DNA of 64,000 nt from Phenylobacterium sp. (GTDB lineage Bacteria > Pseudomonadota > Alphaproteobacteria > Caulobacterales > Caulobacteraceae): positions 86 to 64,085 of the forward strand of contig NZ_JBBKVV010000104.1 of assembly GCF_037968635.1 (NCBI RefSeq), given 5' to 3'. Position numbers and translations under genes: made by a program. The notes below the pieces were generated by a model. The model did not search any database and was not told the DNA's origin. It worked only from the letters and a program-made list of their open reading frames with translations. Of this stretch, positions 1 through 64,000 are shown piece after piece. Positions within the stretch are counted from its first letter, which is position 1, and each line of letters opens with the position of its first letter.

Positions 1-1016
1 AACACCGCGGACTCAGATCGCGGTTCGGCTGGCGCGACTGCGGGCGTGGGACGTCTACGCTTGAATTAGGCTTCCGACGCGGCGCGCAGGGACCAGTGCT
101 AGGTGGCTGGTCCCTGAATGTGGGGGAAACTGACAACCGGATTCTTCCTTCTGGGACCAAACAGCTAGGCCGGTTTCGCACTGTAAGAGCCCAAGGGGAG
201 TTGAGAGATAGGATTCCGGGAACGGTCTTCGCCCCGAAGCCGCGAAATATGTGGGGTGTGACTGCCTAACCTAACGCCGCGGCAGTGCAGTTTGGGATGC
301 CCCGTAGCATGCGCCGGATATGCCCTGCCCAAGAATGGTGAGGCAATGAACGTCGAAAAGGGTGGCGGGCGCCGTTCGAGTAAGGCGCCCCGGTGATCTT
401 CTGGATAGCGGTCGGGGGATAGGGATCTAGTTGCGCCGGGAACTCTCAGGCGCGCTCCATTAATCGAGCGACAAAACTATATCGGTCAGCGAGGCAGGTA
501 ACCGCAGCACGGCCCAGAAGACTCACCATTCCAGGTGGAAATCGCAGGGACGTGATGGTGTCGAGGTCGTCCACACCATCACGTCAGCATCGAAAACTTG
601 GCAGGCGCTCTCTTGCGAGCGCTGGGAACTCAACCTAGTGGTGGTCCACGGGCGCTGTGAGATAGGAGCCGACCTAGAGCCGGGGGAATGGTGGAAGTCC
701 GCCATTCGGTTGCGGTCGTCCCCAAGTAGCAGGCCTCTCAGCGAGGGGATTCCAACGCCCGGCCCCACATGAACGCATCCAACAGTTGCGTTCCCAGATC
801 AATTGATTCAGGCTCCTCCTGCCGACGCGTGAGTGTCGGTAGGGGCGTGGAATCCCCTTCGCAGAAATCGAAGCACGTGGTGGCGTCCGAAGGGATGAAA
901 CCATCGACTGCTGGATGTCACGCGCCCCTCGGCGAGAGACAATGCTCTCACGTGGTGGATTCCAGCCAACGGGCCAGTTCGCCCGACGCCCCTCTCACCA
1001 GTTGAGGAGCGGGCCT

Positions 1017-1535
1017 ATGAGCGCGCGTGATGACGTGAAGAAGGGCGCAAGCGCCGCCGAGGATTCGCTGTCCCAGCTTTACCGCAGGTATGCGGGTTGG
1101 TTGGAACGTTTGGTCCGTGGGAAATTTGGGGCCGATGGCGCCGAAGATCTGGTTCAAGAGACCTATCTGCGCGTGCGTGCCTACCAAGCTTCAAACGTGG
1201 TGCGGCATCCCAAGGCCCTGCTACTCCGCATCGCGACGAACCTCGCATACGATCGAGCGCGACGCGCCAAGGTGCGTGTCGGCCGCGGCGTGACATCGCT
1301 TGAGGAGGCTCGCCACGTTCGCCAACTCGTAAACCAGGCCGAACAGGTCGAAGCTCTGCTGCTCAAGCAGATCGTTCTATCGCTCCCGCCGGCCCAACGA
1401 GACGTTCTTGTTCTCAATCGGTTTGCGAACCTGTCTTACGAAGAGATCGCCTCGCACCTGGGAATTTCGGTGAAAACGGTAGAGTGGCGCATGTCCAAAG
1501 CCCTGGCGCACTGCGCCAAGCTCCTGCGCCCATAG
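1017..1535 (+). CDS. ECF RNA polymerase sigma-70 factor (FecI-like)
   Basis: Region 2 'AEDLVQETYLR' and region 4 'LPPAQRDVLVLNRFANLSYEEIASHLGISVKTVEWRMSKAL'. GAGGAG upstream of ATG 1017; the track ORF starts earlier at 915. Confidence 0.9.
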   Translation: MSARDDVKKGASAAEDSLSQLYRRYAGWLERLVRGKFGADGAEDLVQETYLRVRAYQASNVVRHPKALLLRIATNLAYDRARRAKVRVGRGVTSLEEARHVRQLVNQAEQVEALLLKQIVLSLPPAQRDVLVLNRFANLSYEEIASHLGISVKTVEWRMSKALAHCAKLLRP

Positions 1536-1552
1536 GAGCACGTGAAGCGAGC

Positions 1553-4102
1553 TCATCGCTGGCGCTCACGCTCCTGCTCCCGGCCACGAATGCGTTCGCG
1601 TTCTGGAGGGCGCCTCATCTCCCGCTGCAGGTTCTCAATTCCACGCACGGCCCTACCCGTCGCGCCGCGAGCGGCCACCTCGCGCAGTGTCGGATCAATG
1701 CTGAAGGCGGCCGAAATTTCTCTGGAGGATCCAGGCTGCGCTTCTTCGAGCTTCCCGCGGCTGAACTCCAACATCTCTTGAAGCTCAGGCCGTGGCTCCC
1801 GGCCCCTGGATCGCGCCCGGGCGATCTCACCAGAAGCCCTCGCGAACGCCTGCAGTGCGCTTCCAAAACCCCGATCAGAGTTCACGGTCTGACCGTCCCT
1901 GTTGCCGCCAAACCCGAGGTAGTCGGACGCCATGTCCTTTCGCCGTTCGCGACCGAGACTGCTCGCAAGCTGCTCGTCGGAGGAAAAATCCTGTCGGCTG
2001 TAGTGCAGGGAGACTGACTGGCGGTGGCGCGAGAGCGCCACGTAGGCGGCATGGCTGTCCATGTGCTCTGTGGCGAGGACATAGCTGCGATCGACCGTGA
2101 CCCCCTGCGCCTTGTGAACGGTGGCCGCGTAGCCGTGATCAAGATCGGCGTAGTCCTTGAAGTCGAACGTGACGGACCGACCATCGTGGAGGCGCACAGT
2201 CGCACCTGACTTGGTTAGCTCGATAAGGTCACCCAAGGCCCCGTTCTTCACTCCGAGTGACCGCTCATTTCGCAGGAACATCACGCGGTCCCCCTGCGCC
2301 ATCATCCGCTCGCCGTGCACGGTCTCGACAGGCAGATCTTCGCCAAGACCGCCCATTCCTCGCACCTGCGCTCGCGCGAGTTGGTTGAGAGCCGCGACAT
2401 CCTTCCGAGTGTAGGTGAGGATCATCTGAGAGCTGTTGGAATCTTCCCGTCGATCTCGTGCCCAGCCGGCGATCAGGGAGGTACGCGCGTCGGCTATCTC
2501 GTCATGCGCATGGACAGCGTCAGCCTCCGCATAGCGCGCCAGCGCGACGTCAGTACGACCGGTTGCAAGCTCGCGGGTGGCCTGCCTCTGCCAATCGTCC
2601 CGCTGCCGTCGAACCTGGGTGATCTCGACTGCGCCATGACGCTCGGCTAGCGCCCGAAATGCAGCTCCGGCCTCGATGGCCTGCAGCTGCTGCGGGTCGC
2701 CAACAAGGACGACCTTCGCGCCGGCATCGCGCGCCTCGCCGAGCACACGCTGCATCTGCCGTGAACCGACAAGACCTGCCTCGTCGACCACGAGTATGTC
2801 CTTGTCGGTCAGCAATTCGCGACCTCGCGCCCAAGCGTGCTCAAGACTCGCGAGTGTCCTTGAGTTGATACCCGACCCCGTCTCCAGGCTCTCCGCCGCG
2901 ATACCTGAGAGGGCGCCTCCAAGGACCTTGTAGCCCTCCCCTTCCCAGGCGCGCCGAGCCACGGCGAGCATGCTGCTCTTGCCCGAACCCGCGTACCCCA
3001 CGACCAAGGCGAGATCGGTGTCGCCCGTGACATGGCGTAGGGCGGAGGCCTGTTCGGCAGAGAGAGTCAGCCCTCGGCCTTCCGAGTACCGAGCAGCCTC
3101 CCTCGCAATGGCGGGCGAAACACGATGCCCATTGCGGACGTCCAAGTCCGCTGCCGACGTCTCCAATTGCGCTTCGACCTCGACCATCTCTCGCGTCGTG
3201 AAGCGTTCCTGTCCGGCTCCATCGCGCCCGAGGTAGCCCAGGTCGGGCGCGCTCCAGACAGCGGCAAGCGCCCGGTCGAACTGGGCTTTGTCATCCGTGT
3301 GCCGGTGGATGAACCGTGACACGTCCTGCCGCGTGAAGGTGGCTTGGTGATGGGTGATCGCCTCCAATGCGATGCTCGGCTCTGCGATGATCCTCTCGCC
3401 GTTTCGCCTGGCGATTTCGCGATGATCTTGCGCCCGCTCGGCGTCCTCCCCTCTCCCCTCTCGACGGGATCCCGCGGCGCCGATTTTATGCTGCGGCTCA
3501 AGGTCAATTCCCTGCGCCTCCAACGACCTGTGATCGACACGGGCATTGATATCGAGCTCAGCCAGTCGCCGGTTGAGGTGGCCTTCCCAGGCCTCCCGCC
3601 AGTGTTCCAAAAGCTCTGTCTGGTTCCAGGCGCGAACCTTTGCGCCGAAACCGTCAGGCGTTGCCTCCCGCATGGCTAGCATCACATGCGCATGCGGTCT
3701 GGCTTCGCCATCCGCACCAATGTCCCAGTGCACGTTGAGGTCGGCCACCATGCCGCGATGGACAATTTCGTTTTGTACGAAGTCGCGCGCCAGGCCGACG
3801 GCGTCGGCCTGGCCAATCTCCCGCGGCAGGGCGAACTCTACCTCGCGGGCAAGCTGGGCATCCTTGCGCTTCTCCGCGACCTCGACCTCGTTCCACAGCG
3901 TCGCGCGGTCTGCCCATCGCTCCGGCGCGCCGTCGGGCGTCAGGATCTCCGAATGAACGACGCCGGCCTTGTTGGTGAAGTCGTGCGCGCGATCGAGCCG
4001 GTCATCATGCAGACGAGAGGCGGCGCGGTAGGCCGCCGCAGCCACGGCGCTCGAGCCTTTGGCCCGGCTGATGACTTTGGCGGAGAAGTGGTAGATCGCC
4101 AT
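1553..4102 (-). CDS. traA: Ti-type conjugative relaxase/helicase TraA (MobA/MobL MOBQ relaxase + RecD-like helicase)
   Basis: N-term 'MAIYHFSAKVISR...AAAAYRA', HUH 'PHAHVML'; helicase Walker A 'GYAGSGKS', 'VVDEAG', 'HGYAATVHKAQG'. Confidence 0.95.
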   Translation of the reverse strand: MAIYHFSAKVISRAKGSSAVAAAAYRAASRLHDDRLDRAHDFTNKAGVVHSEILTPDGAPERWADRATLWNEVEVAEKRKDAQLAREVEFALPREIGQADAVGLARDFVQNEIVHRGMVADLNVHWDIGADGEARPHAHVMLAMREATPDGFGAKVRAWNQTELLEHWREAWEGHLNRRLAELDINARVDHRSLEAQGIDLEPQHKIGAAGSRREGRGEDAERAQDHREIARRNGERIIAEPSIALEAITHHQATFTRQDVSRFIHRHTDDKAQFDRALAAVWSAPDLGYLGRDGAGQERFTTREMVEVEAQLETSAADLDVRNGHRVSPAIAREAARYSEGRGLTLSAEQASALRHVTGDTDLALVVGYAGSGKSSMLAVARRAWEGEGYKVLGGALSGIAAESLETGSGINSRTLASLEHAWARGRELLTDKDILVVDEAGLVGSRQMQRVLGEARDAGAKVVLVGDPQQLQAIEAGAAFRALAERHGAVEITQVRRQRDDWQRQATRELATGRTDVALARYAEADAVHAHDEIADARTSLIAGWARDRREDSNSSQMILTYTRKDVAALNQLARAQVRGMGGLGEDLPVETVHGERMMAQGDRVMFLRNERSLGVKNGALGDLIELTKSGATVRLHDGRSVTFDFKDYADLDHGYAATVHKAQGVTVDRSYVLATEHMDSHAAYVALSRHRQSVSLHYSRQDFSSDEQLASSLGRERRKDMASDYLGFGGNRDGQTVNSDRGFGSALQAFARASGEIARARSRGREPRPELQEMLEFSRGKLEEAQPGSSREISAAFSIDPTLREVAARGATGRAVRGIENLQREMRRPPERERIRGREQERERQR

Positions 4103-4135
4103 CCCGGCGCTCCCCGCAGGTTGATCTTAAAGCGA

Positions 4136-4184
4136 CGTCGGCACGACGTATAAGCGCGCCCTCCCGACTTTCGGTCGGTCGGGA
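4136..4184 (+). other. oriT with MOBQ-type nic site
   Basis: ACGTATAAGCGCG^CCCT at 4146-4162 matches the RSF1010/pSC101/pTi-type nic core TAAxTGCG^CCCT. Flanking inverted repeats are CGTCG/CGACG (4136-4148) and TCCCGAC/GTCGGGA (4162-4184). It lies between divergent traA and traC/D. Confidence 0.8.
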
Positions 4185-4292
4185 TTTTCAGGGAATACGC
4201 AGTCCTACCCGGTCAGAGCCCGTAGCCTTACGCGTCGCGCGCTAGGCGAGAGCGCGCGAAACTCTTCCGCATGCACAGCTGCGGAGTTGGCC

Positions 4293-4595
4293 ATGCGAAA
4301 ACCTCGAGACATAGATGCCGAGCTGCAGGCTCTGGCCGAACGGGCCAAGGGCCTGAAGAGCCGCAAGGTGAGCCAGCTGGGGGAACTGGCGATCGCCACC
4401 GGAGCCGACGCTCTGTCGGTTGAAGTGTTGGCCGGCGCCCTACTCGCGGCGGCCAAGACCCGTGATGAGACCGCGATCACCACGTGGCGCCGACAGGGAG
4501 AAGCCTTCTTTCGGCGGACGGCCACACGTCGCGTTGGGGCGGGCGCTGGCCAGGACACTGACAGCGCTACGCCGCACCCTGGCTCAGAAACATAG
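4293..4595 (+). CDS. Relaxosome accessory protein, TraC/TraD-like
   Basis: 'MRKPRDIDAELQALAERAKGLKSRKVSQLGELAIATGADAL', divergent from traA in the pTi-like traCDG arrangement. Confidence 0.75.
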   Translation: MRKPRDIDAELQALAERAKGLKSRKVSQLGELAIATGADALSVEVLAGALLAAAKTRDETAITTWRRQGEAFFRRTATRRVGAGAGQDTDSATPHPGSET

Positions 4596-4635
4596 AGCTG
4601 AAGCCTTGCAGGCCAGAACTGAGACAAGGACCTGG

Positions 4636-4878
4636 ATGGCGGCGCGGCGCGAACGAACACGCCATCTGATCGAACTCGGCGGCTTGGTGCAGAAGGCGGG
4701 ACTGGTCGAACTCACGGACGACGACCGCGCCGTATTGCTTGGCGCATTCCTAGCTGTCGCCCAGATGTTGTCAGGGGAGCAGAGACAGGCGGCCTTGGCC
4801 AACTGGCGCCACTCTGGCCGGCGGGCGTTTCAGGCTCACGCCATGGCGGTTGCCGAGCGAGATCGGACCGAGCCATGA
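4636..4878 (+). CDS. traD: Conjugal transfer protein TraD-like
   Basis: 'RRERTRHLIELGGLVQKAGL' resembles the pTi TraD motif. ATGA overlap with traG. Start uncertain. Confidence 0.75.
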   Translation: MAARRERTRHLIELGGLVQKAGLVELTDDDRAVLLGAFLAVAQMLSGEQRQAALANWRHSGRRAFQAHAMAVAERDRTEP

Positions 4879-6446
4879 AGTACTTGCGACTAGCCGTTTG
4901 GCTGATCGTCGGCTTCTTCGGTGGAAGCCTGCTCATGAACATCGCGCTCTATGCGGCGCGGTTCGCTGGACACCCCATTTGGCCAGCCTGGCTGCTTCCG
5001 CTCCAGGTGGCCGGAGAGGTTCTCGGCGCATTCTCTGGCTATCTTTGGTGGCGGTTCAAGAACCGACCGCTTCGGTCGGACGTCCATGGTTCGGCGCACT
5101 TTCAAGGCGCCAAGATCACCAGGGCCACCCTCGGGGTGAGTCGCGGCCTCATTGTCGGTCGCGACAGACGCGGGGAACTTTTGCGTTACGACGGACCCGC
5201 GCACCTGCTGACAATTGCACCGACCCGATCTGGCAAGGGCGTCGGCGCGATCATCCCGAACTTGCTCACGACGGACTACTCGATCCTTTGCATCGATCCG
5301 AAAGGCGAGAACGCCCGCATCACGGCTCGCGCACGTGCGTTGCGCGGCCCAGTGCATGTCCTCGATCCGTTTGGAATCTCGGGTGAGCCCTGCGCGGCGT
5401 TCAATCCACTGAGCCGGTTGGACCCGGCCGGTGTCGACCTAGCGGAAGACGCGGCAATGATCGCCGATGCTTTGGTCTACGACCCGCCCGGCCAGGTGAG
5501 TGAGGCGCACTGGAACGAGGAGGCCCGCGCGCTCATCGCCGGGCTCATTCTCCACATTGTGACGAACCGATCTCCCGCCCACCGGTCGCTTGCAGCGGTT
5601 CGCGCCCTCCTCACTACCACGCCTGAGAAGTTCGATCAGGCGCTCTTTGACATGCAAGGTAGCTACGCTGCTCGCGGTCTCGTGGCCCGCGCCGCCAACC
5701 GGCATCTCAGCAAGAGTGAACGTGAGGGCGCGGGCGTTCTGTCGGCCGCTCAGAGGCACACCCACTTCCTCGACAGCCCGCGCATGGTACGGGTGCTGCA
5801 GAAGTCCGACTTTGCTTTTAGCGATCTCAAGCGAGGGCCAACCAGCGTCTTCCTGGTGCTGCCACCGGAGCGCCTGGCGACGCATGCTCGCTGGCTGCGG
5901 CTGTTGGTAGTCCAGGCGATCGGTGAGTTGGCGCAGACGCAGGCGAAGGATGCGCCACCACCGCATCCCGTTCTGATGATGCTTGACGAGTTTGCGGCGT
6001 TGGGACGCGTCGAACCTGTCGAGCGTGCCTTCGCACTGATGGCCGGCTACGGCCTGCAACTCTGGGCGATCCTGCAGGACCTCCATCAATTGAAGGGCCT
6101 GTACGGAGAACAGGCTGGAAGTTTCCTATCCAACGCTGGCCTGATCCAGGTCTTCAATGTCGCTGACATCGACACCGCGACCTGGGTGTCCCGCACCCTT
6201 GGCGCAGCGACGGAAGTGTTCAACACGATGTCGTGGGCGGAACGGCCGGAGTCCCGACCTTGGTGGCGGTCTTACACGCCCACAACGACGCTCAACCTCA
6301 GTCGCCGAGACCTCATGACGCCCGACGAGGTGATGCGTCTGGGTCAGGAAGAGTTGCTACTCCTGCGCCCTGGCATGTCGCCCGTGGTGGCGCAGAAGGT
6401 TCGCTACTATCGGGACCAGCAGTTTGCGGGCCTCTTCGATGCATAG
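4875..6446 (+). CDS. traG: Type IV coupling protein TraG/VirD4
   Basis: N-terminal TM segments, Walker A 'APTRSGKG', 'IDPKGE', Walker B 'MMLDEFAALG', 'ILQDLHQL', 'LMTPDEV'. Confidence 0.93.
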   Translation: MKYLRLAVWLIVGFFGGSLLMNIALYAARFAGHPIWPAWLLPLQVAGEVLGAFSGYLWWRFKNRPLRSDVHGSAHFQGAKITRATLGVSRGLIVGRDRRGELLRYDGPAHLLTIAPTRSGKGVGAIIPNLLTTDYSILCIDPKGENARITARARALRGPVHVLDPFGISGEPCAAFNPLSRLDPAGVDLAEDAAMIADALVYDPPGQVSEAHWNEEARALIAGLILHIVTNRSPAHRSLAAVRALLTTTPEKFDQALFDMQGSYAARGLVARAANRHLSKSEREGAGVLSAAQRHTHFLDSPRMVRVLQKSDFAFSDLKRGPTSVFLVLPPERLATHARWLRLLVVQAIGELAQTQAKDAPPPHPVLMMLDEFAALGRVEPVERAFALMAGYGLQLWAILQDLHQLKGLYGEQAGSFLSNAGLIQVFNVADIDTATWVSRTLGAATEVFNTMSWAERPESRPWWRSYTPTTTLNLSRRDLMTPDEVMRLGQEELLLLRPGMSPVVAQKVRYYRDQQFAGLFDA

Positions 6447-6522
6447 TCGGACTGACGACCGCAACTCGCGATTGGACCGGGAGCAGCTTGTCACCTCCCC
6501 CGGCTCAGGCGACATACATGAG

Positions 6523-7443
6523 ATGAAGACCAGTCTGGATCACCTACCGGCGGGCAAGCGACGCGAGCTCGAACTCGTCGTGGAGATCCTGGCGGCATCA
6601 TTTGCAAAGGCAGTTGCGGATCGAAAGGTCGACCGTCTGAAGAACGGCAAGATCCTGAAAATCATCCTATTTGGATCGTATGCTCGCGGGGACTGGGTCG
6701 AGGATCCGGTCGGACGTTACTTCTCTGACTTTGACTTACTCGTGGTGGTGGACGACGACGATCTAGCCGACACGGTTGAGTTCTGGGATATCGCTGAGGC
6801 TCGCCTGCTTAAGGAGCTGTCGGCTGGCAAAGTCCTTCGGACACCGGTCAACTTCATCGTCCACAGCCTGCAGGATGTGAACCACCAGCTTGAGCGTGGT
6901 CGCTACTTCTTCGTCGATATCGTCCGCGACGGCGTCCTGCTGCTTGACGTCCCAGGTCACCCTCTCACCACTCCGAAGGATCTGGCCCCAGCAACGGCGC
7001 TCGACGAAGCGAAGGGGTATTTCGACCAATGGCTGGAGAGCGCCGCAGACTTCGAGGATCAGGCTACCTACGCGGTTTCGAAAGGTAGGCTCAAAAACGC
7101 AGCCTTCCAAATGCATCAGGCGGCGGAGCATTTCTACAACTGCGTTCTGCTGGTTCTAACCCTCTACACACCAAAGTCCCACAATCTAGTGCGCCTTCGA
7201 AATCTGGCCGAGCCACTTGACCCTCGCCTGATCGCCGTCTGGGCCTTCGACACAAAGTTTGAAAAGCGCTGCTTCGAGTTGTTGCGCGCGGCGTACATCA
7301 AGGCGCGCTACTCGCGGCACTTCAAAGTCACGGCGGACGAGTTGGAGTGGCTCGGTCAGCGGGTGGCAGCGTTAAAGACAGCGGTCACAGCCGTTTGTGA
7401 GGAGCGGTTAGAAGCGTTGGAAACGCAGATCGCTGCCGAATAG
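6523..7443 (+). CDS. Fused minimal nucleotidyltransferase (MNT) + HEPN domain protein
   Basis: 'LFGSYARGDW...SDFDLLVVV' NTase motif followed by HEPN-like 'AAFQMHQAAE...PKSHNL...AYIKARY'. Start taken at MKTSLDHLP. Confidence 0.88.
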   Translation: MKTSLDHLPAGKRRELELVVEILAASFAKAVADRKVDRLKNGKILKIILFGSYARGDWVEDPVGRYFSDFDLLVVVDDDDLADTVEFWDIAEARLLKELSAGKVLRTPVNFIVHSLQDVNHQLERGRYFFVDIVRDGVLLLDVPGHPLTTPKDLAPATALDEAKGYFDQWLESAADFEDQATYAVSKGRLKNAAFQMHQAAEHFYNCVLLVLTLYTPKSHNLVRLRNLAEPLDPRLIAVWAFDTKFEKRCFELLRAAYIKARYSRHFKVTADELEWLGQRVAALKTAVTAVCEERLEALETQIAAE

Positions 7444-7648
7444 GTCGCTTGTGCGCCAGCAGCCGACATTGGCGCGCCTCCGGAAACCGGACGTTCAGAT
7501 TGCGGGCACGCGACGTTTTTGTAACAGGCTGAGTGAGGGGGGCCCGCTGCGGCCTAGGCCATCACCCGCCGTTCGCGCCGCCTCTCTCCCGCTCGGCCTT
7601 TCCCACAATCCGGCGAAAACGAAAGTCCAGGCACCGCGGACTTTTTCC

Positions 7649-10600
7649 TCAGGGCTCGTAAGGTTCCAGATCCTTCGCCTTTGGCTTGGAAGTGCCAGGA
7701 TAGGACTGCCGCAGCCGCCGAGCGAGATCGCCCAGCCCGTCCTTACGTGTCAGCGCCGTCTCGACCAGTAGGGCTGCGGCGCGTCGTGGGGTCCCGCCCG
7801 CCTTCAGACCCTTGCGAAGATTGGGTTCGAGCTTGGCGAGGTCGAGCTCTGCGAGCGTAGCGTCGAATGTCTCGGGCGCGATGGTCCGAACAAGCCTCAC
7901 TACCGATACGAAATGAGGCTCATCCTTTGCGGGCCCCTCAGTCAGGGCCTTGACGAGGTTCTTCTTCGCGCAGGCATAGGCCGGCCCGAAAAGTTCGCGC
8001 CGGTCCTGGGCGACATAGCCAAGCACACCGAACGTGAAGCTCCAGTGGTGGCCAAACTCAATTGCTCTGCCGGCCTCCAGATGCTGTAACGCGACCTTGG
8101 GAGCAATCACCGCGAGCCGCGCGGGCATGACATTGATCTCGTCGGCCCGCTCCCCGATCACAGCCCTGATGGCGGCCAATGGCCGCTTGCCGCGACAGCA
8201 GATCCCCAGCAAGTGCTCGGCCTCGCGGAAGAGATGCGACCAATCCTCGCCGATGGTGTTTCCCAGTTGCTTCCAGTCCAACGCCAGGACGGTCGCCTCA
8301 TAGATTTTCGGCGCAGCCTTGCTCAGGAAGAGCAGCAGGTAACCGGCTTGCTGGAAATTACGGGTCTCGGTAGCCGACAGCTGCCCCGCCAGAACCGCCG
8401 GCTCGAAGCCCTCGCACAGCCGGGCGGCCAACGCCTTATGACGGGCGCGAGGCGCATACTTTCCGGTATAGGCGCCGAGGATGTCGAGAATCCTCAAGGT
8501 CTGGTGGGCGATGTCGTCGAGCTGGTGAAAGGTGTCGACTGGGCTAGCCTTCAGGAGCGTCACAGCCATAGGCGTCACGGCCTCGACCATGTCGAGCCCC
8601 AGATCCTCGTCAAACCATCCGGTCGACTTGGTGAGATTGGAATAGGCGCCGATCCAGACGTCCTGCGGCCACTCACGCCCCAATCGCTTCAGCGCTTCTC
8701 GGTCCACGGCGGCGCTGAACCTGGCTTTCCAGGCCTCTGGCCATGCGTTGCCCGTGAAGCTGATGTATTCGCCAAGGTGGTATGCACTCTGAGGTGCGGC
8801 GGCCGACACGCTCGCGGCCGCCTTCTCCGGATCGGCGGCCTCGAAAAGGGCTTCCACGATGGCAGAGCTGTCACGCATGGCATTGATCAGCCGGCGAACC
8901 CCGTAGCCCATTGGCTCCAACGGCGCCTCGATCCAGCGCGGTAGAAGTTCAAGGCCGTCGGCCAAGAGGATCTCGAACGGTGTCTGGTTTAGGTAGTGAA
9001 GTTCGACCAGGATCAGGCTGGCGAAGGTTCGCTCTTCAGGATCCTTAGCGGCCCAGCATCGCGCCACGAGCCGCTTCTCGACCTCCGGATCCATCTCGTA
9101 GAGCCATTGATTGTCCCAACGGACCTGACGCATCTCGTCCAGGAACAGCCGAAGGCCGGCGAGCGGATGGACCGGATCGCCGAGCGTCGCATCGAGGAGG
9201 CGACTAAAGGCTTGCCGCTCCTCGCCCTCCTGCAAAGCCATGATCCGCCGGATGGCCACCGACGCGAACCGCTGGTGAGGTGTGCGCAGGTCCGAAGGGC
9301 CCAGGAGCAGCCGTTCATCAACCAGCCAGTCAATCGCGTTGTCGATGGTTCCCGTCTGCAGCCCTGCGACCGCGAGCAAGACCTCGAACTCGGCCCGTTC
9401 GGGCCTAGCGTCGCGAGAGGCCAGTTGGCACATGGCCGCGGCGGCCAGCACGAGGTCCGCGCCCTTGGCTCGTGCGGCCCGCGCCGCATCCGAGGCTCTC
9501 GCCTCCCCGCCGCCGAGAATGAAGCAAAACTGCCAGGGGAGCTCGGCATGGGTCTCGGCAAAGTCTAGGCGGCGGTCTAGGGACTCTTCGAACGGCTTGT
9601 CCCCTATCCGGCTATCGGCGCTCCGGACCGCCGCTAGGGTCGCGGCCCGGTCGCGCCGCAGCTCGGCGGCGATCACCTGGACCGCGCGCTTGGGGTCCAT
9701 GACGATCGCGCCGCGGCCGGCCCCGCCGTGGCCCAAGGCGTTGTGGGTCGACAGCAGCAGTCGGTCCTGACGAGTCTCGCTCTCGGCCAAAGCCAAGAGA
9801 TGCGGGGCAGTTAGGTGAGCGTCGTCGATGAGGCAGAGTACCTTGCCGGCGGCGGGCGGCCAGTCGATGACCGGAGCCCGAGGATCGGTCATCTGGAACA
9901 CCTTCCAACCGTCGTCGGCGAAGGCCTTGGCTGCTTGCCAGGCGCAGACCGACTTGCCCGCGCCTGGCTGGCCTTCCAAGCGAGAAGAGTACGCGCGGCG
10001 AAGATCGGCGACCGCTGCGTTAGCCTCGGGCAAGGTTGGACAGGCCAAGACGTCTGACGGGCCGAGCCCTCGCCCCATCAGCGCCGGGCCAAGATCTCGC
10101 GACTGCGCGAAGGTCACTCGTCGCCAGTAGGCATGGGTTGGCGCGGGGGACGGCGCCTGGGCCAGGTGCTTGATGTCCTCCCGCAGGCCCCTGATCTCGT
10201 CGGCAGAGACCGCCTTGAGTGCGGGCGCGAGGGCCGAGAGATCAAGGCCAAGCTCGCCATAGAACTGGTCGAGCACCTGGGGGTGGGCGACGAGAAGGCC
10301 GCAGATATCCTCCCAGCCGAGAATACGGACCGGAAAGGCGCCCCCGGCGACGCGCGCTGCCGAAATCTCGCGTAAGGCTTCCTGCAGCTTGGCGTCGGCA
10401 GGCGCGGTGGTGGCGAAGGTCCAGTGGCTGAGCTCCGGGGCGAAAGTTTCGGCCTTGGCCAGTTCGCGTCTGACCTCGGCGATCGTGGCCCTGGTGCCGT
10501 AGGTTCCGTCCTTGCCCTTGCACTGGACGCCGAAGAAAGTCTCGTCACGCCCGGCGGGAGCCCCCCAGACGTCGACACCGGCCTGGGCCTGGCCGCCGCG

Positions 10601-10714
10601 ACCGTTCTTCTGCGCCAGCTTGTCGGACCAGACTGCCCGGAACAGCGCCAAGCACAAATCCTCGAAGGCCTGCCAGTGCTTTGGTGGCGGGATCTGCTTT
10701 TCCCGGGCGTCCAT
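7649..10714 (-). CDS. PD-(D/E)xK (Mrr/Cap4-like) nuclease fused to STAND-type P-loop NTPase and long helical C-terminus; putative NLR/Avs-like defence protein
   Basis: N-term 'WQAFEDLC...GRGGQAQAGVDVWG...GVQCK'; Walker A 'GQPGAGKS'; Walker B 'LCLIDDAH'; 1021 aa. Confidence 0.75.
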   Translation of the reverse strand: MDAREKQIPPPKHWQAFEDLCLALFRAVWSDKLAQKNGRGGQAQAGVDVWGAPAGRDETFFGVQCKGKDGTYGTRATIAEVRRELAKAETFAPELSHWTFATTAPADAKLQEALREISAARVAGGAFPVRILGWEDICGLLVAHPQVLDQFYGELGLDLSALAPALKAVSADEIRGLREDIKHLAQAPSPAPTHAYWRRVTFAQSRDLGPALMGRGLGPSDVLACPTLPEANAAVADLRRAYSSRLEGQPGAGKSVCAWQAAKAFADDGWKVFQMTDPRAPVIDWPPAAGKVLCLIDDAHLTAPHLLALAESETRQDRLLLSTHNALGHGGAGRGAIVMDPKRAVQVIAAELRRDRAATLAAVRSADSRIGDKPFEESLDRRLDFAETHAELPWQFCFILGGGEARASDAARAARAKGADLVLAAAAMCQLASRDARPERAEFEVLLAVAGLQTGTIDNAIDWLVDERLLLGPSDLRTPHQRFASVAIRRIMALQEGEERQAFSRLLDATLGDPVHPLAGLRLFLDEMRQVRWDNQWLYEMDPEVEKRLVARCWAAKDPEERTFASLILVELHYLNQTPFEILLADGLELLPRWIEAPLEPMGYGVRRLINAMRDSSAIVEALFEAADPEKAAASVSAAAPQSAYHLGEYISFTGNAWPEAWKARFSAAVDREALKRLGREWPQDVWIGAYSNLTKSTGWFDEDLGLDMVEAVTPMAVTLLKASPVDTFHQLDDIAHQTLRILDILGAYTGKYAPRARHKALAARLCEGFEPAVLAGQLSATETRNFQQAGYLLLFLSKAAPKIYEATVLALDWKQLGNTIGEDWSHLFREAEHLLGICCRGKRPLAAIRAVIGERADEINVMPARLAVIAPKVALQHLEAGRAIEFGHHWSFTFGVLGYVAQDRRELFGPAYACAKKNLVKALTEGPAKDEPHFVSVVRLVRTIAPETFDATLAELDLAKLEPNLRKGLKAGGTPRRAAALLVETALTRKDGLGDLARRLRQSYPGTSKPKAKDLEPYEP

Positions 10715-10871
10715 GGTCTAGGCGTCTCCTCCCGCGGCGACTCAGCCTGCGGTGCCCGGCATCTTGGCAAGCTCAGAGGTTTTCGTCCCAAACGGCCGGC
10801 GCGGCGCTTCAACGGCTAGACCCTTTCAGACGCTGAAGCAGTGAACCCAACCGGACCCAAGCCAACGGGAA

Positions 10872-11138
10872 CTAGAACTGGATGCGGCCGTGGCCGGCGA
10901 CGCCATTGAGCTGTGTCATGAGGAAGCTCAAATCCCCGTCCAAGCCACGAACAAGGACGCCTTCGAATTGAGGTTCATAATGCGCCGCTGGCCCAATGGT
11001 GTGGCCAGGAAATTCGCTCTCTCGGCGGAAGGTCGCGAAGTCCTCGGCGTTGAGGGCAAAGCGATGCGGTGTGTCATGCTCACACCCTCCACATCTATGG
11101 CGATCCGTTGGCGTGCAGCAATGTCGGCTCTGGCTCAA
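10872..11138 (-). CDS. Small hypothetical protein, possibly frameshifted at its 5' end
   Basis: The C-terminal ~65 aa look protein-like. The best RBS+ATG (GGAGG...ATG at 11077) is out of frame with them. Confidence 0.3.
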   Translation of the reverse strand: MSQSRHCCTPTDRHRCGGCEHDTPHRFALNAEDFATFRRESEFPGHTIGPAAHYEPQFEGVLVRGLDGDLSFLMTQLNGVAGHGRIQF

Positions 11139-11290
11139 TCAACGGCGTCTAGATCAGGTTTCGAGACGCGCCTTGCACCGGTTTTCGCTCAGCTTTAGCG
11201 TTGGGCGGGATGCTACGCGGCAGCGTGGGCCGCTCGCGGGCAACGACTAGATCGCGACCGCCCGCCGACCTCGTAATCAAAAGGATCGCC

Positions 11291-13033
11291 GTGCGGATCG
11301 TCAGGGTCGAAATCCAGAACTACCGCGGCATTGGGACGCTCGACTGGCAGCCCTCGCCTGGCATGAACTGCCTGATTGGGCCTGGCGATTCCACCAAGAC
11401 CACAATCCTCGATGCGATCGAGCTGGCCCTCAATCCCCGGTCAAACTATCTGGGCGATGACACCGACTTCCACGATCTCAACTTCGATCTCCCCGTCAGG
11501 GTGACGGTGACTCTGGTCGGCATTCCGGCCGAGTTCTGCATCGATACGCGCTACGGGCTGCATCTGCGCGGCTGGGACGAGACGGCCGCGAAGCTCGTTG
11601 ACGAACCGGGCGATGGGCTGATGGAGGCGTTGTCGGTTCGGGTCGAGATTGATCCATCGACCCTCGAAGGGCGCTGGGCGATCTATAATGATCGCTTGGC
11701 CGAGGACGGCGATCCGCCGTCCTTGCGCTACAAGGATGCGCAGCAGCTGGCGACGACGCGGCTGGGTCCGTACGCCGAGCGGCATCTGGGCTGGGGCCGA
11801 CAATCGATCCTCAATCGCATCGGCGAAGGCGGGCGGATGAGCGAGCAGCTGGCCAGCGCCAGCCGCGCCGCCCGCGCGGCGTTCAAGACCAGCAATAAGG
11901 ACGTGTTCGCCATCCCCACAGCTCGTGCCGAGAAGTTGGGCAAGCACTTCTCGGTCCGGGTTCGGCAGGCCTTTACCGCCGAACTCGATGTCCAAGGCTC
12001 GGCGATCACCTCCGGCGGCGTCGTTCTCCATGACGGCGACCTGCCGCTCCGCACCTTGGGCACCGGGTCTTCGCGGTTGATCGTCTCGGCCCTGCAGCAC
12101 AATGCCGGCGGGTCTCATATCGCCCTGGTCGATGAGATCGAACATGGCCTTGAGCCACACCGCATCGCCCGGCTGCTGAAATATCTCCGCAACCCGCCGG
12201 CGCTGGAGGATGAGGCCGCCAAGGCTGGCACCGCCGCGCCGCAGACCTTCCTGACCACCCATTCCAACGTCGTGATCCGCGAACTCGACGCAGGCGACAT
12301 CCACGCCGTTCGCTCCCATGAGGGCCGAACCCAGGTGCGGTCAGTTGAACAGGCCGCCGCGACCCCGGACATCGCCCAGCGCCAGCTGCGCGCGTCGCCC
12401 GAAGCCTTCCTGGCGAGGCGCATCCTGGTCGGCGAGGGCCGGACGGAATGTGGCCTGTTGCGCGGTCTGGACGCTTGCTGGATCGCGGACGGCAGAGACT
12501 CCTTCGCGCTCCGCGGCGTGGTGGCGATCGACGGCGGCGGCGTCCCTAACGCCGTGACCCTGACCCAGTCCCTGCTCGATTTGGGATACGAGTGCTTGGC
12601 CCTGCTCGACTCCGACAAACCGCCGTCTCAAGAATCCGTGGCCAAGGTCGAAGCGGTTGGCGGCGTGGTCTTGGAATGGGGAGACGACTGCTCGACCGAA
12701 GAGCGCCTCTTCCGTGATGTCCCGTGGGCGACGGTGGACGCTTTGGTGGGGCTGGCAATCCAGTGCAACACCGAAGACAGCGTGCTGGCGACCCTTCGGG
12801 CGACCTGCAAGTCCATGAAGCTCGCCGAACCGGTGGATCTGAGCCTTCCGGTCAGCCTCGATACACCTCAAGTCCGCGCCGCGCTTGGTCTCACCGCGCG
12901 CGAGAAGTCCTGGTTCAAGACCATTCCGCGCGGCGAACGGCTCGCGGCGCTGGTGTATCCGTGCCTGAAGCACATCCCGGCCACACCCTTGGCCAAGCAT
13001 CTGTCTCATCTGCGCGCGTGGGTCGATGGCTGA
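11291..13033 (+). CDS. gajA: OLD-family ATP-dependent endonuclease (ABC ATPase + TOPRIM), GajA-like
   Basis: 'MRIVRVEIQNYRGI', Walker A-like 'GPGDSTKT', signature 'LGTGSSR', Walker B 'LVDEIEHGLEP', H-loop 'LTTHS', TOPRIM 'VGEGRTE...LLDSD'. GTG start at 11291. Confidence 0.85.
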   Translation: MRIVRVEIQNYRGIGTLDWQPSPGMNCLIGPGDSTKTTILDAIELALNPRSNYLGDDTDFHDLNFDLPVRVTVTLVGIPAEFCIDTRYGLHLRGWDETAAKLVDEPGDGLMEALSVRVEIDPSTLEGRWAIYNDRLAEDGDPPSLRYKDAQQLATTRLGPYAERHLGWGRQSILNRIGEGGRMSEQLASASRAARAAFKTSNKDVFAIPTARAEKLGKHFSVRVRQAFTAELDVQGSAITSGGVVLHDGDLPLRTLGTGSSRLIVSALQHNAGGSHIALVDEIEHGLEPHRIARLLKYLRNPPALEDEAAKAGTAAPQTFLTTHSNVVIRELDAGDIHAVRSHEGRTQVRSVEQAAATPDIAQRQLRASPEAFLARRILVGEGRTECGLLRGLDACWIADGRDSFALRGVVAIDGGGVPNAVTLTQSLLDLGYECLALLDSDKPPSQESVAKVEAVGGVVLEWGDDCSTEERLFRDVPWATVDALVGLAIQCNTEDSVLATLRATCKSMKLAEPVDLSLPVSLDTPQVRAALGLTAREKSWFKTIPRGERLAALVYPCLKHIPATPLAKHLSHLRAWVDG

Positions 13034-14471
13034 TCCGCACGTTGACGACCTGGCCGCCAGGATCTGCAGGGTACAGGCCGGGTCGATCGTGGCGGCGGCC
13101 GGCTGCGGCAAGACGGAGCAGATCGTCAACGCCACCGTCCTGAGCCAGGGACGGCGGCTCATCCTCACCCACACCCACGCCGGGGTCGACGCCCTGCGCA
13201 AGCGTATGCGGGAGAAAGGGGTGTCGACCAGCCAGTACGCCATCGACACCATCGCGGGCTGGTGCCTGCGCTACGCGGCCGCCTATCCGCGCCGGTCCGG
13301 GCTGAAAGTGGCCACGCCCAAGGGTGATCAAGACTGGACAGCGGTCTATGCTGGGGCGATCGCGTTGCTGGAGAGCGGTGCTGTCACCCAGGTTTTGAAG
13401 GTCTCCTACTGCGGTGTGTTCGTCGACGAGTACCAGGACTGCGGCGGCGCTCAGCATCAGGTCTTCGCGGCTCTGTCGAAAGTGCTGCCCGTCTGCGTGT
13501 TCGGTGATCCCCTGCAGGCGATCTTTGATTTTGGGCAGACGCCCGTCGATTGGCGCGGCGAGGTGTTTGCGCGGTTTCCCCAGCTTTCGACCCTGACCAA
13601 ACCCTGGCGATGGCATCGGCATGGAAACGCCGAGATGGCCAATTGGCTAGAAACGGTGCGCCCCGTCCTCGAGGCTGGACGCCCGCTGGATCTTGCGGCC
13701 CGACCCGCTTGCGTGACCTGGGAATGGTTGCCTGACCAGGACGGGCCACGCCAATCAAAAATTGTCTCCACCTGCCTCAAGGCGATGAAAGGCGAGGGAA
13801 ACCTGGTGGTGATCGCCGATCCGGCCAACCTCAATGGACGGGCGTTGATCGCCAAGAAGCTCGGCCGACAGGGCTTTTCCAACATCGAGCCCATCGAGTG
13901 CAAGACGGTGTATGCCGCGGCCAAGAGGCTGGCGGCGACCTCGGGGCCAAGGCGCCTGGTCGCGCTCCTGGCGTTCCTCGAGCAATGCATGTCCGGCGTC
14001 GCGAAGGGTGAGTTTCTCAAGGCCGTCGCGTCGCGCAAGGCTGGCGGCAAGCTCGGTAGCGCCAAGTTCGGGGACCTTGTCGAGCTTGGCGTGGCCTTCG
14101 ACCATGGTGCGGATGATGAGGTCTGTCTGGCCTTGGTCGATGGGTTCGCCGCCCAGGCGATGACGGTCGTCTTCCGCCGTGAAATGCTATATTCAATGCG
14201 TTCGGCGCTGAGGATGAAGGTGGCGGGCGATGCCGCAGATCTGTCGGAAGCCTTGTGGCACGTGCAGACGAAGATCCGACACGCGGGTCGGCAGATCCCC
14301 TACTATAGCGTCGGCAGCACGCTCCTGGTGAAGGGGTTGGAGTTTGCCAACGTCGTGGTCATCCACTCGACGAACATGAACAACAAGGACTGGTACGTCG
14401 CCTTGACGCGGGCGACCCACCGGCTGACGATCCTGTCGCCGAAAGCGGTGATCGCTCCAGGGTTCGCGTGA
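13026..14471 (+). CDS. gajB: UvrD/Rep-like SF1 helicase, GajB-like
   Basis: 'AAAGCGKT', 'FVDEYQD', 'FGDPLQAIF', 'VKGLEF', 'YVALTRA'. Overlaps the gajA stop by 8 bp. Confidence 0.85.
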   Translation: MADPHVDDLAARICRVQAGSIVAAAGCGKTEQIVNATVLSQGRRLILTHTHAGVDALRKRMREKGVSTSQYAIDTIAGWCLRYAAAYPRRSGLKVATPKGDQDWTAVYAGAIALLESGAVTQVLKVSYCGVFVDEYQDCGGAQHQVFAALSKVLPVCVFGDPLQAIFDFGQTPVDWRGEVFARFPQLSTLTKPWRWHRHGNAEMANWLETVRPVLEAGRPLDLAARPACVTWEWLPDQDGPRQSKIVSTCLKAMKGEGNLVVIADPANLNGRALIAKKLGRQGFSNIEPIECKTVYAAAKRLAATSGPRRLVALLAFLEQCMSGVAKGEFLKAVASRKAGGKLGSAKFGDLVELGVAFDHGADDEVCLALVDGFAAQAMTVVFRREMLYSMRSALRMKVAGDAADLSEALWHVQTKIRHAGRQIPYYSVGSTLLVKGLEFANVVVIHSTNMNNKDWYVALTRATHRLTILSPKAVIAPGFA

Positions 14472-14505
14472 GCACTTGGCCCATGCGCCTCGAGACCGTG
14501 AGCGC

Positions 14506-15048
14506 CTAGATCTTGGACGACGCCTTCCAGGCGGCGACGAAACTGGGCGTCAGCTCGGCGAGACGGTCTAGGAGAACCTCCAAGGTCATCGGTGGATTCT
14601 TTAGCCGGGCGACCTGCGCGGTCAGAGCGACCGCCAGGGCTTGAGGCGTCTTTTCCAGCAACAGGCAGAGAAAGTCGTCCGGGCTAATGGCGGTCACGCC
14701 GGGCGGCAGCTTGGCGAAGTCCTTAAGGTTGCTGGTGACGATCAGGCTGGCCCCGCCCTGGACCGCGCACGCCGCGACGTGGCGGTCCTTGACGTGGTTG
14801 GGCATGGTGAGGATCAGGGGCTCGTGGCCCTCGACGAAGGCGTCCTCGAACTGAAGATCAAGGGTCGCGCGAAGACGTTTGGCCTTGGGGGCGGTCAGGC
14901 GGCCGTCCGCCACCAGGTTGCGGGTAGCTTCCTCGACGATGAACACGCTCCAGCGCGGCTGAAAACAGCCGGCCGCCGCCGCCGACAGAAGGGTGTCGCG
15001 CAGGGGCAACGGATAAAGGACATCGGCGTCGAGGACAGCGACGATCAC
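14506..15048 (-). CDS. PIN domain protein (PIN_3-like VapC ribonuclease toxin)
   Basis: 'VAVLDADVLY', 'IVEEATRNL', 'KDRHVAACA', 'IVTSNLKDF', 'SPDDFL'. Confidence 0.9.
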   Translation of the reverse strand: MIVAVLDADVLYPLPLRDTLLSAAAAGCFQPRWSVFIVEEATRNLVADGRLTAPKAKRLRATLDLQFEDAFVEGHEPLILTMPNHVKDRHVAACAVQGGASLIVTSNLKDFAKLPPGVTAISPDDFLCLLLEKTPQALAVALTAQVARLKNPPMTLEVLLDRLAELTPSFVAAWKASSKI

Positions 15049-15785
15049 TGGGGTTTGGCCTTTCGGATCAGCGGCCGACGGCCACCAGGCTTCAGGGCCG
15101 TTTCGGAGGGCTTGGACAGGAGCTCTTCGGCGGTCGCGGCGGACTTGGGCCCGGTCTTGGCCTTCTGCGGGTTGGCGAGCATCTGGGCGAGCTTGGACTT
15201 CGGCGCGGGCTTGGCCGTCTTGGGCTCGCGCGAGGCCCGTAGGCTGGCGGCCACGTCGGTGGCACCCAGCTCCTGCGCGCGTTCCACGAAGGCATTGTAG
15301 GTCGCCGCCTGCAGGCCGGCGGCCTTTAGTTTCAAGGCCGGGTCGCCGCTCGGATCAGTCTTGGCCTGGTAGAGCGAGACGATGACCGCGTGCGGGTTGG
15401 GCAGGAAGGCCAGGCCCATGGCGTGCGCCCCGCTGGGCGCGACCTCGACGAAGCCGAGATCGACCAGGCGACGCAGGCGATCCTGGAAGGTTCGGGGCCC
15501 GCGCTGTCCGGCGAACCCAGCCGCGAAGGCCAGGTCCGGCATGCGGCCCAGGCGCACGAAGGCGTTGTCCCAGGTCGCGCACCACAAGGCGACATAGGTG
15601 TCCGACAACGGCTGGCCCTTGGACAGCTCGTCCAGGATCCGGCAGATATAGGGCATGGTCTTGGGCATGGTGGTGAAGCCATGGAAGCGGTTGCGATCCC
15701 ACATCCGCGCCTCGGCGTCAGGGAACAGACTGTCGCGCAGCTCGACGTCGCGATCGCGGATGGCCTTGCCTTTCACGCTCGGCAT
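15045..15785 (-). CDS. Hypothetical protein with probable winged-HTH core and Lys/Pro/Ala-rich tail
   Basis: AAAGGAG RBS before ATG 15785; 'LAFAAGFAGQRGPRTFQDRLRRLVDLGFVEV' is wHTH-like; its stop overlaps the PIN start (GTGA). Confidence 0.7.
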   Translation of the reverse strand: MPSVKGKAIRDRDVELRDSLFPDAEARMWDRNRFHGFTTMPKTMPYICRILDELSKGQPLSDTYVALWCATWDNAFVRLGRMPDLAFAAGFAGQRGPRTFQDRLRRLVDLGFVEVAPSGAHAMGLAFLPNPHAVIVSLYQAKTDPSGDPALKLKAAGLQAATYNAFVERAQELGATDVAASLRASREPKTAKPAPKSKLAQMLANPQKAKTGPKSAATAEELLSKPSETALKPGGRRPLIRKAKPQ

Positions 15786-16101
15786 GGGAGGGCTCCTTTG
15801 AGGCGGACATAAATTCCGCTGATTGGTAGGCTTATAGAATGAAACATCAATAGAGTCAGCGACGTAGATATGCACTCAGCCCATTTAACCTGGCGCATTG
15901 ATGTCAGAAGTGATTGCGAGCTTGTCACATCAAGGGCAACTCGAATGGTGGCCTGGCTTGTTTGTGCCTATCGGGTCGCGTAAGCTACTGATCTAGCACG
16001 GGTAATAGTCTATCCCGATGTGCTGGCGGTGATCGGGTGCTCGGCTGTGCTGACCATGTGCTCCCGGTGCTGACTGGGGGATCGGCCAAGGGGGAGCCTT
16101 G

Positions 16102-16119
16102 GTTGCGTTTGTAGCGTTT
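16102..16119. promoter_or_regulatory. Tandem 9-bp repeat, candidate operator upstream of the excisionase-like HTH gene
   Basis: GTTGCGTTT/GTAGCGTTT directly upstream of ATG 16135, in the divergent intergenic region. Confidence 0.35.
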
Positions 16120-16134
16120 ATACCGCACCTGACG

Positions 16135-16647
16135 ATGATGACCCGCACGACTGCCTCCAGAAAGATCGACAAGCTGGCTCGCCACGCGGTGCCGGCGGTG
16201 CTGTCGTTCGACGATCGCCAGATGGCTGCGCAGCTGTCGGACCTGTTGTTGGGCGCGGCTGGCGGGCCTGGCCGGCTGTGCCTAGCGCGCGGCGATGGCT
16301 ATTCAATCGCACTGTCTCCCGCCTTGGTGAGTGTCCTAGAAACGGTCGCGGAAATGGTGACGGGCGGCGCCAGTGTCACCGTCCTGCCCAGCCACACCGA
16401 GCTGACGACCCAAGAGGCGGCCGACACGCTCAATGTGTCGCGCCAGTACCTCGTGCGCCTGATCGATCGCGGCGACCTGCCCTCCCACAAGGTTGGCGCT
16501 CACCGCCGGGTGCGCGCCGAGGACCTTGCCGCCTATCGTCACCGCCGCGACCAGGCGCGCCGCGAGGCCTTGGATGTTCTGGCCGCCGACGCGCAGGACG
16601 CGGGCGGCTATGACGCGCCGATGAATTTTGGGCCGCGTCGGCGCTGA
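16135..16647 (+). CDS. Excisionase-family (HTH_17/MerR-like) DNA-binding protein, typical PIN_3 antitoxin partner
   Basis: 'LTTQEAADTLNVSRQYLVRLIDRGDLPSHKVGAHRRVRAEDLAAY'. Start 16135 or 16138. Confidence 0.88.
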   Translation: MMTRTTASRKIDKLARHAVPAVLSFDDRQMAAQLSDLLLGAAGGPGRLCLARGDGYSIALSPALVSVLETVAEMVTGGASVTVLPSHTELTTQEAADTLNVSRQYLVRLIDRGDLPSHKVGAHRRVRAEDLAAYRHRRDQARREALDVLAADAQDAGGYDAPMNFGPRRR

Positions 16648-17303
16648 ACGGTGGGTTGCAGTTTCAGGCCCGCTCGGAGAACCAATCGAAGGCGGTGATC
16701 CGGCGGGGAGAGAGACCGTATCGTAGCCGTAGATCTCTTGGGCAAGGCGGGCCAGTTCGGTTTCGCAGTCGGCCTCGGCGAGGTCGATGAACCAGGCCTT
16801 GGGGCGTGCGGCCTTGTGCCGCTCCAGCGATAGCCGCGCGCCCTGAGGCGGTCATTCATCCCGAACGGCGAACCCTCGGCGACGACGCGTCAGGTTGGGC
16901 TAAGCGCCGCGTTCAACATGCGGGCCAGAGCGGTGCGGCCACTGGGCAGGAGGCTGGTCTGGATCAAGGCTAGGCAATCGTTTTGCGCCCGGCGCCGTCG
17001 AAGAAGCACCCGCACTGACTGGCGAGATATCGCCATTGCCGGGAAGCGGACGTTCCCAAGGTCAGCGATGAGCCCTCAGCGGAAGTTGCGTACCTCAGCG
17101 GCAGCTAGATGGCTGAAGCTGTTGGATACTCCGTCGCAACGTCGGAAACGTAGCGCGGAAATCGCGTGGAATGGGCGCTGATGTGGGATCAGGACGCTTT
17201 CAATCGGCCCCCCTAGGGAGAACGAAAGCGAAAGAGAACCGGAACATGAATGCGCTAGATTTGCACCCCAACCCCGACAATTAGTTGATATTACTCAACA
17301 ATC

Positions 17304-17360
17304 TCACCAGTCCATCATGGGGGCAATGGACAAGCGATGGGGGGAAAACGGCACGGGCAT
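17304..17360 (-). pseudogene. dusA: Truncated 5' end of tRNA-dihydrouridine synthase A left at the island attachment site
   Basis: The minus strand reads ATG...MPVPFSPHRLSIAPMMDW-TGA. (S/V)APMMDW is the conserved DusA N-terminal motif. Confidence 0.85.
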
Positions 17361-17413
17361 TGGGTCTCAGGCGGCGAACGAGGGGAGCCGCGCGGGGGCG
17401 GCTCCCGCCCGCC

Positions 17414-19471
17414 TTACCAGATACGGACCCGATCCGCAGGCGCCAGATAGAGCTTCTGGCCCGGCTTGACGTCGAAGGCCGTATACCAGGCGTCGAAGTT
17501 GCGCACCTCATAGGCCCGGAACTGGCCCGGCGCATGGGGGTCGGTGGCGATGATCTGGCGCAGGAAGGGCTCGCGCATCAGGTTGCGGTAGCTCTGGGCG
17601 AAGGACATGAAGAACCGCTGGTCCCCGGTCAGCCCGCCGATCACCGGGGCGGGCTTGCCGCCGAGGCTGGCGTGGTAGGCGTCCAGAGCCGCGGCCACGC
17701 CACCCAGGTCCCCGACGTTCTCGCCAAGAGTAAGCTTGCCGTTGAGCTTCAGGTCCGGCAGGGCCTGATAGGCGTCATACTGCGCGGCCAGCTTGCCGGT
17801 GGAGGCCTCGAAGGCCTTGAGGTCCGCCGGCGTCCACCAGGTGATCAGCCGCCCCTGTTCGTCGAGCTTGGAGCCCTGATCGTCGAAGCTGTGGCTGATT
17901 TCGTGGCCGATCACCGAGCCGATGGCGCCGTAGTTCACCGCCGGGTCGGCGGCCGGATCGAACCAGGGCGGCGACAGGAAGCCGGCCGGGAAGGCCAGCT
18001 TGTTCAGCGGCCCGGCATTGAAGGCGTTGACCGTCTGGGGCGTCAGGGTCAGCCACCACTGGGCGCGGTCCACGGGCTTTTCCATTTCCGCAAGATTGCG
18101 GGCGTATTCGAACGCCGCCGCCCGCTGGCTGTTGCCGAAGGGGTCGCCCCGCACCACCGTCAGGGTCGAATAGTCCCGCCACTTTTCGGGATACCCCACC
18201 TCGACACGCAGATTGGCGAGCTTGAGCTTGGCGCGGACCTTGGTCTCCGGCGCCATCCAGTCCAGGCGGTCGATGCGGCGGGCGAAGGCGGCCTTCACCT
18301 CTCCCACCAGGTCCTCGATCTTGGCCTTGGCTTCCGGGGGGAAATACTGGGCCGCATAGGCCTTGCCCACCGCGTCGCCCATGGCGAGGTTCACCGCGCC
18401 GACGCCGCGCTTCCAGCGGGCGTTGAGCTCCGGCGTGCCGGTGAGCGCCTTGCCGTGGAAAGCGAAGTCGGCCTCGACGAAGGCCTTGGGCAGGACCGGC
18501 GCGGCGTCATTGATCAGGCGCGAAGCCAGGTAGTCGCGCCAGGTCTCCAGGTCAGTCTCGCCGGCCAGCTTCGCGAAGCCGGTGATGGCCGAGGTCTGGT
18601 TGAGGATCAGCACCGGCCGGGCGCCAAATCCCACCCCCTCGAGATAGGTTTTCCAGTCGAAGCCCGGCGCGGCGGCCGCCAGTTGGGCCGGGGTCATGGG
18701 ATTGTAGACCTTGTCGGCGTCGCGGGAATCCACACGGTTCCAGTGAACCTTGGCCAGGGCCGTCTCGAAGGCGAGGATCCGATCGGCGCGCGCCGCGCCG
18801 TCCGCAAACCCGGCCAGGGTGAAGATCTGGGTGAGGTAGGTCTTGTAGGCCGCCCGGGCCGCGGCGAACTTCGGATCGTCGGTCAGGTAGTAGTCGCGAT
18901 CCGGCAGGCCCAGGCCACCCTGCACCAGTTCCGAAGAGCCCTTCGTGGGGTCCCTGGCGTCTATGCCCACGGCCGGATAGACCGGGAAGCTGGGCTGGGG
19001 AGACCCGTAGCCGAAGGGGCGCTGCTTGCGCTCCAGGGCCGCCATGGTTCTCGCTAGGTCCTGGGGAGTCTTCACCGCGGCGATCATCGCCAGGTCGGCC
19101 TTCAGCGGGGTGATCCCGGCCGCCTCGATGGCCGCCTCGTCCATGAAGCTGGCGTAGAATTCACCGAACTTCTTCGCATCGGCTGAGCCCGGAGATTTGG
19201 CGCCGTCCTCGACGATGCCACGCACCCTGGCCAGACTCTGCTCGCGCAGGCGCGCCACGTCGCTGTAGTTGGAGCGGTCGGCGGGGATGGTCGTGCTCTT
19301 CAGCCACCCACCGTTCACGTAGGCGAAGAAATCGTCCCCAGGCGCGACGGATTTGTCCATGCTCGCGAGGTCGAGACCGACCTCGCCGAATTCCGGTTTG
19401 ACCGCCGCGCCGGCGGTTCCGGCGACCAGCAGAACGGCCACAGCCGCCGCACACATGAATTGACTGCGCAT
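17414..19471 (-). CDS. M13 family (neprilysin-like) secreted metallopeptidase
   Basis: Signal peptide, 'GDDFFAYVNGGW', 'VNAFN', 'GHEISHSFD', 'GENVGD', 'DPHAP'. Confidence 0.95.
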   Translation of the reverse strand: MRSQFMCAAAVAVLLVAGTAGAAVKPEFGEVGLDLASMDKSVAPGDDFFAYVNGGWLKSTTIPADRSNYSDVARLREQSLARVRGIVEDGAKSPGSADAKKFGEFYASFMDEAAIEAAGITPLKADLAMIAAVKTPQDLARTMAALERKQRPFGYGSPQPSFPVYPAVGIDARDPTKGSSELVQGGLGLPDRDYYLTDDPKFAAARAAYKTYLTQIFTLAGFADGAARADRILAFETALAKVHWNRVDSRDADKVYNPMTPAQLAAAAPGFDWKTYLEGVGFGARPVLILNQTSAITGFAKLAGETDLETWRDYLASRLINDAAPVLPKAFVEADFAFHGKALTGTPELNARWKRGVGAVNLAMGDAVGKAYAAQYFPPEAKAKIEDLVGEVKAAFARRIDRLDWMAPETKVRAKLKLANLRVEVGYPEKWRDYSTLTVVRGDPFGNSQRAAAFEYARNLAEMEKPVDRAQWWLTLTPQTVNAFNAGPLNKLAFPAGFLSPPWFDPAADPAVNYGAIGSVIGHEISHSFDDQGSKLDEQGRLITWWTPADLKAFEASTGKLAAQYDAYQALPDLKLNGKLTLGENVGDLGGVAAALDAYHASLGGKPAPVIGGLTGDQRFFMSFAQSYRNLMREPFLRQIIATDPHAPGQFRAYEVRNFDAWYTAFDVKPGQKLYLAPADRVRIW

Positions 19472-19654
19472 CCACGCCCCCTTGGAAATTTGTCGGTGCA
19501 GAATGGCGGGCGACCGCCAAGCTGTCCTCACCAAACGATCGGCGGAAGATGAACTTTCATCCACGTCACTCGCCGCGGTGCGGCGCGCGCTCCCCCATCC
19601 AACGCGACCTTGCAGGCCAGATACCGGGGCCGCGCCCTCACTGACCGCCTCGGC

Positions 19655-20725
19655 TCAACCGGCGGTCTGCATCTCCGACAGGGCCGGGTAGTCGGTGTAG
19701 CCCTCGGCGCCGGGCGTATAGAAGGTGGCCGGAACCCACCGGTTCAGCGGCGCGCCGGTGCGCAGCCGTTCCACCAGGTCGGGGGTGGCCAGGAAGTCCT
19801 TGCCGAAGGCCACGGCGTCGGCCCAGCCGGCGTCGAGAGCGGCCTGGGCGGTGGCGCCCGTGAACTTCTCGTTGGCGATATAGACGCCGCCAAAGGCCTT
19901 CTTCAGCTGCGGCCCCAGGCTGTCGGGCCCCTCCGCCTCGCGGGCGCAGAGGAAGGCCAGCTTTCGCTTTCCCAGTTCGGTGGCGACGTGGGTGAAGGTG
20001 GCCGCGAGGTCACTGTCGCCAACACTGTGGGCGTCGCCGCGAGGCGCCAGGTGCATGCCCACCCGATCTGATCCCCAGACCGAGACGGCGGCGTCGGCGC
20101 ATTCCAGCATCAGCCGGGCGCGGTTGGCGATGGAGCCGCCGTACTCGTCGGTGCGCTGGTTGGAGCTGTCCTGCAGGAACTGGTCGAGCAGGTAGCCATT
20201 GGCGCCGTGCAGCTCGACCCCGTCGAAGCCGGCCTTCTGGGCGTTCTGGGCGCCCAGGCGGAAGGCCTCCACCACGTCCTGGACCTCGCCGGTCTCCAGG
20301 GCGCGTGGGGTCGGATAGGGCCGCTCAGGGCGCAGCAGGCTGACGTGACCCTTGGCGGCGATGGCGCTGGGACCGACCGGCGCACGGCCGTCCAGGAAGG
20401 TCGGATCGGAAATGCGGCCCACGTGCCATATCTGCATGAAGATGCGTCCGCCCGCGGCGTGCACCGCCGAGGTGACCTGCCGCCAAGCCTGAGTCTGCTC
20501 GGCGGACCAGACGCCGGGGACGCCGGCATAACCCACACCCATCGGATCGACCGGCACGCCCTCGGAGATCAACAGGCCCGCCGAGGCCCGCTGCTCATAA
20601 TATTTGGCCATCAGGGCGTTGGGGATGCGGCTGTCGCCCGCGCGGCTGCGGGTCAGCGGCGCCATGATCACCCGGTTGGGCAGGGTCAGGTCACCGACGA
20701 CCAGCGGATCGAAGAGCGAAGGCAT
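19655..20725 (-). CDS. Old yellow enzyme family alkene reductase (NADH:flavin oxidoreductase)
   Basis: 'MAPLTRSRA', 'QIWHVGR', 'ELHGANGYLLDQFL', 'RTDEYGGS'. Start MPSLFDP. Confidence 0.95.
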   Translation of the reverse strand: MPSLFDPLVVGDLTLPNRVIMAPLTRSRAGDSRIPNALMAKYYEQRASAGLLISEGVPVDPMGVGYAGVPGVWSAEQTQAWRQVTSAVHAAGGRIFMQIWHVGRISDPTFLDGRAPVGPSAIAAKGHVSLLRPERPYPTPRALETGEVQDVVEAFRLGAQNAQKAGFDGVELHGANGYLLDQFLQDSSNQRTDEYGGSIANRARLMLECADAAVSVWGSDRVGMHLAPRGDAHSVGDSDLAATFTHVATELGKRKLAFLCAREAEGPDSLGPQLKKAFGGVYIANEKFTGATAQAALDAGWADAVAFGKDFLATPDLVERLRTGAPLNRWVPATFYTPGAEGYTDYPALSEMQTAG

Positions 20726-20816
20726 GGGTGGTCCTTGAGGCTTCAGGCTCCGGTCCAGCGCCGGGCGACATTCCACATAGGCGCCCAATCCCCACTTGCC
20801 CAGAGGAGCTTGGCCT

Positions 20817-21290
20817 TTAACCGCCGCCGATCCGTGAGGCCAGGTCGGCGACCAGATCCTCCAGTTGATCCAGGCCGGAGTTGGTCCCCTCTTCGAAGCC
20901 ACCGCCGATGTGCATCTTCGCCATCTCGTCGGAGGCGAACACCGTGTGCATGGTGAGCTTCGTCTTGCCGTCCACCTCATCGAAGGTGACGGTGACCACC
21001 ATCATCTTCTCGAAGTTGAAGCCGTTGTCGTAGACGATCTTCCTGTCCGGAACGATCTCCAGATAGGTCCCGCCGAACGGGTCGTTCTGCACCCCGCTAG
21101 GCCCCGTCATGGCGAACTTGAACTGGCCACCGACCCGGAAGTCGATCTCCGCCAGGGTCACCGGCCAGCCGACCGGGCCGAACCACTTCATGATGTGCTC
21201 AGCCCGGGAATAGGCCTCGAACAGCAGGGCGGCCGGGGCGTCGATGACGCGGGTGATGGTGATCTCGCGATCGGCGACGGGTTCGCTCAT
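20817..21290 (-). CDS. SRPBCC/AHSA1-like domain protein
   Basis: 'REITITRVIDAPAALLFEAY...KWFGP...DFRVGG'. Confidence 0.9.
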   Translation of the reverse strand: MSEPVADREITITRVIDAPAALLFEAYSRAEHIMKWFGPVGWPVTLAEIDFRVGGQFKFAMTGPSGVQNDPFGGTYLEIVPDRKIVYDNGFNFEKMMVVTVTFDEVDGKTKLTMHTVFASDEMAKMHIGGGFEEGTNSGLDQLEDLVADLASRIGGG

Positions 21291-22171
21291 CAGGCCTCTC
21301 CGATACGGGCGGCGATCATCGGCTCCAGCCAGGCGCCGCGGGTCAGGATGTTCATGTGAGTGGTGTCAGGCAGGACGGCGAGCTGCGCGCCGGGGATCAG
21401 CCGGGCCATCTCGGCGGCATGGTCGATGCGCACGAAGTCGTTGTCGCCGATGGCCAGCAGGGTCGGGGTCTTGACCGCCCTCAGCTGGTCGGGCGTCCAG
21501 CCGGTCCAGGCGCTGAGCATGGCGTTGGTCTTGGCCAGCACGCGCTCGAAGGCGGTGGGATCGGGCGCGGTGCGCCTGTAGCTGGCCTGCCATGAGGCGA
21601 AGTCCGCCTCCGTCGGCAGGATCGCCACGAGTTCGGGCGACGGCTGGTGGGTCGGATCGCGCTGCAGTTTCACGAGTTCGGGCTGATAGCCATCCAGGGT
21701 GTAGCTGATGCTGACGACGCTGACCGTCCGCGCCAGGTTTGGGCGACGGACGGCCATGTTCATGGCCACCATGCCCCCCAGGCTGTGGCCGACGAGGTGC
21801 GCCGACTTCACCCCCAGGTGGGCCAGGACACCCGCCGTGTCGGCGGTCATCTGGTCCAGGCTCGGGGCTGTGTCACGGTCGGCGGTATGGCCGTGCCCTT
21901 GCTGCTCGACGGCGATCAGCGGACGATCCCTCGCCAGACGCGCCAGGAAGCCGTCGGGGAAAGCCGTCTCAATGGTCATCATGCCGCCGTGCAGCAGCAC
22001 GAAGGGCCTCCGCCCGGCCAGCGGCCCGCCATGGACTTCGTAATAGACCTTCAGGCCGTCGACGCCGGCGTAGCCGGTGGCCGCGGTTTCCATGGCAAAT
22101 CCCTTCGTCGCCAATCCGGCCCCCAGCAAGGCCCCCGCCCCAAGAACCCGCCGCCGGTCCACGCGGTTCAC
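21290..22171 (-). CDS. Alpha/beta hydrolase with twin-arginine-like leader
   Basis: 'LLHGG', 'QGHGHT', 'GHSLGG'; GTG start overlapping the ArsR stop; 'RRRVLGAGALLG' leader. Confidence 0.9.
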   Translation of the reverse strand: MNRVDRRRVLGAGALLGAGLATKGFAMETAATGYAGVDGLKVYYEVHGGPLAGRRPFVLLHGGMMTIETAFPDGFLARLARDRPLIAVEQQGHGHTADRDTAPSLDQMTADTAGVLAHLGVKSAHLVGHSLGGMVAMNMAVRRPNLARTVSVVSISYTLDGYQPELVKLQRDPTHQPSPELVAILPTEADFASWQASYRRTAPDPTAFERVLAKTNAMLSAWTGWTPDQLRAVKTPTLLAIGDNDFVRIDHAAEMARLIPGAQLAVLPDTTHMNILTRGAWLEPMIAARIGEA

Positions 22172-22512
22172 GACGCGTCGCCCCTGGCCTGCAGGTCCTT
22201 CACATAGGCTTCCAGCTGGTCGAGGCTCTCGTCCCAGAACCGGCGGTAATCGCCGATCCAGCGGGCGGCCTCGGCCAGGGGCTCGGCGTTCAGCCGCACC
22301 GGCCGGAACTGCGCGTTCCGCCCTCGCGAAACCAGCCCAGCCCCTTCCAGGACCTTCAGGTGCTTGGAGATCGTCGGCTGGCTGAGGTCGAAGGGCGCCA
22401 CCAGCTCGTTCACCGTCGCCTCCCCGTCCGCCAACCGCGCCAGGATCGCCCGCCGCGTCGGATCGGCCAGGGCGCCGAACACGAGATCCATCTGTTGCGT
22501 CGCCGCCTGCAT
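22168..22512 (-). CDS. ArsR/SmtB family transcriptional regulator
   Basis: 'FGALADPTRRAILARL...LSQPTISKHLKVLEGAGLV'. Confidence 0.95.
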   Translation of the reverse strand: MQAATQQMDLVFGALADPTRRAILARLADGEATVNELVAPFDLSQPTISKHLKVLEGAGLVSRGRNAQFRPVRLNAEPLAEAARWIGDYRRFWDESLDQLEAYVKDLQARGDAS

Positions 22513-22619
22513 ATATCGTCATCCAGCTATATTGCCAGATGACGATATATAATCCCGCCAACTCGTCAATGCAGATTGGACGGAGGTTCACGCGTTTTCA
22601 CGCGCGTCAGGCTGATGTC

Positions 22620-23117
22620 CTACGACTCCACTGCGCCGCGCAGCCCCCTGAAGGTCTTCACCCTATGAACGCGGGCAAGCATCCGGGTGAGGAGCTTGGA
22701 CTCCTCCTGCGGTTCCCCGTTCTCCCCAGCGATCGCCTCGTCGTCACGCCAGGCGTCTGGATTGGCTTTGATCGACGCACAGATTCGCACCTTCGCGACT
22801 TCCAGCGACATTGGCGGCCGCTCCGCGAGTTCGTGTTCGAGCGCATAGTTGCTCTGCTGGAATACGAACCTGACGATGCGGCCCAGGAAGGATCCAACAA
22901 TCCCGAGATTCCTGACGCCGACGACCTCCCAGCTTCGCCCCGTCGCGTCGACCAGGATCATGCCGCGTCGAGCATCGTGCTTGATGTCCCACTGCGTGCC
23001 CGTCGAGAAATCTTCGTCCGATCCAAACCACGCAAGCCGCTCGCGTCCCGCGATCGCGTGGCCGCCAACGTCCTTGCCGAACGCCAACAAGGGGTACTTG
23101 AAAGGAAGGCCCGTCAC
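22620..23117 (-). CDS. Putative immunity protein for the upstream nuclease toxin
   Basis: GTG start overlaps the toxin stop (GTGA); ~165 aa; no recognisable family. Confidence 0.55.
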   Translation of the reverse strand: MTGLPFKYPLLAFGKDVGGHAIAGRERLAWFGSDEDFSTGTQWDIKHDARRGMILVDATGRSWEVVGVRNLGIVGSFLGRIVRFVFQQSNYALEHELAERPPMSLEVAKVRICASIKANPDAWRDDEAIAGENGEPQEESKLLTRMLARVHRVKTFRGLRGAVES

Positions 23118-23791
23118 TTCGAGCGCCTGCCTTGCTCTGCGGCCCCCATGGCCGGATGACCGACGGCCGAGCCCGTCGCCCACTTCGACCAAGCCGGCGT
23201 TCCGTACCAGTAGCGTTGCGCCGGCTTGAACTGCGGCTGACCGCCGTATCGACCGTGGATACGCCCGTGGACCTGCGGGCTTGGCATCGGCTTGATGTTC
23301 CAGGGCTGGTTCTTGATGAAATCCGGAACAGCCTTACCCCAGCCCTCGTTTTGTGGGATCGCCCAATGGTGGCCGTGCTGGCCAGGCTTCAGAAACTTCT
23401 GCTCGCCCATCCAGGTTCGGACATTCCCTTTCCACCCGTAAGGAGCCGCCCGCCTAGTCGCCTTGTTTGCGATGAAGACCCCGCCCTTCACCAGTCCTTT
23501 GCCAAGCGAGCCTGCGACAGCCAGATCGGACACCGCCAGCGCTCCATTCAGGCCGGCTCCGATATAGTCGCCGTCTTCGAAATCCGCCAACGCCTCACGG
23601 CCAGATCCCCACACTGGGATAAGGGACTCCAGTTCGCCGGGATGGCCAATCCGGCCACCGCTTCCCGACTTCATTTCAGGCTCACCCGCCGCCCGCGCAT
23701 TGTTCGCGGCCTGACGGCGGATCATCTCGTCATAGTCTTCGTCATTAATGTCGGGGACGGAACGCGGCTCCCCGTTCGGCATACGCGCCAT
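23114..23791 (-). CDS. Short polymorphic-toxin-like protein with pre-toxin motif and GHH/HNH-fold nuclease tip
   Basis: 'IPVWGSGREA...GAGLNGALAVSD' pre-toxin-like segment, then 'QHGHHW...NQPWNIKPM...VHGRIHG'. AAAGGTGAG RBS. Confidence 0.7.
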   Translation of the reverse strand: MARMPNGEPRSVPDINDEDYDEMIRRQAANNARAAGEPEMKSGSGGRIGHPGELESLIPVWGSGREALADFEDGDYIGAGLNGALAVSDLAVAGSLGKGLVKGGVFIANKATRRAAPYGWKGNVRTWMGEQKFLKPGQHGHHWAIPQNEGWGKAVPDFIKNQPWNIKPMPSPQVHGRIHGRYGGQPQFKPAQRYWYGTPAWSKWATGSAVGHPAMGAAEQGRRSK

Positions 23792-24127
23792 GCAAACTCA
23801 CCTTTTCTGACCAGAAAAACGCAAATCCCCATAAGACCGGCGCGCCCGGCGACGATCTCTTCCGCACGCTCAAGCTACACTCCAAGTCTCATCGTGGGCA
23901 CTTATGCACTTGAGATACCACGTCGGCGGCCCTAGACTGATTCGGACAGGCCGGCGCTCGCTAGATTTTTCGGTAGGGAAACCTTTACCGACTCATTACC
24001 TTTTGGAGTTGCGTGCGACGCGGTGAATCTCCAGGCCGTAGCCCTGTCCTTAGAGCTTTAACGTTGGGCTCTTCTGAGATGGGTGAGCTTTGTGGGGGAC
24101 AACGATATGGAGTCCCCACCACGCACT

Positions 24128-24149
24128 AGGGGGCGGCTTCGGCCGCCCC
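24128..24149 (-). terminator. GC hairpin immediately after the stop of the 24150-24554 gene
   Basis: GGGGCGGC-TTCG-GCCGCCCC stem-loop. No clear U-tract. Confidence 0.45.
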
Positions 24150-24554
24150 TCACTTCTTCAAGTCTCGCAAGACCGGAAAGCGGCGCATCTTGCTCCGCAC
24201 CTGCGGCCACTCCGTCTTGTGGAACGTGACCACGAACAGCAAGCGCCTTTCGTTGCAGCGCTTGACCGTCACGCGAAACCACTTGTTCCAGACGTACTCA
24301 TCAAAGTGCAGGAAGACGAGATGTTGGTCGCCGTCGCGCACGACAGCTCCCTGATCAATCGTTTCGTCCAGCATCGGAAAATGGTTCGGAAGAAGTTGGT
24401 GCTCCTGAACGCACTTCACCGCGTACGAGTGTTCTATCCGCACGACATTGGAAGCCGCGCCTAGGTGCTCGGTTAGGTTGGGAGACAGCTGCGCTAGCTG
24501 GATAGTTCTGCCTCGACCCCTGCGTATGAAGCTATCCCAGTCCCGAACATTCAT
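24150..24554 (-). CDS. IS passenger; hypothetical protein, possibly BECR-fold (PBECR/RelE-like) RNase
   Basis: 134 aa; beta-rich C-terminus 'HLVFL...WFRVTVK...LFVVTFHK' resembles BECR-fold nucleases. Confidence 0.45.
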   Translation of the reverse strand: MNVRDWDSFIRRGRGRTIQLAQLSPNLTEHLGAASNVVRIEHSYAVKCVQEHQLLPNHFPMLDETIDQGAVVRDGDQHLVFLHFDEYVWNKWFRVTVKRCNERRLLFVVTFHKTEWPQVRSKMRRFPVLRDLKK

Positions 24555-24598
24555 GGGCTATGGCATAACTGAACTTTCACGGTGCGGAAGGGGCTAGC

Positions 24599-24742
24599 GT
24601 GACGGACAGCCAAGACGACATCTCGGAAGAGGAAGCCGCTCGCCGTCGCGACGAAGTCGTGAAGCGGATGCTGGCAACGCCGCCGCAACCGCGAGATCCA
24701 AAGAAGGGGCGCGAGCCGAAGCCCGCGCCGAAAATGAAATGA
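24599..24742 (+). CDS. IS passenger; 47-aa small protein (not in ORF track)
   Basis: GTG...MTDSQDDISEEEAARRRDEVVKRMLATPPQPRDPKKGREPKPAPKMK-TGA. From recall, a similar motif occurs in alphaproteobacterial IS1595 elements. Confidence 0.55.
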   Translation: MTDSQDDISEEEAARRRDEVVKRMLATPPQPRDPKKGREPKPAPKMK

Positions 24743-24806
24743 GACACCTAAGGCTCCGTCTTGCGCTTTGGATTGCGCGCCGTCTGGGCGTCAGCGTGTT
24801 CCCCGA

Positions 24807-25112
24807 TCAAGCCCACTTCGTGAAGGGCATCATCTTGAAGAGGTCCTGATCGGTGATTGCGCCGATAGCCCGAGCGCTCTTGAAGAGCGGCATACCCAGC
24901 AGGGCGAGGTCGGTACTGACGTCGATCTCACCACTGATGATGGCGGCGACTTCATCGATATTCTGCTGAGCTTGGAAGAGGATGAACGACGTAGGCTCGA
25001 CCCACCACGGCATGGTGGCGATGCTGCCAACGGCGCCTGTTAGGCCGTCATAGCGGGCGGTGTGATTGCCGACTTGGGCAATCCTGAAGGTCAACCAGTA
25101 GAGGTTTGACAT
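24807..25112 (-). CDS. IS passenger; small ferredoxin-fold (Cas2/VapD-like) hypothetical protein
   Basis: 101 aa 'LYWLTFRI...RYDGLTGAV...WWVEPTSFILF' beta-alpha-beta pattern. AAGG RBS. Confidence 0.45.
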   Translation of the reverse strand: MSNLYWLTFRIAQVGNHTARYDGLTGAVGSIATMPWWVEPTSFILFQAQQNIDEVAAIISGEIDVSTDLALLGMPLFKSARAIGAITDQDLFKMMPFTKWA

Positions 25113-25325
25113 AAAGGCATCCTTGTTTGGGTGCCTGCGTGGGTTGACCGTCTAGGGTGACTCAGAGAGTATCCCTTTGCCTTCGGCCCGCCCCACACAG
25201 GCGGTTTCGGAACGCCCGGTCGACGTTGGCGCGTCGCCGGGCACTACCCGTCTAGGGTGATTCACGATCCGTTCCGAGTCCCAAGGTGCCGCTTCGCCTG
25301 AAGCTTCCGCGCCTTCTGCTTCCGG

Positions 25326-26276
25326 CTACGCGGCTTTACGAGGCTGTCGGTAGGTCAGGCGCTTGCCGACCACGCCGCGCACGGCCTCGTCGGCTCGCAT
25401 GCTGTCGGTGATCCCGAGGCCCGAGCGGTTCGAGTAGCGGAAATCGAACTCCACTAGATAACGCGAGAGGTGCGCTTCCGAGACGTGGTGGAACGTGCCG
25501 GTGATCCCGCGCTTGAGGATCGAGAAGTAGTTCTCGACCGTGTTGGAGTGATGCAGGCCGTGGCGGACATACTCGCCAGCGGCGTGATCGACGGCGCTGT
25601 GAGCGGCGAACTCCTTGCCAACCGCTGGGTACATGCGGGCGCCGTCCGTCATCAGGTGAGAGGCCCGGTCGGCGGTCTTGACGATGATCGGGCGCAGGGT
25701 CTTCGCCGTGACGTTGGCGACGTGGAAAGAACGGGCGCGACCGCCGCGCTCAACGAGGGTGATCACGGCTTCCTTGCGGCCGAACATGTCGCGCGAGTTG
25801 CGCTTGTTCTTGTGCTTGTTGGCCTCTTTGCCGCCCACGTAGGTCTCATCGACCTCAACGAACTTGCCTTCGCCGCCCAGCGGGGACGGTTCGGCGGGCA
25901 GGTTCATCGCCTCGCGGATGCGGTGCGCCATGAACCAGGCCGTCTTGTAGGAGCCGAAGCCGAGCATCCGGAACAGTTGGTGAGCGCTGATCCCCTTCTT
26001 TGACGAGCACATCAGGTGCGTCGCCAGCAGCCACTTATGCAGCGGGATATGCGAGCGCTCGTAAACCGTGCCCATCGTGGCGGTGAACGGCTTGCGGCAT
26101 TCCTTTTCCTTGCACTTGAACAGACCCGGACGGGTTGTGCGGCCCTTCATCTCCGTGGCGTTATCGACCACGCCGCAATGCGGGCAGACCGGACCATGCG
26201 GCCAGCGCAGCGCTTGGAAGTGAGCGCGGGCGGCGTCTTCATCGTGGAAAATCGGGGCGGTCAGGTCGGTAGACAT
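25326..26276 (-). CDS. IS1595-family DDE transposase
   Basis: Zn ribbon 'CPHCG...FKCKEKECRK', HTH 'KKGISAHQL', catalytic 'VEVDETYVGG', 'LMTDG', 'HSNTVENYFSILKR', 'YLVEFDFRYS'. Confidence 0.97.
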   Translation of the reverse strand: MSTDLTAPIFHDEDAARAHFQALRWPHGPVCPHCGVVDNATEMKGRTTRPGLFKCKEKECRKPFTATMGTVYERSHIPLHKWLLATHLMCSSKKGISAHQLFRMLGFGSYKTAWFMAHRIREAMNLPAEPSPLGGEGKFVEVDETYVGGKEANKHKNKRNSRDMFGRKEAVITLVERGGRARSFHVANVTAKTLRPIIVKTADRASHLMTDGARMYPAVGKEFAAHSAVDHAAGEYVRHGLHHSNTVENYFSILKRGITGTFHHVSEAHLSRYLVEFDFRYSNRSGLGITDSMRADEAVRGVVGKRLTYRQPRKAA

Positions 26277-26501
26277 CGGGTTTCTCGCTTGTTGAGAAAA
26301 CCCTATCAAATCAATCGTGGTATCTCAAGTGCATAAGTGCCTCATCGTGTCCAGAACATAACAAGAACTTCTGACGGCGCCTGGACGCCGCAGCGCTCAA
26401 CAAATGAACAGGCGGCCGCCATCGTGGTCCCGAACGCCCACCGTCATTGCCACCGGTCCCCACACGCCTAAGCTCCAAGGGCCAACCCTGGGGACTTCCA
26501 C

Positions 26502-27650
26502 ATGACCGCCCGCACCGAACTCACCGACGAGGCCCTCTCCGACCTCACCAGCCGCGGCTACTCCCGTCGCAGCATCGGCAAGGTGCTCAGCCTGTTCGCC
26601 GCCGCCCCAGCCCTGGGCACGGCGCTCGCCGGCCCCGCCGTGGCGCAGGAGGCCAAGAGCATGGTGCTGATCGGGGCCAACGAGTGCTGGACCGGCCCTC
26701 TCGCGCCCGGCGCCAAGGCTGCGGCGGACGCCATCGCCACCGGTAACCGCTACACCGGCTCCCAGCGCGAGGCCTTCGCCCAGGCGCTGTCCTCGGTGGA
26801 AGGCGTGCCCACCAGCCACATCATGACCTGGCCGGGGTCCAGCGATCCGCTGTCGCGCATCATCGTCACCTATTGCTCGCCGACCCGCGGCCTGGTCACC
26901 GCCGACCCCACCTTTGAACTGGCCGGGAGCGTCGCCCAGTACCTGGGGGTGAAGGTGTCCAAGGTTCCGCTGAAGGCCGACTACGCCCACGATGTGAAGG
27001 CCATGCTGGCCGCCGATCCCAACGCCGGGGTCTACTACATCTGCACCCCCAACAATCCGAGCGCGACCCTGACCGGCCTGCCCGATGTGGAGTGGTTGCT
27101 GGCCAACAAGCCCGCCGGCTCCATCGTCCTGCTGGACGAGGCCTATATCCATTTTTCGGAGGCCAAGCCCGGCGCCTACCTGGCCGCGCAGAACAAGGAC
27201 ATCATCGTCCTGCGCACCTTCTCCAAGCTGTTCGGCATGGCCGGCATGCGTCTGGGCGCGACGATCGCCCGGCCTGACCTGATGACCAAGACCATGCGCT
27301 ATGACGGCGGCATGGCCAGCTTCGCCCTGCCCAATCCGTCCCTGGTCTGCGGCACGGCCAGCCTGACCGCCGCCGGGCTGATCAAGGCCCGGCGCGACGA
27401 GATGATCGCGGTGCGCTCCAAGAGCCTGGCGCTCCTCGACAAGCGCGGCATTGAGCATGTCCCCTCGGACGCCAACTTCTTCATGGTGGACTGGAAGAAG
27501 CCGGCCAAGGAGGTCCAGGCCGCCTTCGCCAAGGAGAACGTCGCCATCGGCCGCTCCTGGCCGATCTGGCCGACCCGCAGCCGCGTGACGGTCGGCTCCG
27601 CCGCCGAGATGGCGGCCTTCGACGCCGCCGTGGTGAAGCTGAACCTCTAG
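26502..27650 (+). CDS. Class I/II PLP-dependent aminotransferase (HisC-like) with Tat signal
   Basis: 'YSRRSIGKVL' leader, 'CTPNNPS', 'LLDEAYIHF', 'LRTFSKLFGMAGMRLG'. Confidence 0.9.
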   Translation: MTARTELTDEALSDLTSRGYSRRSIGKVLSLFAAAPALGTALAGPAVAQEAKSMVLIGANECWTGPLAPGAKAAADAIATGNRYTGSQREAFAQALSSVEGVPTSHIMTWPGSSDPLSRIIVTYCSPTRGLVTADPTFELAGSVAQYLGVKVSKVPLKADYAHDVKAMLAADPNAGVYYICTPNNPSATLTGLPDVEWLLANKPAGSIVLLDEAYIHFSEAKPGAYLAAQNKDIIVLRTFSKLFGMAGMRLGATIARPDLMTKTMRYDGGMASFALPNPSLVCGTASLTAAGLIKARRDEMIAVRSKSLALLDKRGIEHVPSDANFFMVDWKKPAKEVQAAFAKENVAIGRSWPIWPTRSRVTVGSAAEMAAFDAAVVKLNL

Positions 27651-28708
27651 GCGGCCCTGGCCAGGCGGGTCTGGCGCGCGAGTTGGCGGAAGGAGATCAG
27701 CTGCTCGCTGGCCTCGTCCCATAGCGAGAGCGGCACCGCACGGATGCTCTGGGGCACGGACAGGCGGGCGGCTTCACGCAGTTCCGGATGGTCCTTGAGC
27801 ACGGCGGGCAGCCGATAGAAGGGGATGCGGCTGGAGATGTGGTGCACGTGGTGCACGCCGATATTGGCGGTCATCCACCGCAGGGGCTGCGGCAGGTGAT
27901 AGTGCGACGCCCCCTTCAGCGCCGCCTCCGTCAGGTCCCAGTCGTCCCGGCGCGCCCAGTAGGTGCCCTCGAACTGGTGCTGGACGTAGAACAGCCAGAC
28001 CCCGATGGAGGCGGCGATCACCAGGGTCGGCAGGTTGACCAGCAGCAGGGCGGGCCAGCCGGCCAGCAGGGCGACGATCAGCAGGAAGGCGGCGATGGCC
28101 AGGTTGGTGCCCATGGCGCTCAACCAGGGCCGCCAGCCGCCCTTCATCAGCCCGCTGGGCAGGCGCTGCTCCAGCAGGAAGACATAGGCCGGGCCGATGC
28201 CGAACAGCACCACCGGATGGCGATAGAGCCGGTAGCCGATCCGCCGCCACAGCGGGAGGGCGCGGTACTCGTCTACGGTGAGGGTCAGGATGTCGCCCAG
28301 GCCTCGGCGGTCGAGGTCGCCGGAGGTGGCGTGGTGGATGGCGTGGGTCTGGCGCCAGCAGTCGTAGGGCGTCAGGGTCAGCACCCCGATCACCCGGCCG
28401 ATCCAGTCATTGGCGGCGGGCGTGCGAAAAAAGGACCGGTGACTACAATCGTGCTGCACCATGAACAGGCGCACCAGAAACAACGCCGCCGGAACCGCCA
28501 GCAACAGGGCCAGCCACCACAGCCCGAAGTGGGAGGCCACCCAGGCCCCAACCCAGATCGCCGCCAGGGGTGCGGCGGTGATCACGATCTCCAGGATCGA
28601 GCGTCCGGCGTGCGGCTGCTGATAGGCGGCCAGGCGCTGGCGCCACGGGCGGGTGTCGGGACTCGGCAAGGCATGCGTCTCGCTAAAGTGGTTCGCCCGA
28701 CATACCAC
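27647..28708 (-). CDS. Membrane fatty acid desaturase
   Basis: His boxes HDCSH, HAIHH, HHVHH. Start uncertain. Confidence 0.93.
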   Translation of the reverse strand: MVCRANHFSETHALPSPDTRPWRQRLAAYQQPHAGRSILEIVITAAPLAAIWVGAWVASHFGLWWLALLLAVPAALFLVRLFMVQHDCSHRSFFRTPAANDWIGRVIGVLTLTPYDCWRQTHAIHHATSGDLDRRGLGDILTLTVDEYRALPLWRRIGYRLYRHPVVLFGIGPAYVFLLEQRLPSGLMKGGWRPWLSAMGTNLAIAAFLLIVALLAGWPALLLVNLPTLVIAASIGVWLFYVQHQFEGTYWARRDDWDLTEAALKGASHYHLPQPLRWMTANIGVHHVHHISSRIPFYRLPAVLKDHPELREAARLSVPQSIRAVPLSLWDEASEQLISFRQLARQTRLARAA

Positions 28709-28736
28709 CGCGATTGAGTCGGTTTGACGTCACCCG

Positions 28737-29942
28737 TCAGGTGGACTGGGTGTTGTCCGGCAGGTTCAGGATCCGCTTGGAGATGATGTTGTTCTGGATC
28801 TCGACCGAGCCGCCATAGATCGACATCGCCTTGCCCGACAGCCAGCCGCGCACGGTCTCGATCTCTTCCTGGTTGAAGTCCGAACCCTGCCAGCCCAGGC
28901 CCTGGTGCCCCATGATCTCCAGGGTCAGCTCGGCGCGGCCCTGGGACACCACCGTGGCGGAGTTCTTCAGCACCGAGGCGCCGTTGGTGGCCCCCGAAGC
29001 TTCCTTGGATTCCGCCATCACCCGGACCAGGGTCAGGCCGTGGATGCGGGCGTCCATCAAGTGCCGGGTCAGGCGGGTGCGCAGGTCCAGGTCGGCGATG
29101 CGGCCGTCCTCATCAACCTCCACATAGCGCTTGGCGATCTCGTTCAGCGGCACGGTGCGGCCACCGCCGCCGGTTCCCGTCTGGCTGGCGCGCTCGTGCT
29201 GCAGCAGACGCTTGCCCACCGTCCAGCCGCCGTTCAAGGGGCCCAGAAGGCCGTTCTTCTCGGCCCGCGCGTCGGTGAAGAAGGTTTCGCAGAACGGCGA
29301 GGCGCCGGCGATCAGGGCGATGGGCCGCGGATCGATGGCCTTCTGGTGCATGTCGATCAGCATGAAGCTGATGCCCTCATGCTTCTTGGCCGAGAAGTCG
29401 GTGCGCACCAGAGCGCCGCACCAGTCGGAATACTGGGCGCCGCTGGTCCACGTCTTTTGGCCGTTGATCACATAGTGGTCGCCGGCGTCCTCGCACTTCA
29501 TCTGCAGGGAGGCCAGGTCCGACCCGGCGCCGGGCTCGGAATAGCCCACGCACCACTGGACCTCGCCACGCACGATGGGCGGGATGTGCTGCTTCTTCTG
29601 CTCTTCGGTGCCGTAGTCCAGGATCGTCGGCCCGATCATCGTCACGCCCATCCCGAACATCAGGGGGTTGAAGGCGCCGATCTTGCCCATCTCCTGGGTC
29701 AGCACCCGGGCATGTTGGGGTGACATGCCGCCGCCGCCATATTCCGCTGGCCAGGTAGGGGTGGCCCAGCCCTTGAGGCCGATGGCCTTGCGCCAGGCGT
29801 TGAGCTCGGCGTTGGTGGTCGTCACCTCGGTCGCGGCAAGGAAGCCCTTGCCCTTCAGCGAAGCTGGGAAGTTGGCCTCCAGCCAGGCGCGCGCCTGCGT
29901 CCGGAATTCCTCGAGTTCGAGATCGCCTCCGAAATCGGCCAT
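28737..29942 (-). CDS. Acyl-CoA dehydrogenase family protein
   Basis: 'WCVGYSEPGAGSDLASL', 'INGQKTWTS', 'SIYGGSVEIQNNIISKRIL'. Confidence 0.95.
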   Translation of the reverse strand: MADFGGDLELEEFRTQARAWLEANFPASLKGKGFLAATEVTTTNAELNAWRKAIGLKGWATPTWPAEYGGGGMSPQHARVLTQEMGKIGAFNPLMFGMGVTMIGPTILDYGTEEQKKQHIPPIVRGEVQWCVGYSEPGAGSDLASLQMKCEDAGDHYVINGQKTWTSGAQYSDWCGALVRTDFSAKKHEGISFMLIDMHQKAIDPRPIALIAGASPFCETFFTDARAEKNGLLGPLNGGWTVGKRLLQHERASQTGTGGGGRTVPLNEIAKRYVEVDEDGRIADLDLRTRLTRHLMDARIHGLTLVRVMAESKEASGATNGASVLKNSATVVSQGRAELTLEIMGHQGLGWQGSDFNQEEIETVRGWLSGKAMSIYGGSVEIQNNIISKRILNLPDNTQST

Positions 29943-30031
29943 GTCGGTTCCTCCACGTCTTGGTTCGTTGACCCTAGTCTAGGCCTCCCGGCGATCAGGC
30001 CAAGTGTGACGTGGCGGCAGGCGCACAAACG

Positions 30032-30066
30032 AAAACCGCCGACGCTGGGGGGACCAGCGCCGGCGG
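30032..30066 (-). terminator. Rho-independent terminator of the 30094-30603 gene
   Basis: Stem CCGCCG.CGCTGG / CCAGCG.CGGCGG (30036-30066) followed by TTTT on the minus strand. Confidence 0.65.
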
Positions 30067-30093
30067 CTTCAACACCTTACGGAGTAAGGTGTC

Positions 30094-30603
30094 CTACATC
30101 GAGGCGACTTGGCTCGAACCCTCGAGGCGGGCCAGCTGGCGCAGTTGCAGCTGAGCCGAGCGCACGGCGCCGGTCACGCAGGCGCGGTAGTCGGGGGCGT
30201 AGTCGTTGGTCGCCTTGCAGACGGTGTTGGCGGCGGCGGCGATATCGGCCTGGATCTGGTCGTTCGAACGACCCACCAGGGCGACGCGAACCGAAGCGAC
30301 GGTGGCGCGACCGTCCTCAAGCTTGGCGGCGCGAACCGGAGCCGGCGCGGCGGGCTGACGAGCGCGGCTGATGGCGCTGAAGTCGGCGTTCGCCTTGCGC
30401 ACCGCGTTCGCCCAGCAGTCGCCGGTCAGGGCGCCGCAGACCGTCGAGGCGGCGTCGCGGATCTCGGTGCGAACCTGGGCGTCGGACTTGCCGGCCAGGG
30501 CGATGCGCACGCTGTCGACGCTCACCACGCCATCGGCGGCGAAGGAGGGGACGGCGAAGGCGGAGACGGCGGCGGCAACGGCGAAAGCGGCGAAGATCTT
30601 CAT
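30094..30603 (-). CDS. Secreted protein with two tandem UrcA-like repeats
   Basis: Signal peptide MKIFAAFAVAAAVSAFAVPSFA; two 'SVR(I/V)AL.G.S..Q....I..AA.TVC...C...AVR' units. Confidence 0.7.
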   Translation of the reverse strand: MKIFAAFAVAAAVSAFAVPSFAADGVVSVDSVRIALAGKSDAQVRTEIRDAASTVCGALTGDCWANAVRKANADFSAISRARQPAAPAPVRAAKLEDGRATVASVRVALVGRSNDQIQADIAAAANTVCKATNDYAPDYRACVTGAVRSAQLQLRQLARLEGSSQVASM

Positions 30604-30863
30604 GAATGTTTTCCCGACTGTGTTTTGCGTTTTGGTTATTGATTGAACTTGTCGAAGACGCTTTTCGGGCATTCCGTTTAAACTGTGGTTTATCTTCACG
30701 GTGAATAAGGACTTAATCAAATCTGTATTTTGCGTTACTTAAGTTATACACAAAATCGAGGCGAACCAGCAGGCACGCGACGGCTCATGGCGCGGCCAAA
30801 TTCGCGCAAAGAGCTTCTCAGTAAGGGATCAGGCGTCCTGGCGAGGATCGGGCCGCGCCGGAT

Positions 30864-31466
30864 CTACTCTTCGCAGTGGTTGCCGACCGAAACATTGAGG
30901 TCTTTCAACAGGCCGTTTTCCAGCGAGTAGACGAGGCCATGGACGCAGAGGTTCTGCCCCCTGGCCCAGGCGTCCTGCACGAAGACGTCGGTGGCCACGT
31001 TCTTCACTTGGCGGATCACGTTCAACTCGCACAGGCGGTCCAGCCGAGCGGCGTCGTCGGCCAGGGCGGCCAGTTCGCAGCTGTGCTCCTCATGGACTTC
31101 GCGAATGGGGTGCAGCCAGTGATCCACCAAGCCCCGACGCTGTCCATCCACCGCCGCGGCCACGCCGCCGCAGCCGTAGTGACCCACCACCATGATGTGC
31201 TTCACCTTCAGGACGTCGACGGCGAACTGCAGCACCGAAAGGTAATTGGCGTCCTGCGGCGGGGCGAGGTTTGCGACGTTGCGGTGCACGAACAGCTCGC
31301 CGGGATCGAGATCGACGATCTCATTGGCCGGAACGCGGCTGTCGGAGCAGCCGATCCACAGATAGTCCGGCGCCTGCTGCCCCTTCAGTCGCTTGAAGAA
31401 GCCGGGGTCAGCCGCGATCTTGCGCGCGGCCCAAGCCTTGTTGTTCGCCTTCAGGTGATCGAGCAT
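30864..31466 (-). CDS. can: Beta-class carbonic anhydrase
   Basis: 'IGCSDSRV', 'FVHRNVAN', 'VVGHYGCGGV'. Confidence 0.95.
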   Translation of the reverse strand: MLDHLKANNKAWAARKIAADPGFFKRLKGQQAPDYLWIGCSDSRVPANEIVDLDPGELFVHRNVANLAPPQDANYLSVLQFAVDVLKVKHIMVVGHYGCGGVAAAVDGQRRGLVDHWLHPIREVHEEHSCELAALADDAARLDRLCELNVIRQVKNVATDVFVQDAWARGQNLCVHGLVYSLENGLLKDLNVSVGNHCEE

Positions 31467-31508
31467 GGCCGCGCCATACGCCCGCGCGACGAAGGCTGCA
31501 ACCCCGCC

Positions 31509-31904
31509 TCAAGCCCCCCTTGGTCCCGGCCAGACCTCTCGAGCCCCATCGACCTCCACCGACATGCCCATCCCCTCGCTGGCGCACACCGGAAATCTGG
31601 AGGGATCAAACCCGTCCAGGCAGAAGGCATTGACCTCATACATGTCGGGCGCCGCGCGCTTGCGGTGGAAGACATAGATTCCGCAGGTCCGGCAGAAGTG
31701 GTGCCGCGCCCGGTGGGTGTTCCACACATAGGCGCCCAGTTGATCCTCGCCCGACAAGATCACCAAGGCGTCCTCGCGTACCCGCACCATCCGCGCGTTC
31801 TTCTTCACGCAGAGAGAGCAGTCGCAGGCGGTGAGGTGGTCAATCTCCGCCTCGATGGCGAAGGTCACCGCCCCACAATGGCAGGAGCCGAGATGGCGGG
31901 TCAT
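31509..31904 (-). CDS. GFA/CENP-V family Zn-binding protein
   Basis: 'GSCHCGAV', 'CDCSLC', 'HHFCRTCG'. Confidence 0.93.
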   Translation of the reverse strand: MTRHLGSCHCGAVTFAIEAEIDHLTACDCSLCVKKNARMVRVREDALVILSGEDQLGAYVWNTHRARHHFCRTCGIYVFHRKRAAPDMYEVNAFCLDGFDPSRFPVCASEGMGMSVEVDGAREVWPGPRGA

Positions 31905-31953
31905 GCAAACCTCCTGTCACGCCTCCCCGGTCGGGAGGCGCCCAGAAAACGCT

Positions 31954-32349
31954 CTAGGCCAGGCCCACCAAGGCGGCAAACACCATCACCGTGCCCACAA
32001 GACCGACGGCCCAGGCGATCGGCCGCACCATGGGAACGCCGAAGATGTAGAGGACCGCGTGGGCGACCCGCGAATAGAAGAAAAGTTGCGCCCCCAGGAC
32101 CGTTGTCCCGCTGGTCACCCCGGCGACCGCCGCCGCCAGCACCAGGGGCGCGAAGATCACCAGCCCCTCCCGATGGTTGTCCACCACCCGCTTCATCCGC
32201 GCGTGGAAACCGCTCGGCGGCGGCAGGTCGTCGCGGGAGTTGGCGAGGGGCACCGCGCCCTGAGCACGGATGCCGGCGAGAGCCTGGATGAAGACCAGCA
32301 CGAAAAGCAGGCCGACCGAATAGGTCAGCATCGTCAGTTCAACGCTCAT
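31954..32349 (-). CDS. MAPEG family membrane protein
   Basis: 'RMKRVVDNHREGLVIFAPLVL', 'FFYSRVAHAVLY'. Confidence 0.9.
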   Translation of the reverse strand: MSVELTMLTYSVGLLFVLVFIQALAGIRAQGAVPLANSRDDLPPPSGFHARMKRVVDNHREGLVIFAPLVLAAAVAGVTSGTTVLGAQLFFYSRVAHAVLYIFGVPMVRPIAWAVGLVGTVMVFAALVGLA

Positions 32350-32592
32350 GATTGCCGCCCCGAATGCGCTTCCTGTTGAAGCTTCACCTTGCCAGCTTCC
32401 GTCCGCGTGAGGGATCCGTCAACCTGCTGGGTCCCGCTCAGCCATCATCACAAGACCGCGACCGGCAGCTTCTCTGTCGATGATTCCTTCCGGTTCGGCA
32501 TAGCGACGCCGTCATGCCGAACGCGCCCGTGTTAGGCTGAACCCGAAGCCGAGCCGCGCATTGTCCAAGGGTCGGGGATCAGGGAGCCGCCC

Positions 32593-33924
32593 ATGCGTTC
32601 GGTGATATTGGCCACCACCCTTGCGGCGCTGGGCCTGACCGCCTGCGGCAAGGGCGCCTCCGACCCCTTCGTGGGCTTCGGCCCCAAGCCCGCCCTGCCC
32701 GAGCCAACTCAGAGCGCACTGCCGACGGTGAACGTCGCCAAGTTCGTCGGCTGGCCCAAGGACGCCGCTCCCCAGGCGCCGCCCGGCTTCGTCGTCACCC
32801 GGTTCGCAGATGGCCTGGATCATCCAAGGTGGCTGCTGGTCCTGCCCAATGGCGATGTGCTCGCCGCGGAGTCATCGTCGGAGGCCGGCAAGCCCGAGAC
32901 CTTCAAGGACTGGATCGCCCAGGTCATTCAGAAGCGGGCGGGCGCCCTGCAAGTCAGCCCGAACAAGATAATGCTGCTGCGCGACTCCGACGGAGACGGC
33001 GTGGCCGACACCAAGGCGATCTTCGCCCAAGGGCTGAAGCGCCCCTTCGGCATGGCCCTGGTGGGCGACACCCTCTACGTGGCCAATGACGACTCCATCG
33101 TCGCCTTCCCCTATTCCGAAGGCCAGACCCAGGTAAAGGGAACCGGGACCAAGGTCTTCGACCTGCCCGGCGGGCCGATCAATCACCACTGGACCAAGAA
33201 CATCATCGCCAGTCCGGACGGGCAGAAGCTGTACGCCACCGTCGGCTCCAATTCCAACATCGGGGAGAACGGCCTGCCGGCCGAGGCGGGCCGCGCCCAG
33301 ATCGTCGAATTCACCCTGCCCGAGGGCCCGAGCCGCCCCTACGCCACCGGCCTGCGCAATCCCAACGGCATGGATTGGGAGCCGGTCACCGGCAAGCTCT
33401 GGACCGCGGTCAACGAGCGAGACGAACTGGGCGACGATCTGGTCCCCGACTACATGACCAGCGTCACATCGGGCGGCTTCTATGGCTGGCCCTACAGCTA
33501 TTACGGCCAGCACGTGGACACCCGCGTCAGCCCCCAGCAGCCGGACCTAGTGGCCAAGGCCCTGGTTCCCGACTACGCGCTCGGCCCCCACACCGCCTCC
33601 CTGGGCCTGGCATTCTACCGGGCCGACGCCTTCCCGGTGGCCTACAAGGGCGGGGTGTTCATCGGCCAGCACGGCTCCTGGAACCGCAAGCCGCTGAACG
33701 GCTATCGGGTGGTCTTCATCCCCTTCGTGAAGGGCGAGCCCTCCGGCCCGCCGCAGGCCTTCCTCACCGGCTTCCTGAACGCCAAGGACGAGGCGCAGGG
33801 CCGGCCAGCCGGGGTGGCGGTGGACAACACCGGCGCCCTGCTGGTCGCCGACGACAGCGGCGACATTGTCTGGCGCGTGGCCAGCGCCAACCCGCCGACG
33901 GCCCAGGCCCCCACCGCCCCCTAG
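32593..33924 (+). CDS. PQQ-dependent sugar/sorbosone dehydrogenase family lipoprotein
   Basis: Lipobox 'LTAC', 'GLDHPRW', 'GLRNPNG', 'VNERDELG', 'QHGSWNR', 'GRPAGV'. Confidence 0.9.
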   Translation: MRSVILATTLAALGLTACGKGASDPFVGFGPKPALPEPTQSALPTVNVAKFVGWPKDAAPQAPPGFVVTRFADGLDHPRWLLVLPNGDVLAAESSSEAGKPETFKDWIAQVIQKRAGALQVSPNKIMLLRDSDGDGVADTKAIFAQGLKRPFGMALVGDTLYVANDDSIVAFPYSEGQTQVKGTGTKVFDLPGGPINHHWTKNIIASPDGQKLYATVGSNSNIGENGLPAEAGRAQIVEFTLPEGPSRPYATGLRNPNGMDWEPVTGKLWTAVNERDELGDDLVPDYMTSVTSGGFYGWPYSYYGQHVDTRVSPQQPDLVAKALVPDYALGPHTASLGLAFYRADAFPVAYKGGVFIGQHGSWNRKPLNGYRVVFIPFVKGEPSGPPQAFLTGFLNAKDEAQGRPAGVAVDNTGALLVADDSGDIVWRVASANPPTAQAPTAP

Positions 33925-35990
33925 AAGCTCTTGCGGATCCGCAGGTTCCACATCCGACCCCAGCGGAGGTCGCGCACGTCGGTGTAGAGCAGAGCGCTGC
34001 GGTCGCGCGGCCCCGCATAGACCTCGCGGGTGCGCTGGGCGCTGCGTTCGGTGAGGTTCATCAGCTCCAGCCGCACACTGAGGTCTGGCTTGGGCTTGTA
34101 CTCCCCGAACAGGGTGACCCAGGGGTCGAGCTTCCGGGTTTCTATCTCCGACAGTCGGAACGCGCGATCGCGCCAGCCATAGGCGTCGTTGGCGTTGGAG
34201 CCGCCCTTGTTGACGTCGATCCCCCAGTTGGATTTCCAGCGGGGCAGGTCCTGGCTGAAGTGCAGGTCCCACTCCATGTGGCGCAGGCCCGAGATCTGGC
34301 GCGGCTGGAGCGTCAGCGGGTCGGTCACTTCCGATCGCCGCCACACCGCCTGGGCCTTCAGTTGGCCGGCGGGAATGCGGAAGCGGTCGAGCGGCAGGCT
34401 GAGGCTGGCCTGCAGTTCGTCCTTGGTCCCCTCGCCGATATTGCCCGGCGCATCGGCCACGCTGCCGCCGGGCCCAAAGATCGGCGCCCGGTCGATGACG
34501 TCGGTGAGCTCGTAGTGCCGTAGGGTCAGGATCGCCGCGCCGTTGTTCCAGAACCGCTGCTCGATGGCGGCCTCCACCACCCAGGCCTGCTGCGGCGACA
34601 GATCGGGATTGCCCGCGATCACCGTACCCGTATTGGCCACGGACGACGGGGCCACGAAGTCGTCGAAGTTGAGCTGCCCGACCTCACGCTCGACCCGCAC
34701 ACGCAGCTGGGTCGTCGGCGTCGCCGACCAGGTCACCGCGATCCGCGGCTTGGTGAACTGCAACTGCTTCTCCAGCAGGACGTCGCCCTCCGACACGATC
34801 GTGGACCGCTCCTGGCGCAGGCCGGCCTCCGCCGAGATCGCCTCGCTGGGACGCCAGGTCGCGGTGGCGAATAGTTCTCCGCGCTTCTCGGTCACCAGCA
34901 CGCTGGCGGCCGGCAAGCGGACTTTCACCGCGTTCTGGAACAGGGTCGTGGTGTTATCGAGCTTGTTGTAAGCGCCCTCGCCGCCGAACTCCCAGGTCAA
35001 GGCCGGTGACTGGGCGAAGCGCACGTGTCCGCGTCCAACGCTCTCGGTAGTCTTCCGGTCGCCCTCGAACTGCCGGACCAGGTTGACGCCCTCAAACCGC
35101 GACTTGGTGTTGTTGTTATTCCACTGCTGGAAGGCCACGGCCTCCACGTCCAGGCGTGGCGTCAGGTGGCGGGTGAAACGCCCACCCACTTCGGCCTGCA
35201 GCCGGTCCATGGTGTCGTACTGGTATTCCTTGCCGCCCGGAAAGCGGAACCGGTCGGTGATCTCGGCCGAATAGGGGGTCAACATGTAGGCCGCGTTCAG
35301 CCGCAGCTTGCCCCCGGCCAGCGGGGTCTCATAGGCGCCGGTGGTCCACTGCTTCAGGCCCTTACCGTCGGCGTCCACGTCGGAGAGGATCAAGGTCGAA
35401 CCGTTCGCCGCGGTGCGGATACGCTGGCCGTCCCCCAACTGGTCGTCGGGTCCATAGCCCAGGATGATCGAGGCCTCCGCCGACCTTCCACCGGCCCAGC
35501 GCCACTGCCCCTCGGCCCGGAAGCTCCCCAGGATCCGGCCGTCATAGACCGCATAGGCGCCTGTCGTCGTCGCGCCGCGGAAGCCGGCGGTCGACTTGCG
35601 CACCACGTTGACCACGACGGTGCGGCCCTGCATGTCGATGCCCGGCGCGCCGCCACGGATCAGGTCGACGTGGGCCACGGCCCCGGCCGGAATGCGTCTG
35701 AGTATCTCGTCGAGGGCGTCGTTCTTGGCCACCGCCGGCTCGCCGTCGATGAGGACGTTGCCGCCGGAGCCGGCCAGGCCACGCACCACCGTCCCCTTCT
35801 CGAAGGAGAAGCCTGGCACCCGGATCACCATGTCGTAGGCCGTCGAGGGCGAGGCCTCCGCGAAGAAGCTGGCGGGATAGGCGATGACGCCGGTTTCGGA
35901 GGTGGCGGCCTTCGCGGGGGTCACTGCGACGGGAGGCTCGCCCGCAGCCAGAGCGGCCACCGCCGCCGCGATCATCAGCATACCCATCAC
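33921..35990 (-). CDS. TonB-dependent outer-membrane receptor
   Basis: Signal peptide, plug 'DMVIRVPGF...VLIDG...DLIRGG', C-terminal 'LRIRKSF'. Confidence 0.9.
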   Translation of the reverse strand: MMGMLMIAAAVAALAAGEPPVAVTPAKAATSETGVIAYPASFFAEASPSTAYDMVIRVPGFSFEKGTVVRGLAGSGGNVLIDGEPAVAKNDALDEILRRIPAGAVAHVDLIRGGAPGIDMQGRTVVVNVVRKSTAGFRGATTTGAYAVYDGRILGSFRAEGQWRWAGGRSAEASIILGYGPDDQLGDGQRIRTAANGSTLILSDVDADGKGLKQWTTGAYETPLAGGKLRLNAAYMLTPYSAEITDRFRFPGGKEYQYDTMDRLQAEVGGRFTRHLTPRLDVEAVAFQQWNNNNTKSRFEGVNLVRQFEGDRKTTESVGRGHVRFAQSPALTWEFGGEGAYNKLDNTTTLFQNAVKVRLPAASVLVTEKRGELFATATWRPSEAISAEAGLRQERSTIVSEGDVLLEKQLQFTKPRIAVTWSATPTTQLRVRVEREVGQLNFDDFVAPSSVANTGTVIAGNPDLSPQQAWVVEAAIEQRFWNNGAAILTLRHYELTDVIDRAPIFGPGGSVADAPGNIGEGTKDELQASLSLPLDRFRIPAGQLKAQAVWRRSEVTDPLTLQPRQISGLRHMEWDLHFSQDLPRWKSNWGIDVNKGGSNANDAYGWRDRAFRLSEIETRKLDPWVTLFGEYKPKPDLSVRLELMNLTERSAQRTREVYAGPRDRSALLYTDVRDLRWGRMWNLRIRKSF

Positions 35991-36110
35991 GCGCCCCTCC
36001 CCCGGAACAGGGCACGGTTCTGTCTTACTTCGTAAGCCCTCGCCACCCGTCCTCGCCTCGATGGGACGATTCGCCCCTCCGTGCGGCTTTGGCGTAACAA
36101 GTTTGGCGGT

Positions 36111-36809
36111 TCAGACCCGGCCGGTGACCGGGATCAGGGCGCCGGTGACCGCGCTGGCGGCGGGCGAGGCCAGGAACAGGATCACTGCGGCCAGCTCCTC
36201 GGGGGTAACCCAGCTGGCGAAATCGGCGTCGGGCATGTCGGCGCGGTTGGTGGGCGTGTCGATGATCGAGGGCAGCACGGCGTTGACCGTGACCTGGCCC
36301 TTCAGTTCCTCAGCCAAGCTCTCGGTCAGGCGATGAACCCCGGCCTTGGAGGCGGCATAGGCGCCCATGCCCGCAGCGGATTTCACTGCGCCATTCGCGC
36401 CGATGTTGATGATCCGGCCGGCGACGCTCGCCTTCAGGTGCGGAATGGCGGCGCGGACCGCATTGGCCGTGGTGCGCACGTTCATGGCGTAGAGATTGTC
36501 CCAGACCGCCGGGTCGCCATCGGCATGGGTCTGCCAGGCGAAGCCGCCCGCAACATTGATCAGGACATCCAGCCCGCCGAACTTCGCGGCGGCTTCATCG
36601 ACGGCGGCCTTGGCCGCGTCGGGATCGGTTAGGTCCACGCCCGGCAGCGCCCGCGCGTCTGGCCCGCAGGCCTCCAACAGCCCGGCGGGCGGAGTCCTTG
36701 AAAAATCGATGAGGGCGACCTTGGCCCCCTGCCCGACCGCGGCGCGGGCCACGGCGGCGCCGAGAATTCCGTACGCGCCGGTGACGGCGACAATGCGTGG
36801 CTGGCTCAA
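36111..36809 (-). CDS. SDR family oxidoreductase
   Basis: 'VTGAYGILG', 'INVAGG', 'YAASK', 'VNAVLPSIIDT'. TTG start assumed. Confidence 0.93.
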   Translation of the reverse strand: MSQPRIVAVTGAYGILGAAVARAAVGQGAKVALIDFSRTPPAGLLEACGPDARALPGVDLTDPDAAKAAVDEAAAKFGGLDVLINVAGGFAWQTHADGDPAVWDNLYAMNVRTTANAVRAAIPHLKASVAGRIINIGANGAVKSAAGMGAYAASKAGVHRLTESLAEELKGQVTVNAVLPSIIDTPTNRADMPDADFASWVTPEELAAVILFLASPAASAVTGALIPVTGRV

Positions 36810-36870
36810 CTCAAGTCCCCGATGCAGCGAGGCTTCCTTCTCCCGCACGGGGAGAAGGAAGCCAAGCCGG

Positions 36871-38043
36871 CTAGAGGCGTTCGACGATGGTCACATTGGC
36901 CATGCCGCCGCCTTCGCACATGGTCTGCAGACCGTACTTGCCGCCCCTGGATTCCAGGGCGTTCAGCAGGGTGGCCATCAGCTTGGTGCCCGAGGCGCCC
37001 AGGGGGTGACCCAGCGCGATGGCGCCGCCGTTGACGTTGATCTTGTCCCGCGAGACCCCCAGCGAGTTCATGAAGGCCACGGGCACGGAGGCGAAGGCTT
37101 CGTTGACCTCAAACAGGTCGATGTCGTCGACAGTCATGCCAGCGCGCTTCAGGGCGCGTTCGGTGGCCGGCAGCGGGGCTTCCAGCATGATGACGGGATC
37201 GTGGCCCAGCAGGCTCATGTGGTGGATTCGGGCCAGCGGCTTCACACCCAGTTCCTTCAGGCCCTTTTCAGAGACGATCATCACGCCCGAGGCGCCGTCG
37301 CAGATCTGGCTGGAGGACGCCGCCGTCAGGCTGCCGTCTTCGCGCAGGAGCTTCACGCCCTTGATGCCCTCGAGGCTGGCCTCGAAGCGGATCCCCTCAT
37401 CGACGGTGTGAAGGGTCTTGACGCCCTCCGCGTCGGTCACCTCGATGGCGACGATCTCGTTCTTGAAGGCGCCGGCCTGGGTGGCGGCGATGGCGCGCTG
37501 GTGGGACTGGAAGCTGTACTCGTCCAGCTGGTCGCGGTTCAGGCCGTACTTCTTGGCGACCATCTCGGCGCCGATGAACTGGCTGAACTGAATATTCGGA
37601 TACTGCTCCTGGATGCCCGGGCTCATATAGTTGCCAAAGCCGTTCTGGGCCGGCAGCGCTGCCGACAGGCCCATGGGCACGCGGGTCATGCTCTCGACGC
37701 CGGCGGCGATGACGATGTCCATCGTGCCGCTCATCACGGCCTGGGCCGCGAACTGCAGAGCCTGCTGCGAGGAGCCGCACTGACGGTCGACGCTGGTGCC
37801 GGGCACACTCTCGGGCAGACGCGAGGCCAGCACGGCGTTGCGGCCGACATTGATCCCCTGTTCGCCCACCTGGCCGACGCAGCCCATGATCACGTCCTCG
37901 ATGAGGGCCGGATCGGCCTTGGTGCGGTCGACGAGGTCGTTGAGGACATTGGCGGCCAGGTCGACCGGATGCCAATCCTTCAGTTTGCCGCCCTTGCGGC
38001 CGCCGGCCGTGCGTGAGGCCGCGACGATATAGGCTTCGCCCAT
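36871..38043 (-). CDS. Acetyl-CoA C-acyltransferase (thiolase)
   Basis: 'DRQCGSSQQA', 'EVNEAFA', 'NVNGGAIALGHPLGASG', 'MCEGGG'. Confidence 0.96.
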   Translation of the reverse strand: MGEAYIVAASRTAGGRKGGKLKDWHPVDLAANVLNDLVDRTKADPALIEDVIMGCVGQVGEQGINVGRNAVLASRLPESVPGTSVDRQCGSSQQALQFAAQAVMSGTMDIVIAAGVESMTRVPMGLSAALPAQNGFGNYMSPGIQEQYPNIQFSQFIGAEMVAKKYGLNRDQLDEYSFQSHQRAIAATQAGAFKNEIVAIEVTDAEGVKTLHTVDEGIRFEASLEGIKGVKLLREDGSLTAASSSQICDGASGVMIVSEKGLKELGVKPLARIHHMSLLGHDPVIMLEAPLPATERALKRAGMTVDDIDLFEVNEAFASVPVAFMNSLGVSRDKINVNGGAIALGHPLGASGTKLMATLLNALESRGGKYGLQTMCEGGGMANVTIVERL

Positions 38044-38142
38044 GGTTCCGCTCCCTTTGGAAATGCGCGTCTCTTGCGCGTCGAAATCCAGTCTAGGCGG
38101 GCGCCGTCACGGAAGCCAACGGGGCGTCATCTTCCGGGCCGG

Positions 38143-39060
38143 CTAGACCGGCAGCAGGCTTCCCAGCCGCTCGCCGTCCAGCTTGAAACTGGTGGGAAGG
38201 ACGCGGGGATTGGGCTTCTGCAGCTTCAGCGCCTTGGCGCCACGCGCCACGGCCAGCTTGCCCAGCGCGCCCGGCGTGAAGCCGTCCTGAATGCGGGGTC
38301 GCCGAGCCCCCAGCCGGCGGCGCAGGACGCCGTTGGCGTAGATCACATTGGCGCGCAGCAGCGCCTGGGGGGTCATGAATTCGATGGAGAGTGAGACGTT
38401 CAGCATCGGGCCGTTTTCGATCCGGTGCGGAGCGTTCTGGGCCCAGGTCACCATCTTGCCCGGCGTCAGGTCGTGAACCTCCGCCCCCTTGTCCCAGGCG
38501 GGATTGAAGGCGAACTGTTCGGCGGTTTCCCGCAGTACGATCTTCTCCAGCGCTTCGTCGCCCACATAGGGGTCGGCCACCGGATAGACCCAGACCCGCT
38601 TCTGTCCCCGCAACTGCCACAACGACACCAATGGCACATCCAGATGGTAGAAGACCTGGGCGTTGGCCGAGGAAATCAGCATCCCGAGGTCCCGCTTGAA
38701 GGTGCGCAGACCCGGCGCATGGGCGGCCTTCTCGGCGAAGATTTCGTCTCCCAGGGCAGCGTAGTCGGCCAGGTGCAGGTTGGTCTCGCGCAGGTTCAGC
38801 CAGATGCGGCCCGACTGGGCGGCCTCCAACAGCTTGGAACCCGACAGCGTCCCGGCCGAACCCCGTCGCCAGGTGGTCCAGGCCACCGGGTCCTCGCCCA
38901 TGGTGAAGACGCCCAGCTTCTCGCGCGGATAGCGGTCCAGCAATTGCTCCAGACCCTCGTCATTGAACATCGGCCGCTCGTGCAGTCCGTGCTCGAAGGC
39001 GAGGTTCTGTCTTGTGAAGGCGGCGCCCTTCTCAGGCGTCCAATCGGTGATGATGCTCAT
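38143..39060 (-). CDS. Cupin/JmjC-like protein
   Basis: 'LISSANAQVFYHLD...WQLRGQKRVWVYP', 'APHRIEN'. Start overlaps the glycosyltransferase stop. Confidence 0.8.
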   Translation of the reverse strand: MSIITDWTPEKGAAFTRQNLAFEHGLHERPMFNDEGLEQLLDRYPREKLGVFTMGEDPVAWTTWRRGSAGTLSGSKLLEAAQSGRIWLNLRETNLHLADYAALGDEIFAEKAAHAPGLRTFKRDLGMLISSANAQVFYHLDVPLVSLWQLRGQKRVWVYPVADPYVGDEALEKIVLRETAEQFAFNPAWDKGAEVHDLTPGKMVTWAQNAPHRIENGPMLNVSLSIEFMTPQALLRANVIYANGVLRRRLGARRPRIQDGFTPGALGKLAVARGAKALKLQKPNPRVLPTSFKLDGERLGSLLPV

Positions 39061-39992
39061 GTCGGAGCCCTCAGGCCGTAGAAGTGGATCTTGAAAGGGC
39101 CGCCCCACAGGGTCTTGCCCAAGCCGCGGACGGCGCGGTCCAGGGTGAAGGCGAAGCGCGGGCTGCGGATCAGCCATTGCAGGCCCGCCAGCAGGCCGAA
39201 CACGCCGGCCTGGCCAACCCCGATCACCATCCAGCGCGCGACGCCCAGGCGGTCGGGTGGCGTGCGGGCGGCGCAGTGGCTGGTGGGGCCCTGGCCATAG
39301 GAGAAAGCTCGCGGGATCGTGTATCCGAGGGTCAGGCGGTTGGGGACCGGGTCTTCCCAGACCCAGGCGTCCGGCGCCCAGGCGAACCTGGCGCCCTTGG
39401 TGTGCATGCCGCCGAACAACAGGTCGTCCTCGCCGCCGATTTGGTTGCGGATCGCCGAGAACGGGGCCTTGGGATCGGGAAGGCTGGCGCGACGTAGCAG
39501 GCTGTCACCGCAGCCGTAATAGTGGTCGATCAGCCCCTCTCGCGCGCCGTCGCCGACGCGGGAGAAGAACCATTCCAGATAGGCGCGGTGCCTGACCACG
39601 CCGGCGGGCGCCCGGCCCCGAACCGGACCGAACACCACGTCGGCGTCGTACCTGGCCTGGACCGCCAGGAGGGCGGCCAGCCAGCCGGTCGGCGCTTCCT
39701 CGTCATCGTCCAGGAAGGCGATGTAGTCGCCCCGCGCCTGGGCCATGGCCGCATTTCGGGCGTTGGCGACGCCGGGGTCGGCCTCATGCACGTAGATCAC
39801 CGGGAACGGCGCCTCAGCCGCCAGGGTCTCCGCCAGGGCGTGGGCCGAAGGAACCTGGTCGTTGTCCACCACCACCAGTTCCAGGGTCGTGGGATCAACC
39901 CCGGCCTGGCGGAAGGTCGAGCGCGCCGCCGTGGCCAGTCCATCCAGGCGTCGCTGGGTGGGAATGATCAGACTGACACGCGGCGAGGGCAT
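39057..39992 (-). CDS. GT2 family glycosyltransferase, HfsL-like (holdfast)
   Basis: 'VSLIIPT', 'VVVDND', 'GVANARN', 'IAFLDDDE', 'GGEDD'. Context next to an HfsK-like GNAT. Confidence 0.85.
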   Translation of the reverse strand: MPSPRVSLIIPTQRRLDGLATAARSTFRQAGVDPTTLELVVVDNDQVPSAHALAETLAAEAPFPVIYVHEADPGVANARNAAMAQARGDYIAFLDDDEEAPTGWLAALLAVQARYDADVVFGPVRGRAPAGVVRHRAYLEWFFSRVGDGAREGLIDHYYGCGDSLLRRASLPDPKAPFSAIRNQIGGEDDLLFGGMHTKGARFAWAPDAWVWEDPVPNRLTLGYTIPRAFSYGQGPTSHCAARTPPDRLGVARWMVIGVGQAGVFGLLAGLQWLIRSPRFAFTLDRAVRGLGKTLWGGPFKIHFYGLRAPT

Positions 39993-39996
39993 GGGG

Positions 39997-41139
39997 TCAG
40001 ACGGACTCCAGCTCGGCAGGCTGGCGGCGCACGCGAGAGCCTATGGCCTGGGCCACGCCGCGCGCGCGGCCGGCGAAGGAGAGTTCGCTGCTGGCGATGA
40101 TATCCAGGCGACGGCGCAGCTTGCCCACCGGTCCCACGCCATGGGCGCCGGCCAGGCTCCAGGCCTGCTCCGAGATCTGGGCCGCCCGACCGCCGAGGTT
40201 GGCGGCCGTGGCCACGCCCTCACCGATCATCCGCGTCGTCAGCGCATAGGGGCGCTTATAGTGTTCGTGACCCGGGCCGAGGTCATAGGTGGTCAGGTCC
40301 ATCTCCGGCATGGCCGCGATGGCGCGGCCCAGAAACACCTGGCCCGGCGACCAGGCGCCGAGTTCAGGGTCTGTCGACGCGATCCAGGGGTGGTAGACGC
40401 CCCCCTGACGAACGCCGAAATGTCCCGCCACCAGCCGATCGCCGGCATAGAGGTTGACCATCAGCCCCTGGAAATCGCCGTCCTGGCGCTCGAACAGCGC
40501 CTGCAACAGCCCTTGCGTCCAGTCGGCGTCCAGGAAGCCGTGCGCCCCGGTCCGGGCCAGTTGTTCACGCTTCCAGCGCAGCAGGGTGTTGAAGGCCGAA
40601 GTGTCGCGATCCGCGCCCCGGATCGACAACTCGCCGACCTCGCGGTCCAGCTTGTGATCCAGCCGGCGATAGTTCTTGAACCGCTTGGGGCTGGCGGCGC
40701 GCAGGGCCTCCAGATAGGCCTCAGCGGTGGTCGTAAGGTCGATCACGAAGCTCTCGCGCGCCACGGCTCCGAAGCCCTTGAAGGCCAGGTTCGGGTCGGT
40801 CAGGCCGGTGAAGCGATAGACCGACAGGCCGGCGGCGGCCATCGCCTCGTCGGCGTCCAGACCCTGCTCGGCCACCAGGCCGTGATAGTCCGACAGCGGC
40901 GCGCCGATGGGCCGGGCATAGCATCCCGGACGGCGGTGATAGGCCAGGAACCCTGCGGTGCGACCCGGCCAGCGCCAGACGGTGACCCGGGCATCGGCGC
41001 GAACCCGGCCCACCGCCTGGGCGAAATCAGGGCCCATCAGCGGATTGGCGAATTCCGGCCGGCTGGCGCACAGCATCCGCCAGGTGGCGATGTCGGCCTG
41101 CGAAAGGTCGCTCGGGTGGAAGGTTTCGGCACTCAGCAT
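39997..41139 (-). CDS. GNAT/CelD-BcsL-like acyltransferase, HfsK-paralog-like
   Basis: 'APLSDYHG', 'PKRFKNYRR', 'WSPGQVFL', 'YDLGPGHEHYKR'. Start MLSAET. Confidence 0.85.
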   Translation of the reverse strand: MLSAETFHPSDLSQADIATWRMLCASRPEFANPLMGPDFAQAVGRVRADARVTVWRWPGRTAGFLAYHRRPGCYARPIGAPLSDYHGLVAEQGLDADEAMAAAGLSVYRFTGLTDPNLAFKGFGAVARESFVIDLTTTAEAYLEALRAASPKRFKNYRRLDHKLDREVGELSIRGADRDTSAFNTLLRWKREQLARTGAHGFLDADWTQGLLQALFERQDGDFQGLMVNLYAGDRLVAGHFGVRQGGVYHPWIASTDPELGAWSPGQVFLGRAIAAMPEMDLTTYDLGPGHEHYKRPYALTTRMIGEGVATAANLGGRAAQISEQAWSLAGAHGVGPVGKLRRRLDIIASSELSFAGRARGVAQAIGSRVRRQPAELESV

Positions 41140-41324
41140 CGTCTTAAGCCCTAGCTTGTCCCGGTTAGGGAAAGGTGGACTTCCGCGCTGCAATTCACAT
41201 GCCCTGGAAGGTGTGCTCTTTCGCGCCAGAGGCGACCGGAACCAGCGGTCGCAAGGCGGGTCTTCGACGGGGGCTATCTTATTGTTTTATATGAAATTAA
41301 CCGGCCGTCAGCCTTACCTGAATC

Positions 41325-41828
41325 CTAACGATCCGCGGCGAACGACGCCTTGAGGATTTTCTCCAACCAGGCGGCGTCCACCGCGTCGAACGCCGCGGGT
41401 TCGGTGGCGTCGACATCGAAGACAGCGATCAGCTTTCCGGCGTGATCGAAGACCGGCACCACCACCTCGCTAGCCGACCGCCCGTCACAGGCGATATGGC
41501 CCGGGAAGGCGTGGACGTCGGGCACCAGTTGGGTCTCGCCCGTCGCGGCCGCCGCGCCGCAGACCCCGCGCCCGTAGGCGATGCGCAGGCAGCCGAGCGT
41601 CCCTTGATAGGGTCCCACCACCAGTTCCCGTTCCTTGTCGGGGTCGACCACATAGAAGCCGGTCCAGAAATAGTGCTCGAAGCTGGCGGCCAGCATGGAG
41701 GCGATGGTGGCCATCCGCGCGGTGCGATTGGGTTCGCCGTCCAGAACGGACGCGATCTCCTCGGCCACCGCTGCATAGCGGGTGGCCTTGTCGTCGGGCA
41801 GGGTCAGGTCGTTGAAAGCTTCGGCCAT
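41325..41828 (-). CDS. msrC: GAF-domain free methionine-R-sulfoxide reductase
   Basis: 'WTGFY', 'GPYQGTLGCLRI..GRGVCG', 'HIACDGRSASEVVVP', 'VFDVDA'. Confidence 0.88.
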   Translation of the reverse strand: MAEAFNDLTLPDDKATRYAAVAEEIASVLDGEPNRTARMATIASMLAASFEHYFWTGFYVVDPDKERELVVGPYQGTLGCLRIAYGRGVCGAAAATGETQLVPDVHAFPGHIACDGRSASEVVVPVFDHAGKLIAVFDVDATEPAAFDAVDAAWLEKILKASFAADR

Positions 41829-41847
41829 GGGCGACCTATATAGGCCT

Positions 41848-42810
41848 CTAGCCCACCGCCACCAGACGCCGCGCGCTCTTGCGGGAGACCACCGCCTCCA
41901 GGTTGCGGGCGATGCGGTCAGCCTCGACAGGCTCAATCTCGTTCTGACTCAGCAGATTGCGGATGGCGTCGAAGTGGATCTCGATCACCGCCGGGTCGCA
42001 GGCGTCCGGACCGCCCATGGCGTCCACATAGGCGATCATCGACTGGGAGGCGCGCTCCACGGACTTGTCGCGCACCTGCCGGGCGCGGAAGGTCGTGTGC
42101 TGCATGACGCGGTAGATCATCTGCAGGGTGGCGCGGTCCACGCCGCCGCGCGCCGCGATCAGGCGGCGCATGGCCTCCAGCTCGACACTGATGGTCTCGC
42201 GGGCGATCTCGCGTTCCACCTCGTCGGCCACCTCTTCGGGGTCACAGGTGCGGCGCAGCGGCCCCGAATAGTTCAACTCCACCTTCCGGCGCCGGTCGGG
42301 GCCGACATAGGCCTCGCTGATGATGAAGGGCCTGGGCTTCCTCAGCACCAGCTGAATGCGCGACAGCAGGGCCGCCGGCGTGAAGGGCTTGATCACAAAT
42401 TCATTGACCCCGGCCAGGCGGGCGACCTGCACGTCGCGCTCACTCCGTTGGCCGGTGACCATCACCACCGGCACCTCGGCGTTGGGCACCAGGGGATCGG
42501 GATGGATCGCGGCGCGCCGGATCGAGCGCACCAGCTCCAGCCCGTCCATCACCGGCATCGACCAGTCGGTGAAGATTATGTGCGGACAGCGGTGGCGCAG
42601 CAGTTCGCGCGCGCGATGGCCGTCCGGGGCGGTATAGACATCCCCTACGCCACCGGCCCGCAGCACGTCGGTGATCAGACGCAGGGTGTTGGCGTGGTCA
42701 TCCACCACGAGGATCTTGAGACCCGACAGATCGTCGGGCGTCAGGTTCGCACTTGGCAAACGTCGTTGCGAACTCATCGGCCCCAAAAATCCCCAAACCT
42801 TGGCGAACAT
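41848..42810 (-). CDS. CheY-like receiver with arginine-rich c-di-GMP-binding region (Cle family) plus C-terminal extension
   Basis: Receiver 'ILVVDD...IIFTDWSMPVMDG...FVIKPFT' followed by tandem YVGPDRR / YSGPLRR = [Y/F]xGPx[R/K]R. Confidence 0.85.
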   Translation of the reverse strand: MFAKVWGFLGPMSSQRRLPSANLTPDDLSGLKILVVDDHANTLRLITDVLRAGGVGDVYTAPDGHRARELLRHRCPHIIFTDWSMPVMDGLELVRSIRRAAIHPDPLVPNAEVPVVMVTGQRSERDVQVARLAGVNEFVIKPFTPAALLSRIQLVLRKPRPFIISEAYVGPDRRRKVELNYSGPLRRTCDPEEVADEVEREIARETISVELEAMRRLIAARGGVDRATLQMIYRVMQHTTFRARQVRDKSVERASQSMIAYVDAMGGPDACDPAVIEIHFDAIRNLLSQNEIEPVEADRIARNLEAVVSRKSARRLVAVG

Positions 42811-42870
42811 GCTCGGTGAGCATTGAGATCGGGTTTATGGCGCCGGGAAATGTCGGGTCGCTGACCCTGG

Positions 42871-43605
42871 CTAACGGAGAACGTGGGCGGCCAAGGCTTC
42901 GTAGTGCGGCCGGGCCTGGTCGGCGATGCGGCGCAGATCGCCGGAGAGTTGGACCTCGCGGCTCTCCTTGGGCCGCTCGAACCCGGTGGACCGCTCCACC
43001 GCGTCATACCAGGCCGGCGCCCAGACCCCGTCGGTATCGCGCCGGCCCGCGGGCCAGTTCAACATCTCGGCGCGGAATGGAATGCCAAGGGCTTCGCACA
43101 AGGCGCGCAGCATACGCGCCGGATCGGCCAGCACGTCGCGGCCTTCCACCACGGGAGGCGCCGCGCCCAGGCGATCGGCCTCGCGATCAAACAGCTCCCT
43201 CTGACGGGCGACACCAATGTCGGCCAGTGTCACCTCGGCCCGCTTGACGGTGTAGGAGGCCAGGACGGCGACTGGATCCCGGATCAGAAACGCGCTGCGG
43301 CAGGCGTCCATCCAGGCCAGGCCGACCCCGTCGAACATGTGGTGGGTCATGTGCTTCTGGTAGAAGACAGCCGCCCCGCCCGGCGCCGGTCCGGCCATCG
43401 CGGCGGCCACCTCGCGCCAGTCCTGCGGCTGCGAGGCCAGGACCTCGTCCCGCATCGGGTGGTTCAGGCCGGTCCTGGCCAGATAGGCCGCGTAGAACGG
43501 TTCATCCACCACAGCGGTATCGGGGCGGTTCTCGAAGCTGCGCATCATGGCCGTGGAGATGTTGCGCGGCCCCGACCACATGGCGATCCGCACGGTCTCC
43601 GTCAT
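42871..43605 (-). CDS. Sulfotransferase-like P-loop protein (partner of class IV aminotransferase)
   Basis: 'MWSGPRNISTAMMRSF', 'FYQKHM', 'FLIRDP'. Confidence 0.85.
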   Translation of the reverse strand: MTETVRIAMWSGPRNISTAMMRSFENRPDTAVVDEPFYAAYLARTGLNHPMRDEVLASQPQDWREVAAAMAGPAPGGAAVFYQKHMTHHMFDGVGLAWMDACRSAFLIRDPVAVLASYTVKRAEVTLADIGVARQRELFDREADRLGAAPPVVEGRDVLADPARMLRALCEALGIPFRAEMLNWPAGRRDTDGVWAPAWYDAVERSTGFERPKESREVQLSGDLRRIADQARPHYEALAAHVLR

Positions 43606-44510
43606 GACGCCTGCGCGTCCTTCAGGTCCTCATAGGCTGCCCGCAGCCCGGCGGTCACCGGCCCCGGCAGGGCGTTTGGCAGGAGGTGGCCGTCGATCTC
43701 CCGCACGGGGGTCAAGCCGCCGAAAGTGCCGGTCACGAAGGCCTCGTCGGCGTCGTAGACATCGTCCAGGCTGAAGTCGCCCAGCGTGATCGGAATACCC
43801 TTGGCGCGGCAGAGCGCGATGACATTGCCCCGCGTCACCCCGTTGAAACAGAAGTCGCCGGTGGAGGTCATCACCCGGCCCTCGCGGACAAAGAAGAAGT
43901 TGGTGGCGTTGCAGCTCGAGACAAAGCCGCTGGGATCGAGCATCAGCGCCTCGTCGCAGCCGGCCTCGATGGCCTGCAGCAGGGCGGTGATCAGGTTGAG
44001 GCGTGAGTGGGAATTCAGCCGCATGTCGAACATCTGGACCGGGGTGCAGAGGATGCTGGAGGTGAACAGCGACAGGCCTCGAGTGACGATCTCCGGGCTC
44101 GGCGACTTGTACTCCGCGGTGATGACGATGGTGGGCGTGCCTAGCCAGTTGCGCGGGTCCTGGTTGGCGGCGGCCTTCTCGCCCCGGGTGATCATCAGGC
44201 GCAGGTGGGCGCCGTCGGTCATGCCGTTGCCGTCCAGCAGCTTCCAGATCTCGGCCGTGAGTTGCTCGCGCGTCAGGCCGATGTCCAGAGCGATGGCCTT
44301 CAGCCCCGCATAGAGCCTGTCGAGATGGGTCTCCAGGAACAGCAGTCTGCCCTTGTGCAGGCGCAGGCCTTCCCAGACACCGTCCCCCAGCACGAACCCG
44401 GCGTCGAACACCGACACCTTGGCGTCCTCGCGCCTGACGAGATCGCCGTTGAGATAGAGCCGGGCCGCCGCGTTGCGCGGATCGACGGCGAAATCCTGAC
44501 TGCCTGCCAT
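43602..44510 (-). CDS. Class IV PLP aminotransferase (D-amino acid/branched-chain-like)
   Basis: 'GDGVWEGLR', 'HLDRL', 'DEALML', 'GVTRGNV', 'ADEAFVTGT'. Confidence 0.92.
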   Translation of the reverse strand: MAGSQDFAVDPRNAAARLYLNGDLVRREDAKVSVFDAGFVLGDGVWEGLRLHKGRLLFLETHLDRLYAGLKAIALDIGLTREQLTAEIWKLLDGNGMTDGAHLRLMITRGEKAAANQDPRNWLGTPTIVITAEYKSPSPEIVTRGLSLFTSSILCTPVQMFDMRLNSHSRLNLITALLQAIEAGCDEALMLDPSGFVSSCNATNFFFVREGRVMTSTGDFCFNGVTRGNVIALCRAKGIPITLGDFSLDDVYDADEAFVTGTFGGLTPVREIDGHLLPNALPGPVTAGLRAAYEDLKDAQAS

Positions 44511-44562
44511 GGCGTGACGTTGTAGGGGTGGAGGCGGCGTAGAGCTAGACCAGGAGCATCGG

Positions 44563-45765
44563 ATGACCCACGGCATCGGCGGATCGACGGCGGAAGACCA
44601 GCTGGCCGACCTCGCGCCCTGGCCCAAGGCGCCGGCCATCGGGCCTGCGGAACGCGCCGCCCGCCTCGCCCGCGCCCGCGAACTGATGGGTCAGATCGGC
44701 GCCGAGGCCCTGATCATCGGGGCCGGGCCGTCCCTGCGCTATTTCACCGGCGTCGCCTGGAACCCCACAGAGCGACTTGTGGCGATGATCCTGCCGATCA
44801 CCGGCCCGCTGAAGATGATCTGCCCCCGGTTCGAGCTGGGCTCGCTGCAGGCCGCCCTGCTGGTGGAGGCCGAACTCCTGCTCTGGGAGGAGCATGAAAG
44901 CCCCTACGTCCTCACCGCCCGGGCCCTGGCCGACCTGGGCGCCACGTCCCTGGCCATAGACCCCGCCCTGCCCTTCTTCGTCTTCAACGGTCTGCGCCTG
45001 GCCGCCCCCGAGCTCGCCCTATTGGACGGCGCTCCGGCTGTGGACGGCTGCCGATCCATCAAGTCGCCCGCCGAACTGGCCCTGATGTCCCAGGCCAAGG
45101 CCATGACCCTGGAGGTCCACCGCCGCGCCGCCCGTATCCTGGCGCCGGGGATCACCACGGGTGAGGTCCGTCGGTTCATCGACCAGGCCCACCGCGCGCT
45201 CGGGGCCGACGATGGTTCGTCCTTCTGCGCGGTGCAGTTCGGGGTGGCCAGCGCCTATCCCCACGGCCTGCCGGGGGAGCAGGCCCTGGTCAAGAACGAC
45301 CTCGTGCTCATCGACACCGGCTGCAAGGTTGAGGGCTACAACTCCGACATCACCCGCACCTACGTCTTCGGCCACGCGACCCCGGACCAGGCCCGTGTCT
45401 GGGAGATCGAGAAACGCGCCCAGGCCGCCGCCTTCGCCGCCGTGAAGCCCGGCGTTCTCTGCGAGGAGATCGACGCCGTCGCCCGCCGCGTGCTCGCCGC
45501 CGGAGGCTTCAGCCCAGACTACGATCTGCCCGGCCTGCCCCACCGCACCGGCCACGGCATCGGCCTGTCGATCCACGAGGCGCCCTATCTGGTGCGCGGG
45601 GACAAGACGCCGCTGGCGGTCGGCATGTGCTTCTCCAACGAACCCATGATCGTCATCCCCGAGACCTTCGGCGTCCGGCTGGAAGACCACTTCCATGTCA
45701 CGCAGGACGGGGCCGCCTGGTTCACGCAGCCCCAGGACAGCCTCGAGGCGCCGTTCGGCCGCTAG
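44563..45765 (+). CDS. Xaa-Pro peptidase (M24B) family protein
   Basis: 'LIDTGC', 'SDITRT', 'HRTGHGIGL..HE', 'FSNEP', 'GVRLEDH'. Confidence 0.95.
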   Translation: MTHGIGGSTAEDQLADLAPWPKAPAIGPAERAARLARARELMGQIGAEALIIGAGPSLRYFTGVAWNPTERLVAMILPITGPLKMICPRFELGSLQAALLVEAELLLWEEHESPYVLTARALADLGATSLAIDPALPFFVFNGLRLAAPELALLDGAPAVDGCRSIKSPAELALMSQAKAMTLEVHRRAARILAPGITTGEVRRFIDQAHRALGADDGSSFCAVQFGVASAYPHGLPGEQALVKNDLVLIDTGCKVEGYNSDITRTYVFGHATPDQARVWEIEKRAQAAAFAAVKPGVLCEEIDAVARRVLAAGGFSPDYDLPGLPHRTGHGIGLSIHEAPYLVRGDKTPLAVGMCFSNEPMIVIPETFGVRLEDHFHVTQDGAAWFTQPQDSLEAPFGR

Positions 45766-45841
45766 GGGTCGAACGCCGCGCAAGGAGAATAGGCCCAGGC
45801 CCGGGCTTGCGGCGAAACACCGCCCATGACTTTAGGAATTC

Positions 45842-46366
45842 ATGCCGCTCTATCCCGCCACCGCCGCCGACCTGCCCGTCATCGTCGACCTCGTGAACGC
45901 CGCCTATCGCGGCGAGACGTCCCGCCAGGGCTGGACCACCGAAGCTGACTTTCTCGAGGGCCAGCGCACGGATCTCGTGACCCTGACCCGCGATCTCGCT
46001 GAGACACCAGGCGCGGGGCTTTTCATGTGGCGAGACGATCCCGACACCCCCCTGCTGGGGACGGTCTGGCTGGAGCCGGCGGAAGCCGGTGTCTGGCACC
46101 TGGGCATGCTGACTGTTCGCCCTGACCGCCAGGCGCGGCGCCTGGGCCGAACCTTGCTGCACGCCGCCGAAGCCATCGCCGAGCGCAAGGGCGCGCGCCG
46201 CATCCGCATGACCGTGGTCAACATCCGCGACACCCTGATCGCCTGGTACGCCCGCCGCGGCTACGACCCCACCGGCGAGACCCGGCCGTTTCCCTATGGC
46301 GACAAACGTTTCGGCGACCCCCTGCGGGACGACCTGGCCTTCGTCGTTCTGGAGAAGACCCTCTAG
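45842..46366 (+). CDS. GNAT N-acetyltransferase
   Basis: 'LGMLTVRPDRQARRLGRTLL', 'LIAWYARRGY'. Confidence 0.92.
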   Translation: MPLYPATAADLPVIVDLVNAAYRGETSRQGWTTEADFLEGQRTDLVTLTRDLAETPGAGLFMWRDDPDTPLLGTVWLEPAEAGVWHLGMLTVRPDRQARRLGRTLLHAAEAIAERKGARRIRMTVVNIRDTLIAWYARRGYDPTGETRPFPYGDKRFGDPLRDDLAFVVLEKTL

Positions 46367-46530
46367 GCCCTGCCCGGCTTCGCCAACCCATCCAGCCGCG
46401 CCGACAGTCGCTCGAACAGGGCCACCGGCTCCACGCCCACCGAGCGCGCGACCTTATAGAATTTCAGGGTGTCGATCCGCCGCTGGCCGGTCTCGATCAT
46501 GCAGACGTGGCTGGCGGTCTTGCCGATACG
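46363..46530 (-). pseudogene. XRE-family HTH remnant lacking a recognisable N-terminus
   Basis: 'RIGKTASHVCMIETGQRRIDTLKFYKVARSVGVEP' is XRE-like, but the upstream frame is not. Confidence 0.5.
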
Positions 46531-46580
46531 CCAAGGTCGGGTGGCGTGGCCGGGCGCTGACCCCGACCCGCGCGGCAGCG

Positions 46581-47522
46581 CTACGCGATCTCGAAGGTGA
46601 CGGTGGAGCGCCCAAAGTCCAGAGCCACCGAGGTGAACTCCGCCATCAGATCCATTCCCAGCACCAGGGCGGGCTTCGTCCCAAGGCCCCACAGGCCGAA
46701 GACCGACAGGTCGGCGAACACCACCGGCACATTGCCCAACTGCAAGCCGCCGACCCGTAGGAACGGCAGATAGAGCAAGTCCCCCACGAAGGTCTCACCG
46801 GTCACCGAGACCATGGTCACCTTCTCCAGCTTCCGCTCGATCCTCGGGTCGAGCATCCTGCGCAAGGTCGGATTGCCGATGGAGAGCTGGGCCCCGGAGT
46901 CGATCATGCAGCTGATCGGCCTGGCGCCCATGTCGGCGTCGACGATGGTCAGTTGCCCCGCATGCCGCCGCGCCGGCACCACCACGCTCTTCACCGTGCT
47001 CACATCACGCCGTGAGCTGGTGATGGCGACATGCTTCTGCGCCATGTTCAGCACCAGCCGCTGGCCGCGCAGCCAGTCCACCGCCAGCAGGCCCTCGATA
47101 TCGGTGCCCACGAAGGGCAGGACGGGGACCTTCACGCGACGCTGGGCGCGGCTGCCAACCTGCAGACGGTCAACCAGCACGCTCTGACGGGTGCGCCGGC
47201 CGATGATTGTGTTCACCACCACCTTGCCTGCGGACGGCAGGGCGAGCCTTGCAGCCAGGGTCGTGGAGATACACGAGCGATTGGCCCCGGTATCCACCAT
47301 GAAGTCGAAGGGACCCTGGCCGTCGATCGTCACCGGCACGGTGATGCGGGAGAAGGCGTCTTTGCCGCTGTCGACCTGGGTGGGCTCGAGCGTCGCCTCA
47401 TCGTCCGGCGTTATCTGCGGGGCCATGGCGGGCGGGGTCTGGGCATAACCCAGCCCGCCGCCCAGCAGCATCGTGCCGCCGATCGCGCCCGCAGCGGCGC
47501 GCCGGGTCAGCCCGCCGCTCAC
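46581..47522 (-). CDS. Double-domain retropepsin-like aspartyl protease with Tat-like leader
   Basis: 'FMVDTGAN' and 'CMIDSGAQ' motifs, 'GLLAVD', 'VLGMD'; 'LTRRAAAG' leader. Confidence 0.9.
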   Translation of the reverse strand: MSGGLTRRAAAGAIGGTMLLGGGLGYAQTPPAMAPQITPDDEATLEPTQVDSGKDAFSRITVPVTIDGQGPFDFMVDTGANRSCISTTLAARLALPSAGKVVVNTIIGRRTRQSVLVDRLQVGSRAQRRVKVPVLPFVGTDIEGLLAVDWLRGQRLVLNMAQKHVAITSSRRDVSTVKSVVVPARRHAGQLTIVDADMGARPISCMIDSGAQLSIGNPTLRRMLDPRIERKLEKVTMVSVTGETFVGDLLYLPFLRVGGLQLGNVPVVFADLSVFGLWGLGTKPALVLGMDLMAEFTSVALDFGRSTVTFEIA

Positions 47523-47524
47523 AG

Positions 47525-48661
47525 CTAGGTGAGGCCTTTGCTCGGGTTGATCAGGTACTTCTCGCCCGTGGCGCGGCGGTTGTACCCGGCCATGATCTCG
47601 GGGTTCAGGGTCTCGGCCAGCGAGATCTCGTGCGAATAGTGGCTGGCGAAGGTGGTCTTCAGCTCGTCCAGCACCCGCTGGCGCAGCTTGCCGCCGGCCT
47701 CGGCGCCGATCTTCATCAGGAATGGCGTCAGGAGCCAGCCTCCCAGGCCCCAGGACATGCCAAAGGCGCGGTTCAGTTCGGTGGGACCCGTGTTCAGGCC
47801 GCCATAGATGTAGACCTGCTTGTAGGTGGTGGAGCCGTAGCGGCTGTAGGTCTTGGCCGTCATGTTGGCGGCGACCTCCATCCCGCTGAGGATCTGGCCG
47901 GCCAGCTTGCCGCCGCCGATGGCGTCGAAGGCGAGCGTCGCGCCGGTGGCGACCAGCGCCTTGATCAGCTCTTCCATGAAGTCAGGCGCGGTGGAGTCCA
48001 CCACATGCTTGGCGCCGATGTCCTTGAGGATCTTGGCCTGCTCGGCGCTGCGGACGATGTTCACCAGGTCGACGCCGTCCTTGAGGCAGACCTTGTTCAG
48101 CATCTGGCCGAGGTTGGAGGCTGCGGCGGTGTGAACCAACGCCTTGTGGCCCTCCATCCGCATCGTCTCCACCATGCCCAGAGCGGTCAGCGGATTGACG
48201 AAGCACGAGGCGCCATCGGCGGCGGTGGCGCCGGCCGGCAACGCCAGGACGTCGGCGGCCTTCAGCAGGCGGTACTGGGCGTACATCGCGCCCCCCAGCA
48301 TGGCGACGGTCTTGCCCAGCAGGGCCTGGACGTTGGCGCCGGCCTTGATGACCTCGCCGGCGCCCTCATTGCCGACGGGCATGGATTCATCGGCCCGGGC
48401 GGCCATGGCGCGCATGAAGTTGGGCTGAATGGGGGCGGTCGTCACCGGGCGATCAGCCGTCCCCGAGGTCTTGGCCTGGGCCACGTCGATGGGGCCCAGC
48501 AGCAGCCCGAGGTCAGACGGGTTGATCGGCGAGGCCTGGACGCGGACCAGGATTTCGTCGGGACCGGGCTCAGGGTGCGAAACAGTGGCCAGGGACAATT
48601 CCAGCTCGCCGCTCGACTTCACCAGGGAGCGCAGCTCCAGCCCTTGAGTTTCGTTGCTCAT
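47525..48661 (-). CDS. MDR-superfamily (zinc-binding dehydrogenase-like) oxidoreductase
   Basis: 'ASPINPSD', 'GNEGAG', 'FVNPLTALGM', 'HTAAASNLG', 'FDAIGGG'. Confidence 0.9.
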   Translation of the reverse strand: MSNETQGLELRSLVKSSGELELSLATVSHPEPGPDEILVRVQASPINPSDLGLLLGPIDVAQAKTSGTADRPVTTAPIQPNFMRAMAARADESMPVGNEGAGEVIKAGANVQALLGKTVAMLGGAMYAQYRLLKAADVLALPAGATAADGASCFVNPLTALGMVETMRMEGHKALVHTAAASNLGQMLNKVCLKDGVDLVNIVRSAEQAKILKDIGAKHVVDSTAPDFMEELIKALVATGATLAFDAIGGGKLAGQILSGMEVAANMTAKTYSRYGSTTYKQVYIYGGLNTGPTELNRAFGMSWGLGGWLLTPFLMKIGAEAGGKLRQRVLDELKTTFASHYSHEISLAETLNPEIMAGYNRRATGEKYLINPSKGLT

Positions 48662-48763
48662 CTGCGTTTCCAATCCCGTGTTGTGGTCTTATCCGCGCCC
48701 GAGGCGCGTCTCGTCTTCACTTAGGGGGCGCGGGGCGCGGTTGCGAGCCCGACCTGAAAATTC

Positions 48764-50377
48764 TCAGGCTTGACGCCGGGCGTCCTCGACCATCATCCGC
48801 GCGGCCTTCTCGGCGATCATCATGGTGGGGGAGTTGGTGTTGCCCGAGGTGATGGTGGGCATCACCGAAGCGTCGGCGACCCGCAAGGCGCCGACGCCAT
48901 GCACCCGCAGCCGCGCATCCACCACCGCGCCGAGGTCGCTCTCCAGGCCCATCCTGGCGGTCCCAACCGGATGGAAGATCGTCGTGCCCAGGGTGCGGGC
49001 CGCAGCCAGCAACTCGTCGTCGCTCTGGGCCTGCGCGCCCGGTCGCTGCTCCACCGGCGCGAACTGCGCCAGGGGCGGTTGGGCGACGATGGCGCGAACC
49101 AGGCGCATGGCGTCCACCGCCACCCGCTCATCCTCGCGGGTCGAGAGGTAGTTGGGCTGGATCAGGGGAGCCTCGCGCGGATCAGCGCTGGCGGCATGGA
49201 TGGAGCCCCGGCTGGCGGGGCGCAGGTTGCAGACGCTGACCGTGATGGCCGGCGCCAGGTGCAGCGCCTCTCCGAACCTGTCGAGGGACAAGGGCTGGAC
49301 ATGGAACTGCAGGTTCGGCGTCGCCTGCTCGGGCGAAGACCTGGCGAAAGCCCCCAGCTGCGACGGCGCCATCGACATCGGCCCTCTGCGGAACAGGGCG
49401 TACTCCGCCGCCATCAGCGGCCGGCGCCACCAGGAGGCGTAGAGCTCGTTCATGGTCGGCACGCCGGTGACCCCGTAATAGGGCCGGATCTGCAGGTGGT
49501 CCTGCAGGTTCTCACCCACGCCGGGCAGATGTCGCACGGTCTCGACCCCCAGGGCCCGCAGCCGGCGGCCGTCGCCGATCCCCGACAATTCCAGGATCTG
49601 CGGCGTCCCCACCGCCCCGGCCGCCAGCACGACCTCGCCGTCGGCTCGGGCCTCGAAGGCCTCGCTCCCATGGGTCCAGGCCACCCCGATGGCGCGGCCC
49701 TCCTGGATCAACACCCGGCTCACCTGGGCGCCGGTCACAAGTTTCAGGTTCGGCCGGGTCAGCACCGGTTTGAGGAACCCCCGCGCCGCGCTCCAACGCC
49801 GCCCCGCCTTCTGGTTCACCTGGAAATAGCCGACGCCGGCATTGTCGCCGCCGTTGAAATCTCCAACCGCCGGGATGCCGGCCATCTCGGCGGCCTGCGC
49901 GAAGGAGTCCAGCACCTCCCAGCGCATGCGCGGATGTTCCACCCGCCATTCGCCGCCGCTGCGGTGATGGTCGCCCTCCGGCGCGATGTGGTCCTCCTGG
50001 GACAGGAACAGCGGCAGGACATCATCCCAGCCCCAGCCGGCCAGCCCCGTCTGCCGCCAGGCGTCATAGTCGGCGGCCTGGCCGCGCATATAGATCATGG
50101 CGTTGATGGCCGATGAGCCACCGATCACCTTGCCCCGCGGATAGGCGAGCTTGCGGTCCGCGAGCCCCGGGATGGCCTGAGTCTCGAACATCCAGTCGGC
50201 GCGGGGGTTGCCGATGGAGAAGAGATAGCCAACCGGGATGTGGAACCAGATCCAGTCGTCCTTGCCGCCCGCCTCCAGAACCAGCACGCGCTTGGCCGGG
50301 TCGGCCGACAGCCGGTTGGCCAGCACGCAGCCGGCCGAGCCGCCGCCGACGATGATGTAGTCGAAGTGTTCGGCCAT
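48764..50377 (-). CDS. GMC oxidoreductase (choline dehydrogenase-like)
   Basis: 'GGGSAG', 'RGKVIGGSSAINAM', 'GENLQDH', 'IFHPVGT', 'SGNTNSPT'. Confidence 0.95.
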   Translation of the reverse strand: MAEHFDYIIVGGGSAGCVLANRLSADPAKRVLVLEAGGKDDWIWFHIPVGYLFSIGNPRADWMFETQAIPGLADRKLAYPRGKVIGGSSAINAMIYMRGQAADYDAWRQTGLAGWGWDDVLPLFLSQEDHIAPEGDHHRSGGEWRVEHPRMRWEVLDSFAQAAEMAGIPAVGDFNGGDNAGVGYFQVNQKAGRRWSAARGFLKPVLTRPNLKLVTGAQVSRVLIQEGRAIGVAWTHGSEAFEARADGEVVLAAGAVGTPQILELSGIGDGRRLRALGVETVRHLPGVGENLQDHLQIRPYYGVTGVPTMNELYASWWRRPLMAAEYALFRRGPMSMAPSQLGAFARSSPEQATPNLQFHVQPLSLDRFGEALHLAPAITVSVCNLRPASRGSIHAASADPREAPLIQPNYLSTREDERVAVDAMRLVRAIVAQPPLAQFAPVEQRPGAQAQSDDELLAAARTLGTTIFHPVGTARMGLESDLGAVVDARLRVHGVGALRVADASVMPTITSGNTNSPTMMIAEKAARMMVEDARRQA

Positions 50378-50384
50378 GGCGGCC

Positions 50385-51104
50385 CTAGTCGTAATTCATG
50401 AAGGCGCGGGCCTGCCGGTCGGCGATCCGCGCGGCGCGGAAGGTCAGCTCCGGCAGGGTCGCCTGGATCAGCCGGAAGCAGGGCTCCACAGCGTGTTCTG
50501 TTGTGCAGACCAGCTTGGTGCCGCCGCCCATCAGCGGACCAGATCGGGGGATCACCGCCACCGGATAGAGGTTCGGCGCCTGCCTCAGGCTGTCGATAAT
50601 CCCCTCGGTCACGTCAGGGAACCAGTCATGCAGGTAGTCGTCGATCACCACGATCGCGCCCTCCACCAGGTAGCTGGCCGCCAACTGGATGTCGTTGAAC
50701 ACCGCCTCATAGGCATGGTCACCGTCGATGTGGACGAAGCGCGCCGGCGCCCCCAGAAGGTCGGCCCATCCCGCCGGATCGATGGTACGGGAATCGGCCT
50801 TGGCGAACCGTACATTGGCCACAGCCTCCGGGCTGACCACACGGGTCAGGTGCCCCACCAGCACCTCGGCGATGTCGCCCTCGAACACGTCGACACCCAG
50901 CAACCTGTCCTCACCGGCCGCAAGGGCCATGCCCACGAAGGTCTTGCCATGGTAGGTGCCGATCTCGGCCAGGGGCCCCCGCAAGCCGGCCTGGGTCTGC
51001 CAGGACAGCAGGGTCGAGAAGACGCGGGCCGATCGCGGCGAGATGAAACCCGCCACGCTCTCCATGCCGCCGCCGGCTGCGAACCACGCCTCGTGATCAG
51101 CCAT
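50385..51104 (-). CDS. Class I SAM-dependent methyltransferase (Methyltransf_24-like)
   Basis: 'AEIGTYHGKT', 'FVHIDGDHAYE', 'VVIDDY'. Confidence 0.85.
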   Translation of the reverse strand: MADHEAWFAAGGGMESVAGFISPRSARVFSTLLSWQTQAGLRGPLAEIGTYHGKTFVGMALAAGEDRLLGVDVFEGDIAEVLVGHLTRVVSPEAVANVRFAKADSRTIDPAGWADLLGAPARFVHIDGDHAYEAVFNDIQLAASYLVEGAIVVIDDYLHDWFPDVTEGIIDSLRQAPNLYPVAVIPRSGPLMGGGTKLVCTTEHAVEPCFRLIQATLPELTFRAARIADRQARAFMNYD

Positions 51105-51188
51105 GCCCAACTCCCCGAGTCGCCATGACCCGCGCCTTGAGCGATACGGTTTGGCGTCGGTGGTGACAATGCGCGACAGGGAGCGGCC

Positions 51189-52127
51189 ATGAGAGACACG
51201 AAATCCGACCCCGCCATCGCGCCGGGCGCGCGACGTCCCGGCATGTCATGGATTCCCGGCGGGGCGTTCCGCATGGGATCCGAGCGTCACTATCCCGAGG
51301 AGGCCCCGGCCCGCGACGCATGGGTGGACGGGTTCTGGATCGACACCGCACCCGTCACCAACCGCCAGTTCGCCCGTTTCGTGCGGGAGACCGGCTGGAT
51401 CACCTTCGCCGAAATCCCGCCCGATCCCGCCGATTATCCCGGCGCGACGCCGGAAACCCTGGTGGCCGGCTCCCTGGTCTTCACCCCGCCCGCGGGCCCC
51501 GTCGCCTTGGACAATCCTGGGGCTTGGTGGCGCTATGAGCCCGGCGCCGTCTGGCGTCATCCGCTTGGCCCCAACAGCGGCTTGGCGGGCCTCTGGGAAC
51601 ATCCTGTCGTCCATGTCGCCTGGATCGACGCCGAGGCCTACGCCGCCTGGGCCGGCGCCGATCTGCCCACCGAGGCGGAATGGGAGTTCGCCGCCCGCGG
51701 CGGTCTCGCCGACACGGAATTCGCGTGGGGCGACGAACTGTCGCCGAAGGGCAAGCCGATGGCCAATACCTGGCAAGGGCAATTTCCGCACCAGAGCCTC
51801 AAGCCGAACGGCCGCTTCCGCACCTCAAAGGTCGGCAGCTTCCCAGCCAACGGCTACGGACTTTCCGACATGATCGGCAATGTCTGGGAATGGACCGCGG
51901 ACAGCTGGTCCACCGCGGACACGCGTCGGACGGTATCGGCCTGCTGCGCCGCGCCGGCGGAGACCTTCGATCCCGACGCCCCCACCATCGCCCGCAAGGT
52001 CCTGAAGGGCGGTTCGCACCTCTGCGCGCCCTCCTACTGCCGCCGCTATCGGCCGGCCGCGCGCCATGCGCAGAGCCTCGACAGTTCCACCTCCCACGTC
52101 GGCTTCCGCTGCGTGGTTCGCCCCTGA
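51189..52127 (+). CDS. Formylglycine-generating enzyme (SUMF1) family protein
   Basis: 'PVTNRQF', 'HPVVHVAW', 'LPTEAEWEFAARGG', 'DMIGNVWEW', 'CAPSYCRRYRPAAR'. Confidence 0.93.
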   Translation: MRDTKSDPAIAPGARRPGMSWIPGGAFRMGSERHYPEEAPARDAWVDGFWIDTAPVTNRQFARFVRETGWITFAEIPPDPADYPGATPETLVAGSLVFTPPAGPVALDNPGAWWRYEPGAVWRHPLGPNSGLAGLWEHPVVHVAWIDAEAYAAWAGADLPTEAEWEFAARGGLADTEFAWGDELSPKGKPMANTWQGQFPHQSLKPNGRFRTSKVGSFPANGYGLSDMIGNVWEWTADSWSTADTRRTVSACCAAPAETFDPDAPTIARKVLKGGSHLCAPSYCRRYRPAARHAQSLDSSTSHVGFRCVVRP

Positions 52128-52144
52128 TCACGTCTCGCCGAGCC

Positions 52145-52309
52145 GGCTGCCCCGTAGTCGCTCAGGGTCTTGGCGCCGTTCCGGCTGAGCACCTCCGCCA
52201 CATGAGGGGCGAACCAGATGGAGGCGACGCCGTAGTTGGGGTTCTGGTGCAGCACCTGCTGCTGCCTGCGGTATTCTTCCGAAATCACGGGGGCGAGCGT
52301 GTCGGTCAT
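52145..52309 (-). pseudogene. Truncated class I SAM methyltransferase (N-terminal ~55 aa only)
   Basis: 'ISEEYRRQQQVLHQNPNYGVAS...KTLSDYGA' stops resembling the family at SAM motif I and then runs antisense into the FGE gene. Confidence 0.65.
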
Positions 52310-52347
52310 GCCGGCAGTATTTCACAGCCGGCGTTGGCTCGCCAGTT

Positions 52348-53274
52348 TCACGGCCGCCGAAGTTCGGCCGGCGAGCGCCGCGCCTCCCGCCGGATCAACC
52401 GCCGCAGGGTGGAAGGCTCGGCATAGCCGACCCGACGCGCGACCTCGTCCACCGACAGGCGCGTGGTCTCCAGCAGGCGTTCGGCAGCTTCCATGCGGAT
52501 CCGCTGGGCGAACTTCACCGGCGACAGGCCGCAGACAGAGGCGAGCCGCCGCGCGAAGGTGCGGGGCGACAGGCCGGCCGCGGCCGCCAGCTCGTCCATG
52601 CTGAAGTCGCGAGCGATGTGTTCCCGCGCCCAGGCCTCCGCCCGGGAGATCTGGGCGTCCTGTCCCGCCAGGAAGGTCACCGCCATATAGGGCGCCTGCG
52701 AGCGGCGCTGGTCCAGCAACAGGTAGCGGGCGCAGGCCTCGGAAAGGCCCGGGCTGGCGAACTTGGCGACCACCGCCAGCATCAGATCCATCTGCGCCAT
52801 GGCCGCGCCGGCGGTGGCGATCGGCCAGTCGGCCACGACGATCTGCTCGGTGACGAGCGCCACCTCGGGGTGCAGACGCCGAAATACCGGCGCCAACCAC
52901 CAGGTTGTGGTCGCCCGCCGGCCCGACAGCAGGCCGGCCTGGGCCAGGATGAAGGTGCTGGCGCAGGAGGCCGCAACGCAGGCGCCCGCCATATGGGCCT
53001 GCGCCGCGAAACGGGCGGCGCGGCGCACCGCCGGGGTAGCCAGTCCCTCAATCAGCTCCGCCTCCGAACGGACCCCCAGGCCCGGCATGATGAGCAGGTC
53101 CCCGCGCCCCAGCTCCGGCATGCCCCCCCGCTCGGCCCGGACAGCGATGACCTCGAACGGGGCCTTTCGCCCACCGCGCAGACTAACGTCGTTGGCCGTC
53201 TCCAGAGCGTCCAGGGTGATGGCGAGGCTGGAGGCCAGCCCGCCGGGCAGGGCAAGAACCGCGACCCGTGTCAT
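52348..53274 (-). CDS. GlxA-type AraC family regulator (DJ-1/PfpI + AraC HTH)
   Basis: 'ASCASTFILAQAGLL..RRATTTWW', 'LSPRTFARR', 'VGYAEPSTLRRL'. Confidence 0.93.
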   Translation of the reverse strand: MTRVAVLALPGGLASSLAITLDALETANDVSLRGGRKAPFEVIAVRAERGGMPELGRGDLLIMPGLGVRSEAELIEGLATPAVRRAARFAAQAHMAGACVAASCASTFILAQAGLLSGRRATTTWWLAPVFRRLHPEVALVTEQIVVADWPIATAGAAMAQMDLMLAVVAKFASPGLSEACARYLLLDQRRSQAPYMAVTFLAGQDAQISRAEAWAREHIARDFSMDELAAAAGLSPRTFARRLASVCGLSPVKFAQRIRMEAAERLLETTRLSVDEVARRVGYAEPSTLRRLIRREARRSPAELRRP

Positions 53275-53474
53275 TGGCAAGTTATCCCCGAAAGGTGTCG
53301 ATTTCGACCCTATCAACAGCGGCCGCCTATCGCAAACATGGGTGGAACGTCGCCCTCCGGAAGTCGCCATGCCAACCCTCATCGCCAAGGTCCGTCTGGG
53401 TGCGTTCGACTTGGCCAAGGCCGGCGGCCTCAAGCCTCCGCCGCACCTTCCCCCCGCCCGATCGGAGCCCATCC

Positions 53475-54293
53475 ATGCGCCAACAGACCCTGACCCAGGA
53501 CGACGCCCTGGACGACTTCAAGGCCCGAGAATTCACCCTTGAAGGCGCCACCAAGCGAGTCCATCTCGCCGGGACCGGTCCGGCGGTGATCGTCATGACC
53601 GAGATGCCCGGGATCAGCCCCCATGTGGCCCGCTTCGCCCGCTGGGTCCGTGACGCGGGCTTCACCGTCTACATGCCCTCGCTGTTTGGCCGGGATGGGG
53701 CGATCCCGGATGCCGACGAGGGGGCGGCGGTCTTCCGGCGCGCCTGCGTCAGCGCGGAGTTCCGGGCCTTCGGCGCGGGCGCCTCGGCGCCTGTGACCGT
53801 CTGGCTCAGGGCCCTGGCGCGCCAGGCGCACGCCGATTGCGGCGGTCCTGGCGTCGGCGCCATCGGCATGTGCTTCACCGGAAACTTCGCCCTGTCCCTG
53901 ATGCTGGAGAGCGCCGTGCTGGCCCCCGTACTCTCCCAGCCATCCCTGCCCCTCGACGATCCCGGCGGCCTGGACATCGCACCGGAGGACCTCGCCGCCG
54001 TCCGCGACCGCCTGGACCGGGAGGACCTCACCGTGCTGGGCTACCGCTTCGAGGGCGACCAGGTCTGCCGCGCCGAGCGGTTCGTGGCCCTCGCCCAGGC
54101 GCTGGGCGACCGGTTCGTCAGCAGAACCTTGCCCGACAGCGCCGCTCATGACGCGCCGCCGCCCTTCTTCCAGCGCCATGTCGCCTTCCCCCACAGCGTC
54201 GTGACCGCCCACCTGATCGACGAGGCTGGTCAGCCGACCCTGGCCGCGCGCGACGAGATTCTCGCCTTCTTCCGCCGGAGACTGCATGCCTGA
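53475..54293 (+). CDS. Dienelactone hydrolase family protein
   Basis: 'VMTEMPG', 'GAIGMCFTG', 'HSVVT'. Confidence 0.9.
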   Translation: MRQQTLTQDDALDDFKAREFTLEGATKRVHLAGTGPAVIVMTEMPGISPHVARFARWVRDAGFTVYMPSLFGRDGAIPDADEGAAVFRRACVSAEFRAFGAGASAPVTVWLRALARQAHADCGGPGVGAIGMCFTGNFALSLMLESAVLAPVLSQPSLPLDDPGGLDIAPEDLAAVRDRLDREDLTVLGYRFEGDQVCRAERFVALAQALGDRFVSRTLPDSAAHDAPPPFFQRHVAFPHSVVTAHLIDEAGQPTLAARDEILAFFRRRLHA

Positions 54294-54579
54294 CGCTGGC
54301 CCCTACGTCCTGATCCTGCACGAGGTCGAGGACTATGCCGCCTGGAAGGTCGTGTTCGACGACGCGGCGGCCATCCGCAAGGCGGCCGGCGAGTTGAGCT
54401 TCCAGGTCCTTCGCCACGACGATGACGCCAACCGCATCGTCCACTTCTCACGCTGGGCCAGCCTGGAAGGCGCCCGAACCTTCTTCGAGTCCCCGGCCCT
54501 GGTGGAGATCCGCCGGCGGGCCGGTGTCCGCGCGCCGCAGTTCCTCTACCTCAGCCAGCTCGAACAGGGCGATCTCTAG
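54286..54579 (+). CDS. Small dimeric alpha/beta-barrel (ABM-like) protein
   Basis: 'HEVEDYAAWKVVFD...WASLEGARTFFESP'. Confidence 0.8.
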   Translation: MPDAGPYVLILHEVEDYAAWKVVFDDAAAIRKAAGELSFQVLRHDDDANRIVHFSRWASLEGARTFFESPALVEIRRRAGVRAPQFLYLSQLEQGDL

Positions 54580-54672
54580 GCGCAGGCCCCCTTGATGGGG
54601 CTGCGGGCGACCACTGGCGGAGGCGGCGAGCTGCTGTGCTAAGGGTGGCCCGCCCTGCTCACGGAGACCGCC

Positions 54673-55539
54673 ATGGAAGGCCCGACATCCCACTTCTACT
54701 TCTCGCAGCGGCTGCGCCTGCACTATGTCGACTGGGGCAACGAAGGGGCGCCGCCCCTGGTCCTGGTCCATGGCGGCCGCGACCATTGCCGCAACTGGGA
54801 CTGGGTCGCCGAACGGCTCCGTGACCGCTACCACGTGATCGCGCCGGATCTTCGCGGACATGGCGACAGCGCCTGGGCGGTGGGCGGCGGCTACGACAAC
54901 GCCGCCTACCTCTACGACCTCGCCCAGATCATCCATCAGAAGGACATGGCGCCGGTCACCATCATCTCCCATTCCCTGGGCGCGGGGATCGCGCTGAACT
55001 ACTGCGGCGCCTTCCCCGACAGCGTGAAGAAGATCGTCGCCATCGAGGGCCTCGGCCCCTCCCCCGCCGTGATGGCCGAGCAAGCCAAGCGCACGGTGGA
55101 GGAACGGCTGCGCGGTTGGGTCGCCGACCGCCGCAAGAACTCCGGCCGCACCCCGCGCCGCTACGCCAGCATCGACGAGGCCGTCGCCCGCATGGCGCAG
55201 CAGAACCCCCACCTTTCCGCCGAACAGGCGCGACACCTGACCATCTACGGGGTCAATCAGAACGAGGACGGGACCTATTCCTGGAAGTTCGACAACCACA
55301 CCGGCGGCGGGGTCGGCGGCCTCAGCCATGCCGACCAGCACCGACTGTGGGGCCAGATCACTGCACCGGTCCTACTGGTGCGCGGCGCGGAGTCCTGGGC
55401 CTCCGATCCGGTCATCGACGGCCGAATCCAGCACTTCAGAAACGCCCGGCTGGTGAACTTCGAGGGCGCCGGGCACTGGGTCCACCATGACCGGCTCGAC
55501 GGCTTCATGGCCGAGGTGGAGACCTTCCTCGCCGAATAG
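54673..55539 (+). CDS. Alpha/beta hydrolase
   Basis: 'LVHGG', 'PDLRGHGDS', 'SHSLGA', 'GHWVHHD'. Confidence 0.93.
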   Translation: MEGPTSHFYFSQRLRLHYVDWGNEGAPPLVLVHGGRDHCRNWDWVAERLRDRYHVIAPDLRGHGDSAWAVGGGYDNAAYLYDLAQIIHQKDMAPVTIISHSLGAGIALNYCGAFPDSVKKIVAIEGLGPSPAVMAEQAKRTVEERLRGWVADRRKNSGRTPRRYASIDEAVARMAQQNPHLSAEQARHLTIYGVNQNEDGTYSWKFDNHTGGGVGGLSHADQHRLWGQITAPVLLVRGAESWASDPVIDGRIQHFRNARLVNFEGAGHWVHHDRLDGFMAEVETFLAE

Positions 55540-56331
55540 TCAGGCCTCCACGAAGGCCACGACCCGTGCGGGGGCCGCGCTGCATCCGGCCAGCCGCAGG
55601 GGGAAGAAGCCCACCTTGAAGCCGCTCGCCGGCAGACTCCTCAGGTTGTCCAACTGCTGGACGATGAAAACCTCCCGGTCGCGGCCGGCGAAGTGCCCGT
55701 CCCATATCTCCCCGGCGTTCCCGGTCGCCAGGAAGGCCTTGCGCATCACCGGGAACGGGCGATCCCAGCCCATGGCGTCGGTGCCCAGGATCTTCGCCCC
55801 CTGGTCGGCCAGGAACAGGGTCCCATCGCGGGTCATGCCCGGATAGGAGAACATCCCCTCGTCGGCGACCGTATAGGCTTCCTGCCCCGTGCGGATCATC
55901 AGCGCGCCGCCCTCCGGCGGCTTGGCGCCCGTCGCCGCGATCGCCGCCTTCAGGGCCTCGACCGTGATTCCCTCGCCCTGGGTGGAACCCCTCAGGTCCA
56001 GGACCATGCCGTCGACATAGAGTTCCTCCAGGGCGATGTCGGATATGGTCCGCGCGGGTTTGCCCTCGCAGGTCGAACCATAGTGCAGCGGCGCATCGAC
56101 ATGGGTGCCCAGGTGGGTGGTGATGCGCAGCCGTTCGTCGCCCCAGCCCTCGCCCCCGGGCAGGTCGTGCTTCTGACAGCCGAACAGCGAACACATGACG
56201 GTCGCGCCCTCGCCCCAGGGGGTGATCGGTTCGATATTCGGGACCAGGTTGTTCCCCCAGCCCTTGTATCTCTCGGGCAGCCGATCGCGGTCGGCGGCGT
56301 CCAGCAGCCGGGTCAGGTCGATAAGCTTCAT
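55540..56331 (-). CDS. Cyclase family (kynurenine formamidase-like) metal-dependent hydrolase
   Basis: 'HLGTHVDAPLHY', 'ILGTD', 'APARVVA'. Confidence 0.9.
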   Translation of the reverse strand: MKLIDLTRLLDAADRDRLPERYKGWGNNLVPNIEPITPWGEGATVMCSLFGCQKHDLPGGEGWGDERLRITTHLGTHVDAPLHYGSTCEGKPARTISDIALEELYVDGMVLDLRGSTQGEGITVEALKAAIAATGAKPPEGGALMIRTGQEAYTVADEGMFSYPGMTRDGTLFLADQGAKILGTDAMGWDRPFPVMRKAFLATGNAGEIWDGHFAGRDREVFIVQQLDNLRSLPASGFKVGFFPLRLAGCSAAPARVVAFVEA

Positions 56332-57326
56332 AGCCGGAACACCACCTTGCCCGAGGTCTCCCCACGCTCCATCGCGGCCTGGACCTTGGCGATGTCCTCG
56401 ATGGGGTGGATCACCGGGGCGGTCAGGGGCTCGGTCTTCAGCCAGTCCTTCACATAGGCCTGCGCCCGCGCCATTTCCGGCGAGCCGGCATAGGGGATGA
56501 TCGAGAACGGCAGGATGGCGATCGAGTCGTAGGAGTACTCGAAGGGGTTCACCGCCTCCGTCCCGCCCGGCGTGCCGTACAGGACCCAGCGGCCCAGGCG
56601 GCGGATCACCCGGCGGTCAGTCTTCAGCGTCGCCCCCCCGACGCCGTTCAGAGCCACGTGCACGCCGGCCGGAGGGGCCCCCGGCGCGAATCCCGCCGGC
56701 TTGACGCCAGCAATCTTGCCGACCTCGGCCACATAGTCGTGCGTCTTGTAATTGATGGCGTGATCGGCGCCGTTGGCCAGCACCTGGGCGACCTTCTCGT
56801 CGGACCCGGCCAAGCCGATAACGGTGACATTCTGGAACTTCCTTTTCAGGATCTGCACCACCAGCATGCCCACGCCACCGGCCGCAGCGTGGACCAGAAC
56901 CGTCTCGCCCTCCTGGACCTTGGCCCACTCGTAAACCAGCATGTAGGCGGTGGGCAGGTTGACCCGGGTGACCAGCATGGTCTCCAGCGGCACGTGGTCT
57001 GGCACCCGCCCCACCGCGGCCACCGGCGCCCGCAGGAACGCCGCATAGGCGCCCCCCTGCGGCTGGGCCACGACGCGGTCACCGACCGTCAAGTGGCTGA
57101 CGCCCTCCCCCAGTTCGGCCACGACGCCCACCGCCTCCATGCCGGGCACGAAGGCGCCGGTCTGGGTGCGCACCGGGATGCCCTTGCGGCCCATGATGTC
57201 ACCCCACCGCAAACCGGCGAACGCGACCTCGATCAACACCTCGCCGGCGCGAGGGCTGGGCTTGGGCAGATCGACGATCTGGAAGTTCTCCGCCGGACCG
57301 TATTCGCTGAGTTGCGCCGCCTTCAT
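56328..57326 (-). CDS. MDR family NADPH:quinone oxidoreductase-like protein
   Basis: 'VPGMEAVG', 'VLVHAAAGGVG', 'GADHAINY', 'GKVV'. Confidence 0.92.
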   Translation of the reverse strand: MKAAQLSEYGPAENFQIVDLPKPSPRAGEVLIEVAFAGLRWGDIMGRKGIPVRTQTGAFVPGMEAVGVVAELGEGVSHLTVGDRVVAQPQGGAYAAFLRAPVAAVGRVPDHVPLETMLVTRVNLPTAYMLVYEWAKVQEGETVLVHAAAGGVGMLVVQILKRKFQNVTVIGLAGSDEKVAQVLANGADHAINYKTHDYVAEVGKIAGVKPAGFAPGAPPAGVHVALNGVGGATLKTDRRVIRRLGRWVLYGTPGGTEAVNPFEYSYDSIAILPFSIIPYAGSPEMARAQAYVKDWLKTEPLTAPVIHPIEDIAKVQAAMERGETSGKVVFRL

Positions 57327-57395
57327 GTGTCTCGCCTCCTGTTGAGTTCAGGAGGACTAGCGGGCGGATGGGGCTCGATATACTGAATTCCAAGC

Positions 57396-58316
57396 ATGAG
57401 TGATATTGGATTTCAGAATATCCGGAAACTGGACGGCGGCCTGCTGCTGGTGTTCCGCGAGTTGATGCGCCAAGGCCGCGCCACCGCTGCGGCTGAACGG
57501 CTGGGCCTGTCGCAATCGGGAGTCAGCCACGCCCTGGCCCGCCTGCGCGAGGTGTTCGGCGACCCCCTGTTCATCCGCCGTCCGCATGGGCTGGAGCCGA
57601 CCCGGCGAGCCCTCGAGCTGGCGCCGCGCATCGAGGCCCTGATCGATGCGGCTCAGGACCTGGTGGGCGGCGCGCCCGCCTTCGAGCCGGCCCACTCCGA
57701 GCGGCAGTTCCATATCGGCGCGGCGGACTTCGTGGCGGCCTTGCTGGCCGCCCCGCTGCTGGCCGCGGTCCAGGCCGAGGCGCCGCGCGCCGCCATATCC
57801 TTCCGCTTCGCAGTGGGGGACGCAGCCCTGGACGCGCTTCGGCGCGGCGAGGTCGACCTGGCGCTGGGACGCTTCGCGAAGCTCCCTGAGCCGCTGAAAC
57901 GGGAGCGTATCCTGCGGGGCTGCTACGCCGTGGCCGGCCGCGCGGGCCACCCGGCCTTCGAGGGCGGCCTGACCCTGCAAAAGTTCGCCGAGCTGGGGCA
58001 TATCATGGTTGGCGCCGGCGCGACTCCCGCCGCGCCCCTGGCCGACGCGGTCCTCACCGAGCTAGGGGTCAAGCGACGGGTGGTGGCGCATACGACCCAG
58101 TTCATGACCGCCTTCACCATCGCCGCCGCCACCGACGCCGTGGTCACCGCGCCAGCGCCCTTGGCCGAACGGTATGCGCGGGCCTTTGGACTGGAGGTGG
58201 TGACGACCCCCTTCCCCTCGCCTGTGCTGGAGGTCTTCGCCGTCCATCGCATCGGCGCGAGCCCAGACCCGGCCCTGCCGTGGCTGTTGGCTCAGGTCCG
58301 AAGGGCCGCCGCCTGA
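57396..58316 (+). CDS. LysR family transcriptional regulator
   Basis: 'ATAAAERLGLSQSGVSHALARLREVFGDPLFIR..GLEPT'. Confidence 0.95.
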   Translation: MSDIGFQNIRKLDGGLLLVFRELMRQGRATAAAERLGLSQSGVSHALARLREVFGDPLFIRRPHGLEPTRRALELAPRIEALIDAAQDLVGGAPAFEPAHSERQFHIGAADFVAALLAAPLLAAVQAEAPRAAISFRFAVGDAALDALRRGEVDLALGRFAKLPEPLKRERILRGCYAVAGRAGHPAFEGGLTLQKFAELGHIMVGAGATPAAPLADAVLTELGVKRRVVAHTTQFMTAFTIAAATDAVVTAPAPLAERYARAFGLEVVTTPFPSPVLEVFAVHRIGASPDPALPWLLAQVRRAAA

Positions 58317-58543
58317 GCTGAGGGCCTTCGTCAGCACGCCGGATGCCGGCCGCGCCGCGCGCCTCGGCGTGCCCTGGCGTTTACTTGGCCGAACCGTCCG
58401 TTCCGCATGACGGAACTTCATTCCGCTTATTGGAATCGACACACGCCTTGTGTCACCATGTCTCCGCCGTCGCGCACGGCGGCGTCGGGCGGTTCAAGAC
58501 CTGAAGGCGCCCGAAACCCGCAATCCCAGGCCCCGGAGCCGCC

Positions 58544-60115
58544 ATGACCGCCGACCGCCCCGAACCTTCGCCCGCCGCCACCCGCAGCGCGGAGTCCAAA
58601 CTGTTTCCCATCGTCGAGACCGCCGAGGGCAAGGTGCGGGGCCTGAGGTCGGGCCGGATCTCCATCTTCAAGGGCCTGCGCTACGGCGCCGACAGTTCCG
58701 GCGCGAACCGATTCCTGCCGCCGCAGCCGGTGGCGCCGTGGGCGGGCGTCCGGGACGCCCTGGACTATGGCAATATCGCCCCGCAGATTCCTGGGGACCG
58801 ACGGCACGCCTATGCTGATCTGATCCTGAACGATGTGCAGCCGGGCGGCATGGGCGAGGACTGCCTGGTGCTGAACCTCTGGACGCCCGATCCCAGCCCG
58901 AGCGCCAAGCGGCCGGTGATCGTGCGGTTCCATGGCGGCGGCTTCTACGGCGGCTCCAGCAACAATCCCGGCGGCGACGGCGAGATGCTGGCGCGGTTCG
59001 GCGACTGTGTCGTGGTGACCGTGAACCACCGCCTCAGCGCCCTGGGCTATCTCTACCTGGGCGACGACGGCCCGCTCGCCGACTCCGGGGCCGCCGGCAT
59101 GCAGGACCTGGTGGCGTCGCTGCAATGGGTGGCGCGCAATGTGGCGGCCTTCGGCGGCGATCCCTCCCGTGTCCTCATCGTCGGTCAGTCCGGCGGGGGC
59201 GCAAAGGTGAGCCACCTGCTGGCGATGCCGAACGCCAAGGGCCTGTTCTCCAGCGCCGGGGTGATGAGCGGCTCGCGGCTGACCGCCATGACCCGCGAAC
59301 AGGGCGCCAAGGCCGCCGACCTGTTGCTGCGCCAGCTTGGCCTGAGGGCCGACCAGATCAAGGAATTGCGGGCCGTGCCCTTCGCCACGCTCCTGGCCGC
59401 CCAGGCCGAGGTCGAGGCGGAAGACCGGGCGCGCGGTGAGGCGCCCAGGTCCTTCGCGCCGGTCATCGGCGACGCGATCCCCCGCCATCCCTTCACCCCG
59501 GGCGCGCCGCCGGAGTCCCTGGACATCCCTCTGGTGATCTCCACCGCCCTGGACGAACGCACCTATCGCGAGACCCGGTTCGACATGGGCTGGGACGAGG
59601 TCCGCAAGAACCTCGAGCGCCGGGTCGGCGCCGACGCCGACATGCTGCTCTCCGCCTATCGCGATGAGGATCCAAACACGACCGCCTTCATCATCAACGC
59701 CCGGATCAACTCCGACACCACCTTCCGGCTGGGCGCCGAGACGATGCTGGAGCGTCGGCTCGCGGGCGGGGGCGCCCCGACCTGGTCCTACCTTTGGTCC
59801 AGCCCCAGTCCCGCATTCGGTGGCCGCTATGGCGCCGTGCACGGGATCGATGTCGCCTATTCCATGCACGACATCCGCTTCCCGCTCGCCGGGCCAACCG
59901 ACGACAATCTGCGGCTGGCCGACGAGATCGCCTCGGCCTGGGTCGCCCTCGCGGCCACCGGCGCGCCAACCAATCCCAAGACCCCGGCCTGGCCGGCCTA
60001 TGACCTCACCGACCGCAACACCCTGGTCTTCGGCCAACCGACCCAGACCCAGAGCGATCCTCGCAAATTCTTCCGAGAATACTGGGGCAAGGCTTCAGCG
60101 GCCAAGCGCGCCTGA
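58544..60115 (+). CDS. Type-B carboxylesterase/lipase
   Basis: 'EDCLVLNLWTP', 'HGGGF', 'FGGDP', 'GQSGG', 'AVHGID'. Confidence 0.95.
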   Translation: MTADRPEPSPAATRSAESKLFPIVETAEGKVRGLRSGRISIFKGLRYGADSSGANRFLPPQPVAPWAGVRDALDYGNIAPQIPGDRRHAYADLILNDVQPGGMGEDCLVLNLWTPDPSPSAKRPVIVRFHGGGFYGGSSNNPGGDGEMLARFGDCVVVTVNHRLSALGYLYLGDDGPLADSGAAGMQDLVASLQWVARNVAAFGGDPSRVLIVGQSGGGAKVSHLLAMPNAKGLFSSAGVMSGSRLTAMTREQGAKAADLLLRQLGLRADQIKELRAVPFATLLAAQAEVEAEDRARGEAPRSFAPVIGDAIPRHPFTPGAPPESLDIPLVISTALDERTYRETRFDMGWDEVRKNLERRVGADADMLLSAYRDEDPNTTAFIINARINSDTTFRLGAETMLERRLAGGGAPTWSYLWSSPSPAFGGRYGAVHGIDVAYSMHDIRFPLAGPTDDNLRLADEIASAWVALAATGAPTNPKTPAWPAYDLTDRNTLVFGQPTQTQSDPRKFFREYWGKASAAKRA

Positions 60116-60490
60116 CGCCGCACCCTTGAGAGTATCATCGCCATCAGGCCGCCGCCTCGGTTAGTTCAAGGCTTGCCCTGCCAACTCGGGACCGCGTCGT
60201 GGATCAGAAGACAGCCCTTGGCCCGAACGCCGAGCAGAGTTTCGAGTTTAGCGCCTCGGCGGCGTTGGCTGTCTCGGGCCGGAGGAACACCAGCCGGCAC
60301 CTAGAGGAACAAGGCAGACATCACCACCCTGCCCGCATCGCATGATTTCTCACGCGTGCGGGCAGCGTGGGGCGCTTTAGAGGAACATCCCCAGTTCGCT
60401 TAGCCGCCACGTCTCGCGCGCGCATTGTGAGGATGGTTCGCCGCTAAGGTGATCATGACTCACGCATGCATCGAGAGGGGTTGGGGGGAG

Positions 60491-60937
60491 TTAGGTGTGA
60501 CGGGCGAACACCCGATATTTGCCGCCAGGGAGTATGAGCAGGGTATTGTAGGGCTCTCGCTTCCCATCGCGACGCTCCATGCCAGGAGAGCCGTCAGGCA
60601 TGCCCGGGACCGAGATTCCGATCGCTTTGGGGCGCTCCAGAAGCATGCGATTGAGGTCGACAATCGGCACATGGCCCACAGTCACGTAGTCGTCCACAAC
60701 GCCCATGTGGCAGGACGAGAGTTCATCCGGCACGCCGCGTTTGCGCCATTCGACGCTCAGGTCTTCCACCGCCATCACTTGCGGCCGAAATCCGGCGCGC
60801 CTTACATGTGTGATCCATCCCTCGCAGCAGGCGCACCCTGCGGCCTTGTAGATCGCGATCGCCCGTCCGGGCGCCGCTTCGGCGCGCACCGCCCACGCGC
60901 CAGCCGCTAGGCCGGCCACAAAACAGCGACGGCGCAT
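60491..60937 (-). CDS. DUF411 / CopG-like periplasmic metal-binding protein
   Basis: 'YKAAGCACCEGW', 'LSSCH', 'GHVP', 'VPGMPDGSPGME'. Confidence 0.9.
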   Translation of the reverse strand: MRRRCFVAGLAAGAWAVRAEAAPGRAIAIYKAAGCACCEGWITHVRRAGFRPQVMAVEDLSVEWRKRGVPDELSSCHMGVVDDYVTVGHVPIVDLNRMLLERPKAIGISVPGMPDGSPGMERRDGKREPYNTLLILPGGKYRVFARHT

Positions 60938-60940
60938 GTC

Positions 60941-61135
60941 TTAGTGCTTGTGCTCAGGCTCGACCTGCGGGGTCTCCGTCGGCTTCGGAGCGGCGGCCTC
61001 GTCCTTCATCCTGTCACAGCACTCCATCTTCTCGCCGTCCTTGCAACAGGCGCACTTCTCGGCGGCCATCGCGGCCCCGGTTCCGAGCACAGTCATGGCG
61101 ATGGCGATGGCTGCAGTTTTGGCTAGAGTCTTCAT
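60941..61135 (-). CDS. Small secreted Cys-rich protein (64 aa)
   Basis: Signal peptide, then 'CACC...MECCDRM...EHKH'. GGAGG RBS. Confidence 0.75.
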   Translation of the reverse strand: MKTLAKTAAIAIAMTVLGTGAAMAAEKCACCKDGEKMECCDRMKDEAAAPKPTETPQVEPEHKH

Positions 61136-61460
61136 AGTCGCACCCTCCAAATAGCCTAAGAGCGTTGCGCTCAGGATGATCGTAACCCGCTCACCAGGCG
61201 CGCGAAAGCTACTCTGATGCTCCAAGCCGACTGGGCATCCGTCGCAGATTTTGCCCCTGGCCGACGCCCTTGCTTGGGCGCGCCTCGGCTTCTGCACCAT
61301 GGCCCGCTAGCCGACCGAAACCTCGTGCCGGTCGCACTCTCCGTTCGTCTGCGGCGGCACTTGATCCGCCACCTAGGCCTGCATTGACGACAGATAAGGG
61401 ATTGTCCGTCCTGTTGCGTATGTTCGACAGAGACCGATCTCAGCCAATGGGAATTTGACG

Positions 61461-61826
61461 ATGCGCCGACACCTCACCTTCGCAGGCCTTGCCGCCAGCG
61501 CCGCGCTGCTTCTCGCGGGCCAGGCCGCAGCTCATGCCCACCTCGTGACATCGACCCCGGACGCCAACGCGACGGTCGCGTCGCCGACGGTCATCAGCCT
61601 GACCTTCAATGAGAAGCTGACCCCCGCGTTCTCCAAATTCGAGCTCAGCATGCCCGCGATGAACGGCATGAAGGTCAAGATGAAAACCACCGTGTCCAAG
61701 GACCACCTGACCATCGTGGGCAAGCCCCAGGGCAAGCTGATGCCGGGCGCCTATGTGATCACCTGGCACGCGGCGACGGGTGACGGCCACAAGATGGACG
61801 GCGTCGTCCCCTTCACGGTGAAGTAG
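61461..61826 (+). CDS. copC: Periplasmic copper-binding protein CopC
   Basis: Mature N-terminal His 'AHA|HLVTSTP', Met-rich loop, 'WHAATGDGHKMDG'. Confidence 0.92.
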   Translation: MRRHLTFAGLAASAALLLAGQAAAHAHLVTSTPDANATVASPTVISLTFNEKLTPAFSKFELSMPAMNGMKVKMKTTVSKDHLTIVGKPQGKLMPGAYVITWHAATGDGHKMDGVVPFTVK

Positions 61827-61829
61827 CGC

Positions 61830-62756
61830 GTGCTCGAGCCTGCGGTCATCGTCCTCAGGCTTTTGGAGTTCGCGGGCGCGATGATCCTCTTCGGATCATC
61901 GCTCTTCCTGATCTACGCCCTGCCCCATGACGGCGCGGGATCAGGTGCGGAGTTGGGCTGGCCGCGAAAGGTTCTGTCCTGGGCGGCCGGTGTCGTGCTG
62001 GCGGCCAGTGTGGTGGGCCTCTTGGCCCACACCTCGATCCTCGCCGGATCGGTTCGTGAGGGCATGACCGCGTCGTCCCTGTCGGCCGTGATGACCACCA
62101 TGTCGATGGGGCCTTCGACGCTGATCCGGGCTGGCGCCGCGGCGCTGGCGCTCGTGGTCCTGGCGCGGCGGGTCAGCCGCGCAACCTGGCAGCTCTGCGC
62201 CGGCCTGGGCGCCGTCATCAGCGCGAGCTTCGCCTGGATGGGTCATGGCGCCGCCACCGAGGGAGCGCCGGGCCTGCTGCACCTGAGCGCCGATATCCTT
62301 CACACCCTGGCTGCGAGCGCCTGGATCGGCGCGCTTGTGGGGTTCTTCCTTCTTCTTCGACCCCGGCCGCCTTCGGTCATTCTGGACCGGGTGCTGCACA
62401 AGGCCCTCCATGGCTTCTCCGGCGTCGGTACGGGCCTAGTCGCCGTGATTGTCGCTACCGGTCTGGTCAACAGCTGGTTCCTGGTCGGACCCGCCCGCAT
62501 TTCCGGCCTCTGGACCACACCATATGGCCAGCTGCTCTCATTGAAACTCGTGCTGTTCGTCAGCATGCTGGCGCTTGCGGCCGCCAATCGCTTCCGCCTG
62601 ACGCCAGCGCTCGGCGCGGCCGTCGATGGCGGCCAGGCAAGCGGTCAGGCGCTCGACGCGCTGCGCCGCAGCCTGATCCTCGAGACAGCTCTCTCCATTC
62701 TGGTGTTGGGCCTGGTGGCCTGGCTCGGCACGCTGGCCCCGGTCTCCGCCGGGTAG
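61830..62756 (+). CDS. copD: Copper resistance inner-membrane protein CopD
   Basis: Multiple TM segments, 'WMGHG', 'HTLAASAWIG', 'YGQLLSLK', 'NRFRLTP'. Confidence 0.92.
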   Translation: MLEPAVIVLRLLEFAGAMILFGSSLFLIYALPHDGAGSGAELGWPRKVLSWAAGVVLAASVVGLLAHTSILAGSVREGMTASSLSAVMTTMSMGPSTLIRAGAAALALVVLARRVSRATWQLCAGLGAVISASFAWMGHGAATEGAPGLLHLSADILHTLAASAWIGALVGFFLLLRPRPPSVILDRVLHKALHGFSGVGTGLVAVIVATGLVNSWFLVGPARISGLWTTPYGQLLSLKLVLFVSMLALAAANRFRLTPALGAAVDGGQASGQALDALRRSLILETALSILVLGLVAWLGTLAPVSAG

Positions 62757-62783
62757 TCGGGGCCTCGGTCGTCCAAGGACGCG

Positions 62784-63968
62784 CTAGAAGAAGCTCCTCA
62801 CGCCGAATACGACGCTCTTGTCCTCGACGCCCTCACCCAGGGCGCGGGCATAGTCGGCGGTCCGGCCGACTTTCCGCTCCCAGGAGACGCCGATATAGGG
62901 CGCGAACTCGCGCCGGATCTCGTAACGAAGGCGGAGGCCGACTTCGGCGTTTGACAGGCCTGACCCTGTACCCGTGGCGCGGTCGTCCTGGGCGGCGAAG
63001 TTCAGCTCGGCGCGGGGCTGGAGGATCCAGCGGTTGGTCAGCCGCAGGTCGTAGCTGCCCTCCAGCCGCCCTAGCAGATCGCCCTTGGTCGAGAGGAACG
63101 CCGCGCCCTCGACCTCGAACCAATAGGGCAGCAGGGTCTCAAAGCCTACGGTGGCATAGGTGCGGCCGCGCGGCTTGAAGTCCTGTCGGACTCCAAGCTG
63201 GACGTCGGTGTAGACGCCGACCGCGCGCGAATAGAGCGCCTGCAGCTCGGCGCTTTCGACACCTTCCCCCGAGGTCCCCTCGCCTTCGGTCTTGACGACG
63301 AAGCGGTGGATGTCGCTGCCGAACCAGGCCTCACCTTCCCAGCGGTAGCCGTCAACGCCCTTACGCGCCTGGTGCTCGGCGAGGCTGACCATCACCTTGG
63401 AGACCGGCATCGCCCCGTGCTCTCGCCGCAGTTGGGTCCGCGCCGCCGCCATGGCTCCTGGAGAAAAGTAACGATCAGCAGCGTGATCTGACGGCGCTGG
63501 AGGCGGCGGCGTCTTCGGGACAACGATCTCACTCAGCAATTGCTGGCGGTCGACGGCTCCGGGCGGCGGCGGCGCCCGCGTCACGGCATGATCCGTGGGC
63601 GGAGCTCCAGGCGCCATTGTGTGCCCGGCGTGTGGGTCGGGCGCGGCGGGCATCGTGTGGCCAGCGTGAGGATCGGGTGCGGTCGGCATGGTGTGCCCCG
63701 CGTGGGGATCTGGCGTAGCGGGCATCGTGTGGCCAGCGTGGGGATCGGCCACCGGGGGTTTGGCGTGCCCGGCGTGCGGGGCCGCCGCGGCCGCTGGCTT
63801 TGACGCCGGTTTCCTGGTCTTGGCCGTTTTGGCCGGAGGCTTATTCGCGGTCGCCGTCGTAGGCGCCGGCATGCTCATGCCGTGCATCTTCGAGTGATCC
63901 ATCGGCTGGGCCAGGGCTGGCGCGGCCAGGACGAGCGGCACGAGCGCGATCAGAGCGAGACGGTTCAT
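62784..63968 (-). CDS. copB: Outer-membrane copper resistance protein CopB
   Basis: His/Met-rich N-terminus; barrel 'RWEGEAWFG', 'ILQPRAEL', 'GLRLRYEIRREFAPYIGV'. Confidence 0.95.
   Translation of the reverse strand: MNRLALIALVPLVLAAPALAQPMDHSKMHGMSMPAPTTATANKPPAKTAKTRKPASKPAAAAAPHAGHAKPPVADPHAGHTMPATPDPHAGHTMPTAPDPHAGHTMPAAPDPHAGHTMAPGAPPTDHAVTRAPPPPGAVDRQQLLSEIVVPKTPPPPAPSDHAADRYFSPGAMAAARTQLRREHGAMPVSKVMVSLAEHQARKGVDGYRWEGEAWFGSDIHRFVVKTEGEGTSGEGVESAELQALYSRAVGVYTDVQLGVRQDFKPRGRTYATVGFETLLPYWFEVEGAAFLSTKGDLLGRLEGSYDLRLTNRWILQPRAELNFAAQDDRATGTGSGLSNAEVGLRLRYEIRREFAPYIGVSWERKVGRTADYARALGEGVEDKSVVFGVRSFF
63615..63750 (-). repeat. Four imperfect 36-bp tandem repeats encoding (P)DPHAGHTMP in CopB
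   Basis: Units start at 63615, 63651, 63687 and 63723 on the + strand. Confidence 0.9.
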
Positions 63969-64000
63969 GCCGCACCTCCAGCGAGGGGCCGAACGCTGAA
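63965..64000 (-). CDS. copA: 3' end of a gene translationally coupled to copB; probably multicopper oxidase CopA (partial)
   Basis: FSVRPLAGGAA-TGA with ATGA overlap on copB. Identity inferred from the copAB order only. Confidence 0.55.
   Translation of the reverse strand, partial: FSVRPLAGGAA

What the first reader, a model, noticed from the sequence alone, without database searches (positions are those of the whole stretch)
17284..17360. Hidden attachment site: 18-codon DusA N-terminus ending in a stop, next to a small inverted repeat
The minus strand 17360-17304 encodes MPVPFSPHRLSIAPMMDW*, below the ORF-track threshold. The reading breaks exactly after the conserved APMMDW. Just inside the island is GTTGA-N6-TCAAC (17284-17299) in an AT-rich patch, a candidate integrase or accessory-factor binding site.
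Basis: partly seen in the sequence, partly recalled or inferred. Interest (0 to 1): 0.65.

Follow-up and report, generated by a model that had tools for sequence, protein, structure and literature searches.

The report
Displaced dusA start at island junction
This short stretch is the original start of the tRNA-modification gene dusA, cut off when a mobile genomic island inserted into that gene. It is an ordinary example of a well-described type of island attachment site.

Summary
Window 17360-17304 (minus strand) reads MPVPFSPHRLSIAPMMDW-stop, and GTTGA-N6-TCAAC lies at 17284-17299.

The peptide is the native 5' end of dusA, left at the integrase-distal junction of a dusA-specific integrative element. 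The partner junction is on another contig of the same assembly (C11). There a tyrosine integrase lies divergent from an intact 345-aa dusA whose first codons are supplied by the island. The two junctions share a 21-bp repeat (19/21 identical) with a 12-bp identical core, ATGATGGACTGG. This matches the att sequences published by Farrugia et al. 2015. The assembly holds exactly two copies of the core.

The inverted repeat is at chance level: the window has 119 repeats of this type. It is also not conserved in 14 related junctions. Its core-distal half does fall inside a position-locked IHF-like site, and this is the only WATCAANNNNTTR match in the window. Further out lie a GTGCA-N6-GCGCA dyad and phased TTCGC-type repeats. 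Both motif kinds recur on the integrase-side arm. They are better candidates for protein-binding sites than the inverted repeat.

Verdict: a new member of a known kind, of modest interest.

The parts
17304..17360 (-). Displaced native 5' end of dusA: 18 codons (MPVPFSPHRLSIAPMMDW) plus a TGA stop supplied by the island
   Evidence: The N-terminus matches native same-genus DusA starts such as MPPPPHRLSVAPMMDW, and the displaced MPVPISSHRLSVAPMMDW in Phenylobacterium MAG Go_SlAct_bin_515.
17307..17327 (-). 21-bp att repeat ATTGCCCCCATGATGGACTGG. Its copy at the other junction on C11 is ATTGCACCTATGATGGACTGG (19/21 identical)
   Evidence: It matches the published dusA att sequences ...GCCCCTATGATGGATTGGAC / ...GCTCCAATGATGGACTGGAC.
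17307..17318 (-). 12-bp core ATGATGGACTGG, identical at both junctions. Strand exchange must have occurred inside it
   Evidence: Native-type bases lie to its left and island-type bases (TGAGA, versus ACGGA in dusA) to its right.
17278..17290 (-). IHF-like site TATCAACTAATTG, a perfect WATCAANNNNTTR match, 28 nt from the first base of the core
   Evidence: It is the only match in the window on either strand (0.15 expected). A relaxed form sits at the same offset in 14 of 15 related arms.
17284..17299 (.). It is at chance level and not conserved as a repeat
17251..17266 (-). Dyad GTGCAAATCTAGCGCA (two G[T/C]GCA units with an 11-bp period), 52 nt from the core start. Candidate pair of arm-type integrase sites
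   Evidence: The dyad is at the same offset in 12 of 15 related arms and present in 13 of 15. The same kind of dyad lies beside the int start codon in 57 of 63 integrase-side arms, including GTGCAAAACGGGTGCA on C11.
17218..17245 (-). Run of TTCGC-type repeats: GTTCCG, GTTCTC, TTTCGC, TTTCGT and GTTCTC
   Evidence: The motif is present in 14 of 15 related arms. Its reverse form (CGAAA, two to three copies) is present in 62 of 63 integrase-side arms.
17361..17413 (-). Native dusA upstream leader with a G+C-rich hairpin (about 17381-17405). This is the chromosomal side
   Evidence: About 75-100 bp are conserved next to the displaced dusA start in Phenylobacterium MAG Go_SlAct_bin_515.
1..17306 (.). 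The part of the integrated element that lies in the window. It runs off the contig start
   Evidence: Ti-type TraA/MOBQ relaxase at 1553-4102(-); VirD4/TraG coupling protein at 4875-6446(+); HEPN/nucleotidyltransferase; STAND NTPase; AAA_21 plus UvrD pair; PIN; HTH_17. G+C is 63.9% against 67.3% for the rest of the window.
16099..16647 (+). HTH_17 (excisionase-like) ORF about 650 bp from the junction. It is one of two candidates for the recombination directionality factor, or it may be the antitoxin partner of the neighbouring PIN gene
   Evidence: Pfam HTH_17 E=1e-13. Weak matches to PHROG RDF/excisionase families, E=5e-7. It is not conserved next to related junctions.
17414..19564 (-). M13 peptidase gene, the first chromosomal gene upstream of the displaced dusA start
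   Evidence: There is no ortholog above 62% identity in 40 relatives.

Best explanation
The stretch is the integrase-distal junction of a dusA-specific integrative, mobilisable or conjugative element. I call it attL here; naming conventions differ between papers.

What is shown. A heterobivalent tyrosine integrase is encoded on contig C11, next to the other junction. The circular element's attP recombined with attB, which is codons 12-18 of the chromosomal dusA. Strand exchange took place inside the shared 12-bp core ATGATGGACTGG. Integration split dusA. The native leader and first 18 codons stayed at this junction and now run straight into an island TGA. At the other junction the island supplies a new start and synonymous copies of the HRLSIAP codons, so dusA stays an intact 345-aa ORF.

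What is inferred. The island also seems to supply a new promoter; the only support is a consensus match. The roughly 110 bp of island DNA next to the remnant is the P' arm of attP. It contains an IHF-like bending site at +28, a G[T/C]GCA dyad with an 11-bp period at +52 (probably bound by the integrase N-terminal arm-binding domain), and phased TTCGC-type repeats (integrase or excisionase sites). The same dyad and repeat motifs lie on the P arm beside the int start codon. That position suggests they also autoregulate int. Excision by Int plus an HTH_17-type excisionase would rejoin the remnant to the rest of dusA and restore MPVPFSPHRLSIAPMMDWTDRHCRAF...
For: Remnant and stop.

Partner junction: C11 carries a 354-aa PF00589 integrase divergent from a 345-aa ORF that scores 497.6 bits on the DusA equivalog NF008774 (cut-off 269).

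Junction alignment: a 12-bp identical core inside a 21-bp repeat that is 19/21 identical. Native sequence lies left of the core at attL and right of the core at attR.

Copy number: exactly two core copies in the assembly.

Coding constraint: all 6 nucleotide differences between the native and island-supplied H-R-L-S-I-A-P codons are synonymous (read).

Published att sequences match, and Phenylobacterium zucineum HLK1 and Caulobacter sp. K31 are listed as hosts of dusA islands (Farrugia 2015, PMC4482086).

Relatives: 489 related integrases. In 62 of the 80 fetched loci the integrase lies next to the same core, and most of the rest have an MMEW-coding variant. Of 15 related genomes searched, 12 have a second core copy on the same contig 11.6-149 kb from the first, and a 13th has it on another contig.

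Arm architecture.

Integrase: the catalytic R, H-x-x-R, H and Y residues are present (sequence). The AlphaFold model (pLDDT 85.6) of an 86%-identical homologue has a three-strand-plus-helix N-terminal domain. It aligns over its full length to lambda Int in 1z1g.

Phages: three phages with 37-40% identical integrases carry a dusA-type core next to int. Two of them, and a similar single motif in the third, have their own short repeats on both arms.
Against: The two junctions lie on different contigs of a 201-contig draft. The contig ends do not overlap, so physical continuity and island size are not shown.

No empty attB with this exact upstream sequence was found among species representatives.

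The motif definitions for the arms were made after seeing the alignment, and the compared islands are related to one another.

Assigning motifs to IHF, Int or an excisionase is inference. Nothing was tested for binding.

The island's attP differs from attB directly right of the core (TGAGA versus ACGGA), unlike most relatives. This might reduce recombination efficiency.
Confidence: 0.92

Rival explanations
1. The junction is a fossil. The element integrated long ago, can no longer excise, and the remnant is only a scar.
For: Identity between the junctions stops right after the 12-bp core (TGAGA versus ACGGA), whereas most relatives share 17 bp. No excision evidence could be obtained.
Against: The integrase ORF is intact with its catalytic residues. 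Both arms keep the conserved motif set at the conserved offsets. A relaxase and a coupling protein are intact. A 12-bp identical core is long enough for the 6-8 bp overlap that tyrosine recombinases use (established knowledge).
Confidence: 0.12
2. GTTGA-N6-TCAAC is a real palindromic operator for a dimeric accessory protein, such as the excisionase or an island regulator.
For: It has perfect 5-bp arms in the only A+T-rich patch near the junction. Three related arms keep 4 of 5 pairs.
Against: The window has 119 repeats of this type. Pairing across 14 related arms equals the shuffled expectation: 27 versus 25.6 of 70, with 689 of 2000 shuffles at least as high. The columns of the core-proximal half are poorly conserved. 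The conserved half is explained by the IHF-like motif.
Confidence: 0.06
3. The match is a chance short ORF or an assembly or binning artefact, and has nothing to do with the int-dusA locus on C11.
For: The assembly is a fragmented draft, and the two junctions are on separate contigs.
Against: The 21-mer is unique in the window, with 0.01 expected. The genome has one dusA, and that gene lacks its native start. About 100 bp of upstream leader plus the remnant are conserved at the equivalent junction of a related genome. The adjacent arm has the family-specific architecture.
Confidence: 0.02

Closest known systems
dusA-specific genomic islands and prophages with dusA-associated integrases (DAIs), Farrugia et al. 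2015, NAR 43:4547 (PMC4482086). Examples are A. baumannii D1279779_RGP05, and the islands listed there for Phenylobacterium zucineum HLK1 (135 kb, T4SS) and Caulobacter sp. K31 (185 kb).
   Same: A tyrosine integrase lies next to the 5' end of dusA. There are 21-bp semi-conserved direct repeats around ...CC(N)ATGATGGA(Y)TGG. The island supplies a replacement 5' end, and the original 5' end is left at the far junction. The host clade is the same (Caulobacterales), and the cargo includes conjugation genes.
   Different: The att site itself shows no difference in kind. This copy has TGAGA instead of ACGGA right after the core, so a stop codon directly follows Trp18. The arm motifs described here (IHF-like site, GTGCA dyad, TTCGC repeats) are not mentioned in that paper: its text has no occurrence of IHF, arm-type or excisionase.
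SGI1-like dusA-specific integrative elements of Vibrio (IMEVchUSA3), Durand et al. 2021, PLoS Genet 17:e1009669 (PMC8409611).
   Same: [quoted passage not shown]
   Different: Those elements use the PrtN-type factor RdfN and an MpsA relaxase, and depend on IncC helper plasmids. Here no PrtN domain was found (the control was silent, so this is inconclusive). The relaxase is a Ti-type TraA/MOBQ, and the RDF candidates are HTH_17 proteins.
Bacteriophage lambda attP/Int/IHF/Xis intasome.
   Same: By inference this element works in the same way. The integrase has an N-terminal arm-binding-type domain: the model aligns over its full length to lambda Int in 1z1g. Repeated arm motifs lie on both sides of the core, and an IHF-consensus site lies between the core and the arm sites.
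   Different: There is no detectable sequence relationship to lambda Int (no PDB hit by sequence). The target is inside a coding sequence that the element repairs. No binding has been tested.

Membership tests
dusA-specific genomic island / DAI family (Farrugia 2015) | Tyrosine recombinase gene directly adjacent to the 5' end of dusA | tested here: met
   On C11 a 354-aa PF00589 integrase lies about 100 bp from, and divergent to, a 345-aa ORF that passes the DusA equivalog NF008774 (497.6 bits, cut-off 269).
dusA-specific genomic island / DAI family (Farrugia 2015) | Semi-conserved 21-bp direct repeats at both ends that match the published att sequence | tested here: met
   ATTGCCCCCATGATGGACTGG in the window and ATTGCACCTATGATGGACTGG on C11. 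The published sequences are GCCCCTATGATGGATTGGAC and GCTCCAATGATGGACTGGAC.
dusA-specific genomic island / DAI family (Farrugia 2015) | The island replaces the 5' end of dusA and keeps the reading frame. The original 5' end remains at the other junction | tested here: met
   The island-supplied start is ...VQNQAHRLSIAPMMDW on C11. The native remnant is MPVPFSPHRLSIAPMMDW* in the window. All 6 nucleotide differences in the HRLSIAP codons are synonymous.
dusA-specific genomic island / DAI family (Farrugia 2015) | Integrase homologous to recognised DAIs | tested here: inconclusive
   It was not compared directly with the A. baumannii D1279779 integrase. Indirect evidence: 489 relatives, of which 62 of the 80 fetched lie next to the dusA core. 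It is 37-40% identical to phage integrases whose attP carries GC(N)CC(N)ATGATGGAYTGG.
dusA-specific genomic island / DAI family (Farrugia 2015) | Excision as a circle that restores wild-type dusA | not testable with these tools
The predicted attB product reads MPVPFSPHRLSIAPMMDWTDRHCRAF..., like native same-genus DusA.
SGI1-like dusA-specific IEs (Durand 2021) | RdfN (PrtN domain, PF11112) as the recombination directionality factor | tested here: inconclusive
   No PF11112 hit in the small ORFs near either end or in the six-frame genome search. That search rang in no control genome, so absence is not proven.
SGI1-like dusA-specific IEs (Durand 2021) | MpsA-type atypical relaxase and SGI1 backbone | tested here: not met
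   The relaxase is a Ti-type TraA/MOBQ: NF010464 at 1260.9 bits and NF041496 MobQ at 243.9 bits.
Lambda-type heterobivalent integrase / complex attP | N-terminal arm-binding domain plus repeated arm sites on both sides of the core and an IHF site | tested here: inconclusive
   The fold model has a strand-strand-strand-helix domain at residues 3-45 and aligns over its full length to lambda Int in 1z1g. Motifs are conserved on both arms, and there is a single IHF-consensus match in the window. There are no binding data.

The most novel reading that the evidence does not exclude
The roughly 110-bp island arm next to the remnant shows an intasome layout for dusA-specific integrases that the two key papers do not mention. 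It has an IHF-type bend site at a fixed +28, an 11-bp-period G[T/C]GCA dyad at a fixed +52 that recurs directly beside the int start codon on the other arm, and phased TTCGC/CGAAA repeats in opposite orientation on the two arms. The dyad beside the int start could tie integrase autoregulation to assembly of the recombination complex. Of three distant phage members, two (Klebsiella, Marinobacter) show a lineage-specific dyad on both arms, and one (BcepMigl) shows a single shared motif on both arms.
Probability: 0.45. Interest if true: 0.35.

Novelty: new member of a known kind. Interest (0 to 1): 0.25.

Why it matters
The result fixes one end of a mobile, defence-rich island in a Phenylobacterium-like genome to the base pair. 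It also shows that a sub-threshold ORF can be used to find island borders.

It explains why the genome's only dusA has a foreign, A+T-richer start.

The comparison of 15 integrase-distal and 63 integrase-proximal arms gives concrete, testable candidate binding sites for the integrase, IHF and an excisionase. Only the 21-bp core repeat had been described for this widespread integrase family in the two papers I read. None of this changes the current understanding of dusA-targeting elements.

Tried and rejected
1. I looked for the second core inside the window and found none. It is on contig C11.

2. I tried to join C104 and C11 through end overlaps of 21-127 nt and found none. The island's size and continuity remain open. 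It spans at least about 17.4 kb on C104 and 22.6 kb on C11.

3. I asked whether contig C24 is the missing middle of the island. It is 14 kb and holds the only VirB4-type T4SS in the genome, a second coupling protein and a resolvase. This cannot be decided.

4. I looked for synteny of the right flank. The M13 peptidase has no ortholog above 62% identity in 40 relatives, and none lies upstream of dusA there. Only the last ~100 bp before dusA are shared with one related MAG.

5. I searched genome contigs for an uninterrupted attB with this exact leader. The only hit is the same related MAG, which is also occupied.

7. A sequence search of the integrase against the PDB gave no hit. A fold search was used instead.

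8. The Pfam search for an arm-binding domain in Int residues 1-100 gave nothing meaningful.

9. No PrtN/RdfN was found, but the control was silent.

10. Genes next to related integrase-distal junctions are not conserved. Only the cis arm is shared.

11. I looked by eye for an imperfect CACC-N11-GGTG symmetry around the core. It is not seen in relatives, whose sequence there is ACGGA, so I dropped it.

Full report
**Observation.** The minus strand of window 17360-17304 reads ATG CCC GTG CCG TTT TCC CCC CAT CGC TTG TCC ATT GCC CCC ATG ATG GAC TGG TGA, which translates to MPVPFSPHRLSIAPMMDW*. GTTGA (17284-17288) and TCAAC (17295-17299) form a perfect 5-bp inverted repeat with a 6-nt spacer. They lie in a patch of 35% G+C in a genome of 67% G+C.

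**Finding the partner junction.** The core does not recur in the window. The window is C104:86-64085 of a 201-contig, 4.1-Mb assembly.
- A Dus-family search of that assembly found two full genes. The one on C11 is DusA: NCBIfam equivalog NF008774 scores 497.6 bits against a cut-off of 269.
- About 100 bp upstream of it, and divergent from it, lies a 354-aa tyrosine recombinase (PF00589) with the R, H-x-x-R, H and Y catalytic residues visible in its sequence.
- This dusA begins ...VQNQAHRLSIAPMMDWTDRHCRAF, and its first codons are unusually A+T-rich.

Aligned, the two junctions read:
- attL (window): CATCGCTTGTCCATTGCCCCCATGATGGACTGG|TGAGATTG
- attR (C11): CATAGACTGTCTATTGCACCTATGATGGACTGG|ACGGACCG

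They share a 12-bp identical core (ATGATGGACTGG, window 17307-17318) inside a 21-bp repeat that is 19/21 identical (17307-17327). G+C-rich native sequence lies left of the core in the window and right of the core on C11. A+T-richer island sequence lies on the opposite sides. This is the pattern expected of attL and attR after a crossover inside the core.

All six nucleotide differences in the seven codons H-R-L-S-I-A-P are synonymous. The island copy has therefore been kept coding.

The pattern GCNCCNATGATGGAYTGG occurs exactly twice in the assembly, at these two places. I call the integrase-distal junction attL. Papers differ on the naming.

**The remnant is native dusA.** Same-genus genomes with G+C-rich, uninterrupted dusA starts read MPPPPHRLSVAPMMDWTDRHCR, PPFQPHRLSVAPMMDWTDRHCR, QHPPHRLSVAPMMDWTDRHCR and similar. 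A related Phenylobacterium MAG (Go_SlAct_bin_515) has a displaced remnant reading MPVPISSHRLSVAPMMDW. It is preceded by the same ~75-100-bp leader, including the hairpin GGGAGCCGCCCC..GCGCGGCTCCC.

**Comparison with the literature.** Farrugia et al. 2015 (PMC4482086) describe exactly this arrangement:
- integrases at the 5' end of dusA;
- 21-bp semi-conserved att repeats;
- a replacement 5' end that supplies beta-strand 1 of the TIM barrel;
- the original 5' end left at the other junction.

Their supplementary att sequences (TCAGTAGCCCCTATGATGGATTGGAC and ...GCTCCAATGATGGACTGGAC) match the present core. Their table lists a 135-kb dusA island with a T4SS in Phenylobacterium zucineum HLK1 and a 185-kb one in Caulobacter sp. 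K31.

The integrase here has 489 tblastn relatives, the best of them in Phenylobacterium (up to 92% identity), then Caulobacter, Brevundimonas, Mesorhizobium and Rhizomicrobium. So the window probably comes from Phenylobacterium or a close relative. Of the 80 fetched loci, 62 have the integrase about 155-170 nt from CCNATGATGGAYTGG|ACNGAYCG, and most of the rest have an ATGATGGAGTGG variant. Of 15 such genomes searched, 12 have a second core copy on the same contig, bounding islands of 11.6-149 kb (one genome holds a tandem pair), and a 13th has its second copy on another contig.

The integrase is also 37-40% identical to integrases of temperate phages. Klebsiella phage YMC16/01/N133, Burkholderia phage BcepMigl and Marinobacter phage AS1 carry a dusA-type core next to int.

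**The element.**
- On the window side (1-17306) it carries a Ti-type TraA/MOBQ relaxase, a VirD4/TraG coupling protein, a HEPN/nucleotidyltransferase gene, a STAND NTPase, an AAA_21 plus UvrD pair, and PIN and HTH_17 genes. Earlier notes of this scan read this stretch in the same way.
- On the C11 side, inward from int, it carries a RelE/HTH_3 pair, a 127-aa HTH_17 gene, a secretin/prepilin-peptidase/T2SSF pilus cluster, and an RHS toxin with a CdiA-CT RNase A tip.
- The contigs do not overlap, so the element is at least about 40 kb and its full size is unknown.
- The genome's only VirB4-type T4SS is on a separate 14-kb contig (C24), and its linkage is undecided. The element is at least mobilisable. 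Whether it is self-transmissible is open.

**The inverted repeat.** As a repeat it carries no information.
- The window has 119 perfect 5-N6-5 inverted repeats.
- In 14 related integrase-distal arms aligned in register, the two 5-mers are complementary at 27 of 70 positions. After shuffling partners the figure is 25.6, and 689 of 2000 shuffles reach the observed value.

**What is conserved in the arm.** The alignment of the arms shows a clear conserved architecture at fixed distances from the core.
1. *An IHF-like site at +28.* This is an A/T tract followed by CA(R)-N4-TT(R), present in 14 of 15 arms. In the window it reads TATCAACTAATTG (17290-17278), a perfect match to the IHF consensus WATCAANNNNTTR. 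It is the only match in the whole window on either strand, with 0.15 expected. The core-proximal half (17295-17299) lies in poorly conserved columns.
2. *A dyad of G[T/C]GCA units at +52.* The units have an 11-bp period or form the palindromic variant GTGTGCA-N5-TGCACAC. The motif is present in 13 of 15 arms, in 12 of them at exactly +52. In the window it is 17266-17251, GTGCAAATCTAGCGCA.
3. *Two to five TTCGC-type repeats.* In the window they span 17245-17218. They are present in 14 of 15 arms.

The integrase-proximal arm has the same two motif kinds. A GTGCA-N6-GTGCA dyad lies a few bases from the int start codon in 57 of 63 loci; on C11 it reads GTGCAAAACGGGTGCA. It is followed by two or three CGAAA repeats, the reverse of TTTCG, in 62 of 63 loci. 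The motif patterns were defined after seeing the alignments, and the islands are related to one another, so the shuffle controls overstate significance. Even so, the fixed offsets amid otherwise diverged sequence indicate constraint.

Two of the three distant phage attPs have their own short repeats on both arms: GTGCA-N6-GTGCA in the Klebsiella phage and GGAGCAC-N4-GGAGCAC in Marinobacter phage AS1. The third, BcepMigl, has a single GTAGCAAAC motif on each arm. According to Farrugia et al., the integrase is the only protein shared by all dusA elements (section 16). So the dyads are most simply read as arm-type integrase sites.

An AlphaFold model of an 86%-identical homologue (pLDDT 85.6) has a three-strand-plus-helix domain at residues 3-45. 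It aligns over its full length with lambda Int in the tetramer structure 1z1g. This fits a heterobivalent integrase.

**Mechanism.**
- *Shown:* the split of dusA, the position of the crossover within 12 bp, the intact replacement gene, the intact integrase, and the conservation of the arm motifs.
- *Inferred:* IHF bends the P' arm at 17278-17290. The Int N-domains bind the dyads on both arms, and by binding next to the int start they also repress int. The TTCGC/CGAAA repeats bind Int or an excisionase. Excision rejoins 17360-17307 to the rest of dusA.
- The island-supplied dusA promoter is supported only by a consensus match: TTGAGA-18-CAAAAT.
- *RDF candidates:* the 127-aa HTH_17 gene near int is conserved within 3 kb of int in 16 of 80 related loci. 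The HTH_17 ORF at window 16099-16647 is the second candidate. It is not conserved at related junctions and may instead be the partner of the PIN gene.
- The PrtN-type RdfN of Vibrio dusA elements (Durand 2021) was not found, but the control for that search was silent.

**Novelty and verdict.** This is a new member of a known kind, in a genus already listed as a host of such islands. The stop codon directly after Trp18 is a peculiarity of this copy: only 2 of 15 arms have an immediate stop. The arm architecture is a modest addition, because neither key paper mentions IHF or arm-type sites. Those text searches cover only the library held here.

Noticed in passing
L004 (G000:C11:1-20000) and L005: The integrase-side part of the island carries a secretin, a prepilin peptidase and a T2SSF platform protein (a type IV pilus-like cluster). 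It also carries a 2214-aa RHS protein ending in a CdiA-CT RNase A domain, and a second Big_9/cadherin/RHS gene that is cut by the contig end. A RelE/HTH_3 pair sits directly inside int.
   Followed up: partly
L197 (G000:C24, 14,078 bp): This contig holds the only VirB4-type T4SS of the assembly (VirB1, VirB4, VirB5, VirB6, VirB9 and VirB11-like genes). It also has a second, truncated VirD4, an AbiEii gene and a serine resolvase cut by the contig end. It could be the missing middle of the dusA island or a separate element.
   Followed up: partly
window 17414-19564 and rightwards: The M13 peptidase directly upstream of the displaced dusA start has no ortholog above 62% identity in 40 relatives. 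In the related MAG that shares the dusA leader, homology stops about 100 bp upstream of the dusA start. The 'chromosomal' flank may therefore be a variable region too. Earlier notes place a toxin-immunity pair and an IS1595 element at about 22.6-26.3 kb.
   Followed up: partly
L173/L186/L195 (G047:C109:56906, 117097, 126149): Three copies of the dusA core lie on one contig, 60 kb and 9 kb apart. This looks like a tandem array of two dusA-specific elements.
   Followed up: no
L163 (Mesorhizobium abyssinicae LMG26967): The integrase-adjacent core is followed by non-dusA sequence (ACGGACTTCCTTTAATTTGT). This could be an attP form, a tandem junction or a disrupted dusA.
   Followed up: no
L118-L121, L126, L127, L139, L149: In Rhizomicrobium and some unclassified Alphaproteobacteria the core beside the related integrase is ATGATGGAGTGG, coding MMEW instead of MMDW. 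The att core appears to track the host's dusA sequence.
   Followed up: no
window 63612-63791: Four to five tandem 36-bp repeats lie inside a long minus-strand ORF (62784-63968) that runs to the window end.
   Followed up: no
L002 1486-1518 versus window 17340-17307: The island-supplied and native copies of codons H-R-L-S-I-A-P differ at six nucleotides, and all six changes are synonymous. The island copy uses A/T-ending or rarer codons (AGA, TCT, GCA, CCT).
   Followed up: yes

Follow-up and report, generated by a model that had tools for sequence, protein, structure and literature searches.

Polymorphic toxins are usually recognized through the delivery apparatus that is fused to them, and a pair of adjacent genes in Phenylobacterium sp. 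(contig NZ_JBBKVV010000104.1) raises the question of how a toxin with no such apparatus would be part of a functioning system. The pair lies in the window, which is the whole stretch of 64,000 nucleotides. The earlier note on this DNA had described an orphan nuclease toxin and its immunity gene, and had offered two explanations: a tip cassette displaced from a larger toxin gene, or a compact toxin with an unknown export route. The answer reached here is that the pair is probably a functional cassette belonging to a polymorphic toxin system specific to Phenylobacterium, in which the toxin is composed of a leader, a pre-toxin module and a nuclease-like domain, and is followed by its immunity protein.

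Both open reading frames of the earlier note are present on the minus strand (Table 1), and the toxin gene has a ribosome-binding site of its own, as had been claimed. The GTG start codon of the partner gene (23117-23115) overlaps the TGA stop codon of the toxin gene (23116-23114) as GTGA, and 19 of approximately 22 homologous loci have a four-nucleotide overlap of this kind (ATGA, GTGA or TTGA). Alternative starts for the partner are a longer reading from a TTG codon, giving 190 amino acids, and the call on record, of 155 amino acids; the conserved overlap supports the GTG start, giving 165 amino acids, over both of these. To judge from this arrangement, the toxin and its partner are translationally coupled, and the coupling that had been noticed in one pair of reading frames appears to be a property of the family.

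Table 1. Features of the toxin-immunity cassette and its upstream neighbor, in coordinates of the window.
Feature	Coordinates	Strand	Basis
Toxin gene, 225 aa (leader, pre-toxin module and GHH-like C-terminal domain)	23114-23791	minus	ORF with ATG start; >327 homologous clusters
Shine-Dalgarno-like AAGGTGA	23798-23804	minus	Read from the sequence; 6 nt 5' of the toxin ATG
N-terminal leader, residues 1-45	23657-23791	minus	Alignment A5; fusions to other cargos; AF2 helix 17-34
Pre-toxin helical module, residues ~46-106	23474-23656	minus	Homologous segment just past the DPxGL of RHS proteins
C-terminal toxin domain, residues ~115-212	23156-23449	minus	Conserved residues, AF2 model and 616 clusters
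GTGA overlap of toxin stop and partner start	23114-23117	minus	Sequence; 4-nt overlap likewise in 19 homologous loci
Partner (putative immunity) gene, 165 aa	22620-23117	minus	Downstream homologs in 22 loci; alignment A6
IS1595 element	23887-26347	minus	IS1595 transposase; segment absent from the syntenic L002 site

The cassette sits between an aminotransferase gene and an ArsR regulator gene, and does so likewise at two other loci (L001 and L002) that are syntenic with the window and encode toxins 76-81% identical to the window toxin. Because the same chromosomal site is occupied in both, the toxin gene is probably a resident gene and not debris. The G+C content between 22.5 and 26.4 kb is 57-64%, compared to approximately 69-71% in the flanks. 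The IS1595 element appears to have inserted approximately 95 bp upstream of the toxin start, because the segment is missing from the L002 site, where its flanks join directly; it belongs to the context of the system and lies outside it, and the native promoter of the toxin gene may have been cut by the insertion. In the four long contexts that were read, neither neighbor genes in general nor secretion genes recur around the cassette.

The toxin reading frame is not a chance reading, since it has homologs in more than 327 clusters at E<=1e-3. Almost all of these homologs are proteins of 210-240 amino acids, unnamed and without Pfam domains, and the length of the family is stable at approximately 220 amino acids. 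Those that come from named genomes belong nearly all to Phenylobacterium or Caulobacteraceae, and the toxin is carried by 11 of 19 sampled Phenylobacterium genomes versus none of 12 genomes from other genera of the order. Within its own genome it is present as a single copy, with no second copy of any part. No model matches either the toxin or the partner in scans of Pfam, NCBIfam, PADLOC and PHROG, and Pfam scans of 24 and of 140 members of the toxin family found no nuclease family. Alignments of the family consist of three conserved blocks separated by variable linkers, and the two motifs to which attention had been drawn, IPVWGSGR...NGALAVSD and GHH...N..NI...H...H, are present and are its most conserved columns.

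In whole-genome searches, the first ~45 residues of the toxin match alone inside other open reading frames. This leader consists of MARMPxGxPRSVPD followed by a charged helix (residues 17-34 of the AF2 model); its N-terminus is charged and proline-rich, with neither a hydrophobic segment nor a lipobox. No Type II (lipoprotein) signal peptide was found in the toxin sequence, and no Pfam model matches the leader. A profile of the leader only (A5) finds it in 117 of 197 Phenylobacterium genomes, in one to four copies each, and it is fused to at least four types of cargo. In the loci surveyed for cargo (30 sampled loci, L108-L137, plus L106 and L107), the majority cargo is the combination of pre-toxin module and GHH-like domain. 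Endonuclea_NS_2 is the cargo at six distinct loci (L107 and L125 are one place); one such protein is composed of the leader and an Endonuclea_NS_2 domain (Pfam E 4.7e-16), and its gene overlaps by four nucleotides a SUKH/SMI1_KNR4 gene (E 1e-12) that lies downstream. Another protein joins the leader to an unknown region of 290 amino acids, and its gene is followed by an overlapping gene of 140 amino acids; a fourth type of cargo is hydrophobic and rich in glycine and alanine. Because the genus attaches the leader to several unrelated toxin cargos, the leader is most likely a trafficking or recognition tag, and the combination of a shared N-terminal tag with swapped cargos seems to follow the logic of polymorphic toxin families. 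The statement of the earlier note that the pair has no delivery domain fails at residues 1-45, which have the architecture of a trafficking domain. As in the polymorphic toxin systems described by Zhang/Aravind 2012, an N-terminus is shared by interchangeable C-terminal toxins and the downstream immunity gene varies with the toxin; unlike in those systems, the N-terminal domain matches no known secretion pathway.

The leader is followed by a helical module with the consensus GHPGxxESLIPVWGSGREAxADFxxGDYxGAxLNGALAxSDL. Outside the genus, this module is found inside proteins of 1,500-2,600 amino acids that Pfam assigns to the RHS-repeat proteins, among them DUF6531-containing and SpvB-TcdB-RHS proteins, and its RHS or SpvB-TcdB-RHS hosts belong to Acidobacteriota, Bacteroidota, Planctomycetota, Actinomycetota and Verrucomicrobiota. 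In every case the module begins a few residues past the DPxGL that ends the Rhs core, and the C-termini beyond it vary. Since it always stands just after DPxGL and is followed by differing C-termini, the module appears to be a portable element with which the released Rhs fragment begins; its position directly after the Rhs cleavage site in other phyla bears out the description of the IPVWGSGR segment as a pre-toxin element. Its helices in the AF2 model are rich in glycine and alanine, and amphipathic. PT-TG (PF14449) was considered as the identity of the module and was ruled out, as its model matches neither the window protein nor the module-bearing Rhs proteins and finds nothing above cut-off in eight genomes.

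The C-terminal domain has the motif GHHW-x18-N-x3-N-x9-H-x-R. Among 27 sequences, H141, H142, N161, H175 and R177 are invariant and N165 is nearly so; among 140 diverse sequences, H141, H142, N161, N165 and H175 are each at least 90% conserved. A profile of residues ~103-225 (A3) finds this domain in 616 representative clusters (50% identity) at E<=1e-3, and the match is C-terminal in all 616. Among its hosts are proteins of 1,367-2,025 amino acids with RHS, teneurin-like YD-shell, DUF6443 or DUF6531 domains (Pfam), which the domain tips, so the use of the GHH domain as an Rhs tip, mentioned in the earlier note, is borne out; the module and the domain are present together in 105 of 144 representatives. 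The AF2 model of the domain (pLDDT 92-98) has strands at residues 140-142 and 166-168 and a helix at residues 172-179, forming a beta-beta-alpha unit with the two adjacent histidines on the first strand, N165 just before the second strand and H175 on the helix. The core of the domain is thereby predicted to have the layout of a His-Me finger with the conserved residues in place. No PDB structure, including the solved His-Me finger structures, matches the toxin, and neither in sequence nor in structure does it detectably resemble an established member of the His-Me finger (HNH/EndoVII) superfamily. The predicted layout suggests that the domain may be a nuclease.

Two families invite comparison with this domain. 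The published signature of Tox-GHH2 consists of s[AGP]HH and HxxxH (PMC3482391), and the window toxin has GHH at residues 140-142 and H175-x3-H179, of which position 179 is H, T, E or N depending on the family member. Like Tox-GHH2 and Tox-GHH (PF15635, PF15636), the window domain combines GHH, a helix motif of the HxxxH type, a polar asparagine and use as an Rhs tip; unlike them, it matches no Pfam model (Tox-GHH being compared by model only) and does not conserve the second histidine of HxxxH. The Pfam models of Tox-GHH and Tox-GHH2 have no matches among approximately 160 family members scanned, and a six-frame search of the toxin's own genome with Tox-GHH2 (PF15635) also has none. In 401 genomes, a single Tox-GHH2 member came to light (at L138), too few for a profile, and a single-sequence comparison with it aligned only the stretch PGQxGHH, which it has in common with the window domain. 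The designation of the domain as a GHH-type HNH nuclease is tentative: its motifs fit the Tox-GHH2 signature, but it matches no Tox-GHH or Tox-GHH2 model and no solved His-Me structure.

The other family is DUF2380 (PF09533), the sole recurring weak signal in Pfam, found in 4 of 140 members with a best E of 0.012 and in all cases under the curated cut-off. An hhalign comparison of the toxin with DUF2380, represented by pMF1.20 and 30 myxobacterial members, places HH, NI and HxRIH in register (P 0.0065, versus P 0.46 for a reversed control), and reciprocal HMM searches, against small databases, are marginal (E 0.0015-0.03). DUF2380 corresponds to the SitA6 family of lipoprotein toxins in myxobacteria (PMC12077181); for its plasmid-borne member pMF1.20, both nuclease activity and an immunity partner have been reported (PMC6091211). 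The order of motifs, HH(I/W)xxPQ ... (I/W)N(I/V) ... H(A/G)R(I/L)H, is alike in the two families, as are the length of ~230 amino acids and the immunity gene directly after the toxin gene. They differ in that SitA has a lipoprotein signal and is transferred by outer-membrane exchange, neither feature being present in the window toxin, and in that the window toxin has the Rhs-type module, which DUF2380 proteins do not. The link of the toxin to DUF2380/SitA6 is weak and may be called suggestive.

Homologs of the 165-amino acid partner are encoded directly downstream of toxin homologs in 22 loci; they were gathered from the toxin loci, whereas a word-based search found three proteins only. They have a conserved acidic motif, ASIxANPDDWRDDEAIAGE (alignment A6). 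The partner of the window is soluble and strongly acidic, and no PDB fold matches its AF2 model, which is a confident one (pLDDT 86, pTM 0.79). The earlier note was right to predict a new family, as the downstream protein has no Pfam, NCBIfam or PDB match; the conservation and translational coupling of its gene agree with a pair of the toxin-immunity type, in which it would be the immunity protein. The class of the partner follows the clade of the toxin: besides type A, the kind in the window, there are partners with a transmembrane segment and DUF1963 in 14 loci, multi-pass membrane proteins with DUF805 in three, and lipoprotein-like partners with a signal peptide in two, and a SUKH protein accompanies an Endonuclea_NS_2 cargo. 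The syntenic L002 locus has a type A partner and L001 has DUF805 in that place. At L042 and L048, a remnant of the toxin gene lies beside an intact partner gene.

The modular architecture, the family distribution, the gene coupling and the presence of module and domain in Rhs tips are observed; toxicity, nuclease chemistry, neutralization and export are what we infer for the cassette. Its proposed operation is as follows: the leader of ~45 residues would serve as a trafficking or recognition tag on several unrelated cargos; the helical module of ~60 residues would help the toxin to reach its target compartment; the C-terminal domain would be a metal-dependent nuclease, in which H141 and H142 (strand 1), N165 (strand 2) and H175 (helix) make up the catalytic and metal-binding set; and the soluble, acidic immunity protein of 165 amino acids would bind the toxin and block it in the producer.

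Three of the four partner classes (TM+DUF1963, multi-pass DUF805 and lipoprotein-like) are membrane-bound or exported, and the L027 and L032 genomes have a DUF805 partner only, with no type A gene at all. Such partners are unexpected for a cytoplasmic DNase, and leave room either for immunity that acts at the step of entry or for a secreted pair in which the C-terminal domain is not a nuclease. In the latter case, the target of the domain would be the envelope or membrane, or the damage would come from the hydrophobic module, and the conserved histidines and asparagine would serve some other chemistry; the glycine- and alanine-rich amphipathic helices of the module and the failure of any nuclease family or solved nuclease structure to match are points in its favor. 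On the other side, the invariant HH-N-H residues fall exactly on the predicted beta-beta-alpha unit, their pattern fits the Tox-GHH2 signature (PMC3482391), the weak alignment to nuclease-active DUF2380 brings HH, NI and HxRIH together, and the partner of the window is soluble and strongly acidic like inhibitors of nucleases. Moreover, the module is paired with many unrelated C-terminal domains, which argues that the module itself is not the toxin. We consider a secreted pair with a non-nuclease domain unlikely.

If the cassette is exported, none of the machines that were tested explains its exit, in keeping with the second explanation of the earlier note, that of a compact toxin leaving by an unknown route. 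The T6SS sheath protein TssC (PF05943) and the phage/eCIS sheath (PF04984) are absent from the toxin's own genome, which is 99% complete, and from 30 relatives; a contractile injection system, whether T6SS or eCIS, is ruled out as the export route by this absence of sheath genes. The C39-peptidase transporter is missing from the toxin's own genome, and its distribution shows no association with that of the leader (OR 0.80, p 0.52); VirB4 of the T4SS is present in that genome and is likewise unassociated (OR 0.87, p 0.75). Flagellar FlhA is nearly universal and thus uninformative as an export candidate, the leader still being present in six of nine FlhA-negative genomes. All such absences of secretion genes are soft because many of the genomes are incomplete MAGs. 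Co-occurrence of the leader with a secretion system or phage tail locus, which the earlier note had proposed to survey, is found neither by neighborhood nor by co-occurrence tests. The leader is comparable to the MIX and FIX elements of T6SS cargos, the LXG element of T7SS cargos and the packing signals of eCIS cargos in being a short N-terminal element on interchangeable cargos with immunity genes of their own; it differs from them in that the machines behind those tags are lacking or do not apply (31 genomes have neither TssC nor a phage or eCIS sheath). A bolder proposal is that the leader marks cargo for an undescribed route of interbacterial toxin export and delivery, and that the Rhs-type module is a portable device for membrane entry. 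We regard this as possible but doubtful. Were the module such a device, the membrane-bound immunity partners would be explained as acting at the step of entry, and the undescribed route, if it exists, would run in a genus without T6SS, eCIS or injectisome-type apparatus.

The missing link to a secretion system, whether by gene context or by co-occurrence, is also what would be expected of an intracellular module for addiction or abortive infection, in which the toxin is never exported, the partner is an antitoxin and the leader has a regulatory role such as controlled proteolysis or partner binding. The location of the cassette in an islet of lower G+C content beside an insertion sequence, in a window with other defense and toxin-antitoxin modules, is consistent with this, as is the precedent of the DUF2380 pair pMF1.20/pMF1.19, which performs post-segregational killing on a plasmid (PMC6091211). 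We nonetheless judge an intracellular module to be quite unlikely: the toxin gene comes first and the immunity gene second, no DNA-binding antitoxin domain is detected, and PADLOC has no match. The SUKH and DUF1963 families of partners are typical immunity types of polymorphic toxins, some partners have signal peptides or membrane spans that point to a toxin arriving from outside, and the module and domain are the tips of Rhs proteins that are exported.

It is this kinship with Rhs proteins that had suggested a displaced tip. Both module and domain have their homologs in the Rhs segment that is released after DPxGL (Zhang et al. 2012, PMC3482391), and an immunity gene directly follows the window toxin as it follows those fragments. 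Unlike them, the window toxin has no Rhs shell, PAAR, VgrG or signal peptide; where they have a delivery apparatus of over 1,000 residues, it has a leader of 45 amino acids, and the T6SS sheath is absent from the sampled Phenylobacterium genomes. The absence of Rhs, VgrG, PAAR and a signal peptide reported in the earlier note holds for the toxin itself; the genome does encode an Rhs protein, on contig C11. This Rhs gene, the homology of the toxin to Rhs C-terminal fragments from the post-cleavage position onward, and the degraded toxin copies in other genomes could be taken to mean that the pair is an orphan tip held as a silent toxin-immunity reserve, recombined into a full-length rhs gene and not used alone; that is very improbable, as there is no homology to the Rhs core and no DPxGL upstream of the module at which to recombine, no rhs gene adjoins the cassette in the four contexts read (the neighbors being the aminotransferase, IS1595 and the ArsR regulator), the Sec-signal Rhs protein on contig C11 has an unrelated tip without the module and there is no second copy of the toxin, the length of the family is stable at ~220 amino acids, and the toxin has an ATG and ribosome-binding site of its own and a conserved leader, found in 117 genomes, that also stands on cargos not of the Rhs type. 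Orphan Rhs-CT cassettes lie downstream of a full rhs gene and keep a piece of the core, and the window cassette does neither.

The reading that is left as probable is that of a working cassette. By its sequence and family relationships, it appears to be a real toxin-immunity pair whose leader and immunity family are new and whose Rhs-type module and His-Me-like toxin clade had not been catalogued, each part having the putative activity assigned above. All four components, from the leader to the immunity protein, are missing from present family libraries. With its 616 clusters, the toxin domain is a large, uncatalogued addition to the tips of Rhs proteins. The module stands at the start of Rhs fragments in at least five phyla, and its function would bear on Rhs targeting generally. 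The leader is common in a genus without the usual delivery machines, and would offer a handle on how small toxins exit and enter cells without a T6SS, CDI or a contractile particle.

Downstream of a divergent clade of toxins, the partner genes (L016, L018-L024, L026, L028, L031, L033, L034 and L039) encode proteins of about 300 aa that combine an N-terminal membrane span with DUF1963 and frequently overlap the toxin gene by 4 nt. DUF1963 was matched with E-values of 6e-27 and 4e-26 in the two partners scanned (L016 and L019, respectively), and the other 12 were assigned to the group by BLAST. After three toxin homologues, one of them at a locus syntenic with the window (L001), the immunity-gene position is occupied by a DUF805 protein; DUF805 is not among the known immunity families. 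At two loci the toxin gene is reduced to a C-terminal remnant and the gene of the type A partner, a homologue of the window's 165-aa putative immunity protein, is whole; this arrangement resembles orphan immunity genes. The partner gene of L008 is interrupted by a stop codon.

Coordinates of features in the window, at loci of other genomes (L) and on contig C11 of the same genome, outside the window
Feature	Location	Strand	Remark
DUF805 multi-pass membrane proteins	L001:8703-9161; L027:8608-9057; L032:8665-9126		
Toxin remnant and type A partner gene	L042:8001-8740; L048:8001-8680		Phenylobacterium sp. LjRoot225
Leader and 221-aa cargo	L136:967-1632	-	Gly/Ala-rich, hydrophobic
IS1595 element	Window 23887-26347		Precisely missing at L002
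RHS-repeat protein	C11:1997-8650	+	2218-aa open frame; Sec-type signal peptide
Second RHS-repeat frame	C11:2-1882		Strand opposite to 2218-aa frame
289-aa module protein and VgrG	L046:5372-8058		Chitinophagales MAG

The toxin start lies about 95 bp downstream of the IS1595 insertion, which may affect the toxin promoter; at the syntenic site of Phenylobacterium ferrooxidans HK31-G (L002) the flanks meet at 7897/7906.

The cargo joined to the leader at L136 looks like a membrane-active toxin. A second conserved N-terminal region, distinct from the leader (..AAFMARRRRQ..AYGxAIRxGQDLxLxxPSD..), precedes the same pre-toxin module and toxin domain in P0069, P0078, P0097, P0098, P0137, P0145, P0185 and P0192, and may constitute a second leader class.

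The ESLIPVWGSGR module is missing from the C-terminal tip of the 2218-aa RHS-repeat protein. At L046 a protein with the module at its start is encoded 18 nt 5' of a VgrG gene (Phage_GPD and Phage_base_V), and because of this adjacency the module may travel with the T6SS in Bacteroidota.

What the first reader, a model, noticed from the sequence alone, without database searches (positions are those of the whole stretch)
23889..26349. Intact IS1595 transporter element carrying three small passenger genes
Perfect 26-bp TIRs and an exact 8-bp TSD (TCATCGTG) indicate a recent, probably active insertion. About 1.4 kb of the 2445 bp is cargo downstream of the transposase: a putative BECR-like RNase, a 47-aa peptide and a Cas2/VapD-like protein. 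Inference: an IS-borne mini addiction or anti-phage cassette.
Basis: partly seen in the sequence, partly recalled or inferred. Interest (0 to 1): 0.72.

Follow-up and report, generated by a model that had tools for sequence, protein, structure and literature searches.

The report
IS1595 element carrying RNase-plus-sRNA module
An intact jumping gene of the IS1595 family carries, as cargo, a phage-type ribonuclease gene that is always accompanied by a small pseudoknotted RNA absent from Rfam 15; the same pair is common in phages and may be a toxin with an RNA antidote.

Summary
The element spans 23897-26341 (2445 bp) and has perfect 26-bp inverted ends, an exact 8-bp duplication (TCATCGTG) and an intact IS1595-family transposase. 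Two congeners have the uninterrupted site.

The "three passengers" reading needs revision. The 101-aa and 47-aa genes travel with the transposase in related elements at 44-61% identity, so they look like IS backbone. Only the slot beyond the 47-aa gene varies.

In this copy that slot holds a 134-aa protein. Its fold matches phage MuF C-terminal and polyvalent-protein domains, and it keeps a colicin-D-like K/H...K...T/S-x-H residue set. Relatives occur fused to MuF head proteins.

Covariation is strong: 92-96% of cells paired against 26-59% in slid controls, and 12-15 pairs with compensatory changes. More than 100 copies were found, mostly just after MuF-RNase genes in phage contigs. Promoter placement and the G-U/A-C asymmetry suggest it is transcribed convergently to the RNase gene.

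My best reading is an RNase toxin with an RNA antitoxin or regulator, captured by a transporter IS. That function is inferred, not shown.

The parts
23889..23896 (.). Target-site duplication, left copy (TCATCGTG)
   Evidence: Read directly from the sequence. Relatives have a single uninterrupted site.
23897..23922 (.). Terminal inverted repeat at the cargo end (GGCACTTATGCACTTGAGATACCACG)
   Evidence: 26 nt, 100% complementary to 26316-26341. Related elements L026, L027, L032 and L036 have the same style of end. The only sigma70-like consensus site in the region (TTGAGA-17-TAGACT, + strand, 23910-23938) lies here and points inward.
24007..24128 (+). Conserved pseudoknotted RNA motif. P1 is 24010-24015 paired with 24120-24125. 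It also has P2, a variable P3, P4 with an invariant YACG/CGUR loop, and a 5-bp pseudoknot. The strand given is the more likely one (about 80%); the covariance model was built on the - strand.
   Evidence: CM R1 scores 77.3 bits, E 8e-15, and this is the only copy in the genome. No Rfam 15 match.
24130..24149 (.). G+C-rich hairpin GGGGCGGC(UUCG)GCCGCCCC between the RNA motif and the RNase stop codon. It is probably a shared, bidirectional terminator.
   Evidence: On the + strand it has a UUCG loop and a UCACUUCUU tail. It is conserved after solo RNase genes. The simple terminator scan did not flag it, because the U tract is weak.
24150..24554 (-). 134-aa PBECR-like (colicin-D-like BECR) putative RNase. 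This is the variable cargo gene.
   Evidence: The family has 227 representatives. AF2 pLDDT is 97.4. BFVD hits to MuF C-terminal and PolyVal proteins have E 5e-7 to 1e-4 and TMq 0.6-0.73. Relatives are fused to MuF. Conserved residues: K47, H52, G69, K98, T/S110, H112.
24599..24742 (+). 47-aa conserved small protein (core motif ARRRDEVVKRMLATPPQP). It is part of the IS backbone and divergent from the cargo gene.
   Evidence: It is protein-coding: differences fall 71 at third codon positions against 9 and 0 at first and second, and 64 are synonymous against 11 non-synonymous. It is present next to the transposase in elements with other cargo.
24807..25112 (-). 101-aa ferredoxin-fold protein. 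It is a recurrent IS1595-linked accessory gene.
   Evidence: More than 200 homologues. AF2 pLDDT is 92.9. The best PDB matches are Cas2, with E 0.009-0.04. It lies next to an IS1595 transposase and a p47 gene in L087, L088 and L089.
25113..25325 (-). Strongly structured spacer between the transposase and the 101-aa gene. It contains two 17-nt direct repeats (25148 and 25248).
   Evidence: MFE is -98.7 kcal/mol, z = -4.3, and 0 of 200 shuffles fold as well. The spacer is partly conserved in L026 and L088.
25326..26276 (-). IS1595-family transposase (316 aa from the ATG; the longest ORF starts at TTG 26309)
26316..26341 (.). Terminal inverted repeat at the transposase end
26342..26349 (.). Target-site duplication, right copy (TCATCGTG)

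Best explanation
This is an intact transporter IS of the IS1595 family with an ISNwi1-like end sequence. It inserted recently into the intergenic space between a 225-aa gene and an aminotransferase gene.

Its backbone is the transposase plus two conserved small genes: a 101-aa ferredoxin-fold protein and a 47-aa protein. Beyond the 47-aa gene lies a slot whose content differs between related elements.

In this copy the slot holds a two-part module taken from the phage world:
- A stand-alone version of the RNase-like domain that many phages carry at the C-terminus of their MuF head protein.
- A ~120-150-nt pseudoknotted small RNA encoded immediately after the RNase stop codon. It is most likely transcribed from its own promoter on the opposite strand, so it converges on the RNase gene and shares its terminator hairpin.

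The most likely mechanism is that the protein is a metal-independent endoRNase (a toxin or effector). The RNA would be its dedicated neutraliser or regulator, acting by binding the protein, by pairing with the 3' end of its mRNA, or both. The pair would then behave as an addiction or abortive-infection module that stabilises whatever carries it (IS or prophage). Phages that carry the RNA alone could use it as an antidote.

Shown here: the IS anatomy and the empty site; the linkage of p101 and p47 with the transposase; the RNase-like fold, fusions and conserved residues; the RNA structure and its linkage to the RNase domain; the promoter placement.

Inferred: RNase activity, neutralisation by the RNA, and any benefit to the IS.
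For: IS anatomy: TIR, TSD and transposase are confirmed. The site is empty in two congeners.

Backbone versus slot: the tnp-p101-p47 trio recurs in L087, L088 and L089 at 54-61%, 50-55% and 44-50% identity, with different last genes of 211 and 173 aa. p47 also lies next to the transposase in L027, L028 and L029, which carry 257- or 245-aa cargo.

RNase:
- pLDDT is 97.4.
- BFVD hits to 'Phage MuF C-terminal domain', 'PolyVal' and 'Nuclease' proteins have E 5e-7 to 1e-4.
- MuF fusions are seen in P0215 and P0282, in L082, L083 and L086, and in at least 52 of 72 phage loci.
- K47 (91/92), H52 (86/92), K98 (92/92), T/S110 (91/92) and H112 (75/92) are conserved. This matches the Lys-His in the pre-alpha helix plus Thr/Ser and His on the last strand described for PBECR and colicin-like BECR RNases (PMC5512222; bioRxiv 10.64898/2026.08.28.747851).

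RNA structure:
- All 15 protein-first loci have the motif.
- 74 of 105 RNA-first loci have the RNase domain directly upstream.
- Covariation is 95.9%, 94.8% and 91.8% of cells paired, against 26-59% for slid partners. Twelve to 15 pairs carry compensatory changes, and 0 of 500 shuffles reach the observed covariation score or percentage paired.
- The pseudoknot covaries: CUCCA/UGGAG, CUCCG/CGGAG, CUCCC/GGGAG, CUGCC/GGCAG.
- Negative control: 0 CM hits in 534 kb of phage DNA.

Convergent transcription:
- A TTG-N15-19-YAnnnT site ends 2-14 nt from the motif edge in 33 of 108 copies on the opposite strand, and in 0 of 108 on the RNase strand.
- A-C/C-A cells number 37 against 14 G-U/U-G on the RNase strand (p 0.0018).
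- The opposite strand has the lower MFE.

Prophage setting: solo RNase-plus-RNA modules sit beside cI/cro-like repressor genes in L043 and L044, the usual place for prophage exclusion genes.
Against: The 134-aa protein itself hits no Pfam, NCBIfam, PADLOC or PHROG model. Only 3 of 92 relatives touch PBECR3, at E 0.011. hhalign to a true PBECR2 domain found nothing. PDB fold matches to RelE and HigB are not significant.

The strand of the RNA is not settled. The invariant C(UACG)G loop, a classic stable tetraloop, lies on the RNase-sense strand. In MuF operons the motif starts 3-40 nt after the stop codon, which leaves no room for a terminator.

G-U pairs are rare on either strand. Single-sequence folding is not better than shuffles (z -1.6 and -1.0).

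In a lytic phage late operon, a toxin-antitoxin role is not obviously needed.

In this window the promoter homologous to those of relatives is weak.
Confidence: 0.5

Rival explanations
1. The three small ORFs are independent passengers that form a protein-only cassette. The RNase is the toxin and the divergent 47-aa peptide is its antitoxin. The Cas2/VapD-like protein is a second nuclease.
For: p47 and p134 are adjacent in WIN, L036, L037 and L041. In L032 they are co-directional, like a classical antitoxin-toxin operon. p47 is a genuine, acidic-then-basic small protein. p101 has a Cas2-like ferredoxin fold at marginal significance.
Against: p47 occurs next to IS1595 transposases with unrelated last genes and no RNase (L027, L028, L029, L087, L088). 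The RNase occurs without p47 in prophages and MuF fusions (L042-L044, L046-L052, phage loci). p101 likewise follows the transposase rather than the RNase. The only constant neighbour of the RNase domain is the RNA.
Confidence: 0.12
2. The RNA is a phage regulatory or anti-defence small RNA with its own function, such as control of late genes or acting as a decoy. The RNase domain is its processing or turnover enzyme, or merely a neighbour. The IS copy would then be a hitch-hiking phage fragment with no toxin-antitoxin behaviour.
For: Most copies lie in phage structural operons after MuF genes. One follows a MuF-PBECR2 protein that has no detectable sequence similarity to p134. Nine records carry the RNA with no p134-like domain anywhere, among them a CheckV-complete 70.9-kb phage and two MAGs. 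Iyer et al. proposed that PBECR domains target specific RNAs rather than act as general toxins (PMC5512222).
Against: The solo RNase-plus-RNA pair moves as a unit into IS elements and prophage immunity regions, away from any structural operon. The position directly after the toxin-like domain is where immunity genes of MuF and polymorphic toxins sit (bioRxiv 10.64898/2026.08.28.747851).
Confidence: 0.25
3. The conserved element acts as DNA rather than RNA, for example as a folded single-strand site for recombination, packaging or cassette capture, comparable to an integron attC site at the 3' end of a cassette.
For: It marks the 3' boundary of a gene that moves between contexts. The helices use all four Watson-Crick types with very few G-U pairs.
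Against: A sigma70-like promoter lies at a fixed distance on one strand only. The A-C versus G-U asymmetry points to one strand. There is a 5-bp pseudoknot with covariation and a tetraloop-capped mini-helix. In solo contexts a terminator hairpin follows.
Confidence: 0.06

Closest known systems
IS1595 family, ISNwi1 subgroup with passenger genes ('transporter IS', Siguier, Gagnevin and Chandler 2009, cited in PMC3129680)
   Same: It has a DDE transposase with an N-terminal zinc ribbon, an 8-bp target duplication, ends beginning GGnnnTTAT, and extra genes inside the inverted repeats.
   Different: No identical or near-identical copy was found in plasmids, relatives or metagenome proteins; the best transposase match is 86% aa (L036). 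Two of the 'passengers' behave as conserved backbone. I could not query ISfinder.
PBECR / MuF-C domains of phage polyvalent and MuF proteins (Iyer et al. 2017, PMC5512222; Pfam PBECR1-5)
   Same: It is an alpha+beta BECR-like fold that occurs solo or as the C-terminal domain of Phage_Mu_F proteins. [quoted passage not shown]
   Different: No Pfam PBECR model reaches threshold, and there is no profile similarity to PBECR2. It has an extra ~40-residue N-terminal beta-alpha unit. An associated RNA has not been described for PBECR domains in the papers I could search.
Type III toxin-antitoxin systems (ToxIN, CptIN, TenpIN)
   Same: They pair an endoRNase protein with a pseudoknotted non-coding RNA, occur on mobile elements and prophages, and include phage-borne antitoxin mimics.
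   Different: In type III systems the RNA is a tandem array upstream of the toxin on the same strand, and the toxin is of the ToxN/AbiQ kind. Here the RNA is single-copy, about 120 nt, downstream and probably convergent, and the protein is BECR-like.
Type I toxin-antitoxin pairs with convergent 3'-overlapping antisense RNAs (txpA/RatA, bsrG/SR4 type; from general knowledge)
   Same: The small RNA gene converges on the toxin gene and shares or overlaps its 3' end and terminator.
   Different: Type I toxins are small membrane peptides. Here the RNA body is a conserved pseudoknot that lies outside the overlap.
Cas2 / VapD (for the 101-aa protein)
   Same: It has a ferredoxin-like beta-alpha-beta-beta-alpha-beta fold of about 100 residues.
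   Different: Foldseek E is only 0.009-0.04. There is no HMM match, no acidic residue at the end of strand 1, and no cas1 or CRISPR nearby. Its conserved partner is an IS1595 transposase.

Membership tests
IS1595 family insertion sequence | DDE_Tnp_IS1595 catalytic domain with an N-terminal zinc ribbon | tested here: met
   NF033547 at 6.9e-60 over the full profile; PF12762 at 2.4e-37; PF12760 at 3.1e-13.
IS1595 family insertion sequence | Terminal inverted repeats and an 8-bp target-site duplication | tested here: met
   26-nt perfect TIR. TCATCGTG on both sides. Empty site in G299 and G016.
IS1595 family, ISNwi1 subgroup | End consensus ggnnatTAT (ISfinder, recalled from memory) | tested here: inconclusive
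   The ends read GGCACTTAT. Relatives read GGCAGTTAT and GGCGCTTAT. The consensus is from memory and ISfinder was not available.
Transporter IS (tIS) | Genes unrelated to transposition lie inside the TIRs | tested here: met
   There are 1403 bp with three ORFs and one RNA between the TIR and the transposase. The cargo slot varies among relatives.
Catalogued IS (ISfinder entry) | At least 95% identity to a named IS | not testable with these tools
   No ISfinder copy was available. No match above 90% in plasmids, relatives or the own genome.
PBECR (phage BECR-fold RNase) | Match to a Pfam PBECR1-5 or MuF_C model at the curated threshold | tested here: not met
   The window protein has 0 families. 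3 of 92 relatives hit PBECR3, best E 0.011. hhalign to a PBECR2 domain gives probability 0.3%.
PBECR (phage BECR-fold RNase) | BECR-like fold shared with MuF C-terminal or polyvalent-protein domains | tested here: met
   BFVD Foldseek gives 12 hits at E <= 1e-3, TMq 0.58-0.73 over 124-150 columns, named MuF C-terminal, PolyVal or Nuclease. PDB shows only weak RelE and HigB hits.
PBECR (phage BECR-fold RNase) | Occurs solo in phages and fused C-terminally to MuF | tested here: met
PBECR (phage BECR-fold RNase) | [quoted passage not shown] | tested here: met
   H52 in 86/92 (with K47 in 91/92) lies in helix 42-52. T/S110 in 91/92 and H112 in 75/92 lie on strand 106-114.
PBECR (phage BECR-fold RNase) | Endoribonuclease activity | not testable with these tools
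   This needs biochemistry.
Type III toxin-antitoxin | The RNA antitoxin is a tandem repeat array upstream of, and co-transcribed with, the toxin | tested here: not met
   The motif is single-copy, lies downstream of the gene and is probably convergent.
Type III toxin-antitoxin | The RNA binds and inhibits the RNase | not testable with these tools
   Only linkage was tested: 15/15 and 74/105.
Type I toxin-antitoxin | Small hydrophobic toxin peptide | tested here: not met
   The protein is a 134-aa soluble alpha+beta protein.
Cas2 / VapD (101-aa protein) | HMM match, and a catalytic Asp at the end of strand 1 | tested here: not met
   No Pfam or NCBIfam hit. Strand 1 reads YWLTFRI. The invariant residues are W6, F9, R20, W37, D68 and G84.
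Any Rfam 15 family (RNA motif) | Covariance-model match | tested here: not met
   Nothing relevant up to E 10 on either strand.

The most novel reading that the evidence does not exclude
The ~120-nt pseudoknotted RNA would be a new class of RNA antitoxin or 'immunity RNA' for BECR-fold RNases. It would neutralise both stand-alone copies (on IS elements and prophages) and the virion-packaged MuF-RNase fusions of many phages. Phages carrying the RNA alone would use it as an antidote. That would make this a toxin-RNA system outside the present type I and type III definitions, and this IS would be a naturally minimal, portable example of it.
Probability: 0.33. Interest if true: 0.85.

Novelty: new variant of a known kind. 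Interest (0 to 1): 0.72.

Why it matters
The IS itself is an ordinary, though intact, member of a known family.

Its cargo is worth more attention. It exposes a structured RNA with strong covariation support and more than 100 copies found here, tied to a predicted RNase domain that phages package in their heads. The RNA has no Rfam 15 match.

PBECR domains have been bioinformatic predictions since 2017, with no known partner, substrate or immunity factor. A dedicated RNA next to them gives a concrete, testable handle.

The 2.4-kb IS copy is a compact, self-contained version that can be cloned and tested in laboratory strains.

The finding also suggests that this IS1595 clade has a conserved three-gene backbone with a swap-in cargo slot. 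That bears on how transporter ISs pick up genes.

Tried and rejected
Family searches for the three ORFs. Pfam, NCBIfam, PADLOC and PHROGs gave nothing usable. PDB sequence searches with family profiles found nothing.

Searches for the element and its proteins elsewhere:
- tblastn of p134 against GenBank phages and of p101 against plasmids gave no match.
- The element against plasmids matched only transposase fragments below 70% identity.
- Back-translated p134 patterns found nothing in GTDB species genomes and one locus in JGI metagenomes.

RNA folding and pattern work:
- RNAalifold's first model paired GCGYGGUGGG with UUCACCGYGU. I rejected it because sequences with a different P2 (L052, L067, L068, L071) keep UUCACCG unchanged and compensate within the local hairpin.
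- My first loose DNA pattern was mis-specified. It returned 56 chance loci with 0 CM hits, which served as a negative control.
- Single-sequence folding z-scores for the motif are not significant.

Strand of the RNA. I first assumed the RNA was a 3' UTR on the RNase strand. The G-U/A-C counts, the MFE comparison and the promoter placement turned me towards the opposite strand.

Other items:
- The weak Rfam suhB/mmgR hit at 24693-24761 (E 0.074) was treated as chance, because that stretch is under protein-level selection as p47.
- Earlier scan notes held only a first-reader note on the same stretch.
Full report
**1. Observation**

The window holds a 2445-bp element at 23897-26341. It is bounded by 26-nt, 100% complementary inverted repeats. 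The 8-mer TCATCGTG flanks it on both sides, at 23889-23896 and 26342-26349.

The large ORF 25326-26309(-) is an IS1595-family transposase. It matches NF033547 at 6.9e-60 over the whole profile, PF12762 at 2.4e-37, and the PF12760 zinc ribbon at 3.1e-13. Relatives start at the equivalent of ATG 26276, which gives 316 aa.

I joined the two flanks with one copy of the 8-mer. That sequence aligns straight across the junction to two genomes of the same genus: G299 at 79% and G016 at 72%. The element is therefore a true insertion, and its boundaries are exact.

It lies between a 225-aa gene of unknown family (23114-23791 -) and a PLP-dependent aminotransferase (26502-27650 +). The 4.1-Mb draft genome has only this one full copy, plus a second IS1595 transposase at 74% nucleotide identity and a remnant.

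**2. Backbone versus cargo**

All three small ORFs lack hits in Pfam, NCBIfam, PADLOC and PHROGs. All three are nevertheless real genes.

- The 134-aa and 101-aa proteins have same-length homologues at 36-83% identity.
- The 47-aa ORF shows a clear coding signature. In its 22-codon core, differences fall 71 times at third positions against 9 and 0 at first and second. Codon differences are 64 synonymous against 11 non-synonymous.

Related elements with the same style of ends (GGnnnTTAT[GA][CT]ACTT.A) were found in relatives and metagenomes.

- The order transposase, then p101, then p47 (reversed) recurs in L087 (Tsuneonella sp. YG55) and in L088/L089. Identities there are 54-61%, 50-55% and 44-50%.
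- The gene beyond p47 in those elements is a different 211- or 173-aa protein.
- p47 also sits next to the transposase in L027, L028 and L029, with 257- or 245-aa last genes.
- L026 has other cargo again: a DUF3892 protein and 184- and 80-aa ORFs.

So p101 and p47 behave as IS backbone, and the position between p47 and the inverted repeat is a variable slot.

p101 folds with high confidence (pLDDT 92.9) into a ferredoxin-like domain. Its best PDB neighbours are Cas2 proteins, but only at E 0.009-0.04 and TM 0.5-0.6. It lacks the Cas2 acidic residue on strand 1.

**3. The 134-aa protein**

A profile search of 1.84 billion representatives found 227 relatives. The family is rare and patchy. It occurs in 8 of 301 genomes of the same family, and the back-translated pattern scan found none among GTDB species genomes.

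The AlphaFold2 model is very confident (pLDDT 97.4).

- It has no significant PDB neighbour. RelE and HigB2 recur weakly.
- It matches predicted viral structures named 'Phage MuF C-terminal domain-containing protein', 'PolyVal ADP-ribosyltransferase', 'Minor capsid protein' and 'Nuclease', at E 5e-7 to 1e-4 and TMq 0.6-0.73.

Relatives occur as the C-terminal domain of Phage_Mu_F proteins.

Across 92 diverse members the conserved residues are K47, H52, G69, K98, T/S110 and H112. That is a Lys-His pair in the N-terminal core helix, and Thr/Ser-x-His on the last core strand. Iyer et al. describe this arrangement for PBECR domains (PMC5512222). A 2026 preprint describes it for colicin-like BECR RNases (10.64898/2026.08.28.747851).

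Sequence-level membership in a Pfam PBECR family is not shown. Three of 92 members touch PBECR3, best E 0.011. hhalign against a genuine PBECR2 domain found nothing. I file the protein as PBECR-like by fold, architecture and active-site pattern.

Outside IS elements, the solo gene sits next to cI/cro-like repressor genes in prophage fragments (L043, L044) and near an integrase (L042).

**4.

The 228 bp between the RNase stop codon and the inverted repeat are not empty. Every one of 15 loci found through the protein carries the same downstream block. This holds even at 32% protein identity and in non-IS contexts.

Read on the RNase strand, the block has these parts:
- P1, 6-9 bp.
- P2, 6 bp, whose loop contains CUCCR.
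- A conserved AUnGCACC joiner.
- A variable hairpin P3.
- A mini-helix GGC(UACG)GCC.
- YGGAG, which pairs with the P2 loop to form a pseudoknot.
- A conserved RUUCACCGYGUC stretch.
- The 3' strand of P1.

Rfam 15 has no match on either strand up to E 10. Literature searches found nothing.

Exact-pattern scans found 14 copies in named genomes: Brevundimonas, Phenylobacterium, Asticcacaulis, Mesorhizobium, Bradyrhizobium, Beijerinckia, Alsobacter and Acuticoccus. They also found 12 copies in IMG/VR phage contigs.

A covariance model built from 22 sequences (R1) gave these results:
- One copy in the own genome, at window 24007-24128 (77.3 bits, E 8e-15).
- Copies in 8 of 401 genomes sampled across the class.
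- Matches in 72 of 76 further phage loci fetched with a looser pattern.
- No matches in 534 kb of phage DNA fetched with a mis-specified pattern, which served as a negative control.

Covariation is strong in all three alignments.

| Alignment | Cells paired | Slid controls | Pairs with compensatory changes |
|---|---|---|---|
| A6 (22 sequences) | 95.9% | 26-55% | 12 of 20 |
| A7 (41 distinct) | 94.8% | 33-59% | 15 of 20 |
| A9 (68 distinct phage copies) | 91.8% | 38-55% | 12 of 15 |

In each alignment, 0 of 500 shuffles reach the observed covariation score or percentage paired. In A9, P1 shows all four Watson-Crick types at five of its six positions. The pseudoknot covaries as CUCCA/UGGAG, CUCCG/CGGAG, CUCCC/GGGAG, CUGCC/GGCAG, CUGCA/UGCAG and CUGCU/AGCAG.

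**5. Linkage to the RNase domain**

Starting from the RNA, the RNase-like domain lies directly upstream in:
- 17 of 26 pattern hits.
- 5 of 7 class hits. Three of these are MuF fusions whose stop codon is 3-6 nt from the motif.
- At least 52 of 72 phage hits. Nearly all are C-terminal domains of ~400-450-aa MuF proteins, with a gap of -13 to +40 nt.

One phage copy follows a MuF-PBECR2 protein (PF18810, 8e-21).

Nine records carry the RNA with no p134-like domain anywhere in the record. They include a CheckV-complete 70.9-kb phage and two MAGs.

**6. Which strand?**

I first took the RNA for a 3' UTR. Several tests point instead to the strand opposite the RNase gene.

- Non-Watson-Crick cells on the RNase strand are A-C/C-A 37 times against G-U/U-G 14 times. 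The binomial p is 0.0018, uncorrected for relatedness.
- The opposite strand folds more stably (Wilcoxon p 3e-4 and 0.05).
- A TTG-N15-19-YAnnnT promoter-like site, with its -10 element ending 2-14 nt from the motif edge, is present in 33 of 108 copies on the opposite strand and in 0 of 108 on the RNase strand.
- TTG occurs at -44 to -29 in 61 copies against 18.
- In the window, the hairpin 24130-24149 has a UUCG loop and a U-rich tail on the + strand.

Against this reading:
- The invariant C(UACG)G tetraloop lies on the RNase strand.
- In MuF operons there is no room for a terminator before the ORF.

I put about 80% on a convergent, independently transcribed sRNA (window + strand, roughly 24005-24160) whose 3' end overlaps the RNase mRNA's 3' end.

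**7. Mechanism and rivals**

The best-supported reading is a transporter IS that has captured a phage-derived two-part module: a PBECR-like RNase and its dedicated structured RNA.

The RNA occupies the place where immunity genes of MuF and polymorphic BECR toxins normally sit. It is the only constant neighbour of the domain across IS, prophage and virion contexts. I therefore favour an RNA antitoxin or regulator, which would give the carrier addiction or exclusion properties. That step is inference.

Rivals:
The distribution of p47 weakens this.
- An autonomous phage sRNA for which the RNase is a processing enzyme or merely a neighbour. The RNA-only phages and the PBECR2 case support this.
- A DNA-level site. 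The strand-specific promoter and the pseudoknot make this unlikely.

**8. Comparison with known systems, and novelty**

The element meets the tested defining features of the IS1595 family and of a transporter IS. Identity to a catalogued IS could not be tested.

The module resembles type III toxin-antitoxin systems in principle (RNase plus pseudoknotted RNA, mobile, with phage-borne RNA-only copies). It fails their defining layout of tandem repeats upstream on the same strand. It resembles convergent type I pairs in layout but not in the kind of toxin.

The IS is a new member of a known kind. The RNase-RNA pairing appears undescribed, and I rate the whole as a new variant of a known kind.

**9. 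Limits**

- There are no expression or functional data.
- The covariance-model E-values are rough, because calibration was short.
- Alignments A7 and A9 are fitted to the model, and the slid controls address that only partly.
- Upstream-ORF calls in high-GC phage DNA picked some wrong-frame ORFs, so 52 of 72 is a lower bound.
- The ISNwi1 end consensus is from memory.

Noticed in passing
window 25113-25325 (- strand): The spacer between the transposase stop and the 101-aa gene folds unusually well (-98.7 kcal/mol, z -4.3). It contains two 17-nt direct repeats (CCGTCTAGGGTGAYTCA at 25148 and 25248). Hairpins GCCCGGC...GCCGGGC and CCGC...GCGG recur in the same place in L026 and L088, ahead of different genes. 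It may be a structured leader or regulatory site of this IS clade.
   Followed up: partly
L087 (Tsuneonella sp. YG55, JAOAMV010000001.1) 2204-4555: A related tnp-p101-p47 element with a 211-aa cargo gene lies between two ORFs that both carry Type_ISP_C domains of a type ISP restriction-modification enzyme. The IS appears to have split a restriction gene.
   Followed up: no
L067, L068, L071, L074, L075, L077, L078 (IMG/VR), L054, L059 (MAGs): The RNA motif occurs without any p134-like domain in the whole record, including a CheckV-complete 70.9-kb phage. In L071 it sits inside a lysis cassette, upstream of a cell-wall peptidase-like gene.
   Followed up: partly
L231 (IMGVR_UViG_3300038701_002276) 2724-4284: A MuF protein with a bona fide Pfam PBECR2 domain (8e-21) is followed, 149 nt later, by the same RNA motif. 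PBECR2 shows no profile similarity to the 134-aa family. The RNA may go with MuF-RNase genes in general.
   Followed up: partly
L032 (JGI Ga0498921_0000285) 4135-6665: In this related 2.5-kb element the RNase gene with its RNA is inverted relative to the window. As a result p47 and the RNase are co-directional, and the RNA lies next to the transposase 3' end.
   Followed up: partly
G031:C5:56013-56036 (L031): A solitary 24-nt copy of the window's terminal inverted repeat sits in a congener, with no element attached within the fetched 5 kb.
   Followed up: no
window 23114-23791 (- strand): The 225-aa gene just outside the IS has no hit in Pfam, NCBIfam, PADLOC or PHROGs. The IS sits 97 bp upstream of its start and 152 bp upstream of the aminotransferase start, so it may disturb both promoters.
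   Followed up: no
L027 1222-1575; L026 2938-3219: Other elements of this IS clade carry a DUF1508 (YegP-like) protein or a DUF3892 protein in the position that p101 holds here.
   Followed up: no
whole genome: The genus is probably Phenylobacterium (Caulobacteraceae). The RNA locus of same-genus genome G158 (L052) is identical to that of a 'Phenylobacterium sp.' record (L061). That of same-family genome G293 (L050) is identical to Brevundimonas sp. Root1279 (L053). This is an inference only.
   Followed up: partly
window 24693-24761 (- strand): A weak Rfam suhB/mmgR match (23.6 bits, E 0.074, below gathering) overlaps the 3' end of the 47-aa gene. I treated it as chance.
   Followed up: partly
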